DNA of 64,000 nt from Escherichia coli. GTDB lineage: Bacteria > Pseudomonadota > Gammaproteobacteria > Enterobacterales > Enterobacteriaceae. The stretch lies in the NCBI GenBank assembly GCA_902499925.1, contig GCA_902499925.1_4130.1. One strand, written 5' to 3'. Numbering within the stretch: position 1 is the stretch's first letter; every line of letters starts with the position of its first letter. The position numbers and the translations under genes were made by a program. Shown one piece after another: positions 1 through 64,000 of this stretch. Below the pieces are notes generated by a model. The model searched no databases. It was not told the origin of the DNA and saw only the letters and a program-made list of their open reading frames with translations.

Positions 1-339
1 GATATCACCCGAACCCAGTAACTTGTCACGGAATTGTTTAAACTCGATTTCTTCATCGGATAATGAAAAACCCAAATCCATAAAGCACATACCACCAGCA
101 CTGAAGCATGACCCAGATGATGTACCAATTAAAATATCATCCATCCCATATAAGCCGTAAAAAATATTGGAGTACCAAGTACTAAGTTTACTTCGGTGAT
201 GATATTTAAGAACATTCTTCTTGATATTTACATCTAATGAATTAGCTGTTGATATCACTTTTTTGGTTAAAATAATAGTTTTGTTCAAATTACTCAACCA
301 TACTTTAGTATCAGTTGGGCTAAGAGCAGTGTATTTCAT
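1..339 (-). CDS. hypothetical protein (partial, 3' end beyond window start)
   Basis: ATG at 337-339 followed by 113 open codons to the window edge (MKYTALSPTDTKVW...); absent from ORF track because no stop lies inside the window. Confidence 0.45.
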   Translation of the reverse strand, partial: MKYTALSPTDTKVWLSNLNKTIILTKKVISTANSLDVNIKKNVLKYHHRSKLSTWYSNIFYGLYGMDDILIGTSSGSCFSAGGMCFMDLGFSLSDEEIEFKQFRDKLLGSGDI

Positions 340-340
340 A

Positions 341-865
341 TTAATCCTCTAAATTCCATTCATCAACCATAGTTGAGCATAATTCCATGTGTCGGAAATA
401 TTTCTCATTAAGTGAATATGGACTCTTATAAAATTGTCGTACATCAGTGAATATATCATAGTTTCTATATATAAATGACATATTTTTATTCATGAATTCT
501 ATAATCTTCCATAACTTTTCTGTATCGTTTTGTATAGTTTCTGCACTCAATCCCGTCAATTTCATTAGACGCTTGATTTTAAAGCCAGACTCTATTGACG
601 TATTATTATGCTTGGTTAAGTAACTATAGCCAATGGAACTATATATTAGTTCAATACTATCAGTACTGGTTATTGTTCCTAGAAATGATTTTAAATTTCT
701 ATTCAACCAATACCATTTTTTGTTCTTGTTATAGCAAGAATACCACTTTTTAACTATAGCTATTGCCTCTGAATTTAAACTTTCGGCAAATTCATCAATT
801 AAAAACATGTGATTGAAAAATACATCACTTTGATCTTCAGATAATTTATATTGCTGCATATCCAC
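341..865 (-). CDS. hypothetical protein
   Basis: 174-aa ORF, co-oriented and tightly spaced with neighbours; no domain recognised. Confidence 0.6.
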   Translation of the reverse strand: MDMQQYKLSEDQSDVFFNHMFLIDEFAESLNSEAIAIVKKWYSCYNKNKKWYWLNRNLKSFLGTITSTDSIELIYSSIGYSYLTKHNNTSIESGFKIKRLMKLTGLSAETIQNDTEKLWKIIEFMNKNMSFIYRNYDIFTDVRQFYKSPYSLNEKYFRHMELCSTMVDEWNLED

Positions 866-943
866 CTACCCTATTAACAATTACACCTTGGGTATTTACC
901 TTGTATGGATCAATTTTTGATCAATATTTTTTGATATGCAGCA

Positions 944-971
944 AATAAAATGGGAATCATGAAAGATTCCC
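944..971 (-). terminator. rho-independent terminator
   Basis: GGGAAUC-UUUCAU-GAUUCCC then AUUUUAUUU on the minus strand, just after the stop of 979..1425. Confidence 0.65.
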
Positions 972-978
972 TAAGTAA

Positions 979-1425
979 TTATTTCTGGAATGGAGTGTAC
1001 TGGTACTGCTCACAATCGGAAACAGTTAGTACACCTTCATCATAACCGTACTGGAGAATAAGATCAAATGCTTTATCAACCATAGCTACAACGTCTTTGT
1101 AACGAACAATAGTATGTGCCTGTTTCTCAACTGCTTTCATAATACCCATCAACATCCAGCGACCTTCATCAGTGTGAAGTTTAGCAAAACGAGGACGTTT
1201 AGTTGCTGCCATAATGTCAGTCCATTCTGCTTTAAACACTGATGGACGTTTAGGAATATCATACAGAGTTGTTGGGAATGTTACGTTGTTTTTCTTCATA
1301 GCTTCAGCTTGTGCAGCACGATAACCTTGACGGAATAGTGGGTGCTGTGATTTTAGCTGTTCATTGTTAAAAACTACTTTGTTTTTAAACGCGGCAGAAC
1401 CTTCTTTGTATTGTGCATTAGACAT
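979..1425 (-). CDS. hypothetical protein
   Basis: 148-aa ORF followed by hairpin terminator at 944-971. Confidence 0.65.
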   Translation of the reverse strand: MSNAQYKEGSAAFKNKVVFNNEQLKSQHPLFRQGYRAAQAEAMKKNNVTFPTTLYDIPKRPSVFKAEWTDIMAATKRPRFAKLHTDEGRWMLMGIMKAVEKQAHTIVRYKDVVAMVDKAFDLILQYGYDEGVLTVSDCEQYQYTPFQK

Positions 1426-1426
1426 A

Positions 1427-1717
1427 TTATTCTTTCCCCTCGTCAGTACTGATGAATTTTTTATCTGAGAATGTGCCGTGTTCTTGACGCATAGCTTCTG
1501 CGTGTTGAACTGCGTTAATTGGATTAATGTTCTTTTTAATAAGAACTTCTTGCATTAATTCGAGAACAATAGAAAAACCATTGAGTACTCGCTCTGCCTC
1601 GTCAACACCTTTCAATTCAATAGCCACTGCACTAATCTGATCTAATGCGGTATTAATAAACTCTGAATCATCTAACACATCATTGACTTCAGTATTATTA
1701 CGTACAAGAACTTTCAT
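1427..1717 (-). CDS. hypothetical protein
   Basis: Track ORF 1427..1756; start moved to ATG 1717, which has GGAG 5 nt upstream; 96 aa. Confidence 0.55.
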   Translation of the reverse strand: MKVLVRNNTEVNDVLDDSEFINTALDQISAVAIELKGVDEAERVLNGFSIVLELMQEVLIKKNINPINAVQHAEAMRQEHGTFSDKKFISTDEGKE

Positions 1718-1768
1718 ATAATCTCCAGAAATAAGATGCCCCAAATGAGGCATCAAATGAAATTCAAA

Positions 1769-2464
1769 TTAGACCCACTCTTCAACGCCACCGCGACGTT
1801 TGACGAGATACTTACCTTCTTCGTTGCGTGGTCCGAGGATGATACCATCAATGAAACCATGTTCACCGTATTCGAGTGCTTCTTCAGCGTTCAACCACAG
1901 GTCACGATCCGCATCTTTCAGTAGTTGTTCGTGTGATACACCAACTGCTTCAGCAATTTCTTTCGTCAATAGTGTGTTCAATGCATCAGAGTGTTTCAAA
2001 GAAATCTTCTGATCGGTAATCAGACCCTGAGTACCGGAACTTACTTGGTGGCACATGAAGTAAGAACGCTTACCACCTAGACGGAAACCTTTAGTACCAA
2101 CAACTGATTGAGTATAGCAACCCATTGATGCTGCATAACCCATTACTACTGTACGGATAGGAGATACACAAGACTTAGCAATGTCAGCGATACCCAAACC
2201 TGCGTGTACTGAACCACCAGGAGAACTAATGTAGAAGGTAATTGGTTCCGAACCCTGAGAATCCAACCACACCAATTGTTGCTTGATGATATGTGCCATT
2301 TGGTCATTGAAGTCAGTATCAAGGAAAATGATACGGTCTTGCATCATACGAGATGCTAGGTCATAAGTACGTTCTGCACCATTAACTTTTTCAACTACAT
2401 AAGGAATAGAAATGTTGCGAACTTCACCACCAGCATAACCACCAAAATTGAATTGTTCAACCAT
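1769..2464 (-). CDS. clpP: ClpP-like ATP-dependent protease proteolytic subunit
   Basis: 231 aa aligning by eye along the length of E. coli ClpP: SSPGGSV, catalytic Ser in GYAASMG, His in MCHQ, Asp in DADRD. Confidence 0.9.
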   Translation of the reverse strand: MVEQFNFGGYAGGEVRNISIPYVVEKVNGAERTYDLASRMMQDRIIFLDTDFNDQMAHIIKQQLVWLDSQGSEPITFYISSPGGSVHAGLGIADIAKSCVSPIRTVVMGYAASMGCYTQSVVGTKGFRLGGKRSYFMCHQVSSGTQGLITDQKISLKHSDALNTLLTKEIAEAVGVSHEQLLKDADRDLWLNAEEALEYGEHGFIDGIILGPRNEEGKYLVKRRGGVEEWV

Positions 2465-2498
2465 TGTTATTTTCCTCTATTGTTTCATTGATGTGAGT

Positions 2499-2526
2499 AT
2501 TATATCACAGTGTTCGTATTTGTCTA
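2499..2526 (-). promoter_or_regulatory. sigma70-like promoter with extended -10 (TAGACA-16-TGaTATAAT)
   Basis: Read on the minus strand upstream of clpP; -10 at 2499-2504, -35 at 2521-2526. Confidence 0.5.
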
Positions 2527-2907
2527 CAAGTTTCTTAAAAAATCTAGTAAACCGCAAATTGTATGTTTATTAAACATATCGTGGTCAATCTTTAACAACT
2601 TAACCATAGCATTATCATACACCGTAGAGTCGGTAATGTCAAACAAAGAATTTGTGTAATAACGTTCATTTTCTACATAAATGTATAAGTCATTTGATTT
2701 GTCAAGATCTTCATAGAAGTCAGCATCAAAGTACTCTGCAAATCCATCAATCCAAACCTCAACTGAATCATCATCTAAGCAGTAGTTTCTTGCTTCTTTT
2801 GAATATATTTCCAGCTTTCTGGCTGCACTGGAGTAATGTGTATACGCATTAATTACGTACTTTATTTCATCATTGTACTCAATTACATACACAACGATAT
2901 TTTCCAT
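2524..2907 (-). CDS. hypothetical protein
   Basis: 127-aa acidic ORF; 1-nt overlap with next gene. Confidence 0.6.
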   Translation of the reverse strand: MENIVVYVIEYNDEIKYVINAYTHYSSAARKLEIYSKEARNYCLDDDSVEVWIDGFAEYFDADFYEDLDKSNDLYIYVENERYYTNSLFDITDSTVYDNAMVKLLKIDHDMFNKHTICGLLDFLRNL

Positions 2908-3302
2908 CAGTACACCCCTATTGATGTAAGAGCGTATAGAAATTCATAGCGTGTACCAACTGGAATGTCATCAAAATCAATCTCAATCATTCTTAGTGAA
3001 TTTGAAAATTGTTCGTATCTAAAGAACATATTAATTGATAAAGTACTGAATGGCAACACATCACCACGACTATCATCATGAACAAGAACATACACCTTTC
3101 CCACAAATGAATCTAAATCGTCTGCTTGTTTTACATCACGGGTGAAGTGATATCTATCTTTCATCACAGTACCAGTACCATCTGGATTGTAGTATTGGGT
3201 TTTGTCACAAGAGGATAGCATACGCATACCCCATCGTTGATACATATGACAGCTACCCAATATAACAAGCATTTTGTCATCAATGTGAAATGTATGTATC
3301 AT
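2907..3302 (-). CDS. hypothetical protein
   Basis: 131-aa ORF, co-oriented. Confidence 0.6.
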   Translation of the reverse strand: MIHTFHIDDKMLVILGSCHMYQRWGMRMLSSCDKTQYYNPDGTGTVMKDRYHFTRDVKQADDLDSFVGKVYVLVHDDSRGDVLPFSTLSINMFFRYEQFSNSLRMIEIDFDDIPVGTRYEFLYALTSIGVY

Positions 3303-3311
3303 AACCTCACC

Positions 3312-4103
3312 TTAGATTTCAAATACAAATTTAGGATCGTAATCGAAGTTCTCACATGCACCACTGTAAGATTCATAACCTCTTGGGTTACAAATGATAC
3401 GAGTTTTTCCAATGTTGTAGTCAAAACTACTATGAACATGACCATGAATCCAAACATCAGCACCCAAATCTTCGATGTACTGGTCCATATCAGAACAATA
3501 ACATCCATTCAGTGAGTCATTCTTGTATCTCGGAGATACACTCTGATAACTTGGTGCATGATGTGTTACCACCACAACCTTGATATCATTATCATTCATT
3601 AGACGAACTGTGTCAACTGAATTTTTGATAAATTGTTTATCCTGATAATGCATGAACTCAACATCATCAGGTTTGAGCTTACGTTTCCACGGTTCTGATG
3701 TTGTTCCATGACGAATGTGTTTATAATCATTCATCTTTTGTTGAGCATCAAACTTAACCAGTGCATTGCCTTTATCAAAGTCAGTCCACAGTGTACTGCC
3801 AACCAGCAGTACACCATCCAGCCATACAAATTTGTTTTGCAAAAAGATGAAATTTGGAATCTCATCTTGCATATCGGATAGTACTTTATTAGTCTTGTGA
3901 ATGTTTGAACCGTAGTACTCATGATTACCAGGAACCAGTACTACATTCTTGAACTGCTTGCACAGGGATTCGATACCAGTACGATAACGACTGCGTTTAG
4001 CTTCATCAAAGTCCCCTGCAATAATCAGCACTGTATCACTGTAATCACCACTATGGAGGTAATCAGTGCCACCGTGTACGTCTGACGTTACAACAAATTT
4101 CAT
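3312..4103 (-). CDS. calcineurin-like metallophosphoesterase
   Basis: Motif series SDVHGG / AGDFD / PGNHE / VTHHAP / HGHVH in canonical order; GGAGG RBS upstream. Confidence 0.8.
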   Translation of the reverse strand: MKFVVTSDVHGGTDYLHSGDYSDTVLIIAGDFDEAKRSRYRTGIESLCKQFKNVVLVPGNHEYYGSNIHKTNKVLSDMQDEIPNFIFLQNKFVWLDGVLLVGSTLWTDFDKGNALVKFDAQQKMNDYKHIRHGTTSEPWKRKLKPDDVEFMHYQDKQFIKNSVDTVRLMNDNDIKVVVVTHHAPSYQSVSPRYKNDSLNGCYCSDMDQYIEDLGADVWIHGHVHSSFDYNIGKTRIICNPRGYESYSGACENFDYDPKFVFEI

Positions 4104-4122
4104 AATTACCTCCTATAAATGA

Positions 4123-5541
4123 TTAACCGAGTGATTCAAGAATACTATTAGAGAACACCTCAACCGCACTATCACGAATTTCTAAGATACGAGTATAGTC
4201 GTCACAAGTGTTTTTGTCAAATCTAAATTCAATAAACACTGGTAAAAATAGTGATGGCTCGCCAGTACGCTTATCGAATACAATATCATTGCACTCTACT
4301 GTTACTACTTGACCGATGAGTTCTTGCATTCTTTCCCAAATGGTTTTAAACGTCCATTCTGCGTCTTTCTCTTTAATTCCAGTACCTACATTAACTTTTA
4401 ATGTACCACAAGCACTTTCCAGTTGTAAAGAACCAAGGCTACCTTTACGCTTACCTTCACCTTCATTGAAACCAACAATACGCAAGTCCAATTGCATCTT
4501 AAGTTTCATTTTCAATTGCTTAGGAGAAGTGTGAGATTTCCAGATACCATCTTCACATTTCAGTACTGAACCCTCTTCACCTTCGTTCATTAGTTCACTA
4601 TTGTACTCAAATGCTTCTTTGATGTTTAGAACTTTACGGAATCCAACCATACGAACAAAATCACTACCGAGTTCGTTAATTGCATCTACTAAGATCTCAC
4701 GGCGTTCTTTACGTTTTACATCCCATACACCTTCACAAAATGCATCATATGGAACAACATCCCATAGAACGAATACAGTACGCATTGCTTCATTCTGACT
4801 GATGCTATCTTTACCAGCTTTCTGGATAATACCGTTACCAGTAGTGCGTGGGAGAATGGTTTCTCCATCATTGTCCAGTACTACACCTTCACCCATAAAG
4901 ACTACACCACTACTAAAACGTTCATCTTTACTTTGGATGATGTGAGCAAGACCTGCCATTTCACCATCACGACAACCCAGGAAGTCGTATAGTTTACCAT
5001 TACGGGATGTAGAAGTTAATGAACCATTAATGACAACGTGGTTCAAGTACTGACCATCCATTTTCACTTCTGATATAGCATAACCATAATCTTTGAAGTT
5101 AATGTTCTTTGCAGTCTTTTTGTCAATCAAAGAACAACGCATGTATGGTTCGTCTTTGATGAAACCTTTCCCGAACACATCATTGCAGTTCTTTTCTTGG
5201 ATACCACAATCAAGGTTCTTCGTGAGCATTTTACGAAGAACTTCTTGGTCATCTTCTGATACAGAACCCAGTACTGAAGCAATGAAGTCACGTCCAGCAT
5301 TTCCGGTCACACCACGTTTGTAAATGCATTCTAGCTTATCAATAGCTTCATCTAATGTCATATGTTGGTATACATCATCAGCTTGTGGTAGCTTTTTATA
5401 CCCACTTACAATTGAAGGGTCTAGTGTATATTTCAGTACTTTTTGTAATGTTTGGTTATCTTTGTTTTGTTCAAGGATAGCTTTTTTACCCAGAGTACTG
5501 CTAGTATTTTTAATGCTTTCAAGAATTGCTAAAATGCTCAT
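4123..5541 (-). CDS. ATP-dependent DNA ligase
   Basis: 472 aa; nucleotidyltransferase motif I EVKMDGQ (KxDG), EGSVLK (motif IV) and LKMK (motif V); size similar to T4 gp30. Confidence 0.85.
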   Translation of the reverse strand: MSILAILESIKNTSSTLGKKAILEQNKDNQTLQKVLKYTLDPSIVSGYKKLPQADDVYQHMTLDEAIDKLECIYKRGVTGNAGRDFIASVLGSVSEDDQEVLRKMLTKNLDCGIQEKNCNDVFGKGFIKDEPYMRCSLIDKKTAKNINFKDYGYAISEVKMDGQYLNHVVINGSLTSTSRNGKLYDFLGCRDGEMAGLAHIIQSKDERFSSGVVFMGEGVVLDNDGETILPRTTGNGIIQKAGKDSISQNEAMRTVFVLWDVVPYDAFCEGVWDVKRKERREILVDAINELGSDFVRMVGFRKVLNIKEAFEYNSELMNEGEEGSVLKCEDGIWKSHTSPKQLKMKLKMQLDLRIVGFNEGEGKRKGSLGSLQLESACGTLKVNVGTGIKEKDAEWTFKTIWERMQELIGQVVTVECNDIVFDKRTGEPSLFLPVFIEFRFDKNTCDDYTRILEIRDSAVEVFSNSILESLG

Positions 5542-5552
5542 TGTATATTCCC

Positions 5553-6755
5553 TTATAGATAATACTTTCCAATGTAAAGTTTATTACTTAGTGATAGCTG
5601 GACGTGACAAGGTTTTTCTTGGTAGTAACGAGTTGATGATGTTTTATTTTCTGTTGGTGGGAAGAAAGGAGAACGGTATCCGTTCCATGTACCAAATGAT
5701 ACATGCTCGTTTAAATCCACATCCATTGTCATAATACCATTAGCATCAATTTCAACTGGATATGCACTGTATCGTTCAAATACATCAGTGTATTGAAGAA
5801 TATAATCACCATTACGACCATAATAACTTCTGGTTGTATTGTTCTTTACACCAAAGAAAACACGATATGCCTGTTCATCAACTTTACACATGAACGGAAC
5901 GTTCTCGTTGAATCGTCCATTACTCATTATATCATCAGGATTGATTTCTTCGTACTTTACTTTCAAATCTTGTGCTTTAAACGACTTATCACTTATCAGT
6001 ACTGGTATATTGCTTTCACATAATGGGTTACTGCGATTTCGTTGGATATTTTGCCAAAATGCATTAGCTTTAACAATTTCATCTTGAACTGTTGTTTTCA
6101 CATTCAGTGCAGCACTTGGTTCTAATGCATAAGTTTCAAGACGAGCATTAAGAGCATATGTCCCACGAGTAGTATTATATACTAAGTGATACTTGGAACT
6201 CTTATCAGAAAATGAAAACTCTTTAGTTTTCTTGATACAAATAGCATTTACTTTACCACAATAATAGTAATCTTCTTTATTGTGTCTAAAACCATCACCT
6301 ACTTTCAATTTAGAAACAACTTCTTTTTGTTGTTCTTTCTTATTCTCCTTCTCAACCAATTTAGCAAAGGTTTTAGTTTTACCGTTAATTAGTTCTAAAC
6401 TATTATTAAAGAACATAGGTTCAACAAATACACCCTTAACAATATCATTGTTGATGATAAGGTCGTTCATGTTTTTAGCACTCACCAAGAACTCGAAACC
6501 TTCAGGGTGACGTATGGTGAAGTATGTTTCACGAGCATGAACAGTGAGCTTATGTACCACAGAAAATCCAATTGTAGGCACATTATCAATCCATAGTGAA
6601 GGTAGATTGTTTTTCTTAGCCCAGTACTCGGCCTTTTCTTTTTTAGTCTCAAACGCTTTTGTGTGTGATTTTGTAGCATCTATAATGTAACCAGTAACTT
6701 GGTTATGATTTACATATGAACGAGCCACAAATAACTTCTCTGGAAAATCCATCAA
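5553..6755 (-). CDS. hypothetical protein
   Basis: 400-aa ORF, 4-nt overlap with upstream gene. Confidence 0.7.
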   Translation of the reverse strand: MMDFPEKLFVARSYVNHNQVTGYIIDATKSHTKAFETKKEKAEYWAKKNNLPSLWIDNVPTIGFSVVHKLTVHARETYFTIRHPEGFEFLVSAKNMNDLIINNDIVKGVFVEPMFFNNSLELINGKTKTFAKLVEKENKKEQQKEVVSKLKVGDGFRHNKEDYYYCGKVNAICIKKTKEFSFSDKSSKYHLVYNTTRGTYALNARLETYALEPSAALNVKTTVQDEIVKANAFWQNIQRNRSNPLCESNIPVLISDKSFKAQDLKVKYEEINPDDIMSNGRFNENVPFMCKVDEQAYRVFFGVKNNTTRSYYGRNGDYILQYTDVFERYSAYPVEIDANGIMTMDVDLNEHVSFGTWNGYRSPFFPPTENKTSSTRYYQEKPCHVQLSLSNKLYIGKYYL

Positions 6756-7165
6756 ACAGTCCTCATTGTACTAATTGCTTTTAATGTGTTAAACAATGAA
6801 CCATATTTTACTTGCATTAGTTGATCCCCAGCAGGAAGATTCATACGCATAACAGACATGTCTTCAACCATTTCAGATGTACACAGTACTGCTACACATG
6901 TAGTTGCATCATTTAATCCGGCTTCATTGAATTTAGCGAATGGCACTTTTCCCTGCTTACAAAGGTCATCATAATAAGAATTTAACTTATCATGACCACC
7001 AGCATTTAGTACTACAATAGTTTCGTGGTCATAATACCATTCATCAATAATAGTACTGAAAGCAGTACCTTCATATTCTTTAATTAGTTTTACGCCAGCA
7101 TGAAATGCTTGAATTCCAGCTTGTACACCTTGGCAGTACATGTTTGTTAAGCAATATAATTTCAT
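6752..7165 (-). CDS. possible PTH2-family peptidyl-tRNA hydrolase-like protein
   Basis: Start moved to ATG 7165 (ATGA overlap, GAGG 7 nt upstream). By-eye alignment to PTH2: GVQAGIQAFHAGV vs GKIAAQCSHAAV; IVVLNAG..KL and NEAGLNDATTCVAVL vs KVVVKAP..L and QDAGRTQIAPGSQTVLGI. Confidence 0.4.
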   Translation of the reverse strand: MKLYCLTNMYCQGVQAGIQAFHAGVKLIKEYEGTAFSTIIDEWYYDHETIVVLNAGGHDKLNSYYDDLCKQGKVPFAKFNEAGLNDATTCVAVLCTSEMVEDMSVMRMNLPAGDQLMQVKYGSLFNTLKAISTMRTV

Positions 7166-7389
7166 TTCCATACCTCTTGTTTTTCTACAAACCCTTTACC
7201 ATCACAATGTGGACAAGCATAATAACTGCGATAGTCTTCAGATGGTACTTGTTGTGTTCCATTACATGTAGGGCATACTTTACGTGCACCAGAAATAATA
7301 CGTTCATGATGTTCAGCTTGTTTAGCTGAATCAAAAATACGACCATCTTCAGTTTGGTATTTTTCTACCATAACTTGAATTACTTTCAT
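7162..7389 (-). CDS. small DnaJ-type zinc-finger protein
   Basis: 75 aa with two CxxCxGxG motifs (CPTCNGTQ, CPHCDGKG). Confidence 0.6.
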   Translation of the reverse strand: MKVIQVMVEKYQTEDGRIFDSAKQAEHHERIISGARKVCPTCNGTQQVPSEDYRSYYACPHCDGKGFVEKQEVWK

Positions 7390-7399
7390 TTCTATTTCC

Positions 7400-7669
7400 T
7401 TATAAAAATGTTAAATCTTCAGTACTTAATTGTGATAATTTACCATCATATTCAACTTCAACATATATTGTTTGGTCTGAAATTGTAACTACTCTTCTAA
7501 TAACACCATCAACCACGACATTTTTTTTGTAATAGAATTTAACCTCTGCACCAATAAGTTTTTTTGATAGGAAGTTACGTACCTGTTTGATCTGGTCGGC
7601 AAGTATAGAATTGATGGTTTTTTTCATAATATATAAATCATACAATGATTTTTTAATATCATCATGCAT
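7400..7669 (-). CDS. small helix+beta protein (KxxIGxxV group)
   Basis: Track 7400..7705; ATG 7669 lies 4 nt after the upstream stop; motif SKKLIGAEVKF. Confidence 0.5.
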   Translation of the reverse strand: MHDDIKKSLYDLYIMKKTINSILADQIKQVRNFLSKKLIGAEVKFYYKKNVVVDGVIRRVVTISDQTIYVEVEYDGKLSQLSTEDLTFL

Positions 7670-7673
7670 ATTA

Positions 7674-8417
7674 TTACCTTTTGAAGCGGTTAAATGAATA
7701 CTCATCTTTTTCTTTACGTAAGTATCTCATCCCGTCACTTTGGGGAGTTGCAAGAGTTAAATCACCAGTTAAAAACTGACTATCAATCCAGATACGATTA
7801 CCGTAGATGAGTGGGTCTGATACTGCGGTATGACCACTAAAGACGCAATGGATACCATCAAGTCTAGGGACGTAATATGTGTTATTTTTCTTGCAGTAGT
7901 CGAATGTATCACGGTCCCACAAGCACTTATCAATTATATCAGCACTAAGTGATTTTGTCCCACTAACGAAACGTTCCCATGTGGTATATTCCAAAGGAAC
8001 ACCAGCATGAACCAGTCCAATCTTCAATCCTCGGTGATTGATTTGGATAATCATAGGGAGATCCTTTAAGTACTGACGAAAGAACTGTATACCAGTCTCA
8101 CCAACTTCATCAAGGAACTTGTCGCCACCATTGGACATCCAGCAGTGATACCAGTCACGGTGAGTTTCAGAATCAACACACATGATCTCATGGTTCCCAG
8201 CAATCATAAAACGGTTTTCACCGAAAAGGAATTCAAATAGTAGTTTGGAATTCTGGTCACCACGGTCAATAACATCACCTACACAAAAAACATAGTCATT
8301 ATTGGTGATACCAAATTCTTTCTTGGTAGCATCCCACAGTTTTCCGTTGCCGTGTAAATCACCAACGATATATAAATCTTTATCATCCGGTACTGTAACT
8401 TCCAAAAAATGTTTCAT
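7674..8417 (-). CDS. lambda-type Ser/Thr protein phosphatase / ApaH-like metallophosphoesterase
   Basis: GDLHG, GDVIDRG, GNHE, HAG, GHT motifs in order; start set to ATG 8417 (TAATG junction). Confidence 0.8.
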   Translation of the reverse strand: MKHFLEVTVPDDKDLYIVGDLHGNGKLWDATKKEFGITNNDYVFCVGDVIDRGDQNSKLLFEFLFGENRFMIAGNHEIMCVDSETHRDWYHCWMSNGGDKFLDEVGETGIQFFRQYLKDLPMIIQINHRGLKIGLVHAGVPLEYTTWERFVSGTKSLSADIIDKCLWDRDTFDYCKKNNTYYVPRLDGIHCVFSGHTAVSDPLIYGNRIWIDSQFLTGDLTLATPQSDGMRYLRKEKDEYSFNRFKR

Positions 8418-8671
8418 TATTGTTCCAACCATATAATGTTAGTGTGTTTTGTAACTTGTGTTCCTGCAAAAGAACCATCTTTAAGATACGTATTAACTTT
8501 GAAACGCCATTCACCACCGCTAATATACATATCAGCGATAATGTACTTCCCATAACCCCTTGAGTTTATCAAACGTACTTCTTGTCCAATATACTTCGGC
8601 TTCAAATCATTAATAAAATCATCAGCCAAAGACATAAGATATCGCAAATGTGAATAGTCGGTGTTGAACAT
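8417..8671 (-). CDS. small helix+beta protein (KYIGxxV group)
   Basis: Track 8417..8746; ATG 8671 forms a TAATG junction; motif LKPKYIGQEVRL. Confidence 0.5.
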   Translation of the reverse strand: MFNTDYSHLRYLMSLADDFINDLKPKYIGQEVRLINSRGYGKYIIADMYISGGEWRFKVNTYLKDGSFAGTQVTKHTNIIWLEQ

Positions 8672-8886
8672 TATTTCTTTCTCTTGAAGTGGGATATAAT
8701 ATCTTTTATTATTGAGATAAAAAGATACACCATAGTTACAGGCCAAATTATAGCCATCAGTGCTGCTGATTGTAGACTCATTGCAGTTATGATTTCATCT
8801 TTGAAACATTTCCAATTCAGTACTAGAAAGTTACATATAAATGAGCAAAACGCTACGAACCCATATATTGCAAAAAATGTAGTCAT
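8671..8886 (-). CDS. small membrane protein (2 predicted TM helices)
   Basis: 71 aa; hydrophobic stretches TTFFAIYGFVAFCSFICNFLVL and AALMAIIWPVTMVYLFISII. Confidence 0.55.
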   Translation of the reverse strand: MTTFFAIYGFVAFCSFICNFLVLNWKCFKDEIITAMSLQSAALMAIIWPVTMVYLFISIIKDIISHFKRKK

Positions 8887-8888
8887 TA

Positions 8889-9221
8889 TTATTCCTCATC
8901 AACTTGAATAAGATATTCTAAACTTATTTCATCACCAAAGGCAGCGGCATCAATTGCATCGTGATTGATGTATTCTACTTGTGCAATTAAACGTATACCG
9001 TATTTCATAATTTCAATAATTCTCATTCTTGTATTGGAATTTATGTACTGGTAGTATGATTCATACTCTGGATCATCGTCAATTTCCGCATATCGGTTGA
9101 TGTACTCGTCAGTAAATTTTACTATCTTACCGACGAGTTCTGTTTCTGCACTTTTATAGAAATCATCTTTCATTTGATGCAACGCAATCAAGTACTGATT
9201 ATATTGTGCAAGATGTTTCAT
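8889..9221 (-). CDS. hypothetical protein
   Basis: 110-aa ORF; ELVGKIVKF resembles the small-protein group. Confidence 0.55.
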   Translation of the reverse strand: MKHLAQYNQYLIALHQMKDDFYKSAETELVGKIVKFTDEYINRYAEIDDDPEYESYYQYINSNTRMRIIEIMKYGIRLIAQVEYINHDAIDAAAFGDEISLEYLIQVDEE

Positions 9222-9223
9222 TG

Positions 9224-9820
9224 TTAATCACAGCTACCGGAACTGGAACTTGAGCTTGAATCACAGCTAGAGCTATCATATGAACCAGTATCAGCAGAAG
9301 AGATATATGGCGTTACGATTGCTGCGGTGGTGGCTGCTGTAATAATATGGGAAGTATGGTCGTGTGTACCTTGTTGTGGTTCATCTTGGACTTTGTTTTT
9401 ATTCTTCCCTTTAGTATAGCGAGCTTTCTTTGTAGTTTTGGTGTTCTTTGGTGCTTTAGTACTTTTCGGTGCTGCTTTAGGCTTTACTTCATTAACTACA
9501 GGAACAACAGTAACATTAACTTTAGGGTCAGATTCATCAAGTGCATTGTGAACATTCACTTGCATTTGAACTTCAACTTTAAGTTCTTCTTGTTCTTCAG
9601 GAATAACTTTTTCAGGTTCTGGTGTAACCTGATCACGTTTATCATTAATCATGAAGTTGATATTACGTTCACCTAGTACTAATAAAGTAACAATGGTGAG
9701 TACTGGGGTCAGTACTAGACTAAGTAGTACATAACCGATAACACTACGGTTGTAATTGTATGCAAGCATACCTGCAATGACTACACCTAGTACACTAATA
9801 ACTGCTGCGATTGTTAACAT
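9224..9820 (-). CDS. membrane protein with Lys-rich linker and Ser/Cys-rich C-terminal tail
   Basis: 198 aa; two N-terminal TM helices, KPKAAPKSTKAPKNTKTTKK region, tail SSSCDSSSSSSSGSCD. Confidence 0.65.
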   Translation of the reverse strand: MLTIAAVISVLGVVIAGMLAYNYNRSVIGYVLLSLVLTPVLTIVTLLVLGERNINFMINDKRDQVTPEPEKVIPEEQEELKVEVQMQVNVHNALDESDPKVNVTVVPVVNEVKPKAAPKSTKAPKNTKTTKKARYTKGKNKNKVQDEPQQGTHDHTSHIITAATTAAIVTPYISSADTGSYDSSSCDSSSSSSSGSCD

Positions 9821-10133
9821 ATTCTACTCCTTTGTATATAAATTTACCAATATCTTCGATGTATAAACAGATTCCACCTCGTTCATTTAACACAACCCAA
9901 TCACCAAAACCGCAACGAATGTTTTGTATATTAAATTCTTCAATACCATCCGGTGAATACGCAATGAATGGACATAAATCATCTGATATCCCATTTACAT
10001 AGTTATTACATATTAAATCAAATGTATGTGAACTATAAGAATTATCAGTACTGAAAATGTGCATTAATGAACTAGATAGAATTACTATTGTTTTTTCCCA
10101 CATTTTTAAAAAATCGTTATTCACAACAACCAC
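9795..10133 (-). CDS. hypothetical protein
   Basis: 112-aa ORF, 26-nt overlap with downstream gene. Confidence 0.5.
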   Translation of the reverse strand: MVVVNNDFLKMWEKTIVILSSSLMHIFSTDNSYSSHTFDLICNNYVNGISDDLCPFIAYSPDGIEEFNIQNIRCGFGDWVVLNERGGICLYIEDIGKFIYKGVEYVNNRSSY

Positions 10134-10181
10134 TCCATGTCAGTGTCGTAATGAAATTATATCACCGAATCAAGATATGTC

Positions 10182-10487
10182 TCATGAGATTCGCATTTCA
10201 TCCAGATATAAACTACATGCTTCGAAATTGTTGTCAGCACTTAAACCTAAATCAACCATCAGACCACAATGCGTTCCCCAGAATTTCTTTATGTATAGTT
10301 TTTTGCTACTATTACCTAAATCATAAACATATTCATTTTTAAATATACTTTTTAATTCTTCACATATACATTTTATTATCTTCATTAATTGATTATGATA
10401 TTCGTATGGTATTCCATCAAGTTCGTTAATTATTAATGCAAAACCATCATCATAGTACTTAAGTTTATTGAATGTTTGTATATCCAT
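10182..10487 (-). CDS. hypothetical protein
   Basis: 101-aa ORF abutting next gene. Confidence 0.55.
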   Translation of the reverse strand: MDIQTFNKLKYYDDGFALIINELDGIPYEYHNQLMKIIKCICEELKSIFKNEYVYDLGNSSKKLYIKKFWGTHCGLMVDLGLSADNNFEACSLYLDEMRIS

Positions 10488-10784
10488 TTAATATATAATC
10501 TCACTAGCTTCTATTGTGTAGACACCATCATCAGTCATTAATCTTACTGCAACTTTAATATTACTAGACATTCGTGTAACTATCAATCCAATAATTATAC
10601 CATTCTTTAAAGTACCATTATGGTATCTAACTTTTACTTCAGTTTTATTATCAATTAAGTATCTTCTAATTATGTGTATTTCATTTCTGAATAATTCTAA
10701 AAAAGCTTCACTATTTTCTTTATCTGACCCGTCTGAACACCAGTACAATAAATTTACTTGTTCAAATAATTTTTTTATATTCAT
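10488..10784 (-). CDS. hypothetical small protein
   Basis: 98-aa ORF, ATGA overlap upstream. Confidence 0.55.
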   Translation of the reverse strand: MNIKKLFEQVNLLYWCSDGSDKENSEAFLELFRNEIHIIRRYLIDNKTEVKVRYHNGTLKNGIIIGLIVTRMSSNIKVAVRLMTDDGVYTIEASEIIY

Positions 10785-11083
10785 AAAAATCTCACAGATT
10801 TAATATTACTGGTTACATGATTTACCCAAGTGTTATCGAACTTGTAAACAATTGTATTAAGTGATTTATGAAAATTAACCTCGCACACTAATGCCTTGGA
10901 ACCATTGATTGTACAGACCGTGGATGGTAAGTTGTTTGCTAATATCTCTTTTTCATCTAAACAAAGTGAACTAATACAATCATAATAGAGAGGTTCAAGA
11001 ACTTTTTCAGTACTGAGAAAGTCAAAAGAAAGATCATCTATTAGTTTTATGTAATTGAATAAATTTTGATAGTACTCATTCAT
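10781..11083 (-). CDS. hypothetical protein
   Basis: Track 10781..11140; ATG 11083 has GAGG 8 nt upstream; 100 aa. Confidence 0.5.
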   Translation of the reverse strand: MNEYYQNLFNYIKLIDDLSFDFLSTEKVLEPLYYDCISSLCLDEKEILANNLPSTVCTINGSKALVCEVNFHKSLNTIVYKFDNTWVNHVTSNIKSVRFL

Positions 11084-11327
11084 TGTCAATCCTCTTGAAT
11101 TTAGCATTATTCGAATAAGTATATGAATGTCCAAAATCATTTACACCATGCACATTCAATACACCGTCGATGAAATAGATTCGGTCAATGGTGAGTTCAC
11201 GTTTATAATCCGAATCATCATACCAGCACAGAACACGAATACCTTTGTACTTTGTCGTTAGCTCTTTTTCTAATGTAATTAAGTACTCGATATAACTTTT
11301 GAATAGCTCTAAGTCCTGCTCAAACAT
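11076..11327 (-). CDS. small helix+beta protein (KYxGxxV group)
   Basis: 83 aa; TTKYKGIRVLCWY. Confidence 0.55.
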   Translation of the reverse strand: MFEQDLELFKSYIEYLITLEKELTTKYKGIRVLCWYDDSDYKRELTIDRIYFIDGVLNVHGVNDFGHSYTYSNNAKFKRIDNE

Positions 11328-11587
11328 CAGTGTTCCTCGTATAATTCTATGTCATCAACTCCAACTTGGCGAATTGCAGTACTTCTTTTAAATGTACCTT
11401 TTTCATATAAACATACAGTTAAACGTATTTCACACTTCAATGCACTGTAATAAATCATATCAATAACACCATATGTTTCATACATTTCTACGTATACATT
11501 TCGTCCTAAGTACTTTTCTTCTAAATCAGTAATTAGACTATTGATAAGATTACCTATCTGTGTTATATCTGTGTGAAATTTATCCAT
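11327..11587 (-). CDS. small helix+beta protein (KYLGxxV group)
   Basis: 86 aa; EEKYLGRNVYVEMY. Confidence 0.55.
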   Translation of the reverse strand: MDKFHTDITQIGNLINSLITDLEEKYLGRNVYVEMYETYGVIDMIYYSALKCEIRLTVCLYEKGTFKRSTAIRQVGVDDIELYEEH

Positions 11588-11745
11588 TACAATAATCCTC
11601 TCACATAAAACATTGATGAAAATAGATAATCTTCAGTACTAGAATTTAGTAGTTTATCAAAACTATAATTTTTATGCTTATTTTCATACAAAGACATTCT
11701 GTAGTATCTTTCTATATTTTCTAAGTAGTCTTTTCGTAATAACAT
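11587..11745 (-). CDS. hypothetical small protein (52 aa, below track cutoff)
   Basis: ATG 11745 to TAA 11587-11589, forming a TAATG junction with the next gene (MLLRKDYLENIERYY...); no clear RBS. Confidence 0.35.
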   Translation of the reverse strand: MLLRKDYLENIERYYRMSLYENKHKNYSFDKLLNSSTEDYLFSSMFYVRGLL

Positions 11746-11775
11746 CTGTGTTGTTACATTCACTATAATGTACCT

Positions 11776-11807
11776 TAAAAGAAAAAGGGACCAATATATG
11801 ATCCCTT
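11776..11807 (-). terminator. rho-independent terminator
   Basis: AGGGAUC-AUAUAUU-GGUCCCU then UUUUCUUUU, after the stop of the pseT-like gene. Confidence 0.65.
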
Positions 11808-11812
11808 TTGTA

Positions 11813-12745
11813 TTAGAAATTTCCTTCTGCCACTTGGAAAACTTTCATCCCAAGTAGCTTACGCCACATGAATACAACTTGATTGCGGTCATCATAAACC
11901 TTTTTAACATCGTAATGATCAACCACATTTTTCATGTACAGGTCGAATTTGACAACATCATCAGGACGTTTATCATCAATGTCTCGCATAAACAATGCAT
12001 CGTAAGGAATACCCCAATTCTTAAGCCACTGTTCGGTATCAGCACGACACCCTTCAGTACGCCCACTCATGACGATAATCTTGCGTTTATGAAAAACTGC
12101 TTCTGCGATAATAGACAAAATAACTTCTTCGTCTGGTGTATCCTGGAGTACAGTACTTTCATCGAACGGATTACGCCCCCATTTATGAGCAAGAGTTCCA
12201 TCGATATCAACGATGATAGCAGCTTCGCGTGAATTACCATAGTAACCAATGTGTAATGCCTTACTATAATAGTACGTATCTGCCATTGTGTCAATGATAT
12301 CATCTTGTACTGAACGCTCACGCTGGAGATTATATTTCTTACAAAGTTTTACGAACTCTTTAATCTTAAAGAATTCATGAACATCTGCACCACGGTCTTC
12401 ATTAGGTACAAAATCATCATAGAAGTTCTTTTCTTTGTAATCATAACCATTATCTTTAGCCCACATTTTCCATTGATCACGGAAATGTGGTTTAAGGTTC
12501 GTATCGGATACGATGATGTTCCAACCATTCTCTGCTGCTGAATTTGCTGCACTGAACTGTAAATTAGTTACGTACTTCTCATTAGCATCATTGAATTTGT
12601 AAGCATCATGTGAACCAGCCATAGATTCACGAATATCATCACGGTTGATGTTGATAGTCTTGGATTTGGCTTTTTTAATCTCTTGCACTGCCCATGTAGT
12701 TTTACCACACCCAGGCAATCCAACTGTTAGTGTGATAGTTGGCAT
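11813..12745 (-). CDS. pseT: polynucleotide 5'-kinase / 3'-phosphatase (T4 PseT-like)
   Basis: 310 aa; N-terminal P-loop GLPGCGKTT, NRDD, SDTNL; C-terminal HAD phosphatase IVDIDGTL (DxDxT), VMSGR, DDRNQVV; collinear with T4 Pnk by eye. Confidence 0.9.
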   Translation of the reverse strand: MPTITLTVGLPGCGKTTWAVQEIKKAKSKTININRDDIRESMAGSHDAYKFNDANEKYVTNLQFSAANSAAENGWNIIVSDTNLKPHFRDQWKMWAKDNGYDYKEKNFYDDFVPNEDRGADVHEFFKIKEFVKLCKKYNLQRERSVQDDIIDTMADTYYYSKALHIGYYGNSREAAIIVDIDGTLAHKWGRNPFDESTVLQDTPDEEVILSIIAEAVFHKRKIIVMSGRTEGCRADTEQWLKNWGIPYDALFMRDIDDKRPDDVVKFDLYMKNVVDHYDVKKVYDDRNQVVFMWRKLLGMKVFQVAEGNF

Positions 12746-12748
12746 ACT

Positions 12749-13060
12749 TTAATCCTCTAAAAATTTAACATGCTCTATATTATGATAGGTGAGCCATTCC
12801 TGTGGCGTTCCCTTGCGTATTAAAACACCAATATACGCAATACCATTAATTAGACCATTACTATCAGTATTCACATCAACTTTCACAATCTCAGAATCAT
12901 ACCAGTGTTTGAATGTGTAATCCCAACATCTGACTTTCTTTCCAATAAGATTGTTCTTGTATTTGTCAATCATTTCATCAACGATTGTTTGTACTGAATT
13001 TTTAATTTCAGCTTCTACTGACTTTATATACAGTAAATTACTTTGTGCATTGTTTATCAT
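12749..13060 (-). CDS. small helix+beta protein (LIGKKV group)
   Basis: Track start 13078 is a TTG codon; ATG 13060 preferred; KNNLIGKKVRCWDY. Confidence 0.5.
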   Translation of the reverse strand: MINNAQSNLLYIKSVEAEIKNSVQTIVDEMIDKYKNNLIGKKVRCWDYTFKHWYDSEIVKVDVNTDSNGLINGIAYIGVLIRKGTPQEWLTYHNIEHVKFLED

Positions 13061-13274
13061 TGTATTTCCCAATCCCAAATCGCTTGGAGATTTTCACAAG
13101 TACAGATTCATCACAACGAATACTAGCAGTATCATTGGATGAACTGTACTTTAATGGGGTCCACTGTAATTGAGATTCTTCTAGGAACTTGATACATCTG
13201 AAATAATCTTTCAAGGAAAGAAATTTAACTACTGACATATCCTGAACAATACTATGCTGAACTTCAACTTTCAT
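13038..13274 (-). CDS. hypothetical protein
   Basis: 78-aa ORF. Confidence 0.5.
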   Translation of the reverse strand: MKVEVQHSIVQDMSVVKFLSLKDYFRCIKFLEESQLQWTPLKYSSSNDTASIRCDESVLVKISKRFGIGKYNDKQCTK

Positions 13275-13283
13275 ATGAACTCC

Positions 13284-13541
13284 TTATAGTGGGTCGAATT
13301 TATTTTCACGTTTCGATGTATAGCGAGTTACATCATGTATTCTCGGCTTAACACCTTTTGGTTTCCTTTTCTTCTTGTATTCAGTACTACTACACCCGAA
13401 AGTATTCTCGATTCGTTTCTTACTAATCTTCACACCTTTCTTAGAGCGTTTGTGCTGTAATTCATCGATTTCTTCTTGTATTTTCCTGAATTCTGTCGGA
13501 GAAAGGGAACCGTCATTTTTATACTTAGGTTTAGCCATCAC
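13284..13541 (-). CDS. small highly basic protein
   Basis: 85 aa, Lys/Arg-rich (KKRKPKGVKPR). Confidence 0.55.
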   Translation of the reverse strand: MMAKPKYKNDGSLSPTEFRKIQEEIDELQHKRSKKGVKISKKRIENTFGCSSTEYKKKRKPKGVKPRIHDVTRYTSKRENKFDPL

Positions 13542-13567
13542 TTCTCCTTGTGCTAGGCTAGATAGTA

Positions 13568-14710
13568 CTAAAAATCCTTTAGTACAATTTTCATGTACTT
13601 AATAAGAGTCTCTTTGTAATCGACTTTCTTATTGTTGTACATTGCAAAGGCCAAGCCCTGACGATTCAGTTCATTAGTTAAACACTCCTGAACCTTCTTA
13701 GCGAATTCCTTTCGCTCCAAGTGCTTGTGTTCCTTGACGAAGCTTTCAACTTCATCTTGTAAAGCATTATAGCACGAAAAGACTAGTTGTTCCATTCTTA
13801 ATATCTTTTGAGTAGCATATTCGTCAGTACTGAACAACTGTTTTAAATCATCACTCGAACCATTTAATACAGCTTCATATAAATGGGAATCGATTATAAT
13901 ACTGTCTTTCGTTAAATGCAAAGAACAATACCAGTCGGTTTTGATTTTGCACATTGTACCATTATTTAGGATGCACACAAAACCTTCAATGTCAAGCATT
14001 TTCTTAACTTCTTCAACACTTTCTTTGAATGTAGCACGAACAGGGAAAGTGTAATGAATATCTTTACCTGTCATATTAGTACTGTACTGTGCAAGGCATG
14101 GAAACTTATTACGTAATGCAGAACCACATAATAGTTCACCACTCTTGCGATGGCGAACGTTTAGTACAAATAATTGTTCAACCTGGTATGGTAATACAAT
14201 ACGGTACTCTGGACTTGTATACTCCAGATTAACAGTATAGCCCAAACGGTCTGCTTCGTCAATGTATTGATACAAATTTTGGTTCTCATTGAGAAGACGA
14301 GTACTGTTAATCGCATGGTCTGAATACAATGCAGTATGTGATTTACAACGAATTACACCATCATTATCACGGTAAGTACTGATTACTGAACCATCCAACT
14401 TAGGCATCACTACTGCAATGTCATCGAATGTGGTATCAGCAGGGAACATTGTAGCAGGATTTTCATAAGCATTGAAGAACTTTTTCATAGTACGAGCAGC
14501 ACAACGAATCATATCACCGTCTTCATCAATTTCCCACATAGAACCACGGGTTTCTAATGCATTGGGTTGCATGAAATCGGTATATGATGCTAGACGATAA
14601 CTGAATACACGATATGTTCCACCAGCAGGACTTTTATGATCCACATAAAAGAAAGCCTCACGGGTATTACATAAGTGCATTAAATCTTCATATATTTGTA
14701 AAAGGGTCAT
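13568..14710 (-). CDS. rnlA: RNA ligase 1 (T4 Rnl1/gp63-like)
   Basis: 380 aa; blocks shared with T4 Rnl1 by eye: TYRVFSY..ASY, ETRG, KFFN..ENP, adenylation motif MPKLDGS, IEGFV, KIKTDWYCSLHLTKDS, SDDLK. Confidence 0.9.
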   Translation of the reverse strand: MTLLQIYEDLMHLCNTREAFFYVDHKSPAGGTYRVFSYRLASYTDFMQPNALETRGSMWEIDEDGDMIRCAARTMKKFFNAYENPATMFPADTTFDDIAVVMPKLDGSVISTYRDNDGVIRCKSHTALYSDHAINSTRLLNENQNLYQYIDEADRLGYTVNLEYTSPEYRIVLPYQVEQLFVLNVRHRKSGELLCGSALRNKFPCLAQYSTNMTGKDIHYTFPVRATFKESVEEVKKMLDIEGFVCILNNGTMCKIKTDWYCSLHLTKDSIIIDSHLYEAVLNGSSDDLKQLFSTDEYATQKILRMEQLVFSCYNALQDEVESFVKEHKHLERKEFAKKVQECLTNELNRQGLAFAMYNNKKVDYKETLIKYMKIVLKDF

Positions 14711-14970
14711 TTTATTACCTCTATATCTACATCTGTGCCATAGTAGGAAACGTAACCATTATCTGAATTACATTGAATTGATAACTCTGATTCATAGTAT
14801 GTTACTTTGAACACTGTTAGAACTTTTTCATCAATTTTTCCCGTTAAATAATCCATTTCACGAACACGAACTTTGGTTCCTTTTGGGAGTTCTTGTGCAA
14901 TTTTATTAACAAGTTCAAAAGCAGCTTCTTCAAGTGTGTGCAACAATTGCAATCTATCTTGGATATTCAT
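14707..14970 (-). CDS. small helix+beta protein
   Basis: Track 14707..15015; ATG 14970 lies just after the upstream stop with GGTGGA upstream; LPKGTKVRVREMDY. Confidence 0.5.
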   Translation of the reverse strand: MNIQDRLQLLHTLEEAAFELVNKIAQELPKGTKVRVREMDYLTGKIDEKVLTVFKVTYYESELSIQCNSDNGYVSYYGTDVDIEVIK

Positions 14971-14971
14971 A

Positions 14972-15661
14972 TTATTTCCACCAAGTTGTATCACGACCAC
15001 CAGACAAAGATTCATTGTACTGATGTCTGAAATTAGTATTTGGATTATTTGTCATTGTACTAATAAAATCAAATTTAACATTCTCTTGAATGTAATTAAT
15101 AACATTATCTTTAAATTTAATAGTACTGAAGTCTAAATCTAAATGTTCATACAATACAGGATGACAAAACTCATGTGTACGCAATGATGGCATGGTATCC
15201 TTAATGTATTGCACAGTGTTAATCATTGCATTGTACTCAGGCATAGCACGCATCATCATTAGCTGAAAGTGTTCTTCCTCTGACATTGACTCATCCAAAT
15301 CAATAACTACTTCATCATTTTTAGAGTCATATACTTTAATGGAACTCTTTGTTGGATCAAGCATAGCCCACTCTGGATACAGGCATGTTTTCCAAAAAGG
15401 ATTATTGCACTGAAACATACTAATGAGATTTTGATTTTTATCAAAAATAGCAAATCCAAGATCCGAACTTGGCTGTACTTCACATACACAAATATCATAA
15501 GGGGAGTCTTCAGTACTGAATGAACCAACTACATTTGATATATGTGAATATGGAGTTTCTCTTGATTTTAATTCAAAGGCTCTCTCCATACGATTAACCT
15601 GTGGTTGTAATGTAATTACACCCCTCAGTACATATAAAATTCTATCTAAATCTTTAATCAA
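14972..15661 (-). CDS. hypothetical protein
   Basis: 229-aa ORF. Confidence 0.65.
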   Translation of the reverse strand: MIKDLDRILYVLRGVITLQPQVNRMERAFELKSRETPYSHISNVVGSFSTEDSPYDICVCEVQPSSDLGFAIFDKNQNLISMFQCNNPFWKTCLYPEWAMLDPTKSSIKVYDSKNDEVVIDLDESMSEEEHFQLMMMRAMPEYNAMINTVQYIKDTMPSLRTHEFCHPVLYEHLDLDFSTIKFKDNVINYIQENVKFDFISTMTNNPNTNFRHQYNESLSGGRDTTWWK

Positions 15662-16236
15662 AATTCTATCCTCGTATCGGTTAATTTCGTTCCGTCCATG
15701 TACTTAACAGTTATTTCAATGCGACGATCAGTACTCAATTTTTGAAGATCATTGTAGTACAATTTAAATTCTTCAAAGAACTCAAGTGGGGGAATATCGT
15801 ATAAAGTACCAATCTGGAAGTGCTCAGGTAATCCAAATTCCAATATATCAATCTTAGGCATAAGTCCATCTGCTGCTGCACCTTCTGGAGTACTGCTGTC
15901 TGCTATATAAAACATAGAATTACCATGACGCTGGATAACGAATATGCAATCATCTTCACTTACATAAATCATATTTCCAAGGTATGGATCGTTATCACAC
16001 AAATTATCATGGACGAGTTGTTGAACTTGAAGTAAATCTTTTATAATTCCCTGACCACTATCGTCAACTAGAATATGTAAACCAGAACAATCTTTGCTCA
16101 ACCAGCGGTATCTTGCATCACATCCTGATTCCATAAATGGATATTTTGAAAAATCCATATCAGTACCATTATAAAACCAATCGTACCACTCATTACGCAT
16201 AGTAATCAGCTTAGTACATAATTCTAATACATTCAT
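15658..16236 (-). CDS. hypothetical protein
   Basis: 192-aa ORF, ATGA overlap. Confidence 0.65.
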   Translation of the reverse strand: MNVLELCTKLITMRNEWYDWFYNGTDMDFSKYPFMESGCDARYRWLSKDCSGLHILVDDSGQGIIKDLLQVQQLVHDNLCDNDPYLGNMIYVSEDDCIFVIQRHGNSMFYIADSSTPEGAAADGLMPKIDILEFGLPEHFQIGTLYDIPPLEFFEEFKLYYNDLQKLSTDRRIEITVKYMDGTKLTDTRIEF

Positions 16237-16243
16237 TTTAGTT

Positions 16244-16546
16244 TTATCCTCTTAGTTTAATAATACTGGCTGGATAATCTACCATAGTACTATCTGGTAA
16301 TCCTATACAGTAATAAGGAAAATATCCCATCTTTATATTAATACCAATTAACATTCCAGTTTTATATGAAGTATTAATTTCATAGTGGTCGTCTATATCA
16401 ACCGCCAGTCCATATAAGGATATGTTACAATCCTTGATGTATCGTTCAAAGATTTTATACATTGATGGGTATAAAGTTCCATTGGATTCTCTTACTATAT
16501 CAGCCAACAACTTTATAGTACTGTTAATTAAATCTATACTAATCAT
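16244..16546 (-). CDS. hypothetical small protein
   Basis: 100-aa ORF starting just after terminator 16560-16584. Confidence 0.55.
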   Translation of the reverse strand: MISIDLINSTIKLLADIVRESNGTLYPSMYKIFERYIKDCNISLYGLAVDIDDHYEINTSYKTGMLIGINIKMGYFPYYCIGLPDSTMVDYPASIIKLRG

Positions 16547-16559
16547 CTTTGTACCTGCG

Positions 16560-16584
16560 AAAAAAGACCAGCAAACGCTGGCCT
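16560..16584 (-). terminator. rho-independent terminator
   Basis: GGCCAGC-GUUU-GCUGGUC then UUUUUU, after 16591..16872. Confidence 0.8.
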
Positions 16585-16590
16585 TAACAT

Positions 16591-16872
16591 TTAAATTATT
16601 TCATACAGACAATATACACCATCAACGCCATCACAAGGAAAATCAACATAGAAATTCACACTAACAGTATCATAATCAATCTCAGTGATGCGTCCGGTTT
16701 TACCTACACTCTTCACGAATAGGTCAGAGCCAAGATATACAAACTCAAACTCATCTGCATACTCTTTTATAATATCAGCAAAATCACAACCATATCTGGG
16801 ATCAGTATTAATAATCTCAAGATATAATGTAATGTATTGTTCGTATGACCATGTGTGTAGGTAAAAATCCAT
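16591..16872 (-). CDS. hypothetical small protein
   Basis: 93-aa ORF followed by a strong terminator. Confidence 0.55.
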   Translation of the reverse strand: MDFYLHTWSYEQYITLYLEIINTDPRYGCDFADIIKEYADEFEFVYLGSDLFVKSVGKTGRITEIDYDTVSVNFYVDFPCDGVDGVYCLYEII

Positions 16873-16881
16873 AACAGTTCC

Positions 16882-17619
16882 TTAGAAATATACCATACCC
16901 ATCAATTCTGAATCTTCAGGGCGAGTATAGCCTTGTTTCTTAACTTTAAAGTAGAAGGATTCATTGTCTTCTAAATTATAACGTTTCTTCAAGCAACGGG
17001 TATATGTCTGGCAATTAGGATGAACCCATTCATATATATGAACACCATCTTCATTATAACCATTTATACTACAACGGTTGCCTTCATGTTTCTTGTAGTT
17101 CTTGCTTTTCTCGGTAAATTCTTTTACAGCAGTAGTACTTGGTGATTTATATTCAAAAGGAACTTCAGTCATACGGAAATAATAATATTGATCGTCTTCA
17201 TCATATCCCAAGAGCACTGTGTTAGTTTCACGTACATTGTAATGATTCTTACTTTTCAATTCATTTTCATATATATCTTGAAGTACTTCTTCAAATACTG
17301 TAGTACTGTCAGCATTTGGGTTGGATACACCTGATACTCTTCGTTCAATAATAAAATCAGTATATTTGCGGTCTTCTGCAATGTCTTCATTCATATAAAG
17401 ACTAACGAACTTATCCTTGTACGTCTTTACACTGTATTGTTTACTTTGAACTTCGCTATATACATCTGCTAACATATTCTCCTGACCGCACTGCACACCA
17501 CTTACAGAATAAGCACATGCATGTTCAGCCATCACTGATGTTAACATTTGAAAATTTGCCATGTTTAATTCATTCGCCATCTCTGTAGCGAAACGGATAC
17601 GGTCAAGCACTTTCCACAC
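16882..17619 (-). CDS. hypothetical protein
   Basis: 245 aa; track start is a GTG 1 nt after AAGGAG; in-frame GTG at 17610 has better spacing, so the start is uncertain. Confidence 0.6.
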   Translation of the reverse strand: MWKVLDRIRFATEMANELNMANFQMLTSVMAEHACAYSVSGVQCGQENMLADVYSEVQSKQYSVKTYKDKFVSLYMNEDIAEDRKYTDFIIERRVSGVSNPNADSTTVFEEVLQDIYENELKSKNHYNVRETNTVLLGYDEDDQYYYFRMTEVPFEYKSPSTTAVKEFTEKSKNYKKHEGNRCSINGYNEDGVHIYEWVHPNCQTYTRCLKKRYNLEDNESFYFKVKKQGYTRPEDSELMGMVYF

Positions 17620-17650
17620 TCCTTGTGTTAGTTATTGTTCCTTATCCATT

Positions 17651-17678
17651 ATTATATCACTACTTGAGCTATCGTCCC
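17651..17678 (-). promoter_or_regulatory. possible promoter (GGGACG-16-TGaTATAAT)
   Basis: GTGATATAAT box in the 17620-17668 intergenic region; weak -35. Confidence 0.3.
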
Positions 17679-17953
17679 GCTTTGTAACAATAAAGATTCT
17701 CAAATTTAAAGTTCTCTATATCACATTCCTCACGAACTCGGTTCTTGTTCCAGAACAGAATACGAATCCTTTCATAATCACGATAAACACTAATAATACT
17801 TCTGTGTTTAGATTTGTAGTACTGCTGTATAACCTGAAGAGTTATATCCCTCAGCTTGGACTTAATTGGGTAAGACATATCATTACTAGTTGTTATGGTA
17901 TAAACCATCTTCATTGTTTCAGCAACAAGTACTTCATTCGATTTATTTGCCAT
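17669..17953 (-). CDS. hypothetical protein
   Basis: Track 17669..17971; ATG 17953 has AAGGA 5 nt upstream. Confidence 0.5.
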   Translation of the reverse strand: MANKSNEVLVAETMKMVYTITTSNDMSYPIKSKLRDITLQVIQQYYKSKHRSIISVYRDYERIRILFWNKNRVREECDIENFKFENLYCYKAGR

Positions 17954-18116
17954 TAAAATCCTTACAAACACTATGTAAAGTAAATCCTAAACCTACACCT
18001 ACGAATGGGAATAGTAAATTAATGTACCAGACATTCATTGTCGATAAGAAACAAATCCCACTTACGGTTAGTACTGCCAGTGAGAAAAGACTCCAGATAA
18101 AAAATAATGCTCTCAT
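17943..18116 (-). CDS. small membrane protein (57 aa, below track cutoff)
   Basis: ATGA overlap with upstream stop; MRALFFIWSLFSLAVLTVSGICFL...LLFPFVGVGLGFTL gives two hydrophobic helices. Confidence 0.45.
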   Translation of the reverse strand: MRALFFIWSLFSLAVLTVSGICFLSTMNVWYINLLFPFVGVGLGFTLHSVCKDFNGK

Positions 18117-18403
18117 AAAAATGTTACCTCGTTAGATGAGTAGTTACGATATATTTGTGAATTATGTTCCACACCATGAATTGTTATATGCCCGTTGTAG
18201 AAAAAAGTAACATCTACTACTTTTAGTTCTTTGCGTTTTTTAGTACTGAAATATCTACCAACTAACGCAGCATATATATAATCCCTGTACTCTTGAGTAA
18301 TGAATTTATACATATTATGATTTGCACTACACTTTTCATCATAAGTATTAGTATATTCTTTCATCAGTAGAGCATATGTTTTTTGTATTAATATGATATT
18401 CAT
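18113..18403 (-). CDS. hypothetical small protein
   Basis: 96-aa ORF. Confidence 0.55.
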   Translation of the reverse strand: MNIILIQKTYALLMKEYTNTYDEKCSANHNMYKFITQEYRDYIYAALVGRYFSTKKRKELKVVDVTFFYNGHITIHGVEHNSQIYRNYSSNEVTFL

Positions 18404-18663
18404 CTGTAGTTTAATATTGAAATGGGAAGACTATATATATGTGCGTAAAGTTTATCAACTCTTTCCATATTCACTTTTAAAGTACTTCCATAACGACTAA
18501 TGCTATCTATACGATAAAGCACGTCATTCAGCATCATTACGGTATCGGTGTAATCTTCACTAAGAGATTCAATGTAGATATCTTCAAGTTTCACATCCAT
18601 GCGTGGTATATCTAAATCCCTCAATAAACGCAGTGTTTGCACGATCAGTTCAGCTTTAGTCAT
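18400..18663 (-). CDS. hypothetical small protein
   Basis: Track 18400..18786 overlaps the zinc-ribbon gene by 131 nt; ATG 18663 (MTKAELIV...) reduces the overlap to 8 nt. Confidence 0.45.
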   Translation of the reverse strand: MTKAELIVQTLRLLRDLDIPRMDVKLEDIYIESLSEDYTDTVMMLNDVLYRIDSISRYGSTLKVNMERVDKLYAHIYSLPISILNYR

Positions 18664-18856
18664 GAATACGCTCACATGCCAGACAATAAATGCACTCAAT
18701 GTCAGGTCGCCATGATTTATCGAAATCTTTGTGCTGTTCTTCAGTGTATTCCGCATCATCATTGATAGGAAAGAAATCCCCAGCACCAGAGGCCCAGTCT
18801 GAATCTAAACGGAAACGAGCTAATTGAGTACTGTTGCAATATGGACATTTATTCAA
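18656..18856 (-). CDS. small zinc-ribbon protein
   Basis: 66 aa with CPYC...CIYCLAC cysteine pairs. Confidence 0.55.
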   Translation of the reverse strand: MNKCPYCNSTQLARFRLDSDWASGAGDFFPINDDAEYTEEQHKDFDKSWRPDIECIYCLACERIHD

Positions 18857-19133
18857 AATTTATTCCTTCTAACTGATATACGTTTAATGAAAATGACCCA
18901 CTATTATTATCGCATCTGAAACACAGTGTTAAAGAACCATTAAAACTAACAACATCAGTACATATACATTTTTCACCATTGGATATGATAGATTTTCCTA
19001 TATATAAATCTCTTACTATAGTACGGTAATGTTGCCATAAAAAATAATACACACTTTCATAGTACTCATCTTTTACATATGACAAGTATAAGAATTTATA
19101 AAATACTTGTATTTCCTTTAAGTTGTTTTTCAT
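18849..19133 (-). CDS. QFTYK-family small paralog
   Basis: 94 aa; N-terminus LKEIQVFYKFLYLSY. Confidence 0.6.
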   Translation of the reverse strand: MKNNLKEIQVFYKFLYLSYVKDEYYESVYYFLWQHYRTIVRDLYIGKSIISNGEKCICTDVVSFNGSLTLCFRCDNNSGSFSLNVYQLEGINFE

Positions 19134-19407
19134 TCTCCAACTCCAGTAAATTTACACCAATCCAATCAACATCACTATCAGTACTTAATTCCAATCGTAG
19201 CTTACCGCTATGACTAACAATATCGCGGAATTTGTATATTTTATTATCACGAACTATACACAAATCATGGTAATATTCATGTAATTCATCCAAAAACTTT
19301 ATCCATACCGAACGATAGATTTCACCGTAGAGATATTCTCCAGCATCAACCGTAGCGTATTGGATATACAAAAATTTGTATGTGAATTGTATATCATTAA
19401 TATTCAT
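19096..19407 (-). CDS. QFTYK-family small paralog
   Basis: 103 aa; MNINDIQFTYKFLYIQY. Confidence 0.65.
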   Translation of the reverse strand: MNINDIQFTYKFLYIQYATVDAGEYLYGEIYRSVWIKFLDELHEYYHDLCIVRDNKIYKFRDIVSHSGKLRLELSTDSDVDWIGVNLLELENEKQLKGNTSIL

Positions 19408-19417
19408 ATGTCAACTC

Positions 19418-19729
19418 TTATAGGTCCGTTAACTTCATAACTTTAATCTCCATAAATTCCCTATCAGTTTTTTCAAGAAATTCTACATGGATAATACCTT
19501 GATAAGATTTTACACCTGAATATTCAAATATGTCATCTCCATCAGTGTAAGTACTGTAATTCTTTTTTATATATTCAGCAATAGAATCTAAGTAATCATA
19601 GTAATTATTAATAAATGGTGATTCTTTTGATTCGACATGTTCACCAATCTTCCCACTAAAAAGATACATGTCATACAAACCATATATATTTTTATACGTG
19701 AATTGAACATCATTCAAATTTAATTTCAA
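19418..19729 (-). CDS. QFTYK-family small paralog
   Basis: 103 aa; MKLNLNDVQFTYKNIYGLY. Confidence 0.65.
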   Translation of the reverse strand: MKLNLNDVQFTYKNIYGLYDMYLFSGKIGEHVESKESPFINNYYDYLDSIAEYIKKNYSTYTDGDDIFEYSGVKSYQGIIHVEFLEKTDREFMEIKVMKLTDL

Positions 19730-19986
19730 GGGAATATCTCCAGAGGAACACTCGTAAATCCAAAATCAGTGAAGAACTGTACCTCGACTTTACCATCGAG
19801 CTTAATGATTATATCTGAAAATTCTGCATGATCGTTGTTAATAATTACAGTACTGAATTTTTCTTTAATCCTCTCACGCACAATATTAATCATTTCAATA
19901 CATGTATCTTCTAAAAACACACTATTATTTTTATTTGCTAGGTCACGAATGCACTTGAATGTTAATTGGAAATCTTTATAATTCAT
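19726..19986 (-). CDS. QFTYK-family small paralog
   Basis: 86 aa; MNYKDFQLTFKCIRDL. Confidence 0.6.
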   Translation of the reverse strand: MNYKDFQLTFKCIRDLANKNNSVFLEDTCIEMINIVRERIKEKFSTVIINNDHAEFSDIIIKLDGKVEVQFFTDFGFTSVPLEIFP

Positions 19987-20252
19987 ATATTCACCAAATC
20001 AACAGAGAATAAGTCGTTATCAAATTTATATGAAAGTACTAATCTACCACCAAAACTATCGACTCTAAGTATCTTTCGTTTTTTCCCATTAATGAAAATT
20101 TCAGTATTAATAAAATACTCACGTAATTCTTCTAGGTAATTTGACCATAATTTATGAGTAAACGCATTTTTATTAATTGTGTTAGTACTTCTGTGATTAT
20201 GGTGTAATTTAAATAATTCCATATAAGTGAATTGTATATGTTTGTAATTCAT
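19983..20252 (-). CDS. QFTYK-family small paralog
   Basis: 89 aa; MNYKHIQFTYMELFKLH; followed by terminator 20263-20292. Confidence 0.65.
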   Translation of the reverse strand: MNYKHIQFTYMELFKLHHNHRSTNTINKNAFTHKLWSNYLEELREYFINTEIFINGKKRKILRVDSFGGRLVLSYKFDNDLFSVDLVNI

Positions 20253-20262
20253 ATTTCCCCTT

Positions 20263-20292
20263 ACAAAAATAGCCCGAACTTATGTCGGGCTA
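20263..20292 (-). terminator. rho-independent terminator
   Basis: UAGCCCGA-CAUAAGU-UCGGGCUA then UUUUUG, after 20299..20913. Confidence 0.8.
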
Positions 20293-20298
20293 TATGTA

Positions 20299-20913
20299 TT
20301 ATTCATCGTCATCATCGTCGTCGAGATCTAGGTAAATGTCAGCATCACCATCATCAAAGTACTCAACAACTACACCAGGAATGTTCAGTGCTGTAAACAT
20401 CGCATCATATTTTTCATCAGATGGGATAAGAACAAACTCATCAATGCTTTGAATTTCAGGCATACGATCTTCAGGAATACCCATTTGCAACAAGGATTGG
20501 ATGATTTTTTCCTTGTATTCTTGGAACTTCTCTTCTGATTCGAAATCCATAATAAGTTGTGCTACATAACCATCTTCGTTACCAAATGCGATTGACATTT
20601 GTGCATCAGTACCGACATATGACCATGTACGCTTGCCAGTATTTTTCTCAATGAAGTTCTGAATTTCAAGAACGATTTCATGACGAGAACTATTGGCAAT
20701 GTTGTTAAGGTTAGCAACACCAGCAATAATTTCTGAACTATCATTGGATTCTTCGAATGTACCATAGTCACCTAATACATATTGAACACCATCACAATGT
20801 AATGCATATGCATAATCCAAATCAGCAAGTGAATCACACTTACCACGGATTGGGCGTAGGGAAAGCCCTAGGCGAAGATAACGAAAGTATGTATTAGTAT
20901 TTGTATTTGTCAA
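20299..20913 (-). CDS. hypothetical protein with poly-Asp C-terminus
   Basis: Track start 20958 is TTG; in-frame TTG at 20913 has AAGGAG (20921-20926) 7 nt upstream; the next in-frame ATG is about 100 codons further; C-terminus DLDDDDDDE. Confidence 0.55.
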   Translation of the reverse strand: MTNTNTNTYFRYLRLGLSLRPIRGKCDSLADLDYAYALHCDGVQYVLGDYGTFEESNDSSEIIAGVANLNNIANSSRHEIVLEIQNFIEKNTGKRTWSYVGTDAQMSIAFGNEDGYVAQLIMDFESEEKFQEYKEKIIQSLLQMGIPEDRMPEIQSIDEFVLIPSDEKYDAMFTALNIPGVVVEYFDDGDADIYLDLDDDDDDE

Positions 20914-21181
20914 CGTAATGCTCCTTAACAATATAAAAGTAGTTGCTGTTGTTGTCAAAAAAGATGACTAATCCTTTGTAGACATTTACACCAATCTTGA
21001 TTTGGCATATTTTATTCGATTTACAAGCCTCAGTCAATAACATCTTGTGCTCTTTACTGAAAGTGTGGAATAGTGGTTTTACATGCCACATCTCCACACC
21101 ATCTAGTACTGGAAAATGTTCACTGAATTTGATCATTGATTCTTGTAAAAAATAACCTGTTAGATTCGAATCATCAGACAT
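20894..21181 (-). CDS. hypothetical protein
   Basis: Track start 21202 is TTG; ATG at 21181 preferred; 95 aa. Confidence 0.5.
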   Translation of the reverse strand: MSDDSNLTGYFLQESMIKFSEHFPVLDGVEMWHVKPLFHTFSKEHKMLLTEACKSNKICQIKIGVNVYKGLVIFFDNNSNYFYIVKEHYVDKYKY

Positions 21182-21467
21182 GTAAGTTCGCCAGGAAGTC
21201 AATTACTTCGTCATGTGTTAACTTATCACTACGCTCTAGAACATTGATGATGAATGGTGTTTGACTATATAATTCAGCCAGAAAAGCAACTTCATCAGAT
21301 GTATAAGAATATCCCATAGGAACAACTTGTGCAGTCCAGTTTCCTAAAGTTTTGTTTGCAATGATTGCAACCACCGTATTACCTTTGAATTCAACATGGA
21401 TTGAACGGAAACCCGAATCCTCATTCTGATCCCAAAGTACTGGGTTAGTTTTAAACAGTACTGACAT
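21174..21467 (-). CDS. hypothetical protein
   Basis: 97-aa ORF. Confidence 0.55.
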   Translation of the reverse strand: MSVLFKTNPVLWDQNEDSGFRSIHVEFKGNTVVAIIANKTLGNWTAQVVPMGYSYTSDEVAFLAELYSQTPFIINVLERSDKLTHDEVIDFLANLHV

Positions 21468-21469
21468 AG

Positions 21470-22003
21470 TTATTTCCTCATGTATTTTATTACATCTTCA
21501 AATAGTTTAGTTTTCAGTGCATCATCATTACCAGGTAGAAAAGTACTGAAGCTATTAAAATCTTCATTCTTGGCAAACTCACGCATCTGTGTGGAACTGT
21601 AGCGACTTACATTTCGGTCAATTCCAGCTTGAACTGCCTTGATTGAACAAAAATTATATAACTTCCCATTGTACGTGTCAAGTGTTTTTTGGAATGGTTC
21701 AAGTCTGTCTGAACCACATATGAAAAGAACATCTAAGTACTTTCCATCCAGTTCTCTCATTATATCAAACAGATTATCTTCTGTATAGATATTTTCTTGT
21801 ACAGATGGGTAAAATCCTTCTGTATAGTACATTTTCAGTTCAGGAGGTAATGGGTTTTTGACGGCATCAGTACTGGTACTAAGGAATATTTTCAAATCAG
21901 CATTGTACTGTTCTTGTAGTGCTTGAGCTTTTTCAAACACTAAACCATGACCTCGATGTACAGGGTTAATTCTTCCGAATGTCACTACGCATGTTTCTTT
22001 CAT
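21470..22003 (-). CDS. cytidylyltransferase-superfamily nucleotidyltransferase (NMN adenylyltransferase-like)
   Basis: 177 aa; N-terminal FGRINPVHRGH ((H/T)xGH motif) and C-terminal SSTQMR (ISSTxxR-type motif). Confidence 0.7.
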   Translation of the reverse strand: MKETCVVTFGRINPVHRGHGLVFEKAQALQEQYNADLKIFLSTSTDAVKNPLPPELKMYYTEGFYPSVQENIYTEDNLFDIMRELDGKYLDVLFICGSDRLEPFQKTLDTYNGKLYNFCSIKAVQAGIDRNVSRYSSTQMREFAKNEDFNSFSTFLPGNDDALKTKLFEDVIKYMRK

Positions 22004-22524
22004 ATGTTCTTCATCACCTGACCAATAGATTTAAGATGGTTGATTTTAGCTGGAGTCAAATACTTATCCAGTACTATTAAACAACTAGGGAATGGAGCAC
22101 TGTCAGTCTTTTTATCTGGTTCTTCAGGGATACCGAACTTTAAGCGACCTTTTATAAAACAAATACAGTCGCATAACTTAGACGCATAGTCCTGGAACGC
22201 AATAGTATCAGTTCTTGATGGTACGAGAATCAGTACTGTAGCACCTTTGTTATATGCATCAACTGCCTTAGATAACCACGTTTTCAAATCACTGTACGGT
22301 GGGTTGAGCCACACGATATTGTTTCCCCAGTCCTGTTCAAGTGAATTGTCTTCTGGTGTAAAGAACTTATCACACAATGCAGTTTCTTTGACACAAGCTG
22401 CATCTAGTGTAAATTCCCAGAGTTCATCCAAATCTTCAAAGAAATCCTTTGGAGTAGTCCAGTTATCTTTTCCAGTACTGAAATGTACTGATTGTTTTTT
22501 CTTCGAAGCATCCTTCTTCGACAT
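22000..22524 (-). CDS. phage Dam-type DNA N6-adenine methyltransferase
   Basis: 174 aa; TPKDFF..LDAAC, catalytic NPPYS, LVPSRTDT, KGRLKF, APFPS, typical of the phage N6-adenine MTase family; ATGA overlap with downstream gene. Confidence 0.8.
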   Translation of the reverse strand: MSKKDASKKKQSVHFSTGKDNWTTPKDFFEDLDELWEFTLDAACVKETALCDKFFTPEDNSLEQDWGNNIVWLNPPYSDLKTWLSKAVDAYNKGATVLILVPSRTDTIAFQDYASKLCDCICFIKGRLKFGIPEEPDKKTDSAPFPSCLIVLDKYLTPAKINHLKSIGQVMKNI

Positions 22525-22540
22525 ACATAATTTCCTTTGA

Positions 22541-23086
22541 TTATAGACAGTTAAGTACTATGTCATCAAAAGTACTACTGTCAATGTTGTATTCATATAA
22601 AAATTTAAAATGTGATCCATAACGCATCATCAGATTAAACTCTTCTTCAGTATTAAATTTGTAATCATGAAGAGTTTCAAGGGTACATGTTAAACCTAAA
22701 AACTCAATAATTTCTGATGTTACATCATTTCCTGAATTGAAGTATTTAACCCAAACACATTTTCCTTGTGGGTTGAATTTTCTATATTCTCCTTCTAGTT
22801 CTCCATTGACGATATGTGCTTTCGCACTGATTAGATTATTACTATAACGCTCTTCGTAGTAGTTCCCATAACGAGCTTTAAGAATTGTAGGCTTCTTGGT
22901 TGGGAATAACTTAATGGAAGTTAATTCAAAACCGCACTGCAACTCTTTGATGTACGAAATACATCCCTTTTCTTTAATCACAACAAAACCAGTAAAATTC
23001 TCTTGGTCTTGGTTCTGATTGTCTGAATCAACAAATTCTAGTGTTTTATAAGTGACGCTTTTAGATTTTTTAATAAATGACATCAT
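22541..23086 (-). CDS. hypothetical protein with MORN/YwqK-like repeats
   Basis: Start moved to ATG 23086 (AGGA 5 nt upstream; the track start would fall at the promoter); NGELEGEYRKFNPQGKCVWVKYFNSGN resembles MORN-type repeats. Confidence 0.4.
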   Translation of the reverse strand: MMSFIKKSKSVTYKTLEFVDSDNQNQDQENFTGFVVIKEKGCISYIKELQCGFELTSIKLFPTKKPTILKARYGNYYEERYSNNLISAKAHIVNGELEGEYRKFNPQGKCVWVKYFNSGNDVTSEIIEFLGLTCTLETLHDYKFNTEEEFNLMMRYGSHFKFLYEYNIDSSTFDDIVLNCL

Positions 23087-23144
23087 TATTCCTATGGAAA
23101 CATCAATGACTGTACATGGCGTTGACTTCATCAACACCAGTCGA

Positions 23145-23173
23145 ATTATACACGCTTCGCATGTCTAATTCAA
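23145..23173 (-). promoter_or_regulatory. sigma70-like promoter (TTGAAT-17-TATAAT)
   Basis: -10 at 23145-23150, -35 at 23168-23173, upstream of gene 22541..23086. Confidence 0.6.
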
Positions 23174-23704
23174 CGAAAGTACTATGATTTGTTTTAATTA
23201 ATATTGACGGGGTTTGCTTGAGCATATTTCATCCCCCCGCAGGGGAAAGAACAAAAAAAGTTTGACGCTGGTGGCCTTCACATAGTTCATATCACGAATT
23301 CTCTTACGAGGCGAAAGCGGGTTGCTCTGTTTCTCTCTATCGCGGTTCTTGTAGCAACGGTCGTCGGTCTTAAACATCCCGACACATAATACAAATACCA
23401 TATGACCAGTACTTGTATTTGATTTCACGAATTTTGGACGCAACTATATTGTATAAATTACGACCGCAAATTTCTCATGAAATCTCCCTTAGATAATTGG
23501 TAAGGTGCGATCCTTATATGTCTATCGAGGAACTCTCTTTATCCTATTGGAGTTCTTTATACAGCCGCATTGCCGTGAGTGGTTCAAACTATGCCATCAT
23601 CTAACGGGTTTCATTTGCTGTTCGTACTGAAAGGACTACTCATCTACCCTCTACTTTTCGAGTGGATTAGGCTTTAATCATTTCCATATGGAACCTTTCA
23701 GGAT
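23174..23704 (-). ncRNA. candidate structured non-coding RNA or decayed gene (non-coding island)
   Basis: About 530 bp with no convincing ORF, GC about 40-45% versus about 30% in the flanks, bounded by terminator 23705-23735 and promoter 23145-23173; several local hairpins (TAAGG-n6-CCTTA at 23502-23517, GAACTC-n14-GAGTTC at 23530-23555, palindrome TTCCATATGGAA at 23682-23693, CCCC-n-GGGG around 23233-23245). Confidence 0.3.
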
Positions 23705-23735
23705 TAAAAAAGGCGACAACATATTCTGCTGTCAC
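23705..23735 (-). terminator. rho-independent terminator
   Basis: GGUGACA-GCAGAAUAUGU-UGUCGCC then UUUUUU, after 23767..24615. Confidence 0.7.
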
Positions 23736-23740
23736 CTTAC

Positions 23741-23768
23741 ATTATATCATAAACTTATGGTATGTCTC
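23741..23768 (-). promoter_or_regulatory. possible promoter (GAGACA-16-TGaTATAAT) abutting a terminator hairpin
   Basis: -10 at 23741-23746; -35 overlaps the stop codon of 23767..24615; the predicted start falls at the first bases of the 23712-23735 hairpin. Confidence 0.4.
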
Positions 23769-24615
23769 AGTTGTATTCTGTTTTTTCAGTGAAATTAGTT
23801 AAGATATCTGCACTTAAGCTTCTCATAACCTCAATCTTACTTGGCATGAATCTGTGCTTGTTTTTTACATACAACTCGTCATCTTCAATGAAAGATGTGA
23901 ACATGAATACCATATCTTCACGTGGGATTGAGAGAATATTACAGTTTTCATTTTCAGCAACAGGGGAATCATTGTAGTACTTAGAGAATGCAGTACTTTG
24001 ACGACCGATTATGATAGAATTACGGATTAGAAAATTACTACAGTACTGAAAATCTTTGTAGTACTTGTCAAGGATATATGGCATTATCGCTTCTTTCACT
24101 TCTTCATATCCATTGGTACTATCAATTTCAGTACAATAATCTTCTCGGTCTTTATTCCCTCGATGATTATCAAACTCGTACTCAAAGAATAAATTTTCAT
24201 TTAATGAATTATTTGAACCAACTGATCCACTATAGTATGATTTTCTATCATTCATTCGATCATCGGGGCATGATGCATACATAGAAATGTCATGTGTTGA
24301 CGTACCGATATAAATTTTCTTAGTAATGTGATTGTACGCGATGTAATCATAATCTTGTACTCCAGTGAGCATTAACTGGAACATCAATTCATCAGGAACA
24401 TCAATCAACGGGTACTCAAACTTCGAATATCTACTACGACAGAAATTCTTTTCAAATGCTCGATATGCGATGAAATCTTTTAGGTTTGTAATAGATTCAT
24501 GCTCATGTGTATTACTGGTGCGTACATTGACATTAGTAGACGAGCAATACCCTTCAGATTCTTCTGCGTAGTCATAATAACCCTTACTGTAGTCAACGAT
24601 TAGATAAAGTTTCAT
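23767..24615 (-). CDS. hypothetical protein
   Basis: 282-aa ORF; GGAG RBS; terminator downstream. Confidence 0.65.
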   Translation of the reverse strand: MKLYLIVDYSKGYYDYAEESEGYCSSTNVNVRTSNTHEHESITNLKDFIAYRAFEKNFCRSRYSKFEYPLIDVPDELMFQLMLTGVQDYDYIAYNHITKKIYIGTSTHDISMYASCPDDRMNDRKSYYSGSVGSNNSLNENLFFEYEFDNHRGNKDREDYCTEIDSTNGYEEVKEAIMPYILDKYYKDFQYCSNFLIRNSIIIGRQSTAFSKYYNDSPVAENENCNILSIPREDMVFMFTSFIEDDELYVKNKHRFMPSKIEVMRSLSADILTNFTEKTEYN

Positions 24616-24627
24616 ATATCTCCAGAC

Positions 24628-24657
24628 AAAAAAAAGACGAGATATTATATCCCGTCC
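24628..24657 (-). terminator. rho-independent terminator
   Basis: GACGGGA-UAUAAUA-UCUCGUC (one G-U) then UUUUUUUU, after 24667..24972. Confidence 0.7.
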
Positions 24658-24666
24658 TTTGGTTTA

Positions 24667-24972
24667 TTAGTGGCTTGCCCAGCAGTAAACAGGACGTAGA
24701 TTTTCCATTGGGTTTACTTCAGGCTTCAGTACTGTAACACGAACTTCATACGGAGTACCATCTGCATGATGGAACGTTTCGTAATGAATACTCTCAATGA
24801 AGGTTTCATATTCTTCTTGAGAACGTGAACGAACTGATGGGGAATATTTCTTTTTGGTATCTGATTTTAGTGTAACACTTACTAGTTCTGATTCTTCACC
24901 ATTTTCAAGATTATTGAAATCGAACTCTGGTACACCTTCAAACATATCAAATTTCATTCCGTTGTCTTCCAT
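24667..24972 (-). CDS. hypothetical protein
   Basis: 101-aa ORF followed by terminator 24628-24657. Confidence 0.6.
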   Translation of the reverse strand: MEDNGMKFDMFEGVPEFDFNNLENGEESELVSVTLKSDTKKKYSPSVRSRSQEEYETFIESIHYETFHHADGTPYEVRVTVLKPEVNPMENLRPVYCWASH

Positions 24973-25023
24973 TTTAAATTCCTTTTTATATAATGTTAGT
25001 TAGATAGTTTTTAATAAATCAGA

Positions 25024-25410
25024 TTAGATTACGTCATACGGTAGAGTACCGTGACGGAATTTATCAAGTTGTGCAAGAACTTCTTTACGTTCTACAATCT
25101 CTGGCACATCTTCTTGCAGTTGGTCACATACTTCAACGATGAAATCCCAATCGCTCTCACAACTCACACGTACTGCTTCAATTGTTTTCCAATCAGCACT
25201 AATTTCACCTTCAGGATTTACATACGAAGGCCATACCTTTCCATAGTCTTGTACTGATTTGTCGTTAAGAACACGAATAGCATTGAAAATCTGTCCAGTA
25301 CTGAAGTGTTTAGTATTCTTCATGTCTTCTAAGCAACATAGCTTAGGTTCACCCTGGACTTCAATCAGAAGTACACCACCAATCGCTTTTAGAACAGAAC
25401 TTGTATTCAT
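25024..25410 (-). CDS. hypothetical protein
   Basis: 128-aa ORF downstream of promoter 25444-25471, GGAG RBS. Confidence 0.65.
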   Translation of the reverse strand: MNTSSVLKAIGGVLLIEVQGEPKLCCLEDMKNTKHFSTGQIFNAIRVLNDKSVQDYGKVWPSYVNPEGEISADWKTIEAVRVSCESDWDFIVEVCDQLQEDVPEIVERKEVLAQLDKFRHGTLPYDVI

Positions 25411-25443
25411 CTATATCTCCATTTATCAAAAAAAGATGTGAAC

Positions 25444-25471
25444 ATTATATCACAAGGAATTGTCATGTCCA
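25444..25471 (-). promoter_or_regulatory. sigma70-like promoter (TGGACA-16-TGaTATAAT)
   Basis: Intergenic region upstream of 25024..25410. Confidence 0.5.
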
Positions 25472-25481
25472 CAATATTTTA

Positions 25482-25775
25482 TCAAATAGTCAAACTTTCG
25501 TGCCAGTTATTGAAATCGTTAATAGCCAGCATAAACATATTCTCATCATTAAATTCTAGAATGTGTTCATTGTATAAGTAGCTAATGTACTTATTACTAC
25601 AGTGTTTGCTATTCATAATTAGCATTTCAACTGCACGTTCATATGAACATGGGCTGAGATACAATTTTGTTCCATCAGGATGCTCAATCTCCACTGCACC
25701 AGGTGGAATAAAACGTTCACCAGTATAAGGGATATACGGCTCTGTTTTGAAAATAAGTTTGAATTTAGTATCCAT
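25482..25775 (-). CDS. hypothetical protein
   Basis: 97-aa ORF. Confidence 0.55.
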   Translation of the reverse strand: MDTKFKLIFKTEPYIPYTGERFIPPGAVEIEHPDGTKLYLSPCSYERAVEMLIMNSKHCSNKYISYLYNEHILEFNDENMFMLAINDFNNWHESLTI

Positions 25776-25791
25776 ACCAAATCCTCCATAA

Positions 25792-26649
25792 TTACATTGT
25801 TTCTTTTATGTTGCGTAACATAGTATTAACTATGTTCATCTTCCCGCCTAACTTGAAGTAATATTCCAATTTATTAATAATATTACTTTTTAATATCTCA
25901 AATATTTGATATTCATTTGTTTCGAAACTAAGTTCGAATTGGAAAGTATATAAATTGTTGAATAGATGTACCAACGATGCATCAGGTGATTCCATTGTAA
26001 ATGTGTAGTTGGCACGATAACCAGTACTAATCACTACTTCCGATGATTCACCTTTCATGGATATGTCAATATTATACATCATTGGGCGACCAGTTGCAAT
26101 ATCTTTCATTCGGAAGAATGCAGTACTACGATACACAACACCATCTTCGGTAACCTGTTCTTGTATAGTGATATTTGAAACTTCACTCTCTTTGAATTTG
26201 GATTCGAATGAATGAATACGATTTGATGTTTCATCATCCGTATACATAGTGCATGTATATTTTCCAAAATCATCTCTAGATGTATAAGATTTATCACTGG
26301 CGGTTTTATAAAACGAAACCCCATTGACGTGTTCTTCTTTGTACATCATAGTGTCATGTGATTTGTAGTATGAACAATTAGGTGTTGAAAGAGATTCAAA
26401 ATTGTTCACATCATGACAGTAAGAAATAGAAGAATCGCTATACAGTACTACATCACGAATTGCAACTTCTTTTGAAGTACCTTTTTTGACAGAAATTTGA
26501 AAGTCATTGCATGGGAAGATTCTATATCCATCGTATGTATCTGATGTACTGATACCAAATGGTGTTGGGGAATTTAGAAATTCGTTGATATGTTCAAGTA
26601 CTGAATACTTTTTGAAATTGCGAAAGTCAGTGCTATCTAACATATACAA
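25792..26649 (-). CDS. hypothetical protein
   Basis: 285-aa ORF. Confidence 0.65.
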   Translation of the reverse strand: MYMLDSTDFRNFKKYSVLEHINEFLNSPTPFGISTSDTYDGYRIFPCNDFQISVKKGTSKEVAIRDVVLYSDSSISYCHDVNNFESLSTPNCSYYKSHDTMMYKEEHVNGVSFYKTASDKSYTSRDDFGKYTCTMYTDDETSNRIHSFESKFKESEVSNITIQEQVTEDGVVYRSTAFFRMKDIATGRPMMYNIDISMKGESSEVVISTGYRANYTFTMESPDASLVHLFNNLYTFQFELSFETNEYQIFEILKSNIINKLEYYFKLGGKMNIVNTMLRNIKETM

Positions 26650-26661
26650 TCTCCATAAATT

Positions 26662-26695
26662 TGGACAAAAAATTAGTCGAGAATAAATCTCGACT
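26662..26695 (-). terminator. rho-independent terminator
   Basis: AGUCGAG-AUUUAUU-CUCGACU then AAUUUUUUG; overlaps the 3' end of small ORF 26673..26804. Confidence 0.65.
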
Positions 26696-26804
26696 TGTGT
26701 TTTACTTTACCATTCTTCATTGCTTTTTTACGGTCCACATGTGTTTGAGGTTTATTAAACTCATTCATATGCTTTTGTACAAAGTTGTTTACATTTTTAG
26801 CCAT
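26673..26804 (-). CDS. small basic protein (43 aa, below track cutoff)
   Basis: ATG 26804 with GGAG 6 nt upstream, MAKNVNNFVQKHMNEFNKPQTHVDRKKAMKNGKVKHKSRFILD; the stop lies inside the terminator hairpin. Confidence 0.5.
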   Translation of the reverse strand: MAKNVNNFVQKHMNEFNKPQTHVDRKKAMKNGKVKHKSRFILD

Positions 26805-26806
26805 AC

Positions 26807-27280
26807 TTACTCCAAATCGGGATCTTTAACTGTTAGGCTTTCAATATCACTTGCGTAAAGAACTACATTAGTTTGTGTCTCTGATACTTTAAAATCATGA
26901 TAACTATCTTTCACTTTAAAATTATCCAAAATAAACCCTTTACTACAACACATCATGATTTTATCATCTTTGATGGTGTATGTATTCTTTTTCTTACGTA
27001 CTTCAGATTGTGGGGTAATATTATCATTGTTACGAATAACACAATCAATGTACTCGTCATTTGTACTCATAGGCATACCCATGATAAACGAATTACTAGT
27101 ACTGATTGTTAGTATAAAAACATTAGTATTTGGATTGTGAAAGAAGTCGTGCATAGTTTTACTGCATAAAAACAAGCACTGAATTATGTCCTTTACATTG
27201 AACATTATATCATGAACTTTGAATGCGTCCAACTCTAAAATGTCATCTATCTTTCCATTCTCAACAGTTTTAATCTCCAT
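26807..27280 (-). CDS. hypothetical protein
   Basis: 157-aa ORF; no FQ motif. Confidence 0.6.
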   Translation of the reverse strand: MEIKTVENGKIDDILELDAFKVHDIMFNVKDIIQCLFLCSKTMHDFFHNPNTNVFILTISTSNSFIMGMPMSTNDEYIDCVIRNNDNITPQSEVRKKKNTYTIKDDKIMMCCSKGFILDNFKVKDSYHDFKVSETQTNVVLYASDIESLTVKDPDLE

Positions 27281-27322
27281 GATCTATCCTTGATCTTCAA
27301 AGGCACTCCATGTGCACATATA

Positions 27323-27823
27323 TTAGGTCACAGCTTTGTATTTCTCCATTGCTTCGGTGATATTCAATACTGCTTGCGGTACGTCACTTTTGTTGTATGC
27401 AGTGTTTAGTTTTTCCATGTTATTGAGAAGACTTAGAAACAATGGAAGTACTTCTGCATTGTCACTGAAGTTACAATCATTGACAGTACTCAATTGAAAT
27501 AACTCACCCGCATCAACATTGAGTGTGTTGTATTCTTTAACAATGTTTTCTTCAGTATTGAAGATGTAGAATACAGTCCCCATGTGGTGTAAGTATACAC
27601 CAGTTTCATTCTGAATATGACATGGGGTGATTACAATTGCTGTGTTATCAATATTATTTACTATTGTCAAACGCAGACTATGTAACCCAAAGATTACAGT
27701 ACAATCCTTTGTACTGTGTTGGATCTGGTCACTAGTAAAGGAAGACCCACTATGATTTTTAGAACCATTTAGTATTTCTTTGATAATTTTAAATGAATTC
27801 TTCATCGAATTAGTTAAAAGCAT
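27323..27823 (-). CDS. FQ-motif paralog (long form), function unknown
   Basis: 166 aa; DAGELFQLSTVND. Confidence 0.7.
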   Translation of the reverse strand: MLLTNSMKNSFKIIKEILNGSKNHSGSSFTSDQIQHSTKDCTVIFGLHSLRLTIVNNIDNTAIVITPCHIQNETGVYLHHMGTVFYIFNTEENIVKEYNTLNVDAGELFQLSTVNDCNFSDNAEVLPLFLSLLNNMEKLNTAYNKSDVPQAVLNITEAMEKYKAVT

Positions 27824-28223
27824 GAACTTTACCTTTAAGTAGATTAATTAATGTTCGCATAGATTCAGTACTGACAGTACCAAAATCAACACCTAAGCAC
27901 TCGTATTGAAAGAACTCAATAGAATCAATTGAGTCCAAAGGAATCTCAACAACCTGATTCCCTATACCAGACATAGTAACATTGCTTTTATTAATCGTCA
28001 AGAAGTTTTTTGAATAAGTATTAAATTTTAGTGAAATCGCGTCGGGGTGCTTTGTAACAATGCAGTACTGGGAACCATACACATATAGTACTTTACTTTC
28101 ACTAAGATCCGTTTTAAAAAAATGAATCCCATTGAAGTATTTCTCATTGGCTCCCATCGCCGCGATTAGTTCATCTGTTGTTGTTAACCTTGTTTCGTTC
28201 TTCGTTAAACTGTTGAAAAGCAT
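27810..28223 (-). CDS. FQ-motif paralog, function unknown
   Basis: 137 aa; SIEFFQYECLG. Confidence 0.6.
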   Translation of the reverse strand: MLFNSLTKNETRLTTTDELIAAMGANEKYFNGIHFFKTDLSESKVLYVYGSQYCIVTKHPDAISLKFNTYSKNFLTINKSNVTMSGIGNQVVEIPLDSIDSIEFFQYECLGVDFGTVSTESMRTLINLLKGKVHAFN

Positions 28224-28644
28224 AGAATACTACCTTAACCATTTGTAGTGTTTCAGACATTACTTCTGATGAAAATTCAACATCATTGAATTTCAGCATA
28301 GTGTTCTGTGTAAAGAAAGTTGCTTCTAAGTCTTCCAGATTGAAGGGTTCATCAAACAAATTAGTACTGAACATGTCAGTCTTCTTCTTGTATGTGAACA
28401 AGAATTTGGAATTATAACGAAGAACTACTTCATCTTTATTGACCAAAATACGTGCAATGTTCTGACGTGCTAATGTTGTAATGTTTAAATTGAACACGTT
28501 CTTGCGTGTTTCAGTGATATCAACAAAATACCCATCTCCCTGATGGATATTACATCGTACATCCAACCCTTTCTGTACTGTATTGAACAGTGCATCTTGA
28601 ATAAAATAATTTGCTGTATCGATGTTTCCTAAAATATCTAACAT
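28171..28644 (-). CDS. FQ-family-like paralog (degenerate motif)
   Basis: 157 aa; LEATFFTQNTML. Confidence 0.5.
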   Translation of the reverse strand: MLDILGNIDTANYFIQDALFNTVQKGLDVRCNIHQGDGYFVDITETRKNVFNLNITTLARQNIARILVNKDEVVLRYNSKFLFTYKKKTDMFSTNLFDEPFNLEDLEATFFTQNTMLKFNDVEFSSEVMSETLQMVKVVFYAFQQFNEERNKVNNNR

Positions 28645-29156
28645 AACTTCTCCTTGATTGCTGTCATATTTAGAAGAAATTCTTCAAGCAATTCCTCTGT
28701 AACATACTCAACATACCAGAATATCACAATATCTTTTGAAAGTCGAGTATTAATAAAAATATCTACTAACTCTTTGTAGTACTTTAAATCATTAAGATCT
28801 TTTAAAATCAATGAGTACTGAAATATTAATTCTTCTGTTAACTTAAATTCTGGATATAGTAGATCATTAAATTCCTTTGACCCAATTAGGACTTTAATTT
28901 CTTTAAAATTATTTGTTATACCACCATTGCTTCCATATAACGCCGCATATTCCATGAATTTGGCTTTGGGGTTCCAGTCCAGAACCGTTTCCCCTTTATA
29001 TGATAAACGATAGAACGCAGAGAACTTGGTTATTTCCCACGGTTGCTTAATGCCTAATTCATGTATATCAATCCCACTGTACAAAATATCAGTGAATATC
29101 TCACCAATCTTCAATAATAATTTAGTACGTGCTAGTACTGTCATAGGTTCAATCAT
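28638..29156 (-). CDS. FQ-motif paralog (long form)
   Basis: 172 aa; TEELIFQYSLIL. Confidence 0.7.
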   Translation of the reverse strand: MIEPMTVLARTKLLLKIGEIFTDILYSGIDIHELGIKQPWEITKFSAFYRLSYKGETVLDWNPKAKFMEYAALYGSNGGITNNFKEIKVLIGSKEFNDLLYPEFKLTEELIFQYSLILKDLNDLKYYKELVDIFINTRLSKDIVIFWYVEYVTEELLEEFLLNMTAIKEKLC

Positions 29157-29569
29157 TATACACCTTCATATTCATCAAGGAAATCTTCGATGATCATTTC
29201 TGCGTCATCCATGTGCATAGCATCAACTTCAACAATGCGAACCTTAGACGTATCCCAAATCATATAGCTAGGAACTGTATCTGGTTCGTAATCGTTTTGG
29301 TACTGAACTGCATCATAGCCGTTAATCTCGCAGTACTCAATCACTCCACGCCATTCATCATCACTGCCCATATCCGTCCATAGAAGCACGTTATCAACAT
29401 CAACTTCTAAGGTATGCAAGTATACTGTATCAGCGTCAACGACGTTTAGTGGGCTTCTCAGTTTGCGTAATGCAGCTTCTAAAGCACTGTGTTTACCTCC
29501 CATATGAAGGCCACCATACGGGATATAAAAGTTATCAATTTTTACAGTACTCGCATGATACAGTTTCAT
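29156..29569 (-). CDS. hypothetical acidic protein (not an FQ-family member)
   Basis: 137 aa; MKLYHASTVKIDNFYIPYGGLHMGGKHS...; no FQ motif. Confidence 0.6.
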   Translation of the reverse strand: MKLYHASTVKIDNFYIPYGGLHMGGKHSALEAALRKLRSPLNVVDADTVYLHTLEVDVDNVLLWTDMGSDDEWRGVIEYCEINGYDAVQYQNDYEPDTVPSYMIWDTSKVRIVEVDAMHMDDAEMIIEDFLDEYEGV

Positions 29570-29578
29570 TATTCATTC

Positions 29579-30163
29579 CTATTTCAGTACTTTGACCAGG
29601 GCTTTAACCGCTGTTTCAAGTTGTGCAAAGTCGTTGATTGTAAGATAATGAATACCCAATGTACTCATTTCTGAATCTATTTTACTATACAAATCGAACA
29701 TGTCAAGTAGATATTGATATGTATATGACTCCGATGACACACATGATTCTTGAAATAGACGTTCTTCCATATCATTTACTACTTCATCATTTACGTCTCG
29801 AATCACACCATCTTTGTATGTGTAGTAAATCTCATCCCATTCATCTGATAAGCGGAATAGTAAAGGTTTACCATTAAACATCTCAAGGTCATATGCATTG
29901 ACTTCACTCAATAACATATCATCAGGATCAGGTGTGAAATCGAATTGAGCGAGTGAAGAACCATCATAATCCTTAAGGAATACACCAATAGCATTCAATT
30001 TAACTTCGCCATAATTGCCATTCTTGAACTTCACACGAATATTAATATCAATGCTTTGAACCGTATCATCATCTTGGAACTGATAATCAATTTTATACTT
30101 TTCCCAAAGTTTTTTAATATCTTTGAAGTACTTAATTTTACTTTCTATTTCTTTAAAGTTCAT
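29579..30163 (-). CDS. FQ-motif paralog (long form)
   Basis: 194 aa; MEERLFQESCVS. Confidence 0.7.
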   Translation of the reverse strand: MNFKEIESKIKYFKDIKKLWEKYKIDYQFQDDDTVQSIDINIRVKFKNGNYGEVKLNAIGVFLKDYDGSSLAQFDFTPDPDDMLLSEVNAYDLEMFNGKPLLFRLSDEWDEIYYTYKDGVIRDVNDEVVNDMEERLFQESCVSSESYTYQYLLDMFDLYSKIDSEMSTLGIHYLTINDFAQLETAVKALVKVLK

Positions 30164-30791
30164 CTGGAACCACCATCTCTTGTATGTTCTTGCATTTTAT
30201 CATTGCACAATTAGTATGTAAAATGATAGAGTACTTATGTAATGATTTAATTTTATAACACTCATTAAGTACTGAAATGATGCCCCATAACTCTTCTACA
30301 TCAATAGTGATAGGTTCACTAGTACTAAGTTGCATTAGTGCTGCTTCCACATCATCTTTATTATTGATTTTGAACTGCATACCATGTTTCAGTATTTTGG
30401 TTTTTGGATTATACTCTGCCATTACATCACCTTCAGGGTAACCCTCGTGTAATAATAATGTTGTATCATAATCTCCACAATTGAAATTAATTTCATCATA
30501 GTCAGGAACACAAATCATTCCTTCACCATATTGATTATCTACTGATTCGATTGTTAAAATACGCTGATGTTCATTACTCAGGATAATAGAATCGTGCCAG
30601 TACTGCGTAGTAAATTTACTACGTTTCTTTTGACAGCACATACTTGACATAGAGCCATACTTTTTATATAGGGACTTCTTGAATGCTATCGCACCAGGAG
30701 CCACCTTAATAACTTCTCGAATTAGGTCAATAGCTTCTTGATAACTTTTTCTCATTTGTCGTACCCATATAAAATATGATCTAGTGTGCAT
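30153..30791 (-). CDS. FQ-family-like paralog (degenerate motif)
   Basis: 212 aa; DVEELWGIISVL at the equivalent position. Confidence 0.5.
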   Translation of the reverse strand: MHTRSYFIWVRQMRKSYQEAIDLIREVIKVAPGAIAFKKSLYKKYGSMSSMCCQKKRSKFTTQYWHDSIILSNEHQRILTIESVDNQYGEGMICVPDYDEINFNCGDYDTTLLLHEGYPEGDVMAEYNPKTKILKHGMQFKINNKDDVEAALMQLSTSEPITIDVEELWGIISVLNECYKIKSLHKYSIILHTNCAMIKCKNIQEMVVPDEL

Positions 30792-31303
30792 TGTACTTCT
30801 TCATGGAAGAACAATGGGTAAATTTGTATCAATTTTTCTTTAAGTTCAAGTGAATGGCATAATTCTAATGCTTTGATACAATCTTCATATTGAACTAAGC
30901 TATGTATTGTACTTAACTGGAAATGTTGTTCTTCAGAGTAAGCTAAATCATATACCAAATTATCATCTAAAAGGTTTGATTTCTTTGAAGGATCAAGTAC
31001 TGTGTTGCTATGACCTACCCAGAAAAAAGCATTGGTGTTCATATTATTACAACCCCAACCTTCCCCCATTTTCTGGTGAATAGCAAAGACACAACTATCA
31101 TAGAGATTAATACCAAGACGTTCTTCGTTGACATAAATCGTAACACCATCGATTGTCATGGTTATTTGGAAACGCATTGAACCTTCACTTCGTGAACGTG
31201 CACAGAAGCCAAGATAACGGTTAATAATTGTATTGATTTTATCTGCCCATCCTTCCACATCTTTGGATGCACATAATTTAAAAAGATCATGACTTTGATT
31301 CAT
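30752..31303 (-). CDS. FQ-motif paralog (long form)
   Basis: 183 aa; SEEQHFQLSTIH. Confidence 0.75.
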   Translation of the reverse strand: MNQSHDLFKLCASKDVEGWADKINTIINRYLGFCARSRSEGSMRFQITMTIDGVTIYVNEERLGINLYDSCVFAIHQKMGEGWGCNNMNTNAFFWVGHSNTVLDPSKKSNLLDDNLVYDLAYSEEQHFQLSTIHSLVQYEDCIKALELCHSLELKEKLIQIYPLFFHEEVQCTLDHILYGYDK

Positions 31304-31314
31304 GTAGTTCTCCG

Positions 31315-31896
31315 TTAATCAAGCATAAGTGGGATCATCGCCCATATCTTTTTCATAATCATATCTTCAGTAAAAACAAACGTTTTAGGTGCAGTATATG
31401 ATATTGACAACCCAAATGGAAGTACGATTGCATCATCAATTATATTATGAATATCAAACCATGTTTTTACACAATCATATGGTGGAAGTTCATGTATTGT
31501 ACTTAACTGAAAGTATTGTTCTTCACCAAATGTACTGCAATCAATATCACAAATTTTAGTGAATTGATGATTCCATTTAGATATAATACTGTTTTTATTA
31601 TTGAACATATTAGTTCTATGCATGAAACCATTTCTGCTAATATGATTTGATATTGCGTTTTCTTCAATATCATTGCTTATTTTAAAATTCATGTCAAAGT
31701 TGTAGTACGAACTCGACGATTCTTTGAATTTTAAATGAAAATAACGATTGTTATTAATTTCCATTTCAATACAAAACACATCTGAATCAAAACGATTAAA
31801 CTTGTAATCGTTGTCTTCAGGTAGATTCTGTAATTTTTTCATAACACCAAGCATAGGGTGAACTAAACTTCTAATAAAATCATTAGTTATTTTCAT
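31315..31896 (-). CDS. FQ-motif paralog (long form)
   Basis: 193 aa; GEEQYFQLSTIH. Confidence 0.75.
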   Translation of the reverse strand: MKITNDFIRSLVHPMLGVMKKLQNLPEDNDYKFNRFDSDVFCIEMEINNNRYFHLKFKESSSSYYNFDMNFKISNDIEENAISNHISRNGFMHRTNMFNNKNSIISKWNHQFTKICDIDCSTFGEEQYFQLSTIHELPPYDCVKTWFDIHNIIDDAIVLPFGLSISYTAPKTFVFTEDMIMKKIWAMIPLMLD

Positions 31897-32389
31897 AGTA
31901 TTCCTTTAGAACTTTAAATGATTCAACAATACTATCTTGTGTGTAATTAGAACTATATACAATTGCATTTGATTTGATTGACCACAGATATGACATAAAG
32001 GTTATAACACTACTACATGAACTTAATGTATTGTTTTGGAATTCATTTTCTTCAATGTTATCAGTACTGGTATTGATGAATTGGATAGTATCTTGTTTCT
32101 GATTAGACATTGAAACTAAAGTACAATCAGTATAAGGAGTGTACAAAAACGTCTCATTACTAATTGAACTATCATTAGTATATGATGGTTTGGTAATATA
32201 AATCAAACGCATGATATCACGCTCAATACCCGATTTACGACTTTCCACTAAAGAAATCATATCTATATTTTTCATATGATCAACATTGACATGGAACTTT
32301 TTGTTGAGAATTACATCTTTTGGAGAATTTTTATATGAAGATAAGATCTCATACATCTCAACTAATTCTCGTGCATTTAATAAACTCAT
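31883..32389 (-). CDS. FQ-motif paralog (long form)
   Basis: 168 aa; IEENEFQNNTLS. Confidence 0.7.
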   Translation of the reverse strand: MSLLNARELVEMYEILSSYKNSPKDVILNKKFHVNVDHMKNIDMISLVESRKSGIERDIMRLIYITKPSYTNDSSISNETFLYTPYTDCTLVSMSNQKQDTIQFINTSTDNIEENEFQNNTLSSCSSVITFMSYLWSIKSNAIVYSSNYTQDSIVESFKVLKEYYENN

Positions 32390-32814
32390 GTTTTGTCTCT
32401 TAATGAAAGAATATCCTTAGTATAAACTGAAACTGAAATATGATTATATTTCATCATTAATTTATACACATAAGAAGCTAGTACTAAATCGTAAATTAAT
32501 TTAGTATCATACAGTACTCCGTATTGTAAAGCAAGTGAATCAATATCATCTTTACTTTCAATATCCAGAAATGTGCCGAAATATGTAGTACCGTAGAGAT
32601 GAAAAGTGGAATTAATGCAATCAATGCATTCATTGTCCAATAGAGTAGATGCTGATGCCCTCGGTGAATCCCAAATAGTCACTGCGTGTATGCCCTCAAC
32701 GAACAAATCTATCCATATTTTGTGTCGTTGTCTTTTTTGTTTTTTATATTTTTCTGGATTTGAAAGTGTAGTGTCAATTATATCCCATATGTATAAGCAT
32801 TCATCTCTTGTCAT
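32386..32814 (-). CDS. FQ-family-like paralog (degenerate motif)
   Basis: 142 aa; DIDSLALQYGVLY. Confidence 0.5.
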   Translation of the reverse strand: MTRDECLYIWDIIDTTLSNPEKYKKQKRQRHKIWIDLFVEGIHAVTIWDSPRASASTLLDNECIDCINSTFHLYGTTYFGTFLDIESKDDIDSLALQYGVLYDTKLIYDLVLASYVYKLMMKYNHISVSVYTKDILSLRDKT

Positions 32815-33392
32815 TATAGCACCTTATCCATTGCTGCATTTAATGCTTTTAAACGATCAACATTCAAAGTATTGAAGATGTACGTTCCTAAAATGTGGAA
32901 ATCGAACTGGTTCTTTTTGTATGTGTGATAAATTAAACTACAAAAAACAACAGTACTAAGAACCTCTTCCGGTATAACGGTGCTCATCTGAAACAGTTCT
33001 TCATCAACTGTACTTGATTCTGGATTGATAGCTTTTAACTTATACTCTTCATCACCGAATAGTACTTTAATATTATATAAAACACCAACAGTACTAATAT
33101 GAAATGGATGGTGTGAAAAACTTCCATCATCATTAATTTGGATATCGGATCTAATCTCGCACTCTTCATTACTTTTACTATTATTTTTTACAATACAAAT
33201 ATTCCTGGCACCAGAAATAGTAAGAATACCGTGATCGTAATATTCTTTGGACATACATTTAGATGAAAATGACACATCACGGATGAGGTAATGTTTGTTA
33301 ATTTCTTTGGTACTACCAACAATGGATAACATTTTTGTACTGATATCATATAGCTGTTGGTGTCGGGCTGTCATATAACTATAAGCGTTCAT
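32814..33392 (-). CDS. FQ-motif paralog (long form)
   Basis: 192 aa; VDEELFQMSTVI. Confidence 0.75.
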   Translation of the reverse strand: MNAYSYMTARHQQLYDISTKMLSIVGSTKEINKHYLIRDVSFSSKCMSKEYYDHGILTISGARNICIVKNNSKSNEECEIRSDIQINDDGSFSHHPFHISTVGVLYNIKVLFGDEEYKLKAINPESSTVDEELFQMSTVIPEEVLSTVVFCSLIYHTYKKNQFDFHILGTYIFNTLNVDRLKALNAAMDKVL

Positions 33393-33963
33393 ATGTATCC
33401 TTGATGTTTTTGATTGCCGTGTGTAGCTCTTTTAATGTATCGGATTCACAGTTAATGAACTTACTATACATTACCAATTCACCAGTGTCAATAGCTTTTG
33501 CAGTTTCATAGCAAAGCATCATGTACTCAAACTCCTTGAAGTTGTCAAGTACTGATCTCTGGAAAATGTATGCTTCACGAATGTCTTCACTTTGATCTAG
33601 TTCTGGTGGAATTTCCAAATATGTATCATTCTCTACGTCATCAAAATTGGATTCGACAATTCGATTAATATCTTCGTGTAAAGCATTGACAAATATCATG
33701 TTTGGAGTAATGGAACCGATTTGCTCACTATGCCTTGATGTGCGGATATACATTGCCATAGTATCCCATGAACCTTTTTTCGTCGTTCCATAATCGTAAA
33801 CTTTATAAGACTCCAGTACTACTGAACCAAAACGATATGGTGATTTGCATTCAACTTTAAGACGATAATTTCCAATAGGCTCATGTTCAGTAATGTTGTG
33901 CTTTTCAGATAGTTCTGCAATGTCATGCATCAATTTCATAATTTGAATGTGTTCAGCTTGCAT
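33379..33963 (-). CDS. FQ-motif paralog (long form)
   Basis: 194 aa; IREAYIFQRSVL. Confidence 0.7.
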   Translation of the reverse strand: MQAEHIQIMKLMHDIAELSEKHNITEHEPIGNYRLKVECKSPYRFGSVVLESYKVYDYGTTKKGSWDTMAMYIRTSRHSEQIGSITPNMIFVNALHEDINRIVESNFDDVENDTYLEIPPELDQSEDIREAYIFQRSVLDNFKEFEYMMLCYETAKAIDTGELVMYSKFINCESDTLKELHTAIKNIKDTYERL

Positions 33964-34526
33964 TATAAGTCCTCTAATTTAACAGGTACATGTTCATTGA
34001 TGAACGTCTTAAGAGCCAGTACTAGATCTTCTAATTCTTCTGTACTGAATTTTAATATAGTTTTAAAGATTATCAATTCATTTCTTTCTATAATCTTTGG
34101 AATTTCATATGCTAACATAAGATTGCGAACAGTACCAGCGTTGTGTATGAGGTTCGCATTGAATAAAAGTACATCGTACTCGTCTTTTTTAATTTTATAA
34201 TTGTACTCTTCAATTACTTCATGTGTGTATGTATTCTTATAAGCAATTTTATTTTTATGAAATTTATAACCAACAGTAACACTATCATCATAAAATGTAG
34301 AACGATAATCTTGTTTTCTATCGCCGGACGAAATGATGTGTAATGCTGTGTATTTGTCCTCAACATCTAACTCAATGTTTGCATAACTGTTAACAGTTTC
34401 ATTCTTTAGGACGTTAATGTTATATTTCTCATTAACTTTAATGTACTGGCGTGAACCATTATCATCAATGAACTTAAAACAATGCTTTACCAACAATGTG
34501 ATTTCTTTAATTAATTCAGTACTCAT
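33963..34526 (-). CDS. FQ-family-like paralog (degenerate motif)
   Basis: 187 aa; KDEYDVLLFNANLIH; downstream of promoter 34554-34582. Confidence 0.5.
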   Translation of the reverse strand: MSTELIKEITLLVKHCFKFIDDNGSRQYIKVNEKYNINVLKNETVNSYANIELDVEDKYTALHIISSGDRKQDYRSTFYDDSVTVGYKFHKNKIAYKNTYTHEVIEEYNYKIKKDEYDVLLFNANLIHNAGTVRNLMLAYEIPKIIERNELIIFKTILKFSTEELEDLVLALKTFINEHVPVKLEDL

Positions 34527-34553
34527 ATCTTCTCCTGTACTCTGTTAAAAGCG

Positions 34554-34582
34554 ATTATAACACACCTGAATGCTCATGTAAA
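34554..34582 (-). promoter_or_regulatory. sigma70-like promoter (TTTACA-17-TGtTATAAT)
   Basis: Directly downstream of terminator 34592-34613, upstream of 33963..34526. Confidence 0.6.
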
Positions 34583-34591
34583 GCACTAAAC

Positions 34592-34613
34592 ACAAAAAGA
34601 CCCATAAGGGTCT
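34592..34613 (-). terminator. rho-independent terminator
   Basis: AGACCC-UUAU-GGGUCU then UUUUGUGUUU, after 34614..35132. Confidence 0.7.
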
Positions 34614-35132
34614 TTATTTTGGTAAAACGCTGTCAATGTACGCTAGAGCCTCATCTCGGAGGTACGTTCCATCTATCGTTATGTAATAGTTCTTAGGGAT
34701 ATCACTACCAATCTTCTCGTAAATTTTCATACATGATATCACATCTTCATCACAAATGGTACTCAATTGAAACTGTACTTCATCAGTTAAAGGTACGATA
34801 TCATGTTTAGATGGGGGGTTGGTATTTTCATTCAAAACAATATCAAACAAATTAGGAGTATTCTTTGACGAAATGTAACGATGTTTACTACGAATTACCA
34901 TTCTCGACAGAGAAATACTGGAACTCCATCTTGGGTCCACATCTTCGTATGTTAACGCAATTAACATTTCATAATAATCTTGGAATTTCATTGATGCATA
35001 ATATGTTTTGTCCTCACCGTACATTCCAAATGATTTGAATTCAATGTCACCTACATTGTGTGTATCACTATCACTATTCACGAATTTTAACAGACTGTTG
35101 ATTAGTCTGATTAGAATATCATCTTTATTCAT
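34614..35132 (-). CDS. FQ-motif paralog (long form)
   Basis: Track 34614..35198; ATG 35132 gives an 8-nt overlap; TDEVQFQLSTIC; terminator follows. Confidence 0.7.
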   Translation of the reverse strand: MNKDDILIRLINSLLKFVNSDSDTHNVGDIEFKSFGMYGEDKTYYASMKFQDYYEMLIALTYEDVDPRWSSSISLSRMVIRSKHRYISSKNTPNLFDIVLNENTNPPSKHDIVPLTDEVQFQLSTICDEDVISCMKIYEKIGSDIPKNYYITIDGTYLRDEALAYIDSVLPK

Positions 35133-35682
35133 TATCAGATAGCTCCCTGTGCATGTTGTATAAATCTCTAAAGTCCTGATAGAAATCTTTTTCTTCAAGA
35201 ATATCTTTTAAACTAGGAATCTCATCCATAATCTCATCGATATCAGTTTCAATAGTAAAACCTGATTTATAATTTTGTAAGAGATAACTAAAAGCAACAA
35301 TGTAAAGAATTTCATTTGGTTTATGGATTAACATGTGTTGGAACATAACTGATTCTAAATCAGATTCAGTACAAAGGTCAGCATAACATGTATCGTTTGT
35401 GTCAATTCGTACTTTACTTGAATTTGGATTCCATGTAAAGCAATGTGTTCCAACTGTTCCCAAACATCCTACTCTTGTACTATCATTTGTTCCCAAAAAG
35501 ATATCAAAATACGTTTCATCTGTATAATCGTATTTTTGTACTTTACCTTTTTTAAGGCACAAATCATTATCCTTTCGAAAAGTTTTAGATGATAATGTAT
35601 CAATGATGCACATTAATGTTTTTGCAAATGCAATACAATGACGTAATTCAAGTCTATGGAAATTATAATTAGTAAAATTCAT
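35125..35682 (-). CDS. FQ-motif paralog (long form)
   Basis: 185 aa; DLESVMFQHMLIH. Confidence 0.65.
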   Translation of the reverse strand: MNFTNYNFHRLELRHCIAFAKTLMCIIDTLSSKTFRKDNDLCLKKGKVQKYDYTDETYFDIFLGTNDSTRVGCLGTVGTHCFTWNPNSSKVRIDTNDTCYADLCTESDLESVMFQHMLIHKPNEILYIVAFSYLLQNYKSGFTIETDIDEIMDEIPSLKDILEEKDFYQDFRDLYNMHRELSDNE

Positions 35683-36224
35683 AATTGTACCTTCAATATT
35701 TTATCAGCAATTGATATAACCTTCTCACTGAATACATTACCAATCTCAATCCTTATATACATAGCAGGTGGAATCTTTCCTTGAAGTGCATAATATGTTT
35801 GTATACCTAAGTACTCATTATTTGATAATGAAAATTTGATTCTCTCCATATCTATGTCTGATTTTGGTAAATCTAGTAGTTCATGGTGGTAGTCAACATT
35901 TTCAGTGTATATTTGATTTAAGTAATTTGAATGATCACTACTAATGTAGATGCTATCATCACGAATAATTACTTTATAATCAGAAGGTTCAAACTTATCT
36001 TTAGGCGAAAAGAAGACATCATCTATCTTCTCTTCTCGTATACCGAATAACAATTTGCCATCGTACTTTACATCAAGCATACCACCTAGAATAGTAATTA
36101 CACAATGTTCATCAATGTCATGACGTAAAGAACGAGTCTTGTATTTTGGGTTAATGAAAATTTTCATTAATTTTATACAAATGTCGGCAATGCATTTTAC
36201 ATTATCATTTTCTATGTACATCAA
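35679..36224 (-). CDS. FQ-family-like paralog (degenerate motif)
   Basis: 181 aa; DMERIKFSLSNN. Confidence 0.5.
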   Translation of the reverse strand: MMYIENDNVKCIADICIKLMKIFINPKYKTRSLRHDIDEHCVITILGGMLDVKYDGKLLFGIREEKIDDVFFSPKDKFEPSDYKVIIRDDSIYISSDHSNYLNQIYTENVDYHHELLDLPKSDIDMERIKFSLSNNEYLGIQTYYALQGKIPPAMYIRIEIGNVFSEKVISIADKILKVQL

Positions 36225-36699
36225 AAACCCTCTTTAATTCTTTTACATTTTTAATGAATACTTTCATTGCAGAGATCTCAAAAGATAATGATTTAAAATT
36301 GCAGTACTTTTTAAAGTACGACATAATGAATAGCATCTTGAGTTCTTTTTCTGTGTAAATTAAACTATTTTGAAAGTAACTTTCTTCTGATAAATCATCA
36401 AGAAACGGATATAAAACTCCATTTGTTCTCAAGAACATGATACCTTCACTCCATGATCTAAATGAAAGGTAATCAGTCTTACCACATTCATATAAGGAGT
36501 TTATCATTCCATCAATCATTAAGGAGAACTCAATACTGTATCCTAATCTTTGACACTTGTATCTCTTATCTTCTTTCTTTGTAATTACGAAGTGATGACC
36601 CAGTGAGTCTTTGTTATCGAAAATGAAATCAACTGTCTCTAAACACTCCTTAGCGAACTTCATAGTTTCTCTGTACTTTCGGTTCATTAGTCTCTCCAA
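36205..36699 (-). CDS. FQ-motif paralog (long form)
   Basis: 164 aa; SEESYFQNSLIY. Confidence 0.75.
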   Translation of the reverse strand: MERLMNRKYRETMKFAKECLETVDFIFDNKDSLGHHFVITKKEDKRYKCQRLGYSIEFSLMIDGMINSLYECGKTDYLSFRSWSEGIMFLRTNGVLYPFLDDLSEESYFQNSLIYTEKELKMLFIMSYFKKYCNFKSLSFEISAMKVFIKNVKELKRVFDVHRK

Positions 36700-37100
36700 A
36701 CTTTACCAGGGAAGTGTTTCTCGTAGAACTCATCATCACTTAACATATAATCAGGTGTTTCTACTTCTATGGGTTTGTAGAATGTTTCTGGAATGTGTGT
36801 GATTTTATTTGGTTGTACTTTATGTTCGCGTAAAACCTTCTGTATAGCTCCTAGACGTTGTAAATCAATACAGGTGGGCAGAACTAAGCTGTACTGAAAT
36901 AGCTCATCAGGGGTCATTATAGATACATCCTTGGCTTGTTTGATTTTATTGTTGGCATCAATGAATATATCAAATCCAAGTACTGCATTATAGCTTACAT
37001 ATGTTGTTTTGTTTTTGTCAATAGCTGCACTTAAACTATATCCATATATTCCATGTTGGTCAACAATGCATCGTTGCATAATTTTAATCATTTCGAACAT
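36687..37100 (-). CDS. FQ-motif paralog (short-form C-terminus)
   Basis: 137 aa; TPDELFQYSLVL...GAIQKVL. Confidence 0.7.
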   Translation of the reverse strand: MFEMIKIMQRCIVDQHGIYGYSLSAAIDKNKTTYVSYNAVLGFDIFIDANNKIKQAKDVSIMTPDELFQYSLVLPTCIDLQRLGAIQKVLREHKVQPNKITHIPETFYKPIEVETPDYMLSDDEFYEKHFPGKVWRD

Positions 37101-45988: not shown

Positions 45989-46354
45989 GTACTCAACCTC
46001 TAAATTAAAAGATTCAGGAAACTTAGTCATATAATCTTCAGGATAGTTCTGCATTGTTTTGATCATCTCTACCTGTGTAGCACGGACGTATTCAATTGGT
46101 GCTCCTGGTAAATTCCAGACAGTACTTTCCTGAAAGAATTCCTCTTCTGACAGTACTGTAAGATTTACAAAATCATTACGGTAATTTTTTGAATCATCAT
46201 ATGTGAAGATTTTAAAAGACCCATTTTCATATAGTACAAGAACAAAATGTGAGAATTTTTGTAATGCACCACCCATTTCCACGTCCGCATGATTCAGTGT
46301 ACAGATGACCTCTTTTTTCCTCATACCGAATTGAATTCTAATTTCTTTTTTCAT
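45986..46354 (-). CDS. FQ-motif paralog (short form)
   Basis: 122 aa; SEEEFFQESTVW; AGGAG RBS. Confidence 0.75.
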   Translation of the reverse strand: MKKEIRIQFGMRKKEVICTLNHADVEMGGALQKFSHFVLVLYENGSFKIFTYDDSKNYRNDFVNLTVLSEEEFFQESTVWNLPGAPIEYVRATQVEMIKTMQNYPEDYMTKFPESFNLEVEY

Positions 46355-46364
46355 AAAATCTCCT

Positions 46365-46493
46365 TCAGATTAGTACTGAATTTGTACAGAATATTAGAAC
46401 TGTATCCATAATCAAATCACCTTTGTTTAAATTACAAAAGTACTGAAAACTATTCTTGAAAGAATGTACTGATATTACAAAATCAAATTCCAT
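46365..46493 (-). pseudogene. truncated FQ-family paralog fragment (42 codons)
   Basis: The first 27 codons (MEFDFVISVHSFKNSFQYFCNLNKGDL) are identical in protein to the start of 45630..45986; the frame then diverges and stops; it keeps the same ATGA junction with the upstream gene. Confidence 0.6.
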
Positions 46494-46495
46494 CA
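46414..46495 (-). repeat. 82-bp direct repeat, copy B
   Basis: 80/82 identical to 45907-45988; forms the 5' part of the truncated paralog. Confidence 0.8.
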
Positions 46496-46876
46496 CTCTT
46501 CCCCTAGATTGAAATAATTACTAAAATTAGTTTCACCAGTTTTACACCATTTATCGATACAATCCTTGTGAATAAATTTGATCCTACGCTGGATTTCAAC
46601 TATCTCTTCTAATGTACAGTTGTACTTCTTATCAAATACTAATGCCTCCTGAAACAGTGCAGCCTCATCCATTAATGTATAATCCAGCATATCGGTTGCT
46701 TTACCCCTAAACCCAGTACTAAAATCCATCAAATAAAATTGAGAATTTTCGAACTTTATAAGTTTGTCCCTTGCGTAGTTTAAATCACGCTTGCACAAAT
46801 TACAGCACGTAATAAACTCACCAGTGTACATCCATGTCCCTATATGAAAATCTTTATATTTCATTTGCATCTTCAT
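46493..46876 (-). CDS. FQ-motif paralog (short form)
   Basis: The track N-terminal extension (to 46966) is hydrophobic and unlike paralogs; ATGs at 46876/46870/46864 (MKMQMKYKDF) are plausible but the start is uncertain; DEAALFQEALVFDKKY. Confidence 0.65.
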   Translation of the reverse strand: MKMQMKYKDFHIGTWMYTGEFITCCNLCKRDLNYARDKLIKFENSQFYLMDFSTGFRGKATDMLDYTLMDEAALFQEALVFDKKYNCTLEEIVEIQRRIKFIHKDCIDKWCKTGETNFSNYFNLGEE

Positions 46877-47078
46877 TTCAATTGTAATCTTTACTGTAAT
46901 TAATAAGGTAAACTCCAATATAAGGAGCACGTTCGCGGCGGGGTATTTTTTTGTTTCAGGAAACATGAACTGTACTCTGAAAACACATTTTAAAACTTTA
47001 TATTAAACATATACCTTAACATGTTTTTCAGCGAAAATTTTTTTGACCCCCCCAGCGGCCTGTGAAAACGAAACGTCT

Positions 47079-47324
47079 CTATTTATTCAGCCTAGAAAGC
47101 TTGATTTCTTCAATCCTTTTCATCGCACAAAGCCTTCGACTCGTCCTCTCGTACATATTCAATACTCGTTGTAATGCATTATCTGTATTATCTGTAACTG
47201 CAATCTGAACCAAATATGTATCCTTCAAAATCGAATCCATCATGAATTCAAAACCTTTCACACTAAAGCAATATACCACTTCCGGCTCTTCAAACGTAAT
47301 CATAATTCCAATCCCCTGTCCCAT
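47079..47324 (-). CDS. hypothetical small protein
   Basis: 81-aa ORF, not in either family. Confidence 0.5.
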   Translation of the reverse strand: MGQGIGIMITFEEPEVVYCFSVKGFEFMMDSILKDTYLVQIAVTDNTDNALQRVLNMYERTSRRLCAMKRIEEIKLSRLNK

Positions 47325-47493
47325 CTAACCTTCTAAGATATCTTGCGTAAATTATTTCGAAATATCTGTGCAACGAAATTACGGATTGCTCATAATCATC
47401 ATTCCTGTACATTGTGCATGTAAGAAAATCATTTAAACCGTAATCTAAACTGCACTTGAACTTCTCCTTTGCAACATCTCTAAAATTATCCAT
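47290..47493 (-). CDS. hypothetical small protein
   Basis: 67-aa ORF. Confidence 0.5.
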   Translation of the reverse strand: MDNFRDVAKEKFKCSLDYGLNDFLTCTMYRNDDYEQSVISLHRYFEIIYARYLRRLDGTGDWNYDYV

Positions 47494-47647
47494 AATATGT
47501 CCTCTGCACAGCGTAGGTGTACTGTGAACTCAGCACCGTTAATAGGTAATCTATGTTGTAAGCACGATTTCCTCGTTGACTAGCACGACTAGAATAAAGA
47601 ATATTATCCACATATGTATCGAACTGTTCTTCAAATAACTCTTTCAT
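47486..47647 (-). CDS. hypothetical small protein (53 aa, below track cutoff)
   Basis: ATG 47647 with AGGG 5 nt upstream; MKELFEEQFDTYVDNILYSS...; overlaps the next start by 8 nt. Confidence 0.4.
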   Translation of the reverse strand: MKELFEEQFDTYVDNILYSSRASQRGNRAYNIDYLLTVLSSQYTYAVQRTYYG

Positions 47648-47649
47648 CA

Positions 47650-47669
47650 GCACCCTTTAGCACCCTTTA
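47650..47669 (-). repeat. 10-bp perfect tandem duplication (GCACCCTTTA x2 on + strand)
   Basis: Sits at a gene junction; one copy supplies the last codons and stop of 47657..48211, the other the SD-like AGGG for the next ORF. Confidence 0.7.
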
Positions 47670-48211
47670 ACAACTTTTGAAATGTAATCTTCTAATGCAC
47701 CAATGTTCTTTGTATTCGTTCGAACTAAAAGATAACTTAAATTCTCGAACTCCTGAACATAATGCTTAACAGCGTACATGCATCGTAATTCAAAATCTGT
47801 ATGAACCGTTTTGTACTGAAATAACATCTCTTCTGAAGCATCTAAAAGCTCTGTAGCTTGTTCTGTACTGAACTTAAAGGGATTCTGTACTCCTGAACTA
47901 AAACACTTTTGTACGTTCGTCTGGACACCCTGTGATAGATATAATCCTGTACTACCATCTTGTGTTGATATCGAATTGAAACCATTACTTGCAACCATTA
48001 AATCTGAACTCAATACAAATAATAATTTATCTTCCTTATGAATTAATAAATCTGACTTCAGGGATTTTATTCCTGTACTGGTTATATCACCTATACTAAG
48101 ATTGTCACTGAACTTCTCAGCGTTGTTCGCAATGCTCTGGACAAGATTTTTTAATCTCTTAATGGCACTTCTGTCTTTTTCTAATGTATCTAATAAACTC
48201 ATTGAACTCAT
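47657..48211 (-). CDS. FQ-motif paralog (long form)
   Basis: Track 47657..48283; ATG 48211 has AAGGA 8 nt upstream and follows the upstream stop; MSSMSLLDTLEK; SEEMLFQYKTVH. Confidence 0.7.
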   Translation of the reverse strand: MSSMSLLDTLEKDRSAIKRLKNLVQSIANNAEKFSDNLSIGDITSTGIKSLKSDLLIHKEDKLLFVLSSDLMVASNGFNSISTQDGSTGLYLSQGVQTNVQKCFSSGVQNPFKFSTEQATELLDASEEMLFQYKTVHTDFELRCMYAVKHYVQEFENLSYLLVRTNTKNIGALEDYISKVVKGC

Positions 48212-48221
48212 TGTACTTTCC

Positions 48222-48566
48222 TTACATATTTGTACTGAACAAAACGGAACTTTGAATGCCATTAATCGACACTTCATGTACATATATATTTTGTCTGAAT
48301 ACCTGAAGCAATTGAACTAAACTCTGTTGCATAATAATATGCATCGCTAAATTATCAAAGGCCGTTTCGTATTGGAATCGTGCAGCATCATCTTCTATGA
48401 AATTCGGAACTTGGACTGGATTTTCAAAATTTGTCCTTGTACTGAACTGTACATCATTGTCCTGTACCTTAATACCATATGAATTATCTTTGTTATCAAC
48501 TACATCAAATTCAATTAAACTACCATCTTTACTGACGTTTACTATATAAACTGAAAATCTACTCAT
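48222..48566 (-). CDS. FQ-motif paralog (short form)
   Basis: 114 aa; DDAARFQYETAF. Confidence 0.65.
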   Translation of the reverse strand: MSRFSVYIVNVSKDGSLIEFDVVDNKDNSYGIKVQDNDVQFSTRTNFENPVQVPNFIEDDAARFQYETAFDNLAMHIIMQQSLVQLLQVFRQNIYVHEVSINGIQSSVLFSTNM

Positions 48567-49081
48567 AATCCTATTTCCTTTAAATCTTCCAAAAATGTTT
48601 CATAATCACTTAAGGAAAAAAAGATATCCGTATCGATGTTCGCATCTAATACATTATACAAATTCTGCATCTGTAACACATCAGGAGCATCAATCAATGA
48701 TTGCTGGAAATAGGCAGCTTCATCTTCCAAAATATCTCTGAATGTTCTCTCTCGTACTCTGTGGTGTACTGAATTGAATATTGATTTCTCATCCTTAAGC
48801 ATTGGTAGGTATCGAATGTACATGTGTTCTCTTAGCTCTGGACTGATGGAACCCCTGAACTGTAACACGTATTCGAAGCACATAGCAACATCCTGAAGGT
48901 AATTGGCACTGTAATTATTGCTGTAAACAATCTTATGACTTCTGAACTCATCATCATTTCTGAACCAATTGTCACCTACTTTGGTGTACTTATGACTAAG
49001 CAATCCACCCTCTAACGCTTTGATGATCTTCAAAATGTTGTGTGCAAATGCATATGATGTATTGTACTTGGCCTGATACAT
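48563..49081 (-). CDS. FQ-motif paralog (long form)
   Basis: Track 48563..49204; ATG 49081 has GAGG 6 nt upstream; EDEAAYFQQSLI. Confidence 0.7.
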   Translation of the reverse strand: MYQAKYNTSYAFAHNILKIIKALEGGLLSHKYTKVGDNWFRNDDEFRSHKIVYSNNYSANYLQDVAMCFEYVLQFRGSISPELREHMYIRYLPMLKDEKSIFNSVHHRVRERTFRDILEDEAAYFQQSLIDAPDVLQMQNLYNVLDANIDTDIFFSLSDYETFLEDLKEIGL

Positions 49082-49097
49082 GTGTGCCTCATCTGCC

Positions 49098-49292
49098 TCA
49101 TTTGGCGTTAAAATATTCACTGAAATGATTATAACACAAAAGCACCACGATGTTAAGCACTCTGTTGTCAAAATCATCTTGTGATGCAGGATGCAAGGAC
49201 GCATTGATGTTAAAATTCACTATATCATTGTGGAATTGGTATGTGAACAAATCAAACTTCGTATGCCTTTGTTTGATATCATCGGCGGTCAT
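49098..49292 (-). CDS. hypothetical small protein
   Basis: 64-aa ORF. Confidence 0.45.
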   Translation of the reverse strand: MTADDIKQRHTKFDLFTYQFHNDIVNFNINASLHPASQDDFDNRVLNIVVLLCYNHFSEYFNAK

Positions 49293-49293
49293 A

Positions 49294-49902
49294 TTATATA
49301 TTCAACCCTTTAACAATGGAAATAAATTCTTTGTATACATTTTCAGGTAAAGCTCTACTACCATAAAGAACACTAAATTCAGGTAACATATCCGAAATCT
49401 CTTTCGCTAAATTTATTTCATCCCTGAACATTTGCACAGGCATGATATCCTGTACCAATGATAACTGAAAGAAAAATGATTCAATATCTTCATGCACCTC
49501 TGAATTTAAATAAATCTCTTCTGGAAACTGGTCTGTACTGTAATAATAAAATACGTCAATTCTTTTTTCATTATTTTGTACAAGAGGTAAATTTCTTTCG
49601 TCTCTCTTATTAATATTTGTTTTCCATGACTCAATGTTATTCGGAACCCAAAACTCATAAGGTGTTTTCTCTCCTGAAATATTATCCAGCTTCAATCCAT
49701 AATATTCACCTTCGCCGTACTTCTGCTTCAAAACAATACCTGTACTACTGATGTTTACAATGTACGTATCAACAATCCCCTCTGCGGTAAAAGGAATATT
49801 TAACTCTGAACCTTCAGGGTACTTAGCATTGAATGCATCTAATGCTTTACTAAGCACTGGAATTGCACTTGTACTGTACTTCATTAATTGATCTATGTTC
49901 AT
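49294..49902 (-). CDS. FQ-motif paralog (long form)
   Basis: 202 aa; DIESFFFQLSLV. Confidence 0.7.
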   Translation of the reverse strand: MNIDQLMKYSTSAIPVLSKALDAFNAKYPEGSELNIPFTAEGIVDTYIVNISSTGIVLKQKYGEGEYYGLKLDNISGEKTPYEFWVPNNIESWKTNINKRDERNLPLVQNNEKRIDVFYYYSTDQFPEEIYLNSEVHEDIESFFFQLSLVQDIMPVQMFRDEINLAKEISDMLPEFSVLYGSRALPENVYKEFISIVKGLNI

Positions 49903-50447
49903 TTTAATGCCCCTGTAATCATACTGAAATTTGAACGATACATATCGTACACTGTACTTTCTTTCTTGTGCACAATGAAATCATAAAGATCGACGAATGC
50001 AGGAATAATAATCTTGAATGATTTATTCTTGTACGTCCCAAACTCAACGGTGCTCAATTTTGCAACGAGCATAGCAACAAAGATTTCTTCTGGACTATGC
50101 AATGTACTGTACTGAAAATAATCCTCTGCACTTATTTCACCCATTGCACTAATATCTTGTACTTGTAATGAAATTTTAAGATAATAATAAGAAAAATCAT
50201 TCTCTGATTTGTTTTGTATTTTGTATTGGTCTATGGGTACATCTCTCATGAACCATAAACGGTCCTGACCATAAAAAGGAATGATTGAATTTGGGGAACC
50301 CAAAAAAACTTCTTCTCTATCAATATCCTTTAACTCAATTTGCATACTGGATGAATTGGCAATAATTAATTCATTAAAAATGTAATGAACCTTGTGTACC
50401 ATCTCTTGTACTGAATTGAAATCATCTGGTATTTTAAAATTTTCCAT
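49899..50447 (-). CDS. FQ-motif paralog (long form)
   Basis: Track 49899..50483; ATG 50447 has AAGGAG 6 nt upstream and lies downstream of promoter 50474-50502; SAEDYFQYSTLH. Confidence 0.75.
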   Translation of the reverse strand: MENFKIPDDFNSVQEMVHKVHYIFNELIIANSSSMQIELKDIDREEVFLGSPNSIIPFYGQDRLWFMRDVPIDQYKIQNKSENDFSYYYLKISLQVQDISAMGEISAEDYFQYSTLHSPEEIFVAMLVAKLSTVEFGTYKNKSFKIIIPAFVDLYDFIVHKKESTVYDMYRSNFSMITGALK

Positions 50448-50473
50448 AGGTATCTCCTTAAAAATGATTACAC

Positions 50474-50502
50474 ATTGTACCATGCATTTGTACTGGTGTC
50501 AA
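50474..50502 (-). promoter_or_regulatory. sigma70-like promoter (TTGACA-17-TACAAT)
   Basis: Intergenic 50448-50519, upstream of 49899..50447. Confidence 0.65.
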
Positions 50503-50519
50503 ACAAAAAAGCCCATATC

Positions 50520-51017
50520 TTACGATACAGGCATGTTTATTTGAATTTCATTGTACAAATCATCAATATATAGACATGAAAACGATAAACTTTCTTTAAC
50601 TATATTGTTGTGATAAAGCATTTTAAACACTATATAGAAAAATAAATCAATATCATCATGTACTAAATTCTGCTGGAACCACCACTCTTCTGTTAAATCT
50701 TGTGCATTAAAATCATCAGGAACTTCAATTGACGACATATCAACATCTTCTTTGTACTCAAACCACATGTCGTCATTCGGATAACGTTCATGTTTTTCTG
50801 GGTAACAATTGCTGGGATTAAATGCTAAAATATAAAATGTCGTCGCAGAATGTTCTTTATTAAAAAATGAATTATTCCACACCTGATACCTTTCACCAAC
50901 ATCAATCTCTTTTGATACTGATGTTATTGCACATAATGTACGATATATTGTTTCTATTTTGTGAACAAATTTAAAGGCTGCATCTAAACTGAACTCTAAA
51001 TCAGACATGCGGTGCAT
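50520..51017 (-). CDS. FQ-motif paralog (long form)
   Basis: 165 aa (alternative ATG at 51008); TEEWWFQQNLVH. Confidence 0.7.
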   Translation of the reverse strand: MHRMSDLEFSLDAAFKFVHKIETIYRTLCAITSVSKEIDVGERYQVWNNSFFNKEHSATTFYILAFNPSNCYPEKHERYPNDDMWFEYKEDVDMSSIEVPDDFNAQDLTEEWWFQQNLVHDDIDLFFYIVFKMLYHNNIVKESLSFSCLYIDDLYNEIQINMPVS

Positions 51018-51337
51018 AAAATTATCTCAACTAAAATAAGAACGGTATTGAATTCGAGGCAACCTTTGATACCTTGATTGTACATGTACTTTGCTACTAC
51101 ATATTTCTGTACTAAATTATAATTATTAAATTCCTCAAAATTGTAATTTAGAATGAAATTTGTACTCAAAAATAACTTATGCATCTCTAATGCACTCTGA
51201 TAATATTTGTACAACTCACTGATATCAATACTTTGTAAATCACTTTGTTCATATGTATGATAAGGAATGGCGTCAATTTCAATATTATTAAACCATTCTC
51301 TTAACTTATTAATATCAAATGTATTATTCAGCTTCAT
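50996..51337 (-). CDS. FQ-family-like paralog (degenerate motif)
   Basis: 113 aa; NFEEFNNYNLVQ. Confidence 0.45.
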   Translation of the reverse strand: MKLNNTFDINKLREWFNNIEIDAIPYHTYEQSDLQSIDISELYKYYQSALEMHKLFLSTNFILNYNFEEFNNYNLVQKYVVAKYMYNQGIKGCLEFNTVLILVEIILCTACLI

Positions 51338-51890
51338 AACTCAATACCTCCATTAAGCACTCATAAACACCATCAATCGCATAAGCACAAAAACTGAAAT
51401 TAATTTTGTTATTCTTGTGTAATGGACTATTGTATACTGTACTCATTATGACATTATAAAATAACAAACGCACTGGTACAAGCATTGAACCTTGGAAAAA
51501 TTCTTCCTCTGATTTATATGTATTGTACTCTATTGCTTTGTTCGTTTCTGTATCATATTTTACCATTACTAACGGGGCATTTTTATTATACCATGCGTAC
51601 TCTAAATCATTCTTTCCAATAACAGCACCAGGGGCAAAATCCAAAAGACTAATAACACTACGGGCATTTGGGGTATCAGGTGTATTGAATCGTTTATCAA
51701 AATGTCTCGTGCACGCAATATATGTATTGTACTTCGATGGAATAATACCAATACATTTGTGGATGTGACGCTTGTAATCTTTCTGTGCATTATATAAGGC
51801 TGCAACAATACAAGCTAACTTTTGTCCCATAAGGATTGCATTAGCGTAGGTGTACTGAATTTCATTGTACTCACTGTACGTCGATGTCAT
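51324..51890 (-). CDS. FQ-motif paralog (long form)
   Basis: 188 aa; SEEEFFQGSMLV. Confidence 0.75.
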   Translation of the reverse strand: MTSTYSEYNEIQYTYANAILMGQKLACIVAALYNAQKDYKRHIHKCIGIIPSKYNTYIACTRHFDKRFNTPDTPNARSVISLLDFAPGAVIGKNDLEYAWYNKNAPLVMVKYDTETNKAIEYNTYKSEEEFFQGSMLVPVRLLFYNVIMSTVYNSPLHKNNKINFSFCAYAIDGVYECLMEVLSYEAE

Positions 51891-52182
51891 AATACGCTCC
51901 TACCTCATAATCTTTCTTGCTTTGGAATTCATTAACGACTTTCTGTATATTTCTTAATGTTACCATGTCATGTCCGTACATGTCAACCACCAATTGCATT
52001 TGGAAAAATTCTTCTTCAGATAATGTATTAAAATCTATAAAATAATCCGTAACAACCTGTGCGTCTAAATTTGCCATGTACCATTGATTGGTATCGACCT
52101 CTTTAACCAAATTCCATGCATCTGAATCGGATTCTAATTCTACATATATTAATGTTAATGTATAAAGCATTTTATACTTCAT
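51871..52182 (-). CDS. FQ-motif paralog (short form)
   Basis: 103 aa; SEEEFFQMQLVV...NIQKVV. Confidence 0.7.
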   Translation of the reverse strand: MKYKMLYTLTLIYVELESDSDAWNLVKEVDTNQWYMANLDAQVVTDYFIDFNTLSEEEFFQMQLVVDMYGHDMVTLRNIQKVVNEFQSKKDYEVGAYYDIDVQ

Positions 52183-52732
52183 AACTGTATCCTTGCATTA
52201 AAAGATCATAAGCAATATCAACTAATTCTAAACGAATGAAAAATTTTAAATTATCTTTCAATGGATTCAAATGCATTGTACTAAACAACATAAGATACTT
52301 CATTTGATTTGTATTGTATATTAGGGATGTCTGAAATACTTCTGCTTCATTGTAAGGATCAATGAATTTTATACCTTCTTCACTGTAATCCGTTTTGGAA
52401 TTCTGATATATAAAATAATCATCACCAGCATTATACCACAAATAACCTTCAAAACTAGAATCAAATTCTGAATTTTCATTTCGCATTAAAGGTGATACTG
52501 AAATTGGATTTGAACCAACTGTTGCACAAACCTCAAGGAAAGCATCTTCACTTCCCTTAACTTCCTCTTTGATTTTATCATTGTACTGACCTGCAAAACC
52601 AGCTTTTACTTCCAAATATAAACTACTACCAACTTTATTAATTCTTAAAAGGGAACTCTGTACTGTATTCGCATTATTCAGCACAAACACTATTGTGCAA
52701 ATCTTATGTACCAATAACTGAATATCATTCAT
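52172..52732 (-). CDS. FQ-motif paralog (long form)
   Basis: 186 aa; NEAEVFQTSLIY. Confidence 0.7.
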   Translation of the reverse strand: MNDIQLLVHKICTIVFVLNNANTVQSSLLRINKVGSSLYLEVKAGFAGQYNDKIKEEVKGSEDAFLEVCATVGSNPISVSPLMRNENSEFDSSFEGYLWYNAGDDYFIYQNSKTDYSEEGIKFIDPYNEAEVFQTSLIYNTNQMKYLMLFSTMHLNPLKDNLKFFIRLELVDIAYDLLMQGYSYEV

Positions 52733-52733
52733 A

Positions 52734-53063
52734 TTATACCCTTGTGCATTTAAGCACTGTAACTAAACCTTTTGCGTTCTTGAAATGCATTAACGATAAT
52801 GATGCATCAACGTATTGTAATGATACAATTACATCTTCTGATGTGTTCTTGAATAAAAATTCCTGTACTGAATTCTCACCAAAATAAATGTACTTTGTGG
52901 ACTCAATTTGCAAATACGGAATTTCTGTACTATGTAAAAAGATATCAATTTTATCATTGTTTTGTAATCTGCAATCAAATTGATATACTTCATAATCAGC
53001 GGCCTGTACTGTATTAGAGAACATTGATAAAATAAATGTTAGAGCTAAAATAATTTTATTCAT
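52734..53063 (-). CDS. secreted/periplasmic protein with Sec signal peptide
   Basis: 109 aa; MNKIILALTFILSMFSNTVQA/ADYE gives n-h-c regions and an AxA-type site (VQA); no lipobox Cys. Confidence 0.6.
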   Translation of the reverse strand: MNKIILALTFILSMFSNTVQAADYEVYQFDCRLQNNDKIDIFLHSTEIPYLQIESTKYIYFGENSVQEFLFKNTSEDVIVSLQYVDASLSLMHFKNAKGLVTVLKCTRV

Positions 53064-53074
53064 ATTGGTATTCC

Positions 53075-53257
53075 TTAATTTGGTGGATTTGGATGTAATA
53101 AATGATCTATATAATTTAAATGTTCTATTGTAACTAATGAAAGATAATAATTGTAATCATCAATACCACCCTTTAAATGTATATTGTAATACATCTTGAT
53201 ACTTACTAATAAAGAATCATTTAAATCATTTATTGCTTTTGTATTAACGTCTTTCAT
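53075..53257 (-). CDS. hypothetical small protein
   Basis: 60-aa ORF. Confidence 0.4.
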   Translation of the reverse strand: MKDVNTKAINDLNDSLLVSIKMYYNIHLKGGIDDYNYYLSLVTIEHLNYIDHLLHPNPPN

Positions 53258-53379
53258 TAATGTTCTTCTCTTAAAAAACGCTTAATGGCACAATCTAAAT
53301 AAAAATCATAATACATCATATCTCGATTCTTAACCCATACACAATAATCTGCATTAATATTTCTTAATAATATATTCAT
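53257..53379 (-). CDS. hypothetical small protein (40 aa, below track cutoff)
   Basis: ATG 53379 to TAA 53257-53259, TAATG junction with the next gene; weak RBS. Confidence 0.3.
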   Translation of the reverse strand: MNILLRNINADYCVWVKNRDMMYYDFYLDCAIKRFLREEH

Positions 53380-53396
53380 ATTATAATCTTCACTCC

Positions 53397-53786
53397 CTAA
53401 TCGTGCCATTTAATAGGATACTCCGTTCCATTTATTGTATAAGATATAATCCATCCGTAATGAATAGGACTATTCTTTTCTCCTTTAGGAATAAAATATA
53501 AAGATGTACTAGGATTATAACTGAATAAATCTTTATTGTCAAATGTAAAATGAGATAACGTTATCTTCCTTGAACTTGGACTAATAACATTCTTAACACC
53601 AAACACGGTATCTTGATATTTCTCTGAAAATTCAAACAATGCATCTGTAATTAAATCATTGAATTCTATACATAATGGTTTAAAAGAACCATCATTATCT
53701 TTGAATTCCTTATATAAAGAGCTTCTTGTATTCAAAAGAAATATTACTTTTTTAAGATCCTGAACTATTTCTGGATTCATATTCAT
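53397..53786 (-). CDS. hypothetical protein
   Basis: 129-aa ORF, no family motif. Confidence 0.55.
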   Translation of the reverse strand: MNMNPEIVQDLKKVIFLLNTRSSLYKEFKDNDGSFKPLCIEFNDLITDALFEFSEKYQDTVFGVKNVISPSSRKITLSHFTFDNKDLFSYNPSTSLYFIPKGEKNSPIHYGWIISYTINGTEYPIKWHD

Positions 53787-54003
53787 TTATCTCATCCTGT
53801 AACTTAAGCATCAAAATTTGCATATTAATTTTTTGTACAAGGTGATTGAGAAATTTCTGTACTGTATCTTCTTGTTCTTTTGACCCAAGATAAAATAACA
53901 TATTAAATTCCGATAACCTCAGAGCAAAATCGTCATCTCCCCCTTGTAAACAAAAATCCCTGTACTTTGATGCATACAAATAACGGTTTATTTTTTTGTA
54001 CAT
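53752..54003 (-). CDS. GTNYQ-family-like small paralog (divergent outlier)
   Basis: 83 aa; LFYLGSKEQEDTV. Confidence 0.55.
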   Translation of the reverse strand: MYKKINRYLYASKYRDFCLQGGDDDFALRLSEFNMLFYLGSKEQEDTVQKFLNHLVQKINMQILMLKLQDEINEYESRNSSGS

Positions 54004-54031
54004 TTATATTGCATCTCCTTTAGGTATATTC

Positions 54032-54343
54032 TTATATGTCAATTTCAATGATCCTCCCTGACATACCTTGTATTAGCTTATCATACATATCGAGCATCAC
54101 TTTTTGAATACTAATTAATACTGGCATCGTGCAAATATCAATGTCGTATATTAAGCTGTACTGGAATAATTCCTCTTCCTGCATTTGTACTAAATTAGGT
54201 AAAAGATAATTGTCTGCCTCTTCATCCTGGTACTTGAAATGCATAACGCCATCCTTTTTGTACAAAAGAATGTCAATATCACCTAACTCTTCTGCATAAC
54301 CAAAAATACATATACTCGATGTTTTTGCTATATTAAATTTCAT
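54032..54343 (-). CDS. FQ-motif paralog (short form)
   Basis: 103 aa; QEEELFQYSLIY...SIQKVM. Confidence 0.75.
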   Translation of the reverse strand: MKFNIAKTSSICIFGYAEELGDIDILLYKKDGVMHFKYQDEEADNYLLPNLVQMQEEELFQYSLIYDIDICTMPVLISIQKVMLDMYDKLIQGMSGRIIEIDI

Positions 54344-54352
54344 ATTCTTCTC

Positions 54353-54676
54353 TTATATGTGGAATTCACATACGTGTTGAACAAAATTCTTTGGAAGATG
54401 ACAATGTGTAATCATCTGCTTTTGTACTTCCTTCATATCTTCGAATGTAAATCCTAAAGAATCATCATGTACTAACAAGTACTGAAACTCTTCTTCTTCA
54501 GAGATAGAACATAAATTCGGTACTGAAATTGTTTTTGTTTTTCTTGCACCTAATTTCCAATGAAAAGAATTATTGCATTTTCTGTACTCAAATATCTTCA
54601 ACCCAGAACCTGTATTAAAATCAGCTACTACAATGTAACATGAATTCTTACGTACAATACAATTGAACTTACGCAT
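54353..54676 (-). CDS. FQ-motif paralog (short form)
   Basis: Track 54353..54703; ATG 54676 has GGTGGAG upstream and a TAATG junction; SEEEEFQYLLVH. Confidence 0.7.
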   Translation of the reverse strand: MRKFNCIVRKNSCYIVVADFNTGSGLKIFEYRKCNNSFHWKLGARKTKTISVPNLCSISEEEEFQYLLVHDDSLGFTFEDMKEVQKQMITHCHLPKNFVQHVCEFHI

Positions 54677-54921
54677 TATCTCCACCTCTCTCCGTCTGTA
54701 CAAGAGTACTGGTACGTTGTCGTTAGGGTAGGAACCATGTTTGTAATGGGCATATTGTTAACAATAACCGTAACAGGCATAAGAATCGTCTCTTCTCTAC
54801 TCTGTCCTGTCCTTGTGCAATTCATCTTCTGCATTTCATCTGAATCCATGAAATACAATACAAATGGTGCAATCCCAAGAACAATACACAAGACGATAAG
54901 GAAATTTAAAAAATTTAACAT
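54676..54921 (-). CDS. small membrane protein (N-terminal TM helix)
   Basis: 81 aa; MLNFLNFLIVLCIVLGIAPFVLYF; GAGGG RBS; directly downstream of promoter 54961-54989. Confidence 0.6.
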   Translation of the reverse strand: MLNFLNFLIVLCIVLGIAPFVLYFMDSDEMQKMNCTRTGQSREETILMPVTVIVNNMPITNMVPTLTTTYQYSCTDGERWR

Positions 54922-54960
54922 AATTTTTACCCTCTATTTGAACGCTCAAAAAGTACAGGT

Positions 54961-54989
54961 ACTATAGCACTAAAGAAAAGTACTGTCAA
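54961..54989 (-). promoter_or_regulatory. sigma70-like promoter (TTGACA-17-TATAGT)
   Basis: The minus strand reads TTGACAGTACTTTTCTTTAGTGCTATAGT; upstream of membrane protein gene 54676..54921. Confidence 0.65.
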
Positions 54990-54990
54990 G

Positions 54991-55356
54991 CTAGTATTGC
55001 ACTGTTCTAATGAAAGTACCTGAACTCATGGATTTAAGCTTATGAACCTCTTCCTGTATACCCTTGAGCAACTCTAAAGGCATTGGTACATCATGTACTA
55101 AGCTGTACTGAAAGTATTCTTCTTCAGATAAAGTACTAACATCTGGGACGCCAATTTTAGTTAGATAATCTTGATGTGTTGACCAATAAATTATATCTTC
55201 AGTACAATTGTACTCCCCATATACTGAACAATATTGATGAATATCTTTCCTGTACCCTTGAGCAATAAAGAACTTATCTACGGCATTAATAGAACTCACT
55301 TCGATTGTTACAGTACTTGAGCTTGTTTTTCCTTTATTATGCATATTAATCCCCAA
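54991..55356 (-). CDS. FQ-motif paralog (short form)
   Basis: 121 aa; SEEEYFQYSLVH. Confidence 0.75.
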   Translation of the reverse strand: MGINMHNKGKTSSSTVTIEVSSINAVDKFFIAQGYRKDIHQYCSVYGEYNCTEDIIYWSTHQDYLTKIGVPDVSTLSEEEYFQYSLVHDVPMPLELLKGIQEEVHKLKSMSSGTFIRTVQY

Positions 55357-55532
55357 ATTAGATATCGAACACTATCAGCTTGATAGTTAGTTCCTACTGT
55401 GTGTTTTAATATTAACTCATCTTTCAGTACTGAACATTCTGCATTAGATATAGGAAGTGAATTAATTCTTTGAATTTCTGGTCGCAACATACCGCGAATC
55501 TTGCGATAATCTTCGTATGATAATCTTTTCAT
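55308..55532 (-). CDS. GTNYQ-family small paralog
   Basis: 74 aa; HTVGTNYQADSV. Confidence 0.65.
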   Translation of the reverse strand: MKRLSYEDYRKIRGMLRPEIQRINSLPISNAECSVLKDELILKHTVGTNYQADSVRYLIWGLICIIKEKQAQVL

Positions 55533-55535
55533 GGT

Positions 55536-55880
55536 TTAATACTCAATAATGTGTTCTTCATAATCACCATTAGGCTCCTGTTTAGCTTCTTTCATTAGTA
55601 CTATCATCTTATGTACTAATGGCATAGGAAACTCTAAATCCCATACTAATGATTCCTGAAAGTATTCCTCTGGTGATAAAGTACTTAAATCTTTAATATC
55701 AACGTGCTTGTATATTTTATTTTCGTAATTAACAAATGATATATATAAATCATTAATATAAGAATCATACGTAATTGTGAATGGCTTACCCTTGTAGTCC
55801 ATTACATCTCTACATAGACTACTTTTGATATATATATGTTCATAGGATTTATATACCTTGAGTTGTATATTAGTTTTCAT
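55536..55880 (-). CDS. FQ-motif paralog (short form)
   Basis: 114 aa; SPEEYFQESLVW. Confidence 0.75.
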   Translation of the reverse strand: MKTNIQLKVYKSYEHIYIKSSLCRDVMDYKGKPFTITYDSYINDLYISFVNYENKIYKHVDIKDLSTLSPEEYFQESLVWDLEFPMPLVHKMIVLMKEAKQEPNGDYEEHIIEY

Positions 55881-56112
55881 ATTTCTCTTTATTAGCTTGT
55901 TTGGTTTTATAGTGAATTAAATCTATTAATGTAATCAAGTACAACTTCAAAAAGTACTCTTGATGGTTCGTACCTAATGATACAAAGAACTTATGCTCAT
56001 AAATCAAAACCTGTTTCACTTCAAAGGGACACTTAATCCTCTGTATAGGTTTAAGTAAATGATAGTACTTATTAAATCTATGATACATTTCTAGTTCTGT
56101 CAGTACTTTCAT
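55870..56112 (-). CDS. GTNYQ-family small paralog
   Basis: Track start 56121 is TTG; ATG 56112 follows the upstream stop; VSLGTNHQEYFL. Confidence 0.65.
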   Translation of the reverse strand: MKVLTELEMYHRFNKYYHLLKPIQRIKCPFEVKQVLIYEHKFFVSLGTNHQEYFLKLYLITLIDLIHYKTKQANKEKYEN

Positions 56113-56113
56113 A

Positions 56114-56335
56114 TTAAACAATCACTCCATTAGCTGTAGCATCACGTAAAGCTCTCAAATACTTCTGTACTGCTTGCTCTTGCTTATTTGTACCTAAAAG
56201 TATATACATCCATAATTCACTGTAATGTACATCTTGTGTATAAGGGTTGTTGTAACTTTTTGATAATATAGCATCAAATTCAGATGCATGAACCCTTGTG
56301 AACTTAAGAATATCTTGTTGTGTTATGATTCTCAT
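56114..56335 (-). CDS. GTNYQ-family small paralog
   Basis: 73 aa; ILLGTNKQEQAV. Confidence 0.7.
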   Translation of the reverse strand: MRIITQQDILKFTRVHASEFDAILSKSYNNPYTQDVHYSELWMYILLGTNKQEQAVQKYLRALRDATANGVIV

Positions 56336-56547
56336 ATCTTTTCCTGTACTATCTGTATAAGAATCCCTATGTGTGAATTAACAGTTCTCTCTTGATGCTG
56401 TGTTCCTAAGAGTGTCAGTACTATCATCTCTGAACGCAAAAGATTTTTCTGAAGTTCACTTATATCAGTCCTCATATCAAGATTCAGAAATTCTTGACTA
56501 TTTTTTCTGAATAGTGCCAAGTACTCTTGATTTGATATTTCCTTCAT
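56332..56547 (-). CDS. GTNYQ-family small paralog
   Basis: 71 aa; TLLGTQHQERTV. Confidence 0.7.
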   Translation of the reverse strand: MKEISNQEYLALFRKNSQEFLNLDMRTDISELQKNLLRSEMIVLTLLGTQHQERTVNSHIGILIQIVQEKI

Positions 56548-56774
56548 AGTTTATCCCTGATGCCATTTAAAAGTGCTCTAATATGCTCCTGTACGAATTT
56601 GTACTGACTGTCTGTTCCTAGAGTGAGTAGCAATCTTAAATCTGAACTTTTGATGTGATATTCTAAATCATTATTTGATTCTTGCATCAGTTTCTTAAAG
56701 GATGAGAAGTTTGCAGCCATTAGTTCAATGTATTCTGCTGTTCCTAGTGGTTTGTGTATTGGCTGTTTGTGCAT
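56544..56774 (-). CDS. GTNYQ-family small paralog
   Basis: 76 aa; LTLGTDSQYKFV. Confidence 0.7.
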   Translation of the reverse strand: MHKQPIHKPLGTAEYIELMAANFSSFKKLMQESNNDLEYHIKSSDLRLLLTLGTDSQYKFVQEHIRALLNGIRDKL

Positions 56775-56986
56775 TTTAATTTTATTACCCTTTTGAGTGT
56801 ATTAATGTAATTATACACATTGGCTTCTTGATAGTTAGTTCCCAGTGTAGCTTGAACATAGATTTCATTTAACTTAATAATTTTATCAGTATCTGGTAGT
56901 TTTGATGTGTTAATGGCAAATAACTTCAAAAACAGTCCATTTAAGATTGTTAGGTATTCTTCGTCGGTAATGATTCGCATTTGCAT
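56744..56986 (-). CDS. GTNYQ-family small paralog
   Basis: 80 aa; ATLGTNYQEANV. Confidence 0.7.
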   Translation of the reverse strand: MQMRIITDEEYLTILNGLFLKLFAINTSKLPDTDKIIKLNEIYVQATLGTNYQEANVYNYINTLKRVIKLKCTNSQYTNH

Positions 56987-57192
56987 TGGATAAACCTTTT
57001 TAGTTCTTTGATGTAATCATTAATATTGCATTCTTGATAGTTAGTCCCTAGGGTAGCTTGAACATAGATTTCACTCATTAGAATATTTTTTTCTTCATCA
57101 GGTAAATCTGTGGTCTTTGCTATATACAATTTTAGAATTAAACTACTTAATAGTTCGTGGTATTCACTTGGTGAAAGGATTTTCATTTGCAT
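56950..57192 (-). CDS. GTNYQ-family small paralog
   Basis: 80 aa; ATLGTNYQECNI; close paralog of 56744..56986. Confidence 0.7.
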   Translation of the reverse strand: MQMKILSPSEYHELLSSLILKLYIAKTTDLPDEEKNILMSEIYVQATLGTNYQECNINDYIKELKRFIQCKCESLPTKNT

Positions 57193-57398
57193 GTTCTCAG
57201 TACAGATTCTTTAAGTTCATCGATGTAGTCCTCAACGAATTGCTCTTGGAAGTTAGTTCCAATATATAAAAGAACTCTTAAATCTGCTCTAAGTAACTCT
57301 TTTTCATCATCATCTATATCAGACAATGTTATGTTTAAGAATTTACTTGTATTAAAGATTAACAATTCTGTTTGTTCACTGTGGCTTAAAATTTTCAT
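57183..57398 (-). CDS. GTNYQ-family small paralog
   Basis: 71 aa; LYIGTNFQEQFV. Confidence 0.7.
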   Translation of the reverse strand: MKILSHSEQTELLIFNTSKFLNITLSDIDDDEKELLRADLRVLLYIGTNFQEQFVEDYIDELKESVLRTCK

Positions 57399-57606
57399 AA
57401 TCTCTTTTTGCTTTCCTCGACAGTAGGTACAAATACGATTCTTCGTATTGTGCTTGGAAGTTTGTGTTTAAGAGTCGAAACAACTTCTGTTCTTCTAGAA
57501 CGAGTTGCTTATCTTCATAACAACGGTAGCGTATCAACTTTTTGTATTCGATGTTGATTACATCCATTACTATAAGCCCATGTTCATCATCTGTCAAGTG
57601 CTTCAT
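57376..57606 (-). CDS. GTNYQ-family small paralog
   Basis: 76 aa; RLLNTNFQAQYE. Confidence 0.65.
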   Translation of the reverse strand: MKHLTDDEHGLIVMDVINIEYKKLIRYRCYEDKQLVLEEQKLFRLLNTNFQAQYEESYLYLLSRKAKRDYENFKPQ

Positions 57607-57845
57607 GCTTTTTTTCTTTTCCTGATGTGTTTAGTTAAAAGGTATATTAGTTTTCTGATGTATTCTTCCTGATAGTTTGTTCCTAATAGTGCAAGAAGTT
57701 TTGCTTCAACTAAAGCTAATTGACGTTCTTCAAATGTGTGTTCCAGTATGTACTTTGGGTTTGATTTTTTAGAAATTGCACTATTAGTTTTCATTACAAT
57801 CTTATGATATTCATTAACTGTTAGGATTTTTAAATTCTTGAGCAT
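57603..57845 (-). CDS. GTNYQ-family small paralog
   Basis: 80 aa; ALLGTNYQEEYI. Confidence 0.7.
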   Translation of the reverse strand: MLKNLKILTVNEYHKIVMKTNSAISKKSNPKYILEHTFEERQLALVEAKLLALLGTNYQEEYIRKLIYLLTKHIRKRKKA

Positions 57846-58071
57846 GTACCTTTTCCTTTATAGAGAATTTAAGATATCGAAGCATACTTTCAATGTAATA
57901 CTCTTGTCTGTCAGTTCCAAGAAAGTACAGGAGTTGAATGTATAAAACTTCTGCACTCCTTTCGGCATGTGACTTGTTTGTGTCGTTTGGAAGTTGATTT
58001 GTAAGTTTTCTGGATTTAATTAATCGTTCTTTTAACTCATCGTCTGTTAAGTATTTCATTTGCATTTGCAT
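57814..58071 (-). CDS. GTNYQ-family small paralog
   Basis: 85 aa; YFLGTDRQEYYI. Confidence 0.7.
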   Translation of the reverse strand: MQMQMKYLTDDELKERLIKSRKLTNQLPNDTNKSHAERSAEVLYIQLLYFLGTDRQEYYIESMLRYLKFSIKEKVHAQEFKNPNS

Positions 58072-58297
58072 TTACTTTTTCCTTAATAGTGATTTTAAGA
58101 TATCTAATCATACGTGCAACATATTCCTCTTGTCTATCAGTTCCCAGAAGATATGGTAGTGATTGGAATAATACTTCTGCACTCCTTTCTGCTGGGGTTT
58201 GGTTTAGGTCAATTGGACGTTTATTGGTATATCTCTTGGCACGAACTAATCTCTCGACGTATTCATTATAGGTTAAGTATATCATTTCATTTTGCAT
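58037..58297 (-). CDS. GTNYQ-family small paralog
   Basis: 86 aa; YLLGTDRQEEYV. Confidence 0.7.
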   Translation of the reverse strand: MQNEMIYLTYNEYVERLVRAKRYTNKRPIDLNQTPAERSAEVLFQSLPYLLGTDRQEEYVARMIRYLKITIKEKVNANANEILNRR

Positions 58298-58533
58298 TTA
58301 ATGTTTCTTACGTAAATTGTCTGGATTAAACAATCAATCCAAGTTTGAATATATTGGTTTTGATACTGTGTGCCTAAGAGACTCTGCATTTTAAACTCTG
58401 CTTCAAGTTCATATCTCTTTTCTATAGAAAAGCTCAAATGACCATATTCTTTATCGTATCTTCTCAGTGCTTCCCCAATTCTATCAAATCTTTCTGCTAA
58501 TCTGATGTTATTCACAATATTCATCGCATTCAT
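58282..58533 (-). CDS. GTNYQ-family small paralog
   Basis: 83 aa; SLLGTQYQNQYI. Confidence 0.7.
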   Translation of the reverse strand: MNAMNIVNNIRLAERFDRIGEALRRYDKEYGHLSFSIEKRYELEAEFKMQSLLGTQYQNQYIQTWIDCLIQTIYVRNIKCKMK

Positions 58534-58787
58534 CGATCAGTACACCTCAGTGGTTGGGTCATTTGATGAAAGTACAGCTTACCTCTGATTTCCAGTAGTA
58601 ACTCCGCGATTAAGCGATTTACTTCTGTATCTTGATAGTTTGTTCCTAAGAATACACCCATCTTTAACTCACGCATCATAATCATTTTCTTACTGTGTTG
58701 AATTTCTGGGTTGTGATAGATTGTATTACGTTTGTGCGTAATTTTTGTCATACGCTCGGTATATTCATCTTTACTTAAATTAATCAT
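58530..58787 (-). CDS. GTNYQ-family small paralog
   Basis: Track 58530..58808; ATG 58787 (MINLSKDEY) matches sibling N-termini; VFLGTNYQDTEV. Confidence 0.7.
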   Translation of the reverse strand: MINLSKDEYTERMTKITHKRNTIYHNPEIQHSKKMIMMRELKMGVFLGTNYQDTEVNRLIAELLLEIRGKLYFHQMTQPLRCTDR

Positions 58788-59019
58788 TTTTATTCTCCAA
58801 AGCATCACATTTATTTTCGATACAAATCATTAGTTCTCTAAGATAGTTTTTTATCTTACCTTCCTGATGGTTCGTCCCCAGGAAGTTGCATAACTCTGCT
58901 TCTATTATTTTGATTCTTCTGGTGTCAGGTTTCAATTTTTTGTTATTGAAGATTTGAATCCTTATATCCCTTGATGCATTTAAACGTTTTTGATATTCAT
59001 GGAAAGATAAATTAATCAT
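58780..59019 (-). CDS. GTNYQ-family small paralog
   Basis: 79 aa; MINLSFHEY; NFLGTNHQEGKI. Confidence 0.7.
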   Translation of the reverse strand: MINLSFHEYQKRLNASRDIRIQIFNNKKLKPDTRRIKIIEAELCNFLGTNHQEGKIKNYLRELMICIENKCDALENKND

Positions 59020-59234
59020 TTACTTTGTATCTCTCTCTTGAGGGCATCAATTAACAACAGTACAGCATTCTCTTGATAGTTTGTTCCTAAGACTGAAAGC
59101 ATCTTAATCTCATTTACTACAATCAACTTCTTTGAGCGTTCAATAATGTTACTATTATAAACGGCGTTACGTGCTGGATAAGTTTTTGCAAGACGAACAT
59201 AATATTCATCTTTACTTAAATTAATCATTTGCAT
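59016..59234 (-). CDS. GTNYQ-family small paralog
   Basis: 72 aa (alternative ATG 59228 gives MINLSKDEY); SVLGTNYQENAV. Confidence 0.7.
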   Translation of the reverse strand: MQMINLSKDEYYVRLAKTYPARNAVYNSNIIERSKKLIVVNEIKMLSVLGTNYQENAVLLLIDALKREIQSK

Positions 59235-59443
59235 TTACTTTGGATCTCCTTGACTAATGCATCAACCCACATGTCTATATACATTTGTTGATAGTTTGTC
59301 CCTATGAGTGCCCCTGCATAGAGTTCAGCTACCATTGCATGTTTTAGGTTGGCAGGGATGCTCTTATCAGATTGAATCTTTACTCTTCTGTTGGCACATG
59401 TTTTCAGAAGCTTAACATATTCGTAACCTATTAATTTTCTCAT
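59225..59443 (-). CDS. GTNYQ-family small paralog
   Basis: 72 aa; ALIGTNYQQMYI. Confidence 0.7.
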   Translation of the reverse strand: MRKLIGYEYVKLLKTCANRRVKIQSDKSIPANLKHAMVAELYAGALIGTNYQQMYIDMWVDALVKEIQSKCK

Positions 59444-59655
59444 TCTTTTGATATCACCTTGTTACGTAAGGCACTTAACAATACGTCAGTGTAGATGTTT
59501 TGATAGTTTGTTCCTACGAATACACCCAACTTCATTTCAGCTATTATAACACATTTGTCCTCTTGTGCAATAGACTTGTCTAAAGAAATACTAACAACTT
59601 TCCTTCTTATAGCTTGTAACCTCCAATGATACTGATACTCATTTAGGGTTATCAT
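59440..59655 (-). CDS. GTNYQ-family small paralog
   Basis: 71 aa; VFVGTNYQNIYT. Confidence 0.7.
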   Translation of the reverse strand: MITLNEYQYHWRLQAIRRKVVSISLDKSIAQEDKCVIIAEMKLGVFVGTNYQNIYTDVLLSALRNKVISKE

Positions 59656-59890
59656 TCTCTCGCCTCCATTTCTCGGTTCTAATGTGTTGACATTGTGCTT
59701 CGATGAACATATCTATTGATTTGGCAATTGCTTTTTTATCTGTGCCTGTCATCAGTACAAGCATCTCGGCCTCACAGTGAAGTAAACGCATGATATCATA
59801 GGGTAATATTCCAGATACCGTGTCATAGTGTTTCTGTGCCAGTGTCTGTAATAGTTTACAATACATTTTGTGATTTAGTCTGTGTCGCAT
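59639..59890 (-). CDS. GTNYQ-family small paralog (divergent core)
   Basis: 83 aa; LMTGTDKKAIAK at the core position. Confidence 0.55.
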   Translation of the reverse strand: MRHRLNHKMYCKLLQTLAQKHYDTVSGILPYDIMRLLHCEAEMLVLMTGTDKKAIAKSIDMFIEAQCQHIRTEKWRRENDNPK

Positions 59891-60147
59891 TGTTTATTCC
59901 ATTCTTTTTTGGCCTTGATGGTTTTATATTGGATTTGGTTTCTTAATGCTGATAAGTATCGTTGAATGAACAGATCTTGATAGTTTGTTCCAATGAATTT
60001 CATCAGATAAAGTTCACCGTTGATAACATCCACTTCAGGTGCACCATATAAGGCATTGTTTTTTCTAAGGGTATGGATTAAAGAGAATAGGGCAGTTTGA
60101 TACTCAACTCCTGATAAAGTCTTCATGTTTTGTGAGCCAATAATCAT
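59875..60147 (-). CDS. GTNYQ-family small paralog
   Basis: 90 aa (alternative ATG 60126 gives MKTLSGVEY); KFIGTNYQDLFI. Confidence 0.7.
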   Translation of the reverse strand: MIIGSQNMKTLSGVEYQTALFSLIHTLRKNNALYGAPEVDVINGELYLMKFIGTNYQDLFIQRYLSALRNQIQYKTIKAKKEWNKQCDTD

Positions 60148-60361
60148 CTAGTTTATCCTGTATAACATTCATTAATTGTTCGACATATTCTGTGCAAAAC
60201 TTATCTTGATATTGAGTCCCCATAAAGTACAACAACCATAGCTCATTAACTTTAGCTCGCATTTGGTTCCATGTAAGGCTGGGGTCATCGTAGACTATCC
60301 TTGCTATAGGGGTTAGTTTACGGACTATAGTTTCATATTCATCTAGTGTTAAGTGTTTCAT
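60104..60361 (-). CDS. GTNYQ-family small paralog
   Basis: 85 aa; YFMGTQYQDKFC. Confidence 0.7.
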   Translation of the reverse strand: MKHLTLDEYETIVRKLTPIARIVYDDPSLTWNQMRAKVNELWLLYFMGTQYQDKFCTEYVEQLMNVIQDKLDDYWLTKHEDFIRS

Positions 60362-60576
60362 TTACATTTGTCCCTTATTAGATCAGTGAGGGCAACTATG
60401 TGTGCAACAACATACTCTTCCTGAAAGTTCGTCCCCAGTACAGCCATCATGCGTATATCGGTGGTGTTTATCCTGTGTTCCCTTACACATAAACCTTCTG
60501 TGTGAGGAAGTGTAAAATATTTGTTTATTGCAGCAACGATAATTTTATTCTTCTCGGAGTTACTTAAATGTTTCAT
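60358..60576 (-). CDS. GTNYQ-family small paralog
   Basis: 72 aa; AVLGTNFQEEYV. Confidence 0.7.
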   Translation of the reverse strand: MKHLSNSEKNKIIVAAINKYFTLPHTEGLCVREHRINTTDIRMMAVLGTNFQEEYVVAHIVALTDLIRDKCK

Positions 60577-60785
60577 AGTTTGCTCTTAATGTATTTCTGG
60601 AGTGCAATTATATACTCATTCAAGAAATGCTCCTGATAGTCTGTGCCGAGGAATGCACCCAATAGTATATCATTTTCCAATACTAATGCTAAGTTTAAAT
60701 CATCAGTCTCTTCATATACTATGAGAATTTCAAGTTGTCTGGCAGCGACGCGTTCGGTATATAGATTTGAGTTAATGCTATTCAT
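60573..60785 (-). CDS. GTNYQ-family small paralog
   Basis: 70 aa; AFLGTDYQEHFL. Confidence 0.7.
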   Translation of the reverse strand: MNSINSNLYTERVAARQLEILIVYEETDDLNLALVLENDILLGAFLGTDYQEHFLNEYIIALQKYIKSKL

Positions 60786-60994
60786 AGTTTACTCTTAATG
60801 TAATTCTGGAGTGCAATTAAGTATTCCCCTACATAATACACCTGAAAGTCTGTATCCAAAAATGCACCCATAAGTAAATCTTTTTCTAATACCCTTGATA
60901 AGTTAAGGTCTGCATTTGAAAGGTATATAAGTAAGATTTCACCCTGTGCGGAATTGAAACGTTTCTTATATTCTTCTGGTGTTAAAAAAATCAT
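60782..60994 (-). CDS. GTNYQ-family small paralog
   Basis: 70 aa; AFLDTDFQVYYV; close paralog of 60573..60785. Confidence 0.7.
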   Translation of the reverse strand: MIFLTPEEYKKRFNSAQGEILLIYLSNADLNLSRVLEKDLLMGAFLDTDFQVYYVGEYLIALQNYIKSKL

Positions 60995-61200
60995 AGTTTC
61001 CTCTTAATATCTTCTATTAAAAATCGAATCCAATCGTCAACATACTCTTCCTGATGGTTTGTGTTCAGTACAGCCAACATGCGGATCTCTGCTCTTGCAA
61101 CTTCAATTGCAGTTTTAGGAAGGTCTTTTCTGATATCCAACATTAAGTCCATGTATCTCAAGATAAGACCGTATGATTGGGTTCGTGTTATAGTTTTCAT
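60991..61200 (-). CDS. GTNYQ-family small paralog
   Basis: 69 aa; AVLNTNHQEEYV. Confidence 0.7.
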   Translation of the reverse strand: MKTITRTQSYGLILRYMDLMLDIRKDLPKTAIEVARAEIRMLAVLNTNHQEEYVDDWIRFLIEDIKRKL

Positions 61201-61397
61201 TGTTTCCTCGTGGATAATATTTCATTTTTCAATGCATCCATATATTGAATCACCCATCTTCCCTGATAGCTTGTTCCCAATGTAATCAAAAGGTATAACT
61301 CAATTCGTTCTAAGTTTGTGTCTGTGTTATAAATCTTTACCATGTTTTTACGTAACAGTTCTTGATAATCTTCTTTATTTAAAATACGCATTTTCAT
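61197..61397 (-). CDS. GTNYQ-family small paralog
   Basis: 66 aa; ITLGTSYQGRWV. Confidence 0.65.
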   Translation of the reverse strand: MKMRILNKEDYQELLRKNMVKIYNTDTNLERIELYLLITLGTSYQGRWVIQYMDALKNEILSTRKQ

Positions 61398-61591
61398 AGT
61401 CTACCTTTTATGTCCCTTCGTAATTCTTGTAAGTATAGTTCGATATACTTTTCTTGATAGTTAGTTCCTATGAAAAGTTTCATAACCAATTCACGCTTAT
61501 ATGCAATACCACGGATATGTGACATATGTAGGATATATGCCATGTTGGATATGAGTGTGTGGTTGTGCTCTTCTTGAGTTAAAATACGCAT
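61394..61591 (-). CDS. GTNYQ-family small paralog (first gene of the array)
   Basis: Track 61394..61621; ATG 61591 (MRILTQEEH) has GGAG upstream and lies downstream of promoter 61622-61649; LFIGTNYQEKYI. Confidence 0.7.
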   Translation of the reverse strand: MRILTQEEHNHTLISNMAYILHMSHIRGIAYKRELVMKLFIGTNYQEKYIELYLQELRRDIKGRL

Positions 61592-61621
61592 AGGGACTCC
61601 ATTAAAAATAATATCAATCAT

Positions 61622-61649
61622 ATAATATACAATTCATATAAAAAGTCAA
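61622..61649 (-). promoter_or_regulatory. sigma70-like promoter (TTGACT-16-TATTAT) heading the GTNYQ array
   Basis: -35 at 61644-61649, -10 at 61622-61627; other -10 registers are possible in this AT-rich stretch. Confidence 0.45.
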
Positions 61650-61840
61650 TAACATTTTATTAGTAATACCCCTTTATCGAAGTCGCTAAGGTTACCCGCC
61701 CTTTAGCCCCCTACGCATTTTGCCATAGTCCAATCCCTTTTTATTCATAAAAGTCAAGGGATTACCTATGCATTTTTTTAACGCTGAAATTTAAAAATGC
61801 CTTGACTTTTTTATGATTCAGTACTAAATCCTTTTACGCA

Positions 61841-62050
61841 TTAATCCTTCGTTACGCTTACGATTATCTGTGTATCCCCATAGTCCTGCCATACTTCCAC
61901 GCCAGCCGCCGCCCTGGTTAGTCGTGCTGTCATCTGCTTAATGGTCTTAGGCTTTAGTGGAACCTGTTGCAGTACTGTACGCATAGCACTATCGACGTTA
62001 TCATGTACGCCTGCAATAGTGCCTAGAACGTTGTATACTGTATAGATCAT
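61841..62050 (-). CDS. hypothetical small protein (GC-richer module)
   Basis: 69-aa ORF, AGGAG RBS. Confidence 0.6.
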   Translation of the reverse strand: MIYTVYNVLGTIAGVHDNVDSAMRTVLQQVPLKPKTIKQMTARLTRAAAGVEVWQDYGDTQIIVSVTKD

Positions 62051-62084
62051 GTGTATGTACTCCTGATATAGTTAAGGCCGCTAG

Positions 62085-62104
62085 AGAGCGGCCTATGATG
62101 TTTG
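62085..62104 (-). terminator. GC-rich hairpin without U-tract (terminator-like or mRNA-stabilising)
   Basis: Perfect 8-bp stem AGGCCGCU-CUCU-AGCGGCCU after 62119..62520; no following U run. Confidence 0.4.
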
Positions 62105-62118
62105 ATGATGTGTAACGC

Positions 62119-62520
62119 TTACAACCCTAAGATAGTACGTGCTTCGTTGCGTTCCGTCCACAACTGCATGATGTGAGCAAGTAAGTCCTTGCTAATGTAT
62201 CCGGTGTTCATAGCTTCACGGATAGATACATCATAAGCACCGAAGCCAGTGCGAACGATACGCACATCATTCAGGTTAGTGTTATAGATACCGCCGAGAT
62301 CAACGGCTTCGAATACTGCATCAACAGAATATTCATTGTTGCCATCGTTGAAGTTTTCCAGTGCAATAGTATTGGATACCGCCCAACGTTTGCAGTTTCC
62401 AATGATGCGGCACTGTTCCGGTTGGATAGTGCCATTACTTACAGCGTACTCCAGTGCATCTTTACCAAAAGTCCGAGCCAGTACTAAAACGTCAGCGAAG
62501 GAAGTGATTGAGAAGGTCAT
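62119..62520 (-). CDS. hypothetical protein (GC-richer module)
   Basis: Track 62119..62583 runs through the promoter and UTR hairpin; ATG 62520 (MTFSITSF) has TAAGGAG upstream. Confidence 0.65.
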   Translation of the reverse strand: MTFSITSFADVLVLARTFGKDALEYAVSNGTIQPEQCRIIGNCKRWAVSNTIALENFNDGNNEYSVDAVFEAVDLGGIYNTNLNDVRIVRTGFGAYDVSIREAMNTGYISKDLLAHIMQLWTERNEARTILGL

Positions 62521-62540
62521 GATAAAACTCCTTAATTTAG

Positions 62541-62562
62541 GAGGGAGAACCATTTCCCCCTC
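62541..62562 (-). promoter_or_regulatory. conserved 5' UTR stem-loop, copy 1
   Basis: Minus-strand RNA GAGGGGG-AAAUGGUU-CUCCCUC (7 bp including one G-U); lies between the -10 box and the RBS. Confidence 0.55.
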
Positions 62563-62574
62563 TCTATGTAAAAC

Positions 62575-62602
62575 ATTATACATGAATCTAAGTACTATGC
62601 AA
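62575..62602 (-). promoter_or_regulatory. sigma70-like promoter (TTGCAT-16-TATAAT)
   Basis: Followed by the conserved GTTTTACATAGAG + stem-loop leader; upstream of 62119..62520. Confidence 0.65.
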
Positions 62603-62609
62603 GTACTTT

Positions 62610-62942
62610 TTACATTTTGATACCTGGATTCAGGTAGCGGTGAGATCCATATTCTGGATCGGTTTCGGCCCAGTACTGTAAATCTATAGTACCTTTAGCG
62701 TTAATCTTGTCTACCAGCTTATTCATCTTAGCGTATACTACATCAGCATCGATGCGTTTAAAGCCAGTGGCTTTAGTGAAGTAGTAGTGATTTGCTTCAC
62801 TATCATTAAGGATGTACCGAGCACCGTTTGCCGTTTGTGCAATAATGATTGAGTATTCTACGTTACGGTCGAGGCCGTCAATGAATACAGAGGAAACATT
62901 AGTACGGATGAAAGCTTTAACGATAGCGATTGAAGTAGTCAT
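62610..62942 (-). CDS. hypothetical protein (GC-richer module)
   Basis: 110-aa ORF, AGGAG RBS, own promoter 62996-63024. Confidence 0.65.
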   Translation of the reverse strand: MTTSIAIVKAFIRTNVSSVFIDGLDRNVEYSIIIAQTANGARYILNDSEANHYYFTKATGFKRIDADVVYAKMNKLVDKINAKGTIDLQYWAETDPEYGSHRYLNPGIKM

Positions 62943-62995
62943 TTTGAATCTCCTAACTTTGTGGGCCGTCGCACCGTTGCCGCCCTACGAGATAC

Positions 62996-63024
62996 ATTAT
63001 CGCAGTACTGATATACTTTGTCAA
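62996..63024 (-). promoter_or_regulatory. sigma70-like promoter (TTGACA-17-GATAAT)
   Basis: Upstream of 62610..62942. Confidence 0.6.
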
Positions 63025-63140
63025 TACTTTTTTATTAATAGTTTCCACTCCACCAGCAGATAGTTACTCACCGTTATTAACTATATATTTTGGGTACACC
63101 TATGCACCCTGTGGGCTAGTTTTTGTCTATGCGTATATAA

Positions 63141-63170
63141 TAGCAAAGGGACTGACCGGAGTCAATCCCT
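63141..63170 (-). terminator. hairpin terminator
   Basis: AGGGAUUGAC-UCCG-GUCAGUCCCU then UUUGCUAUU; the internal pair is G-U on the minus transcript but a C-A mismatch on the plus transcript, favouring minus-strand function. Confidence 0.5.
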
Positions 63171-63187
63171 TTTTTTATTCTTTTTTG

Positions 63188-63388
63188 TTAGATGATTCTC
63201 CAATCATCAACGATCATGGTAAGATACCGAACCAGTGATCCGAGTGATTCGTGTTCTCGATAGTCTGCCGCTCCACCAGCGGTACAAGTACAGCCGATTA
63301 AGCCGTTTTGTAGTTCCTGGATCTTTACGTCGATCTGGTTGGCTTTAGCTTCTTTCAGTACTTCAACCAGGGCGATAGCGATAGACAT
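63188..63388 (-). CDS. hypothetical small protein (GC-richer module)
   Basis: 66-aa ORF, own promoter 63444-63471, hairpin terminator downstream. Confidence 0.6.
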   Translation of the reverse strand: MSIAIALVEVLKEAKANQIDVKIQELQNGLIGCTCTAGGAADYREHESLGSLVRYLTMIVDDWRII

Positions 63389-63410
63389 AATGTTTTACTC
63401 CAAACTATTG

Positions 63411-63431
63411 GCGGGAGAACTATTCCCCCGC
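63411..63431 (-). promoter_or_regulatory. conserved 5' UTR stem-loop, copy 2
   Basis: Minus-strand RNA GCGGGGG-AAUAGUU-CUCCCGC; the A-U pair of copy 1 is replaced by C-G (compensatory change). Confidence 0.55.
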
Positions 63432-63443
63432 TCTATGTAAAAC

Positions 63444-63471
63444 ATTATACATTACTGGTTAGTACTGTCAA
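63444..63471 (-). promoter_or_regulatory. consensus sigma70 promoter (TTGACA-16-TATAAT)
   Basis: Followed by the conserved GTTTTACATAGAG + stem-loop leader; upstream of 63188..63388. Confidence 0.7.
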
Positions 63472-63478
63472 ATAGTTT

Positions 63479-63736
63479 TTATGAAATATCTTCGATGTAG
63501 TCGGCCCATTTCATTTTTTCAGTACTGTCAATGGCGACCGGATTATTTGGATCAAACCATTCACCATCACCGCAATACATACCCACGGCTACGGTTTTAT
63601 AGCCATCCTGGGCCGCACTCCACGACATTGCACGATAGATATGGCCTTTAACTGGTTGCAGTACTGGTAACGTTTTATGGTCTTCTACGTAGGCCATAGC
63701 TTGAGGATTTACCCGATATTGTGTGAACTGATCCAT
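63479..63736 (-). CDS. hypothetical small protein (GC-richer module)
   Basis: 85-aa ORF, GGGGA RBS, promoter 63764-63792. Confidence 0.6.
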   Translation of the reverse strand: MDQFTQYRVNPQAMAYVEDHKTLPVLQPVKGHIYRAMSWSAAQDGYKTVAVGMYCGDGEWFDPNNPVAIDSTEKMKWADYIEDIS

Positions 63737-63763
63737 TATGTTTCCCCTTGTAGTTAGTAAAGT

Positions 63764-63792
63764 TATTACATCAGTACTATCAAGCTATGTCA
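63764..63792 (-). promoter_or_regulatory. sigma70-like promoter (TTGACA-17-TGTAAT)
   Basis: Upstream of 63479..63736. Confidence 0.5.
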
Positions 63793-63887
63793 ATAGTACT
63801 GAAATAAAACTTTTAGATTAGATTATTGAGGCCGTCAATGGTAGACTCACTTTCTTCTTTCTCCCATTGTCGGTAGTACTTCCATGC

Positions 63888-64000
63888 TTCATGATAGGTG
63901 GCGATTAGTTCATCTTTTTGATCCTGGTTACATGCCAGTACTGAATCACGGTGAGCGGTGTTATAGATAGAATCGAATGATTTCTTCTCTTCTGCCAGGT
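63888..64000 (-). CDS. hypothetical protein (partial, 5' end beyond window end; C-terminus possibly frame-disrupted)
   Basis: Open frame from the window edge (..LAEEKKSFDSIYNTAHRDSVLACNQDQKDELIAHLS*) stops at 63888-63890; another frame stays open to TAA 63812-63814. Confidence 0.3.

Follow-up and report, generated by a model that had tools for sequence, protein, structure and literature searches.

Tandem expansion of a family of small, predicted three-helix proteins at the terminal repeat junction of Asteriusvirus jumbo phages

The left-end region of an Asteriusvirus (PBECO4/121Q-like) Escherichia coli jumbo phage carries a long run of very small genes whose products share an L-G-T-N-Y-Q-E motif (GTNYQ family), beside a second family of small genes (FQ family). 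This raises the question of whether these open reading frames (ORFs) are genuine genes and, if so, what such a repertoire might be for. The window, a 64-kb stretch of DNA analysed in full, was 96% identical to Escherichia phages CMSTMSU and WPEC5, and 88% identical to PBECO4. All ORFs listed in the first-pass annotation were present, on the minus strand. With a hidden Markov model (HMM) trained on them, 30 members were recovered across the 64 kb, each with E between 1e-14 and 1e-27, and nothing further at E<0.01. Three outlying genes (at 40828, 40997 and 53752) were true members (E 1e-14 to 1e-17). The annotation had described 27 consecutive copies. These exist, but 26 are contiguous (55870..61591) and the 27th (55308..55532) lies behind one FQ gene (55536..55880). 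Members were 63–91 aa long, lengths that, like the coordinates below, rest on HMM-guided start choice. The G, T, Q and one L were at least 90% conserved. The array cannot be explained by chance; the ORFs are a genuine paralogous family of small protein-coding phage genes. The features are listed in transcriptional order; all 30 members were identified with the family HMM.

61690..64000, minus: end of the left direct terminal repeat (DTR), with small genes that have their own strong σ70-like promoters (63471, 12/12; 63024, 11/12)
61622..61649, minus: σ70-like promoter, TTGACT-16 nt-TATTAT, 10/12, inside the first 70 nt of unique sequence
61394..61591, minus: member 1, 65 aa; start moved from 61621; GGAG ribosome-binding site; AlphaFold2 pLDDT 94.6
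61197..61397, minus: member 2, 66 aa; HMM E 1e-17; ATGA overlap
60991..61200, minus: member 3, 69 aa; N-T-N-H-Q variant
60782..60994, minus: member 4, 70 aa; D-T-D-F-Q variant
60573..60785, minus: member 5, 70 aa; nearest paralogue member 4 (51% identity)
60358..60576, minus: member 6, 72 aa
60104..60361, minus: member 7, 85 aa
59875..60126, minus: member 8, 83 aa with ATG 60126 (90 aa with start 60147)
59639..59890, minus: member 9, 83 aa; most divergent core, T-G-T-D-K-K
59440..59655, minus: member 10, 71 aa
59225..59443, minus: member 11, 72 aa
59016..59234, minus: member 12, 72 aa
58780..59019, minus: member 13, 79 aa
58530..58805, minus: member 14, 91 aa with ATG 58805; family-type N-terminus MINLSKDEY starts at 58787
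58282..58524, minus: member 15, 80 aa
58037..58297, minus: member 16, 86 aa
57814..58065, minus: member 17, 83 aa; nearest paralogue member 16 (58% identity)
57603..57845, minus: member 18, 80 aa; most basic, net charge +10
57376..57606, minus: member 19, 76 aa; N-T-N-F-Q; internal σ70-like site 57597-57569, 11/12
57183..57398, minus: member 20, 71 aa; acidic, net charge -7; AlphaFold2 pLDDT 96.1, pTM 0.80
56950..57192, minus: member 21, 80 aa
56744..56986, minus: member 22, 80 aa; nearest paralogue member 21 (51% identity)
56544..56774, minus: member 23, 76 aa
56332..56547, minus: member 24, 71 aa
56114..56335, minus: member 25, 73 aa
55870..56112, minus: member 26, 80 aa with ATG 56112; closes the contiguous block; 11-nt overlap with the downstream FQ gene
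55536..55880, minus: FQ-family gene, 114 aa, between members 26 and 27 and outside the GTNYQ family (FQ HMM E 1.5e-17; phrog_13866)
55308..55532, minus: member 27, 74 aa; overlaps the following FQ gene, 54991-55356
53752..54003, minus: outlier member 28, 83 aa; G-S-K-E-Q; HMM E 7e-14
40997..41215, minus: outlier member 29, 72 aa; G-S-N-K-Q; HMM E 2e-17
40828..41019, minus: outlier member 30, 63 aa; G-T-Q-Y-Q; HMM E 1.5e-17; overlaps FQ gene 40284-40880

Within the contiguous array, 12 of the 25 junctions were 4-nt ATGA overlaps and 11 were overlaps of 10–37 nt. The remaining two were gaps of 1 and 5 nt. The overlaps and the lack of any spacer longer than 5 nt were noted as coding support, and the layout suggests a polycistronic, translationally coupled unit.

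A promoter-bearing module boundary had been placed upstream of the array. The boundary proved to be the junction between the left DTR and unique sequence, at approximately 61689/61690, and the σ70-like promoter was retained, but the start of the first ORF was not. The window was 98% identical to phage fEgEco12 across this junction, where the fEgEco12 DTR ends at 20,993 (PMC13070987); that of vB_Ec-M-J is annotated to end at 21,525. In these two phages the first ATG of the array lies 98–99 nt past the DTR end, and in the window about 98 nt. The block of 26 thus supplies the first genes of unique sequence in Asteriusvirus jumbo phages. The −35 and −10 hexamers of the promoter (61649-61622) were the same in fEgEco12, with one spacer base differing. 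The ATG at 61621, previously taken as the start of gene 1, directly abuts the −10 hexamer (61627-61622). Since the promoter occupies the sequence up to 61622, gene 1 likely starts at ATG 61591, 30 nt inside the earlier call. This ATG has a GGAG 7 nt upstream and gives the 65-aa product annotated in fEgEco12, vB_Ec-M-J and phAPEC6. Over the whole window, the coding strand carried 22 σ70-like sites matching at least 11/12 positions and the opposite strand one; sites at the low threshold of 9/12 were not enriched (39 observed, 40.1 expected from shuffles). The related phage PA5oct expresses its DTR genes early and relies on host RNA polymerase (PMC7318152). On this evidence, host RNA polymerase probably reads the array early in infection, using promoters of the σ70 type.

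Comparison with five relatives showed that each paralogue is under purifying selection, with pooled ortholog dN/dS of 0.32–0.38; the ORFs are real, selected genes. In some pairwise comparisons (members 2, 3, 14 and 25) ω was about 1 or more, with just one or two synonymous changes behind the value. Core columns had an ω of 0.17. Columns that vary between paralogues still had an ω of 0.46, indicating that each copy conserves its own surface. Identity between paralogues averaged 24% (range 11–56%), and dS was about 1 between the closest ones. Adjacent copies were more alike than non-adjacent copies (0.298 vs 0.242; reached in 0/5000 permutations), showing that the copies arose through old tandem duplications. 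Seven relatives that were scanned had 24–29 array copies each, with insertions and losses; individual copies were lost, truncated or added, and identity at syntenic positions was patchy (45–100%). Array order was largely conserved across Asteriusvirus. Because of this conserved order and of ω below 1 even at variable sites, the array looks like a set of stable specialised paralogues rather than a rapid arms race.

The expectation of a small helical bundle agreed with structure prediction. AlphaFold gave confident three-helix bundles for members 1 and 20 (pLDDT 94.6 and 96.1; 31% mutual identity), with a short predicted strand at the N-terminus. Both models contain a β-bridge between the N-terminus and the T of this G-T turn. 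The L-G-T-N-Y-Q-E motif, which had been described as a core, is better read as an inter-helix corner than as a functional site: the models suggest a C-cap Gly together with a T-x-x-Q capping box, tied by a bridge to the N-terminal strand. Since this turn and the N-terminal motif both look like helix caps joined by the β-bridge, their likely role is to determine the fold and not to form an active site. Column entropy exceeded 3 bits at exposed positions and was below 2 bits in core and cap. Net charge ranged from -7 to +10 and pI from 4.4 to 10 (8.0 or higher in 20/30). GRAVY was negative in all but two members (0.1 or less in those two), and no membrane or periplasmic signals were found in the members; the family is one of soluble proteins about 70 residues long.

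Profile and fold searches identified no known domain. The family, which had been reported as not recognised, already exists as PHROG 4148 ('unknown function'), which all ten members tested matched over their full length (E 1e-11 to 1e-22, profile positions 1–72 of 74), as did RaK2-type and metagenomic relatives. The PHROG entry is the same family and gives no function, structure, context, array, DTR position or fold. Matches to PHROG 28039 were weaker. The N-terminus resembles the L-[ST]-x-x-[DE]-Y-x-x-R-L of Hha/YmoA/Cnu, proteins of similar size that are likewise all-helical with a similar N-terminal helix-cap motif. This lead was rejected: hhalign gave a probability of 2.6% for Hha/YmoA over the first 18 residues only, and the Pfam HHA profile did not match. 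PADLOC defence profiles gave only four single-member matches (E 0.0016 or weaker). PDB sequence and fold searches, which covered many anti-defence proteins, matched nothing, and neither these nor the profile searches revealed similarity to known anti-defence or takeover proteins. The orthologues in phAPEC6 (gp467c-gp489c) were not among the 62 proteins in its virion mass spectrometry table (PMC7247149), from which small proteins easily escape detection; this suggests that GTNYQ proteins are non-structural.

We tentatively hypothesize, at somewhat less than an even chance, that the array is an early, non-structural repertoire of diversified putative binder or inhibitor proteins. Besides the position, predicted fold, selection and virion results above, the observations counted for this reading include the spread of charge, the high-entropy exposed columns and the turnover of copies between phages. 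Weighing against it are the look of a stable set of specialised paralogues, the lack of resemblance to known anti-defence or takeover proteins in the searches above, and the 9/12 promoter count at the level of shuffles. The scaffold would be built and closed by the conserved motifs: M-K-x-L-[ST]-x-x-E-Y at the N-terminus, the L-G-T-N-Y-Q-E turn, and the hydrophobic heptad positions in helix 3. Function would then lie with those exposed residues of helix 1, helix 2 and the loop that differ from paralogue to paralogue. Acting from the outset of infection, each protein might be aimed at a different host protein, or at a different variant of one; defence systems and host-takeover targets are candidates. 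If they are target-specific inhibitors, the array would amount to a ready library of some 30 natural binders of E. coli proteins, and would offer a handle on the broad host range of jumbo phages, relevant to phage-therapy candidates of this genus. Function aside, this is a clear-cut example of an ancient tandem expansion that a phage has stably kept, with a well-defined scaffold and a variable surface, and suits deletion, complementation and interaction studies.

The relation to the FQ family bears on an alternative in which GTNYQ proteins serve FQ proteins as partners (adaptor, chaperone or antidote-like subunits) in one two-component early system. The GTNYQ family was confined to three lineages, Asteriusvirus, Alcyoneusvirus (RaK2 and Muenster) and a metagenomic one; in every case it lay at the DTR junction and was accompanied by the FQ family. 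The two ORFs that come first past the PhageTerm DTR (1..20030) of Klebsiella phage Muenster are GTNYQ members. Its placement beside, and partly interleaved with, FQ genes was confirmed in the window and in relatives, with interleaving in RaK2, Muenster (order GGFFGFFFFFFGGFGGGGGGFFG...) and metagenomic contig L009. In the window, members 26, 27 and 30 each overlap an FQ gene immediately downstream of them; member 29 precedes member 30 and member 28 precedes a non-FQ gene. This constant neighbourhood counts for partnership, but an obligate pairing was weakened by Klebsiella phage fENko-Kae01, which has at least 19 FQ genes beginning 86 nt past its DTR; in the 49 kb of it that were scanned, no GTNYQ member reached E<=0.1. 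Moreover, copy numbers are unmatched (30 GTNYQ, at least 38 FQ), and no FQ gene intervenes among 25 of the members. The two families are not detectably homologous: hhalign gave a probability of 0.1% over six columns ([YF]-Q-E-x-x-V) and the HMMs share no matches. We therefore regard partnership as unlikely.

Three other readings were weighed. That the proteins bind nucleic acids, as phage transcription factors, nucleoid-associated proteins or RNA-binding regulators, would fit the high pI of most members, their small size and helical fold, and would parallel the zinc-ribbon expansion of Bacillus phage G; jumbo phages are known to have lineage-specific expansions of proteins proposed as transcription factors (PMC7824862). 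The GTNYQ proteins gave neither a structural match to a helix-turn-helix domain nor a profile match to a helix-turn-helix family, and we consider this reading quite unlikely. A role against other phages rather than the host, in superinfection exclusion or co-infection interference, would also account for early position, diversified paralogues and cassette exchange between related phages. Indeed, the same evidence fits host-directed and phage-directed action and cannot separate them. Many known exclusion proteins are membrane-associated, and the missing membrane and periplasmic signals and mostly negative GRAVY speak against this role, which seems to us very unlikely. Finally, tandem arrays often serve dosage, and the loss, truncation and addition of copies between relatives would suit either amplification of one function or near-neutral selfish duplicates of little use. 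Their low identity and a dS of about 1 show that they are not dosage copies, ω of 0.17–0.46 indicates selection on every site class, and the family has kept its position in three lineages with almost no shared nucleotide similarity. We give this explanation hardly any credence.

The binder or inhibitor reading can be set beside known systems. Large DNA viruses of eukaryotes carry multigene families near their genome ends: the MGF110/360/505 families of African swine fever virus (ASFV) and the host-range families of poxviruses are tandem, diverged paralogues located by terminal repeats, variable in copy number, non-structural and early, with a demonstrated role in host immunity. They are the nearest parallel in layout, without sequence or structural relationship to the GTNYQ array, for which an immunity role is hypothesised. 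T7 gene 0.3 (Ocr) and the T5 pre-early terminal-repeat genes encode small, non-structural proteins, lie at the genome end and have σ70 promoters that host RNA polymerase reads, but are single genes with known targets. They share no homology with the array, and the GTNYQ family lacks a family-wide DNA-mimic charge pattern (pI 4.4–10). The zinc-ribbon expansion of Bacillus phage G, called 'unprecedented', comprises about 35 copies proposed to be transcription factors (Iyer et al. 2021, PMC7824862). It likewise gathers dozens of small paralogues in a single jumbo phage, with a function that has only been guessed, and differs in fold and phage lineage; GTNYQ proteins have no zinc ligands and are encoded by contiguous overlapping genes at a DTR junction.

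By analogy with the ASFV and poxvirus families, one could speculate that the GTNYQ and FQ arrays together form the phage counterpart: a dedicated first-wave counter-defence and host-range repertoire, fixed at the DTR junction of RaK2-like jumbo phages, in which each three-helix protein of about 70 residues, on a previously undescribed scaffold, would specifically inhibit a different host immunity or takeover target. We regard this broader proposal as doubtful. No description of either gene family was found in the literature searched. In these 350-kb coliphages the two orphan families take up some 55 kb at the left end, and together they account for at least 68 genes (30 and at least 38) within the 64-kb window.

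The GTNYQ genes, named for the L-G-T-N-Y-Q-E core of their products, are a real, selected family of small proteins, encoded in an ancient tandem array that is fixed at the junction of the direct terminal repeat (DTR). The products have a predicted three-helix fold, and the overlapping genes lie behind putative σ70-like promoters. The stretch 55308–61621 was 95–96% identical to Escherichia phages CMSTMSU, WPEC5 and Ecwhy_1, and 86–91% identical to PBECO4, phAPEC6, SP27 and G17. These phages belong to the genus Asteriusvirus and are jumbo myoviruses of approximately 350 kb. All substantial open reading frames (ORFs) of the window were on the minus strand, and all GTNYQ ORFs listed in the first-pass annotation were present. 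A profile HMM built on the 30-sequence alignment was run against all six frames of the window and recovered exactly the same sequences (E = 1e-14 to 1e-27), with no further members at E < 0.01. The three outliers were thereby confirmed as genuine members. The glycine, threonine and glutamine of the core and one leucine of helix 3 were at least 90% conserved among the 30. The family and its surroundings were laid out as follows.

55870–61591, minus strand, contiguous block of 26 GTNYQ genes (member 1 at 61394–61591)
55536–55880, minus strand, FQ-family gene, from the neighbouring array
55308–55532, minus strand, GTNYQ member 27
53752, 40997 and 40828, minus strand, outlying GTNYQ members 28–30
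27323–55880, minus strand, FQ family, at least 38 members by iterated HMM

The description of 27 consecutive genes thus held for 26, the 27th being set apart by the FQ-family gene. The contiguous block has 25 junctions; overlaps of 4 nt or longer, reported between all copies, were found at 23 of them (12 ATGA overlaps, 11 overlaps of 10–37 nt), and the other two were gaps of 1 and 5 nt. DNA repeats within the array only reflected the conserved codons for G-T-N-Y-Q. Neither a tRNA nor an Rfam family was detected across the whole window.

In phage fEgEco12, which has experimentally confirmed DTRs of 20,993 bp (PMC13070987), the first array gene starts at 21,091; in vB_Ec-M-J, with an annotated DTR of 1..21525, it starts at 21,624. 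The window and fEgEco12 were 98% identical across this junction, and the window DTR therefore ends at approximately 61689/61690. A promoter-like site (TTGACT-16-TATTAT, 61649–61622) lies no more than 70 nt into the unique sequence, and the array therefore comprises the first unique genes past the left DTR. The module boundary with a promoter, directly past which the array had been said to begin, is this DTR/unique junction. The start proposed for member 1 (ATG 61621) was discarded, as the −10 hexamer of that promoter-like site lies directly next to this codon. ATG 61591, with GGAG upstream, is a plausible start, and the annotation of relatives likewise gives a 198-nt gene. Between the last DTR gene and the junction, an inverted repeat without a T-run (AATCCCTT...AAGGGATT, 16-nt loop) was observed on the minus strand (window 61700–61800); it may act as a terminator, in packaging or in some other way. 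In the metagenomic lineage, the DTR-type region upstream of the arrays also contained a gene with a ParE-like toxin domain (contig L009, 3046–3297); in Muenster, fENko-Kae01 and fEgEco12, this region encoded a putative protein kinase. The kinase loci were the following.

L012, 326–910, DTR-type region with putative protein kinase
L013, 1234–1824, DTR-type region with putative protein kinase
fEgEco12 record, 16745–21681, DTR-type region with putative protein kinase

Selection was estimated with the Nei–Gojobori method on HMM-guided ortholog pairs between the window and five relatives. The pooled dN/dS (ω) was 0.32–0.38, with a dN of 0.075 and a dS of 0.218 against phAPEC6. Judged from sequence, the GTNYQ ORFs are genes. 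In a few single-gene comparisons, members 2, 3, 14 and 25 had pN ≥ pS, based on one or two synonymous changes and not significant. We rejected the possibility that the units are broken pieces of one large repetitive gene: each has its own start and stop, both of which relatives share, a ribosome-binding site can be recognised for most, and ω was below 1. When alignment columns were binned by their variability across the 30 paralogues, ω was 0.17 at the conserved core columns and 0.46 at those varying most among paralogues. Every copy therefore keeps its own variable surface as well, a pattern that fits specialised paralogues better than drifting duplicates.

The small helical bundle expected in the first-pass annotation was predicted by AlphaFold2 for member 1 (30 paralogues as alignment; pLDDT 94.6, pTM 0.77) and the acidic member 20 (60 sequences; pLDDT 96.1, pTM 0.80). 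Both models consisted of a short N-terminal strand and three helices: a loop joins helix 1 (approximately 20 residues; kinked in member 20) to helix 2 (11–16 residues), and a turn of five residues leads into helix 3 (approximately 20 residues). The turn was the G-T-N-[YF]-Q motif, and DSSP assigned a β-bridge from the N-terminal M-K-x-L segment to its threonine in both models. The turn glycine would terminate helix 2 and T-x-x-Q would form the N-capping box of helix 3. Likewise, L-[ST]-x-x-E-Y would be the capping box of helix 1, with the β-bridge tying both conserved motifs together. The remaining conserved positions were heptad hydrophobics (V/I, Y, I/L, L, I), one glutamate in helix 2 and one lysine near the C-terminus; the predicted fold thus accounts for all family-wide conservation. 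Exposed positions had an entropy of more than 3 bits among the 30 members, and net charge ranged from −7 to +10.

The sole catalogued match of the family was PHROG 4148 ('unknown function'). Pfam (run on 10 members, then on all 30), NCBIfam and PADLOC (both on all 30) gave isolated single-member matches with E = 0.0016 or weaker, mostly >0.01, and no family was matched by more than one member. The best profile match among all PDB sequences had E = 0.32. Foldseek retrieved no PDB match at E ≤ 0.001 and, from BFVD, solely the family's own members in Asteriusvirus phages 121Q, UB and slurp01. In agreement with the first reading, these profile and fold searches identified no known domain. A likeness to Hha/YmoA (hhalign probability 2.6%) and homology with the FQ family (0.1%, six columns) were rejected, as was a helix-turn-helix reading of the helix-G-T-x-x-Q-helix pattern (PDB fold search, AlphaFold2 model). 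Natural fusions of an N-terminal GTNYQ domain were found in a 269-aa protein of Escherichia phage UB (P0208, C-terminal extension of approximately 200 residues) and a 121-aa protein of the RaK2 gp173 type (P0190, approximately 55 residues). Neither extension had a Pfam or PHROG match, and the fusions were set aside as a clue.

Identity between paralogues averaged 24% (range 11–56%). Neighbours were more similar than non-neighbours (0.298 vs. 0.242; 0 of 5000 order permutations as high), and the closest pairs (4/5, 16/17 and 21/22) had a dS of approximately 1. Therefore, the array grew by tandem duplication long ago. Seven relatives carried 24–29 array copies in syntenic order, although members 21–23 were missing in SD-1_S14. 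Extra copies were found elsewhere; fEgEco12 and EC.P1, for example, have two that are only 39–46% identical to any window member. Identity at equivalent positions in the seven relatives was patchy (45–100%): member 16 was 100% identical to the PBECO4 copy but 73% identical to that of fEgEco12, the closer genome overall. This indicates that phages have exchanged cassettes. Shortened or internally deleted copies were observed in SD-1_S14 (locus L008, 2510–2611) and as a 58-aa protein (P0173), which resembles member 17 after in-frame loss of its variable middle. Evidently, single copies can decay or undergo remodelling.

When 1.84 billion cluster representatives were scanned exhaustively with HMMER (E ≤ 1e-3), only 96 clusters belonged to the family. 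Lengths were 52–96 residues in 94 of them, the exceptions being the RaK2-type and UB fusions. Named sources were Asteriusviruses of Escherichia and Salmonella and the Klebsiella phages RaK2, K64-1, Muenster and phiKp_21. RaK2 and Muenster (Alcyoneusvirus) had approximately 12 members, placed among FQ genes singly or in groups of up to six; in Muenster, members were the first two ORFs past the PhageTerm-predicted repeat (1..20030). The 101-kb metagenomic contig L009, which had almost no nucleotide similarity to any isolate, encoded 12 near-contiguous members (one FQ gene between) and five more, followed by FQ genes. Best matches were 0.33 both between and within lineages, and therefore much of the diversification is older than the lineage split.

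The FQ family (motif ...LS-EEE-[YFL]-F-Q-E-S-L-V..., F-Q invariant) had no Pfam match and was spread over PHROGs 13866, 9317, 12674, 19795 and others, of unknown function. The more distant Klebsiella phage fENko-Kae01 (determined DTR 19,736 bp) encoded at least 19 FQ genes, the first 86 nt past the repeat, but the 49 kb scanned contained none of the GTNYQ family at E ≤ 0.1. The FQ family is therefore distributed more widely. Co-occurrence of the two families, raised in the first-pass annotation, thus extended to RaK2, Muenster and L009 and not to the scanned part of fENko-Kae01. In three lineages the GTNYQ family is an addition, inserted after the DTR and ahead of the FQ genes, and in Asteriusvirus it has undergone expansion and segregation.

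Across the whole window, σ70-like sites matching at least 11 of 12 positions numbered 22 on the coding strand and one on the other (64 and 14 at ≥10/12). At a loose 9/12 threshold, promoter-like sites were not enriched over shuffles. Four perfect TTGACA-N16-18-TATAAT sites were on the minus strand, with strong matches at, for example, 63471, 53542, 38460 and 21681. The strand bias suggests that host RNA polymerase reads the whole 64 kb. The distant relative PA5oct shows strong early transcription of its DTR genes and depends on the RNA polymerase of its host (PMC7318152). From the site counts and this analogy, we infer that the array is probably transcribed early by the host enzyme. Its phAPEC6 orthologues (gp467c–gp489c) were not among the 62 virion proteins identified by mass spectrometry (PMC7247149).

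We tentatively propose, with somewhat less than even confidence, that the array is expressed early and that the paralogues form a repertoire of diversified binders or inhibitors directed at host targets. The present data do not separate this from a role in inter-phage competition, to which we nevertheless give a low probability. The proteins could alternatively be partners of the FQ proteins; this is unlikely, as both fENko-Kae01 and the mismatch in copy number between the two families count against it. It is slightly less likely that they are nucleic-acid-binding regulators, given the acidic members and the lack of a DNA-binding fold, though competition between phages ranks lower still. Least probable is an array of dosage or near-neutral duplicates, which is contradicted by both the paralogue divergence and ω.

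In the literature on Asteriusvirus and RaK2-type phages, we found no description of the family or array. The RaK2 paper states that approximately 10% of gene products are paralogues, with nothing further on the family (PMC3622015). A jumbo-phage review termed an expansion of approximately 35 copies in phage G 'unprecedented' and mentions 121Q solely for its hair-like fibres (PMC7824862). The 30-copy GTNYQ family beside an FQ family of at least 38 copies is of the same scale. Small accessory genes close to the end of a viral genome are already known to undergo lineage-specific expansion; the GTNYQ scaffold, copy number and fixed position are new variants of that kind. The array is clear, unusual and tractable by experiment.

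Base composition was also distinct. On the plus strand, the 56–60 kb bins had an AT skew of approximately −0.20 to −0.22 and a GC skew of −0.005 to −0.09, and most other window bins had approximately −0.01 to −0.07 (one −0.11) and −0.05 to −0.25, respectively. This break (56000–60000) was limited to the GTNYQ array.

Follow-up and report, generated by a model that had tools for sequence, protein, structure and literature searches.

Diverged genes that share short conserved segments at which recombination is seeded are known from Neisseria, where such segments flank the variable minicassettes of pilE/pilS, and from Plasmodium, where they are the homology blocks of the var genes. Phage mosaicism involves recombination at short conserved sequences of gene boundaries, and large DNA viruses exhibit tandem “genomic accordion” expansions. 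Akashi-type codon bias, related to translational accuracy, acts at conserved residues.

The locus considered here lies in a window of 64,000 nucleotides (the whole stretch of DNA that was analysed) and is carried by a PBECO4/121Q-like Asteriusvirus jumbo coliphage. As in pilE/pilS and var, its diverged paralogs have one or a few short segments conserved at the nucleotide level, hybrid junctions fall in those segments, and the flanking variable modules are reshuffled. Unlike those systems, the array belongs to a lytic jumbo phage, its genes have 1:1 orthologs, and it contains no expressed locus that silent donors supply; dedicated recombination machinery or a cis element (G4, nuclease site) was not identified here, and the exchange is seen, from sequence comparison, as an evolutionary one. 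The likeness to phage mosaicism and the genomic accordion consists in the copy number, which ranges from 19 to 31 family copies per fetched locus between close relatives, and in the switches of similarity, most of which lie at gene boundaries where the conserved stop/start overlap AAATGCAAATGA recurs. To this the array adds an intragenic junction zone on a protein motif, so that half-genes are exchanged too. We know of no specific host defence or selective pressure linked to the array.

The array and its repeated block

The array consists of 27 tandem paralogs of 66-91 aa with the motif L-G-T-N-Y-Q-E, all on the minus strand (55308..61621). Neighbouring genes overlap by 4-44 nt, and the single break is a gene of an unrelated family (55536-55880). 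The paralogs belong to PHROG 4148, a phage protein family without assigned function, which all members tested match over the full length (E = 1e-22 to 1e-12); they matched no Pfam family. An exhaustive search gives only 86 representatives of PHROG 4148 at 50% identity, and in a word-indexed search the family apparently occurs only in Asteriusvirus-like contigs (~350 kb) from E. coli. Orthologous arrays are present in 36 Asteriusvirus records. We presume that the region of short genes that holds it is expressed early. The family genes and the associated features are as follows.

40828-41019, minus strand: family member outside the array, GGT ACA CAG TAT CAG
40997-41224, minus strand: family member outside the array, GGC TCT AAC AAA CAG
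53752..54003, minus strand: distant family member outside the array, motif YLGSKEQED
55308..55532, minus strand: family gene, block GGA ACT AAC TAT CAA (55380-55394)
55870..56112, minus strand: family gene, block GGT ACG AAC CAT CAA (55960-55974)
56114..56335, minus strand: family gene, block GGT ACA AAT AAG CAA (56180-56194), the only AAT of the window
56332..56547, minus strand: family gene, block GGA ACA CAG CAT CAA (56392-56406)
56544..56774, minus strand: family gene, block GGA ACA GAC AGT CAG (56604-56618)
56744..56986, minus strand: family gene, block GGA ACT AAC TAT CAA (56828-56842), recent duplicate of 56950..57192
56950..57192, minus strand: family gene, block GGG ACT AAC TAT CAA (57034-57048)
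57183..57398, minus strand: family gene, block GGA ACT AAC TTC CAA (57246-57260)
57376..57606, minus strand: family gene, block AAC ACA AAC TTC CAA (57454-57468)
57603..57845, minus strand: family gene, block GGA ACA AAC TAT CAG (57669-57683)
57814..58071, minus strand: family gene, block GGA ACT GAC AGA CAA (57904-57918)
58037..58297, minus strand: family gene, block GGA ACT GAT AGA CAA (58130-58144)
58282..58533, minus strand: family gene, block GGC ACA CAG TAT CAA (58360-58374)
58530..58805, minus strand: family gene, block GGA ACA AAC TAT CAA (58632-58646)
58780..59019, minus strand: family gene, block GGG ACG AAC CAT CAG (58864-58878)
59016..59234, minus strand: family gene, block GGA ACA AAC TAT CAA (59073-59087)
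59225..59443, minus strand: family gene, block GGG ACA AAC TAT CAA (59288-59302)
59440..59655, minus strand: family gene, block GGA ACA AAC TAT CAA (59500-59514)
59639..59890, minus strand: divergent family gene, block GGC ACA GAT AAA AAA (59732-59746)
59875..60147, minus strand: family gene, block GGA ACA AAC TAT CAA (59977-59991)
60104..60361, minus strand: family gene, block GGG ACT CAA TAT CAA (60206-60220)
60358..60576, minus strand: family gene, block GGG ACG AAC TTT CAG (60421-60435)
60573..60785, minus strand: family gene, block GGC ACA GAC TAT CAG (60633-60647)
60782..60994, minus strand: family gene, block GAT ACA GAC TTT CAG (60842-60856)
60991..61200, minus strand: family gene, block AAC ACA AAC CAT CAG (61051-61065)
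61197..61397, minus strand: family gene, block GGA ACA AGC TAT CAG (61263-61277)
61394..61621, minus strand: family gene, first of the array, block GGA ACT AAC TAT CAA (61454-61468)
61622..61649, minus strand: candidate sigma-70-like promoter, TTGACT-16-TATTAT (consensus match only), directly upstream of the first array gene

With at most three mismatches, CTTGATAGTTWGTTCC has 18 matches in the window against 1.25 expected from shuffles (0/100 shuffles reach 18), and 17 of them are on the plus strand between 55379 and 61468. The recurrence claimed in the initial annotation is real: each of its 12 approximate positions is a true match within ~30 nt, the exact ones being 55379, 56827, 57033, 57668, 58631, 59072, 59287, 59499, 59976, 60632, 61262 and 61453. 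Further degenerate copies occur at 55959, 56391, 57245 and 60205. The spacing of 210-260 bp, which had been suggested as one possible hot-spot interval, is also present, but it is simply the gene length of the 27 tandem paralogs. The block codes for their G-T-N-Y-Q(E/D) loop. The family proteins (~75 aa) are predicted to have four helices; in the AlphaFold2 model made for the protein of the gene 59016..59234 the loop would connect helices 3 and 4, its Thr would pair with the N-terminal strand in a beta-bridge, and helix 4 would begin at its Gln.

Synonymous sites in the block

The amino-acid sequence of the loop by itself accounts for most of the nucleotide identity, since it sets the 12 nt (of 17) that are first or second positions of codons. 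The statement that the block “barely uses synonymous alternatives” is correct for Asn, Tyr and Gly, whose codons are skewed, but not for Thr and Gln, whose third positions are as diverse as the background. In the window genes Asn is AAC 16 times and AAT once, although AAC is the minor codon (background 0.26, P = 6e-9; family usage outside the motif 0.39, P = 4e-6); across 13 phages, AAC is found in 22/24 independent clusters (P from 1e-7 to 2e-11). Tyr is TAT in 14 cases and never TAC (background TAT 0.57, P ~4e-4; against the family's own usage, P = 9e-4), and TAT in 20/24 clusters. For Gly the counts are GGA 14, GGG 5, GGC 3 and GGT 2 (background GGT 0.57 and GGA 0.24, P = 3e-4), with GGR in 33/45 clusters. 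Neither Thr (ACA 16, ACT 8, ACG 3) nor Gln (CAA 18, CAG 8) differs from the background; CAG is found in five consecutive genes, from 60358 to 61397. Beyond the amino-acid constraint, two synonymous sites in the central 8 nt (AAC TAT CA) are uniform, and GGR is the preferred form of Gly. The combination AAC-TAT is the rarest spelling of Asn-Tyr in the background (6/50); the skew stems neither from codon usage nor from codon-pair context.

The observation that flanking codons “diverge freely” is confirmed. The median amino-acid identity of the paralogs is 24%, and outside the block those with the same amino acid have the same codon with a frequency of 0.435, against 0.415 expected at equilibrium. 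Columns as conserved as the block are saturated, having background synonymous composition (Thr 27/27, Gln 26/27, Leu 26/27, Ile 22, Glu 20).

It could be objected that the codons are those of a founder gene, that the statistics are inflated by the non-independence of paralogs, and that no special force acts on the block. The paralogs are indeed related by descent and form sub-clades with common states (the CAG run is an example), TAT is mutationally favoured in this AT-rich genome, and the third positions of Asn (2/17 vs 8/29 for the same codon type elsewhere) and Tyr (1/14 vs 9/54) show no significantly reduced rate of change between orthologs. However, the other equally conserved columns have reached the background, and AAC, which is mutationally disfavoured and varies outside the block in 8/29 to 9/24 orthogroups, is nonetheless retained in 22 of the 24 clusters. 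The Thr and Gln sites, 3 nt off the core, are at equilibrium, so leftover ancestry is no explanation; the P value withstands Bonferroni correction over ~30 columns. We therefore consider such an artefact quite improbable.

Direct selection on codons for decoding at structurally critical loop residues is somewhat easier to accept, albeit still unlikely. Under it, AAC would be required for the Asn that precedes helix 4, for instance because AAU would be more often misread as Lys; Gly and Tyr codons would be tuned to local elongation kinetics, and recombination at the block would be a by-product of its identity. Decoding of AAU in E. coli is less accurate than that of AAC. The C goes with Asn and not with the position as such: where Asp replaces it, GAT with its background-like third base is used in 7/8 clusters. 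The pair of non-array members at 40828..41224 likewise carries AAC and TAT (n=1 each), the motif is placed by the structure model in a tight loop with a beta-bridge, and conserved Asn in 11 flanking genes tends weakly to AAC (36% vs 21% at variable sites; OR 2.1, not significant). As in Akashi-type bias, the constrained Asn is almost exclusively one C-ending codon. Yet the general accuracy effect yields only those 36%, far below 92%, and the other frozen codons, GGA and TAT, are not preferred by the phage and are not known to be preferred by E. coli. The same amino acid is moreover frozen to different codons by family, Tyr being TAT in 14/14 cases here and TAC in 8/8 in the neighbouring family F3, and a general optimal-codon effect therefore fails. 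Alternatives also persist: AAT-TAT in one orthogroup, and TAC at 3-4 of 9-10 Tyr positions in Turkey5 and JNE01.

The reading of the block as a protein-binding or RNA-processing site found no support in the sequence-based tests. A consensus RNA structure, an Rfam match and promoter enrichment were sought at the block and not found (TTGATA lacks a paired -10 box), and genome-wide, outside the family, the invariant 8-mer AACTATCA shows no excess (8 matches vs ~5 expected, 7/8 on the opposite strand). More generally, the AACTATCA core or the whole block might serve both as coding sequence and as a sequence-specific DNA or RNA site, recognised by a factor of the phage or the host such as a nuclease, nickase, recombinase, RNase or regulator; cutting or binding there would then promote the exchange or control the array. 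The two central synonymous sites are constrained against mutation bias, at least one crossover lies inside the 8-mer, and a recognition site could be degenerate at the variable third positions of Thr and Gln. On the other hand, 10/27 copies persist without the Asn, many of them also without the Tyr; the Tyr third position is polymorphic in the Turkey5 and JNE01 arrays; and F2 and F3, with frozen codons of their own, would each require a separate site. We have little belief in a cis-acting site of this kind.

Hybrid genes and their junctions

In PBECO4, 121Q, UE-S1, ph0011 and others the first array gene is g61394-like up to the block and g60991-like from its Gln codon onward. This is the clearest hybrid, N(g61394)+C(g60991), with a clean crossover inside the block, common to at least eight phages. 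Two further switches, in the orthogroups of g60573 and g56744, are located at the block's 3' edge (+18), and about seven more lie within -30..+44 nt of it. In orthologs of the gene 59225..59443 similarity switches 7-26 nt upstream of the block. Phage A4 has one N(g56950)+C(g56744) deletion hybrid where the pair stands here, and in ph0011 and UE-S1 the orthologs of the gene 57814..58071 have a mosaic structure with g58037.

The proposal of the initial annotation that recombination or conversion is seeded at the block is thus supported in part, in that hybrids switch in or beside it, but most junctions are at gene boundaries. The zone -30..+44 nt holds 11/12 intragenic switch events (P = 0.009); the block alone is not significantly enriched (4/12 intragenic events vs 20% expected, P = 0.2). 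Long conversion tracts between window paralogs are absent. Two tracts across the block, marginal after testing 351 pairs, are shared by the gene 58530..58805 with g59440 (33 nt, 94% identity) and by the gene 60358..60576 with g60991 (46 nt, 85% identity), and the longest in-register identities between unrelated window paralogs are the block itself (15-22 nt). Since orthologs are clearly 1:1 from strain to strain, whole-gene concerted evolution is not seen in the ortholog comparison.

Exchange and the uniform core

We tentatively propose, as the most likely reading but one that we would place somewhat short of an even chance, that the motif is the shared recombination micro-homology of the paralogs, with exchange maintaining the uniformity of its 8-nt core. 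The G-T-N-Y-Q motif appears to be the sole stretch common to all paralogs, and would for this reason serve in that role. Crossovers and very short conversions at it would exchange N-terminal and C-terminal halves; copies with a matching core would join the exchanges and be copied into new genes, and those with a mutated core would leave the exchange or be overwritten. The result would be a narrow, array-specific concerted evolution that freezes arbitrary codons, a quirk of gene-family evolution and not a new kind of signal. We infer that exchange, not direct nucleotide selection, would be what holds AAC and TAT.

The main difficulty is the very sharp contrast between the fixed third positions of Asn and Tyr and those of Thr and Gln 3 nt away, whose composition is that of the background; conversion over tracts of normal length would make all four uniform. 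The exchange model therefore needs either exchange points that are concentrated in 8 nt or selection among gene lineages. Unbiased conversion alone does not resist C-to-T mutation pressure, and on this model AAC would be partly a frozen accident with a prior probability of about a quarter, its background share. The AAC and TAT of the non-array members also speak against exchange, and block-dependent gene births are a minority, since gene boundaries hold 18/30 distinct switch events.

Import from other copies predicts raised change at Gly, Thr and Gln and rare change at monomorphic sites. Between orthologs, the third positions of Gly, Thr and Gln, polymorphic among paralogs, changed in 42/94 cases against 33/120 at comparable sites elsewhere (P = 0.01), and block sites monomorphic among paralogs in 3/31; these rates are equally expected under direct selection on the Asn and Tyr third positions. 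The return of the third base to background when Asn becomes Asp, which breaks the core, we count in favour of exchange. A copying process also predicts that the choice of frozen codon should be arbitrary and differ between families, and so it does: AAC and GGA, both frozen here, are minor codons, and the family F2 has fixed CAG (12/15) and TTA (10/11).

Array, family and predicted fold

In jumbo phages, the regions presumed to be expressed early typically hold large arrays of tiny genes that evolve fast, and these arrays are almost wholly uncharacterised; papers on related phages say no more of regions of short hypothetical genes close to the terminal repeat than that these presumably act early and in host takeover (PMC5259590). 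The array considered here yields a confident predicted fold, and it gives direct evidence that half-genes are exchanged at a conserved motif and whole genes at stop/start overlaps. The window is 86-96% identical over the region to PBECO4/121Q-like jumbo coliphages (genus Asteriusvirus), and the minus strand at 55308-61621 carries 27 small paralogous genes (66-91 aa), adjacent ones overlapping by 4-44 nt. Genes are named below by their start coordinate, g61394 being the first of the array.

55308-55532, minus strand, a single family gene
55536-55880, a gene of another family
55870-61621, 26 contiguous family genes

Four of the array proteins match the full-length profile HMM of PHROG 4148, a family without assigned function, with E = 1.2e-22 to 9.7e-12 and over profile positions 1-71 of 74; no Pfam family was found for the array proteins. 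The median pairwise amino-acid identity of the paralogs is 24%, and the Thr of the L-G-T-N-Y-Q-E motif is the sole residue invariant across the family. The AlphaFold2 model of the g59016 protein, with the 27-sequence alignment as input, predicts a four-helix bundle (pLDDT 97.4) in which a loop of residues G50-T51-N52-Y53 connects helices 3 and 4, T51 pairs with residue 4 in a beta-bridge, and helix 4 begins at Q54. A helix-turn-helix DNA-binding domain, prompted by the L-G-x-x-x-Q pattern, was dropped for insufficient fold similarity; the fold searches gave no information on protein function.

An exhaustive profile search of 1.8 billion proteins returned 86 representatives at 50% identity. Word-indexed and tblastn searches apparently found the family only in Asteriusvirus-like phages, with no clear relatives beyond them, so that these searches offered no independent distant lineage for sampling; a literature search found no paper describing the array.

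A sigma-70-like promoter candidate is located directly upstream of the first array gene, where the gap to the preceding gene is ~220 nt; judged by its sequence, it is plausibly the array promoter.

61649 to 61622, minus strand, promoter candidate (TTGACT, 16 nt, TATTAT; 10/12 consensus)

In Escherichia phage vB_Ec-M-J (OQ718158, 21514-27688) the annotation has 'Direct Terminal Repeats' overlapping the orthologous array region, and several records have the array at two places; some isolates may thus carry it within or beside the terminal redundancy. Nearly all genes of the window (1-64000) are on the minus strand; its 148 ORFs (60 aa or longer) give 93% coverage, its GC content is 28-42%, and no tRNA genes were found in it. 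Coding-strand A-richness peaks over the array, where the plus-strand AT skew is about -0.2.

Codon choice within the block

The block is the 17-nt stretch encoding G-T-N-Y-Q(E/D), repeated across the array, with an 8-nt core AAC TAT CA. Its recurrence, as described in the initial annotation, is confirmed: the 16-mer CTTGATAGTTWGTTCC has 18 matches at up to three mismatches vs 1.25 expected, and the coordinates assigned earlier are correct to ~30 nt. The regular spacing equals gene length. Structural demands explain why the amino-acid motif is conserved, and the motif explains most of the block at the nucleotide level; beyond it, a genuine but narrow synonymous constraint is left.

Block codons against a background of about 120 further minus-strand ORFs in the window
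Residue; codons in the block; background frequency; difference
Thr; ACA 16, ACT 8, ACG 3; ACA 0.43; none
Gln; CAA 18, CAG 8; CAA 0.60; none
Asn; AAC 16, AAT 1; AAC 0.26; P = 6e-9
Tyr; TAT 14, TAC 0; TAT 0.57; P about 4e-4
Gly; GGA 14, GGG 5, GGC 3, GGT 2; GGT 0.57, GGA 0.24; P = 3e-4

Thus, the proposal that the block barely uses synonymous alternatives holds for Asn, Tyr and Gly (as GGR), but not for Thr and Gln, which are at background. Amino acids set 12 of the 17 nucleotides and two third positions drift freely; what is truly non-random is two third positions and the purine preference at Gly. The skews persist when the reference is codon usage in the non-motif parts of the family genes (P = 4e-6 for AAC, 9e-4 for TAT and 1e-3 for GGR). 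They were also examined with one vote for each of 49 independent family groups (clusters at >=50% amino-acid identity) across 13 phage arrays: Asn is AAC in 22 clusters and AAT in 2 (P = 2e-11, or 1e-7 vs the family's own usage), Gly is GGR in 33/45 (P = 2e-4), Tyr is TAT in 20 and TAC in 4 (P = 0.007-0.016), and Thr and Gln are again at background. Where Asp replaces Asn, GAT is used in 7/8 clusters, which is background-like. One orthogroup has AAT-TAT, and the Turkey5/JNE01 arrays often use TAC; hence, the frozen codons are preferred, not obligatory.

Several candidate causes of the skew were rejected. Codon-pair context fails since AAC-TAT is the rarest spelling of Asn-Tyr in the background (6/50); avoidance of palindromes or restriction sites (GTAC, AATT), of off-frame stop codons and of a -10-like box fails since the background freely uses the alternatives.

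Three divergent family members are found outside the array; wherever these carry Asn or Tyr, the codon is once more AAC or TAT, respectively.

40828-41019, minus strand, motif YLGTQYQEQ
40997-41224, minus strand, motif FVGSNKQDV
53752-54003, minus strand, motif YLGSKEQED

Flanking codons diverge freely, as proposed earlier (same-amino-acid codon sharing is 0.435 vs 0.415 at equilibrium); for paralogs sharing an amino acid in the well-aligned +/-12 codons it is 0.388 vs 0.413 expected. Other conserved columns (Leu 26/27, Ile 22, Glu 20, Tyr 18) are background-like codon mixtures, as are those of the invariant Thr and the near-invariant Gln. Outside the block, columns of AAC vary in 8/29 to 9/24 orthogroups and columns of AAT in 2/26 to 4/35. 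AAC is a mutationally disfavoured state, and simple inheritance therefore cannot hold it in 22/24 clusters; we consider it quite improbable that history and the non-independence of paralogs lie behind the codon pattern. The Asn AAC is a clean and statistically robust synonymous site held against mutation bias.

Synonymous rates between orthologs were compared in 9, then 13 genomes, polarised by the majority codon. In the 13 genomes the block third position varies in 2/17 orthogroups for Asn and in 1/14 for Tyr, vs 8/29 and 9/54 for the same codon types elsewhere; the block is 2-3 fold lower, a non-significant difference. The block third positions of Gly, Thr and Gln vary in 42/94 orthogroup columns vs 33/120 elsewhere (P = 0.01), a turnover far exceeding that of the block Asn and Tyr (3/31, P = 4e-4). 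Variants imported from other copies by way of the block would give this pattern, and so, just as well, would selection acting directly on the two central sites.

Possible selection on codons or on the nucleic acid

That selection acts directly on the codons of the loop residues is, in our opinion, unlikely. At conserved Asn positions of 11 flanking non-family genes AAC makes up 36% vs 21% at variable positions, a non-significant difference. Two other paralog families of the window, F2 and F3, are unrelated to the GTNYQ family and share the motif 'EE.[YF]FQ.S'. Frozen non-background codons are observed in the motif core of both: Gln CAG 12/15 and Leu TTA 10/11 in F2, Tyr TAC 8/8 and Ser AGT 7/8 in F3.

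F2 ORF starts (window 30752-55880): g30752, g31315, g36687, g37084, g38998, g39326, g44922, g45630, g45986, g46493, g51871, g54032, g54353, g54991, g55536
F3 ORF starts (nine): g36205, g37439, g40284, g41723, g42135, g42919, g43340, g43831, g44268

Tyr is thus TAT in 14/14 cases in the GTNYQ family and TAC in F3, which argues against a general effect of optimal codons or translational accuracy.

A nucleic-acid function of the block, the other possibility put forward in the initial annotation, found no support in the tests made here. Outside the family, the 8-mer AACTATCA shows no enrichment (8 occurrences vs about 5 expected, 7/8 of them on the opposite strand), RNAalifold predicted 0 base pairs in 27 block-centred 105-nt segments, and an Rfam search of the block gave no match at E <= 1. 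Promoter-like sites are not enriched either (30 vs 33.7 expected from shuffled sequence); the plus-strand TTGATA was tried as a sigma-70 -35 box, with a -10 hexamer sought at 16-18 nt, and rejected, as no recurrent promoter-like site is anchored on the block. The semi-degenerate pattern GGAACAAAYTAYCAAGA has 43 single chance matches in viral contigs, none encoding a family member, and its four synonymous variants are about equally frequent there (13/12/11/7), so these matches are usable only as a null. That the block is a cis-acting site appears to us decidedly improbable. The specific version, in which a nuclease or strand-exchange activity encoded by the phage would use AACTATCA as its cis site to shuffle N- and C-terminal halves of the 27-gene array, is highly improbable. 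If true, it would mean programmed cassette diversification in a lytic jumbo phage, selection for the site would hold the synonymous Asn and Tyr positions, and the shuffled array would serve host takeover or anti-defence.

Exchange between copies

Orthologous arrays were compared in 12 phages: PBECO4, 121Q, UE-S1, Turkey5, ph0011, A4, JNE01, Salmonella SD-15_S21, EC.P1, SP27, G17 and TH47, with 19-31 family members per fetched locus. When genes were split at the block and the halves matched to window genes, 125 genes had concordant halves and 15 emerged as candidate hybrids. Orthologs pair 1:1 across phages, the matched halves having roughly 70-98% nucleotide identity; considering this pairing and the low median identity of the paralogs, whole-gene concerted evolution was rejected.

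Hybrids that change from one parent to the other inside the block do occur. The clearest is the first array gene in PBECO4, 121Q, UE-S1, ph0011, G17, SP27, TH47 and SD-15: its informative sites are those of g61394 through GGA ACT AAC TAT and those of g60991 from the G of CAG, while the window and A4 have the alternative arrangement. In A4 one gene, with the N-terminal half of g56950 and the C-terminal half of g56744, replaces the two adjacent paralogs of the window; it is the product expected of unequal crossing-over.

An unbiased change-point scan of 339 block-anchored 225-nt units gave 126 significant pairs, which reduce to 30 distinct events, 18 at gene boundaries and 12 intragenic. All but one of the intragenic events (11/12) lie around the block start, between -30 and +44 nt (P = 0.009). 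Roughly four are in the block or at its edge (k = -7, +3/+10, +18 and +18, the +18 switches being in two orthogroups); the -6..+20 interval holds 4/12 intragenic events vs 20% expected (P = 0.2). Exchange seeded at the block, as previously suggested, is thus partly supported, by hybrids switching in or beside it, but not by significant enrichment in the block alone. A second shared patch, AAATGCAAATGA, is the stop/start overlap at array gene junctions (..K-C-K-stop over M-Q-M..), with 10 matches in the window at up to one mismatch vs 1.8 expected.

57183-57194, minus strand, AAATGCAAATGA site
58056-58073, minus strand, AAATGCAAATGA site
59225-59236, minus strand, AAATGCAAATGA site
60358-60369, minus strand, AAATGCAAATGA site

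Conversion between paralogs was tested in register, as physical overlaps of adjacent genes confound a plain longest-match search. No long tracts were found within the window. With three recently duplicated adjacent pairs left out, the best in-register identities are the block itself (15-22 nt), and the search for gene-conversion tracts recommended earlier gave only two short ones, in g60991/g60358 (46 nt, 10/12 same codons) and in g59440/g58530 (33 nt, 9/10), both marginal after 351 pair tests. A breakpoint test comparing N-half with C-half similarity had no discrimination, since all segment pairs correlate at ~0.

The reading that covers most facts, which we hold tentatively and at somewhat less than even odds, is that the paralogs would exchange sequence at the micro-homology they share in the motif, and that such exchange would keep the core uniform. 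It is favoured by the arbitrary and family-specific choice of the frozen codons, by the crossovers observed in and beside the block, by the faster turnover between orthologs of paralog-variable sites than of comparable sites elsewhere, by the relaxed constraint where Asp replaces Asn, and by the lack of an RNA or DNA signal in the searches. It is weakened by the sharpness of the frozen core, by the predominance of gene-boundary junctions, and by C-to-T pressure, which unbiased conversion alone would not resist. Some probability is also left to causes other than those weighed here. The GTNYQ array is a multigene family, of a kind already known, in which a conserved block is also a place of recombination junctions, and it has one well-supported synonymous constraint besides. 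If exchange holds AAC, the array is a compact natural case of micro-homology preserved by, and for, within-family recombination; if it does not, AAC points to an unrecognised constraint at the codon or nucleic-acid level. The codon findings alone do not disclose what the array proteins do.

Salmonella phage SD-15_S21 (locus L008, 2510-2824) has an annotated 104-aa ORF in place of g56950, g56744 and g56544; its N-part is 95% identical to g56744 and its C-part 98% to g56544. Phage A4 (locus L006, 3194-4012) carries an additional 819-nt ORF just upstream of the array.

Follow-up and report, generated by a model that had tools for sequence, protein, structure and literature searches.

Promoter-early stem-loop (PeSL) cassettes have been described in the T4-type phages RB49/phi1, T4/PST and KVP40/nt-1 (Arbiol et al., 2010, PMC2839356; Comeau et al., 2014, PMC4122927), and in RB49 a G/C hairpin of such a cassette cut the expression of a downstream lacZ gene as strongly as the rrnB T1 terminator (PMC2839356). 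They are the closest known system to the cassettes analysed here, which extend this known idea and introduce no new principle. Host-takeover early regions located in phage terminal repeats, such as the pre-early region of T5 and the terminal redundancy of SPO1, are also similar: in them, a long terminal repeat contains arrays of many small, functionally uncharacterised genes, and every gene has its own strong promoter of host type and ribosome binding site (RBS). To our knowledge, neither a conserved, covarying family of leader hairpins nor cassette exchange has been described for these two regions. Hairpins at the 5' end of an mRNA are exemplified by the T7 gene 10 leader (GGGAGACCACAACGGUUUCCC). 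In E. coli, 5'-terminal stabilising stem-loops are carried by the ompA and papA mRNAs, and the requirement of RppH and RNase E for single-stranded 5' ends explains how a 5' structure stabilises a transcript (reviewed in PMC3997798). The literature on Asteriusvirus, CBB, phAPEC6, fEgEco12, fENko-Kae01 and rV5 contains neither a description of hairpin cassettes nor a transcriptome.

Architecture of the Two Cassettes

The end of the window (the whole 64-kb stretch of DNA that was analysed) is the inner edge of a direct terminal repeat, approximately 21 kb long, of an Asteriusvirus, a jumbo coliphage of the PBECO4/121Q type. The inner end of this repeat, an early-gene region that houses the cassettes (61689–64000, minus strand), was delimited from the annotation of phage vB_Ec-M-J. 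Two cassettes of about 90 nt are present on the minus strand, at 62609–62521 (copy 1) and 63478–63389 (copy 2), which confirms the near-identical elements that an earlier note on this DNA had placed in front of genes 62119–62520 and 63188–63388. The copies share the -10 hexamer, the leader GTTTTACATAGA, a 9-bp hairpin and the RBS, with 85% identity over approximately 95 nt and an exact 22-mer in common. A 19-mer with no more than 3 mismatches was found twice in the window (0.14 occurrences expected by chance), and a covariance model (R1), built from the copies of other genomes, produced only two matches in the 64 kb, namely copy 1 (72.1 bits, E 4.6e-14) and copy 2 (50.8 bits, E 4e-9). Rfam covariance models gave no match with E ≤ 1 in the region 61500–64000.

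Copy 1 (62521–62609, minus strand) fills the intergenic space between the stop codon of gene 62610–62942 and the ATG of gene 62119–62520. It contains, in the direction of transcription: (i) an AGTACT motif followed by the -35 hexamer (AGTACTTGCAT, 62597–62607), of which ACTTGCA is invariant in orthologues, the hexamer itself being TTGCAT (62602–62597); (ii) a 16-nt spacer and the -10 hexamer TATAAT (62575–62580); (iii) the conserved discriminator and initial transcribed region GTTTTACATAGA (62563–62574), consisting of GTTTTACAT (62574–62566) and AGA, with a predicted transcription start at A62567, judged from the usual distance of 7–8 nt to the -10 hexamer; (iv) the hairpin GAGGGGGAA-AUGG-UUCUCCCUC (62541–62562; 5' arm 62562–62554, 3' arm 62549–62541), with 9 bp including one G·U pair and a folding energy of -15.9 kcal/mol; and (v) the Shine-Dalgarno (SD) sequence AAGGAG (62528–62533), followed by the ATG at 62520. 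When a longer context of copy 1 is folded, a competing structure appears, in which the 5' arm pairs with codons 2–4 and the SD sequence is sequestered.

Copy 2 (63389–63478, minus strand) extends from the stop codon of gene 63479–63736 to the ATG of gene 63188–63388. Its -35 hexamer TTGACA (63471–63466) overlaps the AGTACT motif (TTGACAGTACT, 63461–63471) and is separated by 16 nt from the -10 hexamer TATAAT (63444–63449), which is followed by the same leader GTTTTACATAGA (63432–63443), likewise ending in AGA, and a predicted start at A63436. The hairpin GCGGGGGAA-UAG-UUCUCCCGC (63411–63431; 5' arm 63431–63423, 3' arm 63419–63411) again has 9 bp including one G·U pair (-14.4 kcal/mol, z -3.5), and the SD sequence GGAG (63398–63401) precedes the ATG at 63388. 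In both copies the SD sequence lies 7–9 nt before the ATG, and an A-rich tract is found upstream of the promoters. The stems had previously been given as 7 bp, but an AA/UU extension lengthens each of them to nine. Both promoters had been described as near-consensus, which holds for both -10 hexamers and for the -35 hexamer of copy 2; the -35 hexamer of copy 1 matches TTGACA in only three of six positions.

The AGTACT motif, for which no literature was found, is not a codon or peptide artefact. The promoter at 63024 was considered as a third hairpin cassette and rejected, as its fold is no better than that of shuffled sequences (z = 0.3), and the leader of the promoter at 63793 is unstructured.

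The gene behind copy 1 (62119–62520, minus strand) encodes a protein of 133 aa (phrog_10173) and the gene behind copy 2 (63188–63388, minus strand) a protein of 66 aa (phrog_14244), both of unknown function. The two proteins share no similarity, which rules out duplication of a whole unit as the origin of the two copies and indicates that the cassette is a portable module. Both genes had been regarded as monocistronic. This is correct for gene 63188–63388, since a canonical intrinsic terminator (AAAGGGATTGACTCCGGTCAGTCCCTTT, 63145–63172, minus strand), a contrast class to the leader hairpins, lies behind it. Behind gene 62119–62520 there is only a weak hairpin (62094–62075) that lacks a T-run, and the RBS of gene 61841–62050 comes immediately next, so these two genes are probably co-transcribed.

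The Cassette Family

The two copies are not a simple duplicated module, as first thought, but two members of a larger family, which numbers about 26 per genome and whose remaining members lie beyond the end of the window. The terminal repeat of vB_Ec-M-J (21.5 kb) contains 26 copies, which stand in front of about 26 of its 53 small genes, and many copies are near-identical within one genome. The covariance model gave 94 matches in 223 kb of related repeats, all of them on the gene strand. Scans of IMG/VR for two sub-types added only 121Q and three large contigs. The genes behind the cassettes are unrelated ORFans whose products have no known function. Both window cassettes belong to a multi-copy family of portable units for early-gene expression, whose home is the terminal repeat of Asteriusvirus-type jumbo phages and which is also present in rV5-like phages.

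About a dozen promoters of the terminal repeat have no hairpin, so the hairpin is not essential for early expression. Since the hairpin-less cassettes (ACTTACAT) also carry GTTTTACAT, this conserved segment is assigned to the promoter and start-site region and not to the hairpin.

Several traces of recombination were identified. A 408-nt gene is present or absent between relatives, and a chimeric cassette marks its gain or loss. A conversion of a 35-nt patch, comprising leader and hairpin, has swapped one hairpin for another, and this event concerns the hairpin of copy 2. The single crossover that could be mapped lies in a promoter spacer and not in the hairpin, and hairpin-less cassettes recombine too (deletion across an 85-nt overlap). 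Units composed of a cassette and an ORFan are shared with the Vequintavirinae phage A73 at 73–90% identity and in shuffled order, one such unit being present in 116 records. The cassettes recombine with each other and travel with their genes between phage lineages.

Covariation and Position of the Leader Hairpin

The pairing observed in the window extends to additional copies: across 80 distinct copies, 97.0% of the stem cells are paired, versus 86.7 ± 0.6 in shuffles, in an alignment fitted to the structure and composed of sequences related to each other. Double changes occur in all nine stem pairs, and 64 cells are compensated, as opposed to 17.3 ± 3.9 in shuffles and 2–11 in slid registers. 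There are 48 distinct stems, all of which keep pairing. G·U pairs (30) outnumber A·C mismatches (8; binomial p = 4.7e-4), and the 5' arm is 90% purine across the family. The extent of pairing, the double changes in all nine pairs and the G·U:A·C ratio of 30:8 together indicate selection on a sense-strand RNA hairpin. A MAFFT alignment of 57 copies was not used for these counts, as varying loop and spacer lengths put the arms out of register, and the seed alignment of the covariance model was rebuilt from real sequences only (A4).

A single compensated pair separates the window copies, A62561–U62542 in copy 1 versus C63430–G63412 in copy 2. The difference is real, but the earlier note had treated it as the classic signature of a selected structure, and on its own it is weak evidence, because conversion of a short patch, as documented for the hairpin of copy 2, carries both arms jointly. 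The selected structure on the transcribed strand is upheld by the covariation of the whole family and not by this pair.

The hairpin starts 9–14 nt after the -10 hexamer in 71/71 copies, that is approximately 2–5 nt from the inferred 5' end, and its end is separated by 17–23 nt from the ATG throughout the family, with the RBS about 8 nt after the hairpin. Its earlier assignment to the 5' UTR agrees with this position downstream of the expected start site. The uppermost part of the stem, GAA...UUC, is nearly invariant, while the loops (3–6 nt) have many sequences (AUGG, UAG, CAC, ACAUC and others); GGAG motifs occur in both the 5' arm and the SD sequence. In orthologues from phages of four host genera (E. 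coli, Klebsiella, Salmonella and Erwinia) the copy 1 hairpin including its loop is 100% identical, whereas the promoter spacer and the RBS linker have diverged. The rV5-like phage UPEC06 has the same leader and a different stem (GCGGCA/UGCCGC).

None of the 71 copies has five or more T residues in the 8 nt after the stem, and a terminator scan did not call the leader hairpins. The promoter-less GC hairpins of the same repeat served as an internal control: these have 3–7 T residues in the next 8 nt (at least four in 9/12), as compared with 0–3 for 21 leader hairpins, which rules out that the leader hairpin is a canonical terminator. Two promoter-less hairpins with T-runs (L006 4895 and 15793) are of the same sequence type as the leader hairpins. 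Hairpin cassettes are also found as the first unit of the repeat and immediately behind canonical terminators, positions at which nothing arrives from upstream that could be attenuated. Overall, the hairpin is kept by compensatory change on the sense strand, at a fixed position and without a U-tract.

Alternative Explanations for the Hairpin

The hairpin could be a PeSL-type attenuator that works on RNA polymerases or transcripts coming from the preceding unit. It would terminate or pause read-through, or form the protective 3' end of a processed upstream mRNA, and the units, with about 40 strong promoters arranged head to tail, would thus be insulated from one another. In most units the stop codon of the preceding gene and the next promoter have no terminator between them, so that any read-through has to pass the hairpin, and the closest known elements, the RB49 PeSLs, are G-run/C-run hairpins without a U-tract, one of which lowered a downstream reporter like a strong terminator (PMC2839356). 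As inspection of the RB49 sequences showed this hairpin to be similar to the leader hairpins, the missing U-tract does not by itself dispose of attenuation, and the T-run hairpins of the same type mentioned above also point in this direction. However, a hairpin downstream of its own (inferred) start would equally abort the transcripts of its own unit, the real terminators of the same repeat do have U-tracts, and the hairpin is kept in the first unit and in units already preceded by a terminator. Its constant distance from the -10 hexamer would be needless for a pure terminator, and the position in RB49 varies. We regard attenuation as unlikely. Quite improbable, in our view, is a protein recognition site, either an RNA operator (for a translational repressor, a RegB-like nuclease or an antiterminator) or a DNA operator over +1, whose occupancy would turn the entire early regulon on or off in concert. 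The confinement of the element to one temporal gene class (the ORFans of the terminal repeat), the invariance of hairpin and loop across four host genera within one orthologue group, the GAA...UUC stem top and the two GGAG motifs would suit such a site, but the loops vary in length and sequence and the stems covary freely, unlike the operators of one protein. For the same reason, the sequence-specific version of the operator for a single repressor suggested earlier is unlikely. Covariation and the G·U bias speak against a double-stranded DNA operator, the occurrence of the same cassette in two phage lineages with few common genes favours host machinery, and no candidate binding protein was identified.

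That the inverted repeat acts as DNA, as a recombination hot spot or cruciform for cassette exchange with the RNA hairpin as a by-product, is very doubtful. There are documented cases of recombination and conversion among the present cassettes, the order of units differs from one lineage to another, and the PeSL authors placed one crossover at a stem-loop and speculated on a DNA-binding protein; however, plain homology of approximately 90 nt is enough for T4-like recombination (PMC2839356). Here the only mappable crossover avoids the hairpin, cassettes without it recombine as well, and both the surplus of G·U over A·C and the strict division into a purine arm and a pyrimidine arm depend on the strand, which neither a duplex nor a cruciform function would predict. 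More speculative again, and to be given little credence, is a structure-specific site for a dedicated protein, a recombinase or an RNA-binding factor, a reading that draws on the loop-inclusive invariance in four genera, the 35-nt transplant of leader plus hairpin and the shuffled units of two lineages. With a recombinase, the units of promoter, hairpin and ORFan would be integron-like cassettes that move actively between unrelated large coliphages; an RNA-binding factor would switch the whole terminal-repeat regulon. Finally, the hairpin might be a functionless, neutral relic, left only by a recent duplication with concerted evolution. The copies do undergo gene conversion, and near-identical copies are numerous in each genome, but the pairing kept by 48 distinct stems, the compensation in all nine pairs, far above both controls, and the retention of the hairpin across genera while the adjoining spacer was randomised leave this explanation strongly disfavoured.

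Proposed Function

The best explanation, which we consider somewhat probable, is that the hairpin serves as a 5'-terminal stabilising and insulating stem-loop in a modular early-gene expression unit. Of the three roles proposed in the earlier note (a repressor operator, an RNase processing or stability element, and a regulator site overlapping +1), a stability element appears to fit the sequence data best. Each unit consists of an A-rich upstream tract with a host sigma70-type promoter, a conserved start-site region, the hairpin and the RBS. With transcription probably starting at the A located 8 nt after the -10 hexamer, the G-rich/C-rich hairpin would begin about 2–5 nt from the 5' terminus of the mRNA that the unit itself produces. 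A stem-loop in this position would be expected to hinder attack by RppH and by 5'-end-dependent RNase E; protection may be incomplete with 4–5 unpaired nucleotides (as in the 12-nt class, to which both window copies belong). The hairpin would also hold the short leader in the same fold whatever coding sequence comes next, so any ORFan placed behind the cassette could obtain strong, context-independent early expression. The approximately 90 nt of common sequence would incidentally provide homology for the gain, loss and shuffling of genes.

Such a stabilising leader would give a concrete explanation for the early, high-level expression of dozens of unrelated orphan genes and for their trade between lineages, with a bearing on the evolution of host-takeover and anti-defence gene repertoires. 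The cassette is also a compact natural part for E. coli (promoter, 5' hairpin and RBS), and with the covariance model annotators can mark the early genes and the terminal repeats of phages of this group.

Comparison with Known Systems

The hairpin shares with intrinsic (Rho-independent) terminators a GC-rich stem of 7–9 bp with an energy of -14 to -16 kcal/mol, and differs from them by the lack of a U-tract (0/71 copies) and by its position downstream of the unit's own promoter. Unlike in elements of the boxB or MS2-operator type, no loop sequence is conserved in all copies, and the loop is invariant only within one orthologue group. The stabilising stem-loops of ompA and papA also place a stable hairpin with a purine-rich 5' arm a few nucleotides from the 5' end (predicted in our case) of a short leader, with a strong RBS close behind, and a block of RppH and 5'-end-dependent RNase E is likewise expected. 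In the present cassettes the 5' end is a predicted one and the single-stranded tail may reach 5 nt; moreover, they form a mobile family repeated ahead of dozens of genes, whereas the known stem-loops each belong to a single gene.

The earlier note had not connected the elements with the PeSL class. As in PeSL cassettes, an AT-rich tract and a strong sigma70-type early promoter come first and the SD sequence and ATG stand at the 3' end; the stem-loop is stable, with a G-run 5' arm, a C-run 3' arm and G·U pairs; many copies lie between small ORFans of a hyperplastic region (here 26 copies for 53 small genes); and the junctions of gene gain, loss or replacement fall inside cassettes (here the 408-nt gene, the patch conversion and the shuffling with A73). 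Homology between the two sets was rejected, since model R1 found no credible match in the 100–150 kb region of RB49, where the published PeSLs are located. One PeSL has shown terminator activity, whereas the sequence of the present hairpins does not suggest any. The present cassettes also differ in their location, the direct terminal repeat of a phage of 350 kb, and the same cassettes and genes occur in a different phage subfamily. The main difference concerns the position of the hairpin. In RB49 it falls between the -35 and -10 hexamers or around the latter, upstream of its own start, and in PST and nt-1 just upstream of the promoter, an order in which only read-through from upstream would transcribe it. 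The present stem, by contrast, always begins 9–14 nt downstream of the -10 hexamer, within the 5' UTR of its own unit. The idea of a mobile regulatory cassette is thereby extended from T4-type phages to 350-kb jumbo and rV5-like phages, with the hairpin relocated to the mRNA leader, where its possible functions are different.

The terminal repeat and its two cassettes

The analyzed region is 95–99% identical to PBECO4/121Q-type jumbo coliphages (~350 kb, genus Asteriusvirus). In the related phage vB_Ec-M-J a direct terminal repeat of 21,525 bp with 53 small genes is annotated; these genes are mostly 80–95 nt apart, and tight packing is found just inside the repeat boundary. Mapped from this annotation, the inner boundary falls at ~61689 of the window, so the final 2.3 kb of the window represent the inner end of the repeat, the remainder lying outside the window. 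At the same position, individually promoted monocistronic units give way to packed operons. A tandem array of packed and overlapping ~70-aa paralogous genes (59875–61621, minus strand; shared motif (L/F)GT(N/D)(Y/F)QE..Y; single promoter at 61649) begins directly inside the boundary, continues onward to 21624–~30000 of L006 (the sequence to which repeat coordinates refer), and has dozens of copies in relatives.

Inspection of 61900–64000 revealed two intergenic units of ~90 nt on the minus strand, upstream of genes 62119–62520 (copy 1) and 63188–63388 (copy 2); re-reading of the sequence thus confirmed the two matching cassettes described in the earlier note, and all cassette coordinates were verified. 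The copies share 85% identity and an exact 22-mer, ATGTATAATGTTTTACATAGAG; their common 19-mer (≤3 mismatches) was found twice in the window, compared with 0.14 expected. Copy 1 is composed of (i) a −35 box, TTGCAT (62602–62597), (ii) a 16-nt spacer, (iii) a −10 box, TATAAT (62580–62575), (iv) the leader GTTTTACAT followed by AGA, (v) a hairpin with 5′ arm GAGGGGGAA (62562–62554), loop AUGG and 3′ arm UUCUCCCUC (62549–62541), (vi) the Shine-Dalgarno (SD) sequence AAGGAG and (vii) ATG at 62520. Copy 2, with the same spacer length and leader, carries TTGACA (63471–63466), TATAAT (63449–63444), arms GCGGGGGAA (63431–63423) and UUCUCCCGC (63419–63411) around the loop UAG, the SD sequence GGAG and ATG at 63388. 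Both stems have 9 bp, not the 7 bp first reported, with one G·U pair each, and the proposed compensated pair was recovered as A62561–U62542 in copy 1 and C63430–G63412 in copy 2. The description of both promoters as near-consensus holds for the −10 boxes, but only 3 of the 6 bases in the −35 box of copy 1 agree with the consensus. Similarly, of the two genes thought to be monocistronic, this is true for 63188–63388, which ends at a real terminator (63172–63145), but not clearly for 62119–62520, downstream of which come a weak hairpin lacking a T-run and, immediately after it, the next ribosome-binding site (RBS).

Between the two cassettes lies a conserved non-coding module of ~100 nt (63187–63080, minus strand), present three times per terminal repeat (L006 14000–14110, 17275–17380 and 20028–20135). 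It contains a terminator hairpin, AAAGGGATTGACTCCGGTCAGTCCCTTT, within which lies a promoter-like TTGACT-17-TATTAT, and then a conserved stretch, AGCCCACAGGGTGCATAGGTGTACCC, able to form a second hairpin. The module, for which no Rfam match was found, may encode a small RNA or act as a bidirectional terminator.

A multi-copy cassette family

The two copies had been taken for a unique duplicated pair; they are instead members of a multi-copy family. BLAST with a 95-nt cassette identified 10–32 places per related genome, and inspection of all upstream regions in the vB_Ec-M-J repeat yielded 26 units with identical part order: an A-rich tract, AGTACTTGCA or TTGACA, TATAAT, GNTTT(T)RCAT, 0–5 nt, a 7–9-bp hairpin (G-rich 5′ arm, GAA...UUC at the top), ~8 nt, SD and ATG. 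Eight copies served to build a covariance model, which detected 94 copies, all on the gene strand, across 223 kb of terminal repeats from relatives (phages of E. coli, Klebsiella, Salmonella and Erwinia; IMG/VR contigs); within the 64-kb window it hit the two known copies and nothing else. Scans of IMG/VR added only 121Q and three large contigs, and no Rfam family matched the cassette (61500–64000, E ≤ 1).

When copies were collected by the −10 box and leader motif only, without demanding pairing, a stem of 7 bp or more followed the 9-nt leader in 71 of 90 distinct copies; in the whole anchored set such stems occurred in 72 of 133 copies, compared with 2% of shuffled controls. A second cassette class, with the leader ACTTACAT, has the same promoter type and no hairpin. 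This assigns the conserved GTTTTACAT to the promoter/start-site region and not to the hairpin. The leaders of the second class are shorter by ~20 nt, which would fit insertion or loss of the hairpin as a module.

Selection on the hairpin

Pair statistics were obtained from a model-based alignment of 80 distinct rows, with shuffles and slid registers as controls. Standard pairs occupied 97.0% of stem cells (shuffles, 86.7 ± 0.6%; slid registers, 52–89%), both-side changes occurred at 9 of 9 pairs (4.1 ± 0.9; 1–4) and 64 cells were compensated (17.3 ± 3.9; 2–11), counts to be read with the caveats that the alignment is fitted to the structure, the copies are mutually related and conversion can carry both arms together. 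A separate register-based count gave 48 distinct stems, with three or four Watson-Crick pair types at each of stem positions 4, 7 and 8. G·U pairs are tolerated in the sense RNA, and A·C corresponds to G·U on the opposite strand; the non-Watson-Crick cells comprised 30 G·U and 8 A·C (binomial p = 4.7e-4). Purines make up 90% of the 5′ arm. In the rV5-like phage UPEC06 the same leader precedes a different stem, GCGGCA/UGCCGC. Orthologues of copy 1 in phages of four host genera are identical throughout the hairpin, including the loop, and have diverged in the promoter spacer (17 nt), the hairpin-RBS linker and the coding sequence. A single compensated pair is insufficient alone; the family-wide evidence is sufficient, and covariation at this level supports the selected RNA structure originally proposed for the 5′ leader. 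The operator role also suggested for it is unlikely.

Terminator or leader element

The isolated hairpins have predicted energies of −15.9 (copy 1) and −14.4 (copy 2) kcal/mol, and a terminator scan called neither of them, while calling the real terminator at 63172–63145. In 71 copies the stem starts 9–14 nt after the −10 box (modes 10 and 12) and ends 17–23 nt before ATG, and none has five or more T in the 8 nt after the stem. Within the same repeat, 12 promoter-less GC-rich hairpins, serving as an internal control and including classical terminators (e.g., AGCCCACCTGGTGGGCT-TTTTTTGT), are followed by 3–7 T in the next 8 nt (at least 4 T in 9 of 12), compared with 0–3 T for 21 hairpins with a preceding −10 box. 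Moreover, the repeat opens with a hairpin cassette, and others directly follow canonical terminators (L006 −10 boxes at 1699, 7559 and 17439), so there is no upstream transcription at these places for the hairpin to stop. Given a canonical start 7–8 nt after the −10 box, at the conserved CA of ...ACAT/...GCAT, the mRNA 5′ end would lie 2–5 nt before the stem, and a terminator at this site would abort the very transcript that carries it.

E. coli mRNAs can be protected by a 5′-terminal stem-loop, since RppH and RNase E require a single-stranded 5′ end (PMC3997798). The end of the hairpin approximately coincides with the start of the ribosome footprint on the start codon; hairpin and ribosome together would thus cover the entire leader. 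The best-supported reading is that of a 5′-terminal stabilizing and insulating element, in which the mRNA would start just 5′ of the stem, the hairpin would shield it from RppH/RNase E and the unit would be insulated; the start site and the stability effect are both predicted. Against a stabilizer, a dozen promoters in the repeat have no hairpin, and an RB49 hairpin of the promoter-early stem-loop (PeSL) type without a U-tract lowered downstream expression (PMC2839356). Copy 1 also has a competing long-range fold, the minimum free energy structure (−20.5 kcal/mol) in a 68-nt context (62500–62567, minus strand), which pairs the 5′ arm with codons 2–4 (CCUUCUC) and CUCCU with the SD AGGAG. This modeled fold, not seen for copy 2, could be a translation-occluding conformation.

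Portability and recombination

The proteins encoded downstream of the two copies are unrelated, giving no BLASTP alignment and belonging to different PHROGs. A 408-nt gene of vB_Ec-M-J and JNE01 is missing from E9.1, where one chimeric cassette combines parts of both flanking cassettes, the crossover lying within the promoter spacer. Upstream of a 264-nt gene, E9.1 and JNE01 retain the resident promoter and RBS, but carry the ~35-nt leader and hairpin of copy 2, a case of short-patch conversion. Hairpin-less cassettes likewise mediate gene loss (L006 16140–16660, compared with the related sequences L007 and L010): of two tandem paralogues (219- and 243-nt genes), E9.1 and EC.P1 lack one, and the BLAST segments overlap by 85 nt at the junction.

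Members of the family were likewise found in phages of the Vequintavirinae (rV5-like, ~140 kb). A73 and the jumbo-phage repeat have whole cassette-plus-ORFan units in common (73–90% nucleotide identity) in a different order, and one such unit was found in 116 phage records, ~70 of them Vequintavirinae. Four ~146-kb "Campylobacter phage" records (MG065639, MG065645, MG065656 and MG065689) matched the promoter part of the cassette exactly as do the rV5-like coliphages; their genomes resemble the Vequintavirinae type, and their hosts may be mislabeled.

The AGTACT palindrome

The window contains 198 occurrences of the hexamer AGTACT (palindromic consensus CAGTACTG), compared with ~17 expected. 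All three reading frames contain it, and it exceeds the frequency allowed by synonymous-codon shuffles 3.6-fold, which identifies it as a DNA-level signal. It is absent from ~46.7–54.5 kb and ~56.5–61.8 kb, and in terminal-repeat promoters it lies beside the −35 box and directly adjoins the −10 box (e.g., 62602–62607, 62591–62596 and 63461–63466). Its density is 4.9–6.7 per kb in jumbo relatives (Asteriusvirus, fENko-Kae01, Munch and Hallingskeid) and 0.25–0.5 per kb in rV5-like phages, with none in 50 kb of RB49 (8.7 expected); the enrichment is specific to the jumbo-phage clade. A literature search found no account of this excess.

Comparison with promoter-early stem-loops

Among described elements, the PeSLs of T4-type phages come closest. 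In these, an AT-rich tract is combined with a strong sigma70 promoter, a stem-loop of the form G(n)-loop-C(n) that includes G·T pairs, an SD sequence and an ATG; numerous copies are interspersed among ORFans, and the elements have been linked to indels and mini-circles (PMC2839356; PMC4122927). In a reporter assay, the stem-loop of one PeSL acted as a terminator (PMC2839356). The cassette family resembles PeSLs in composition, genomic setting and recombination, but differs in hairpin position and has no sequence homology to them. In the published RB49 PeSL sequences, which we extracted for comparison, the hairpin lies inside the promoter, in the spacer (TTGAC-AGGGGATC-acc-GATCCCCT-ATACT) or around the −10 box, and hence upstream of the element's own start; the covariance model gave no credible match in the RB49 PeSL region. 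The accessible literature on Asteriusvirus, CBB and rV5 describes RpoD-like promoters only. We class the family as a PeSL-like variant of the type "promoter then leader hairpin" instead of "terminator/promoter": a well-supported, previously undescribed family of regulatory cassettes with a predicted function, mobile across lineages and conceptually anticipated by PeSLs.
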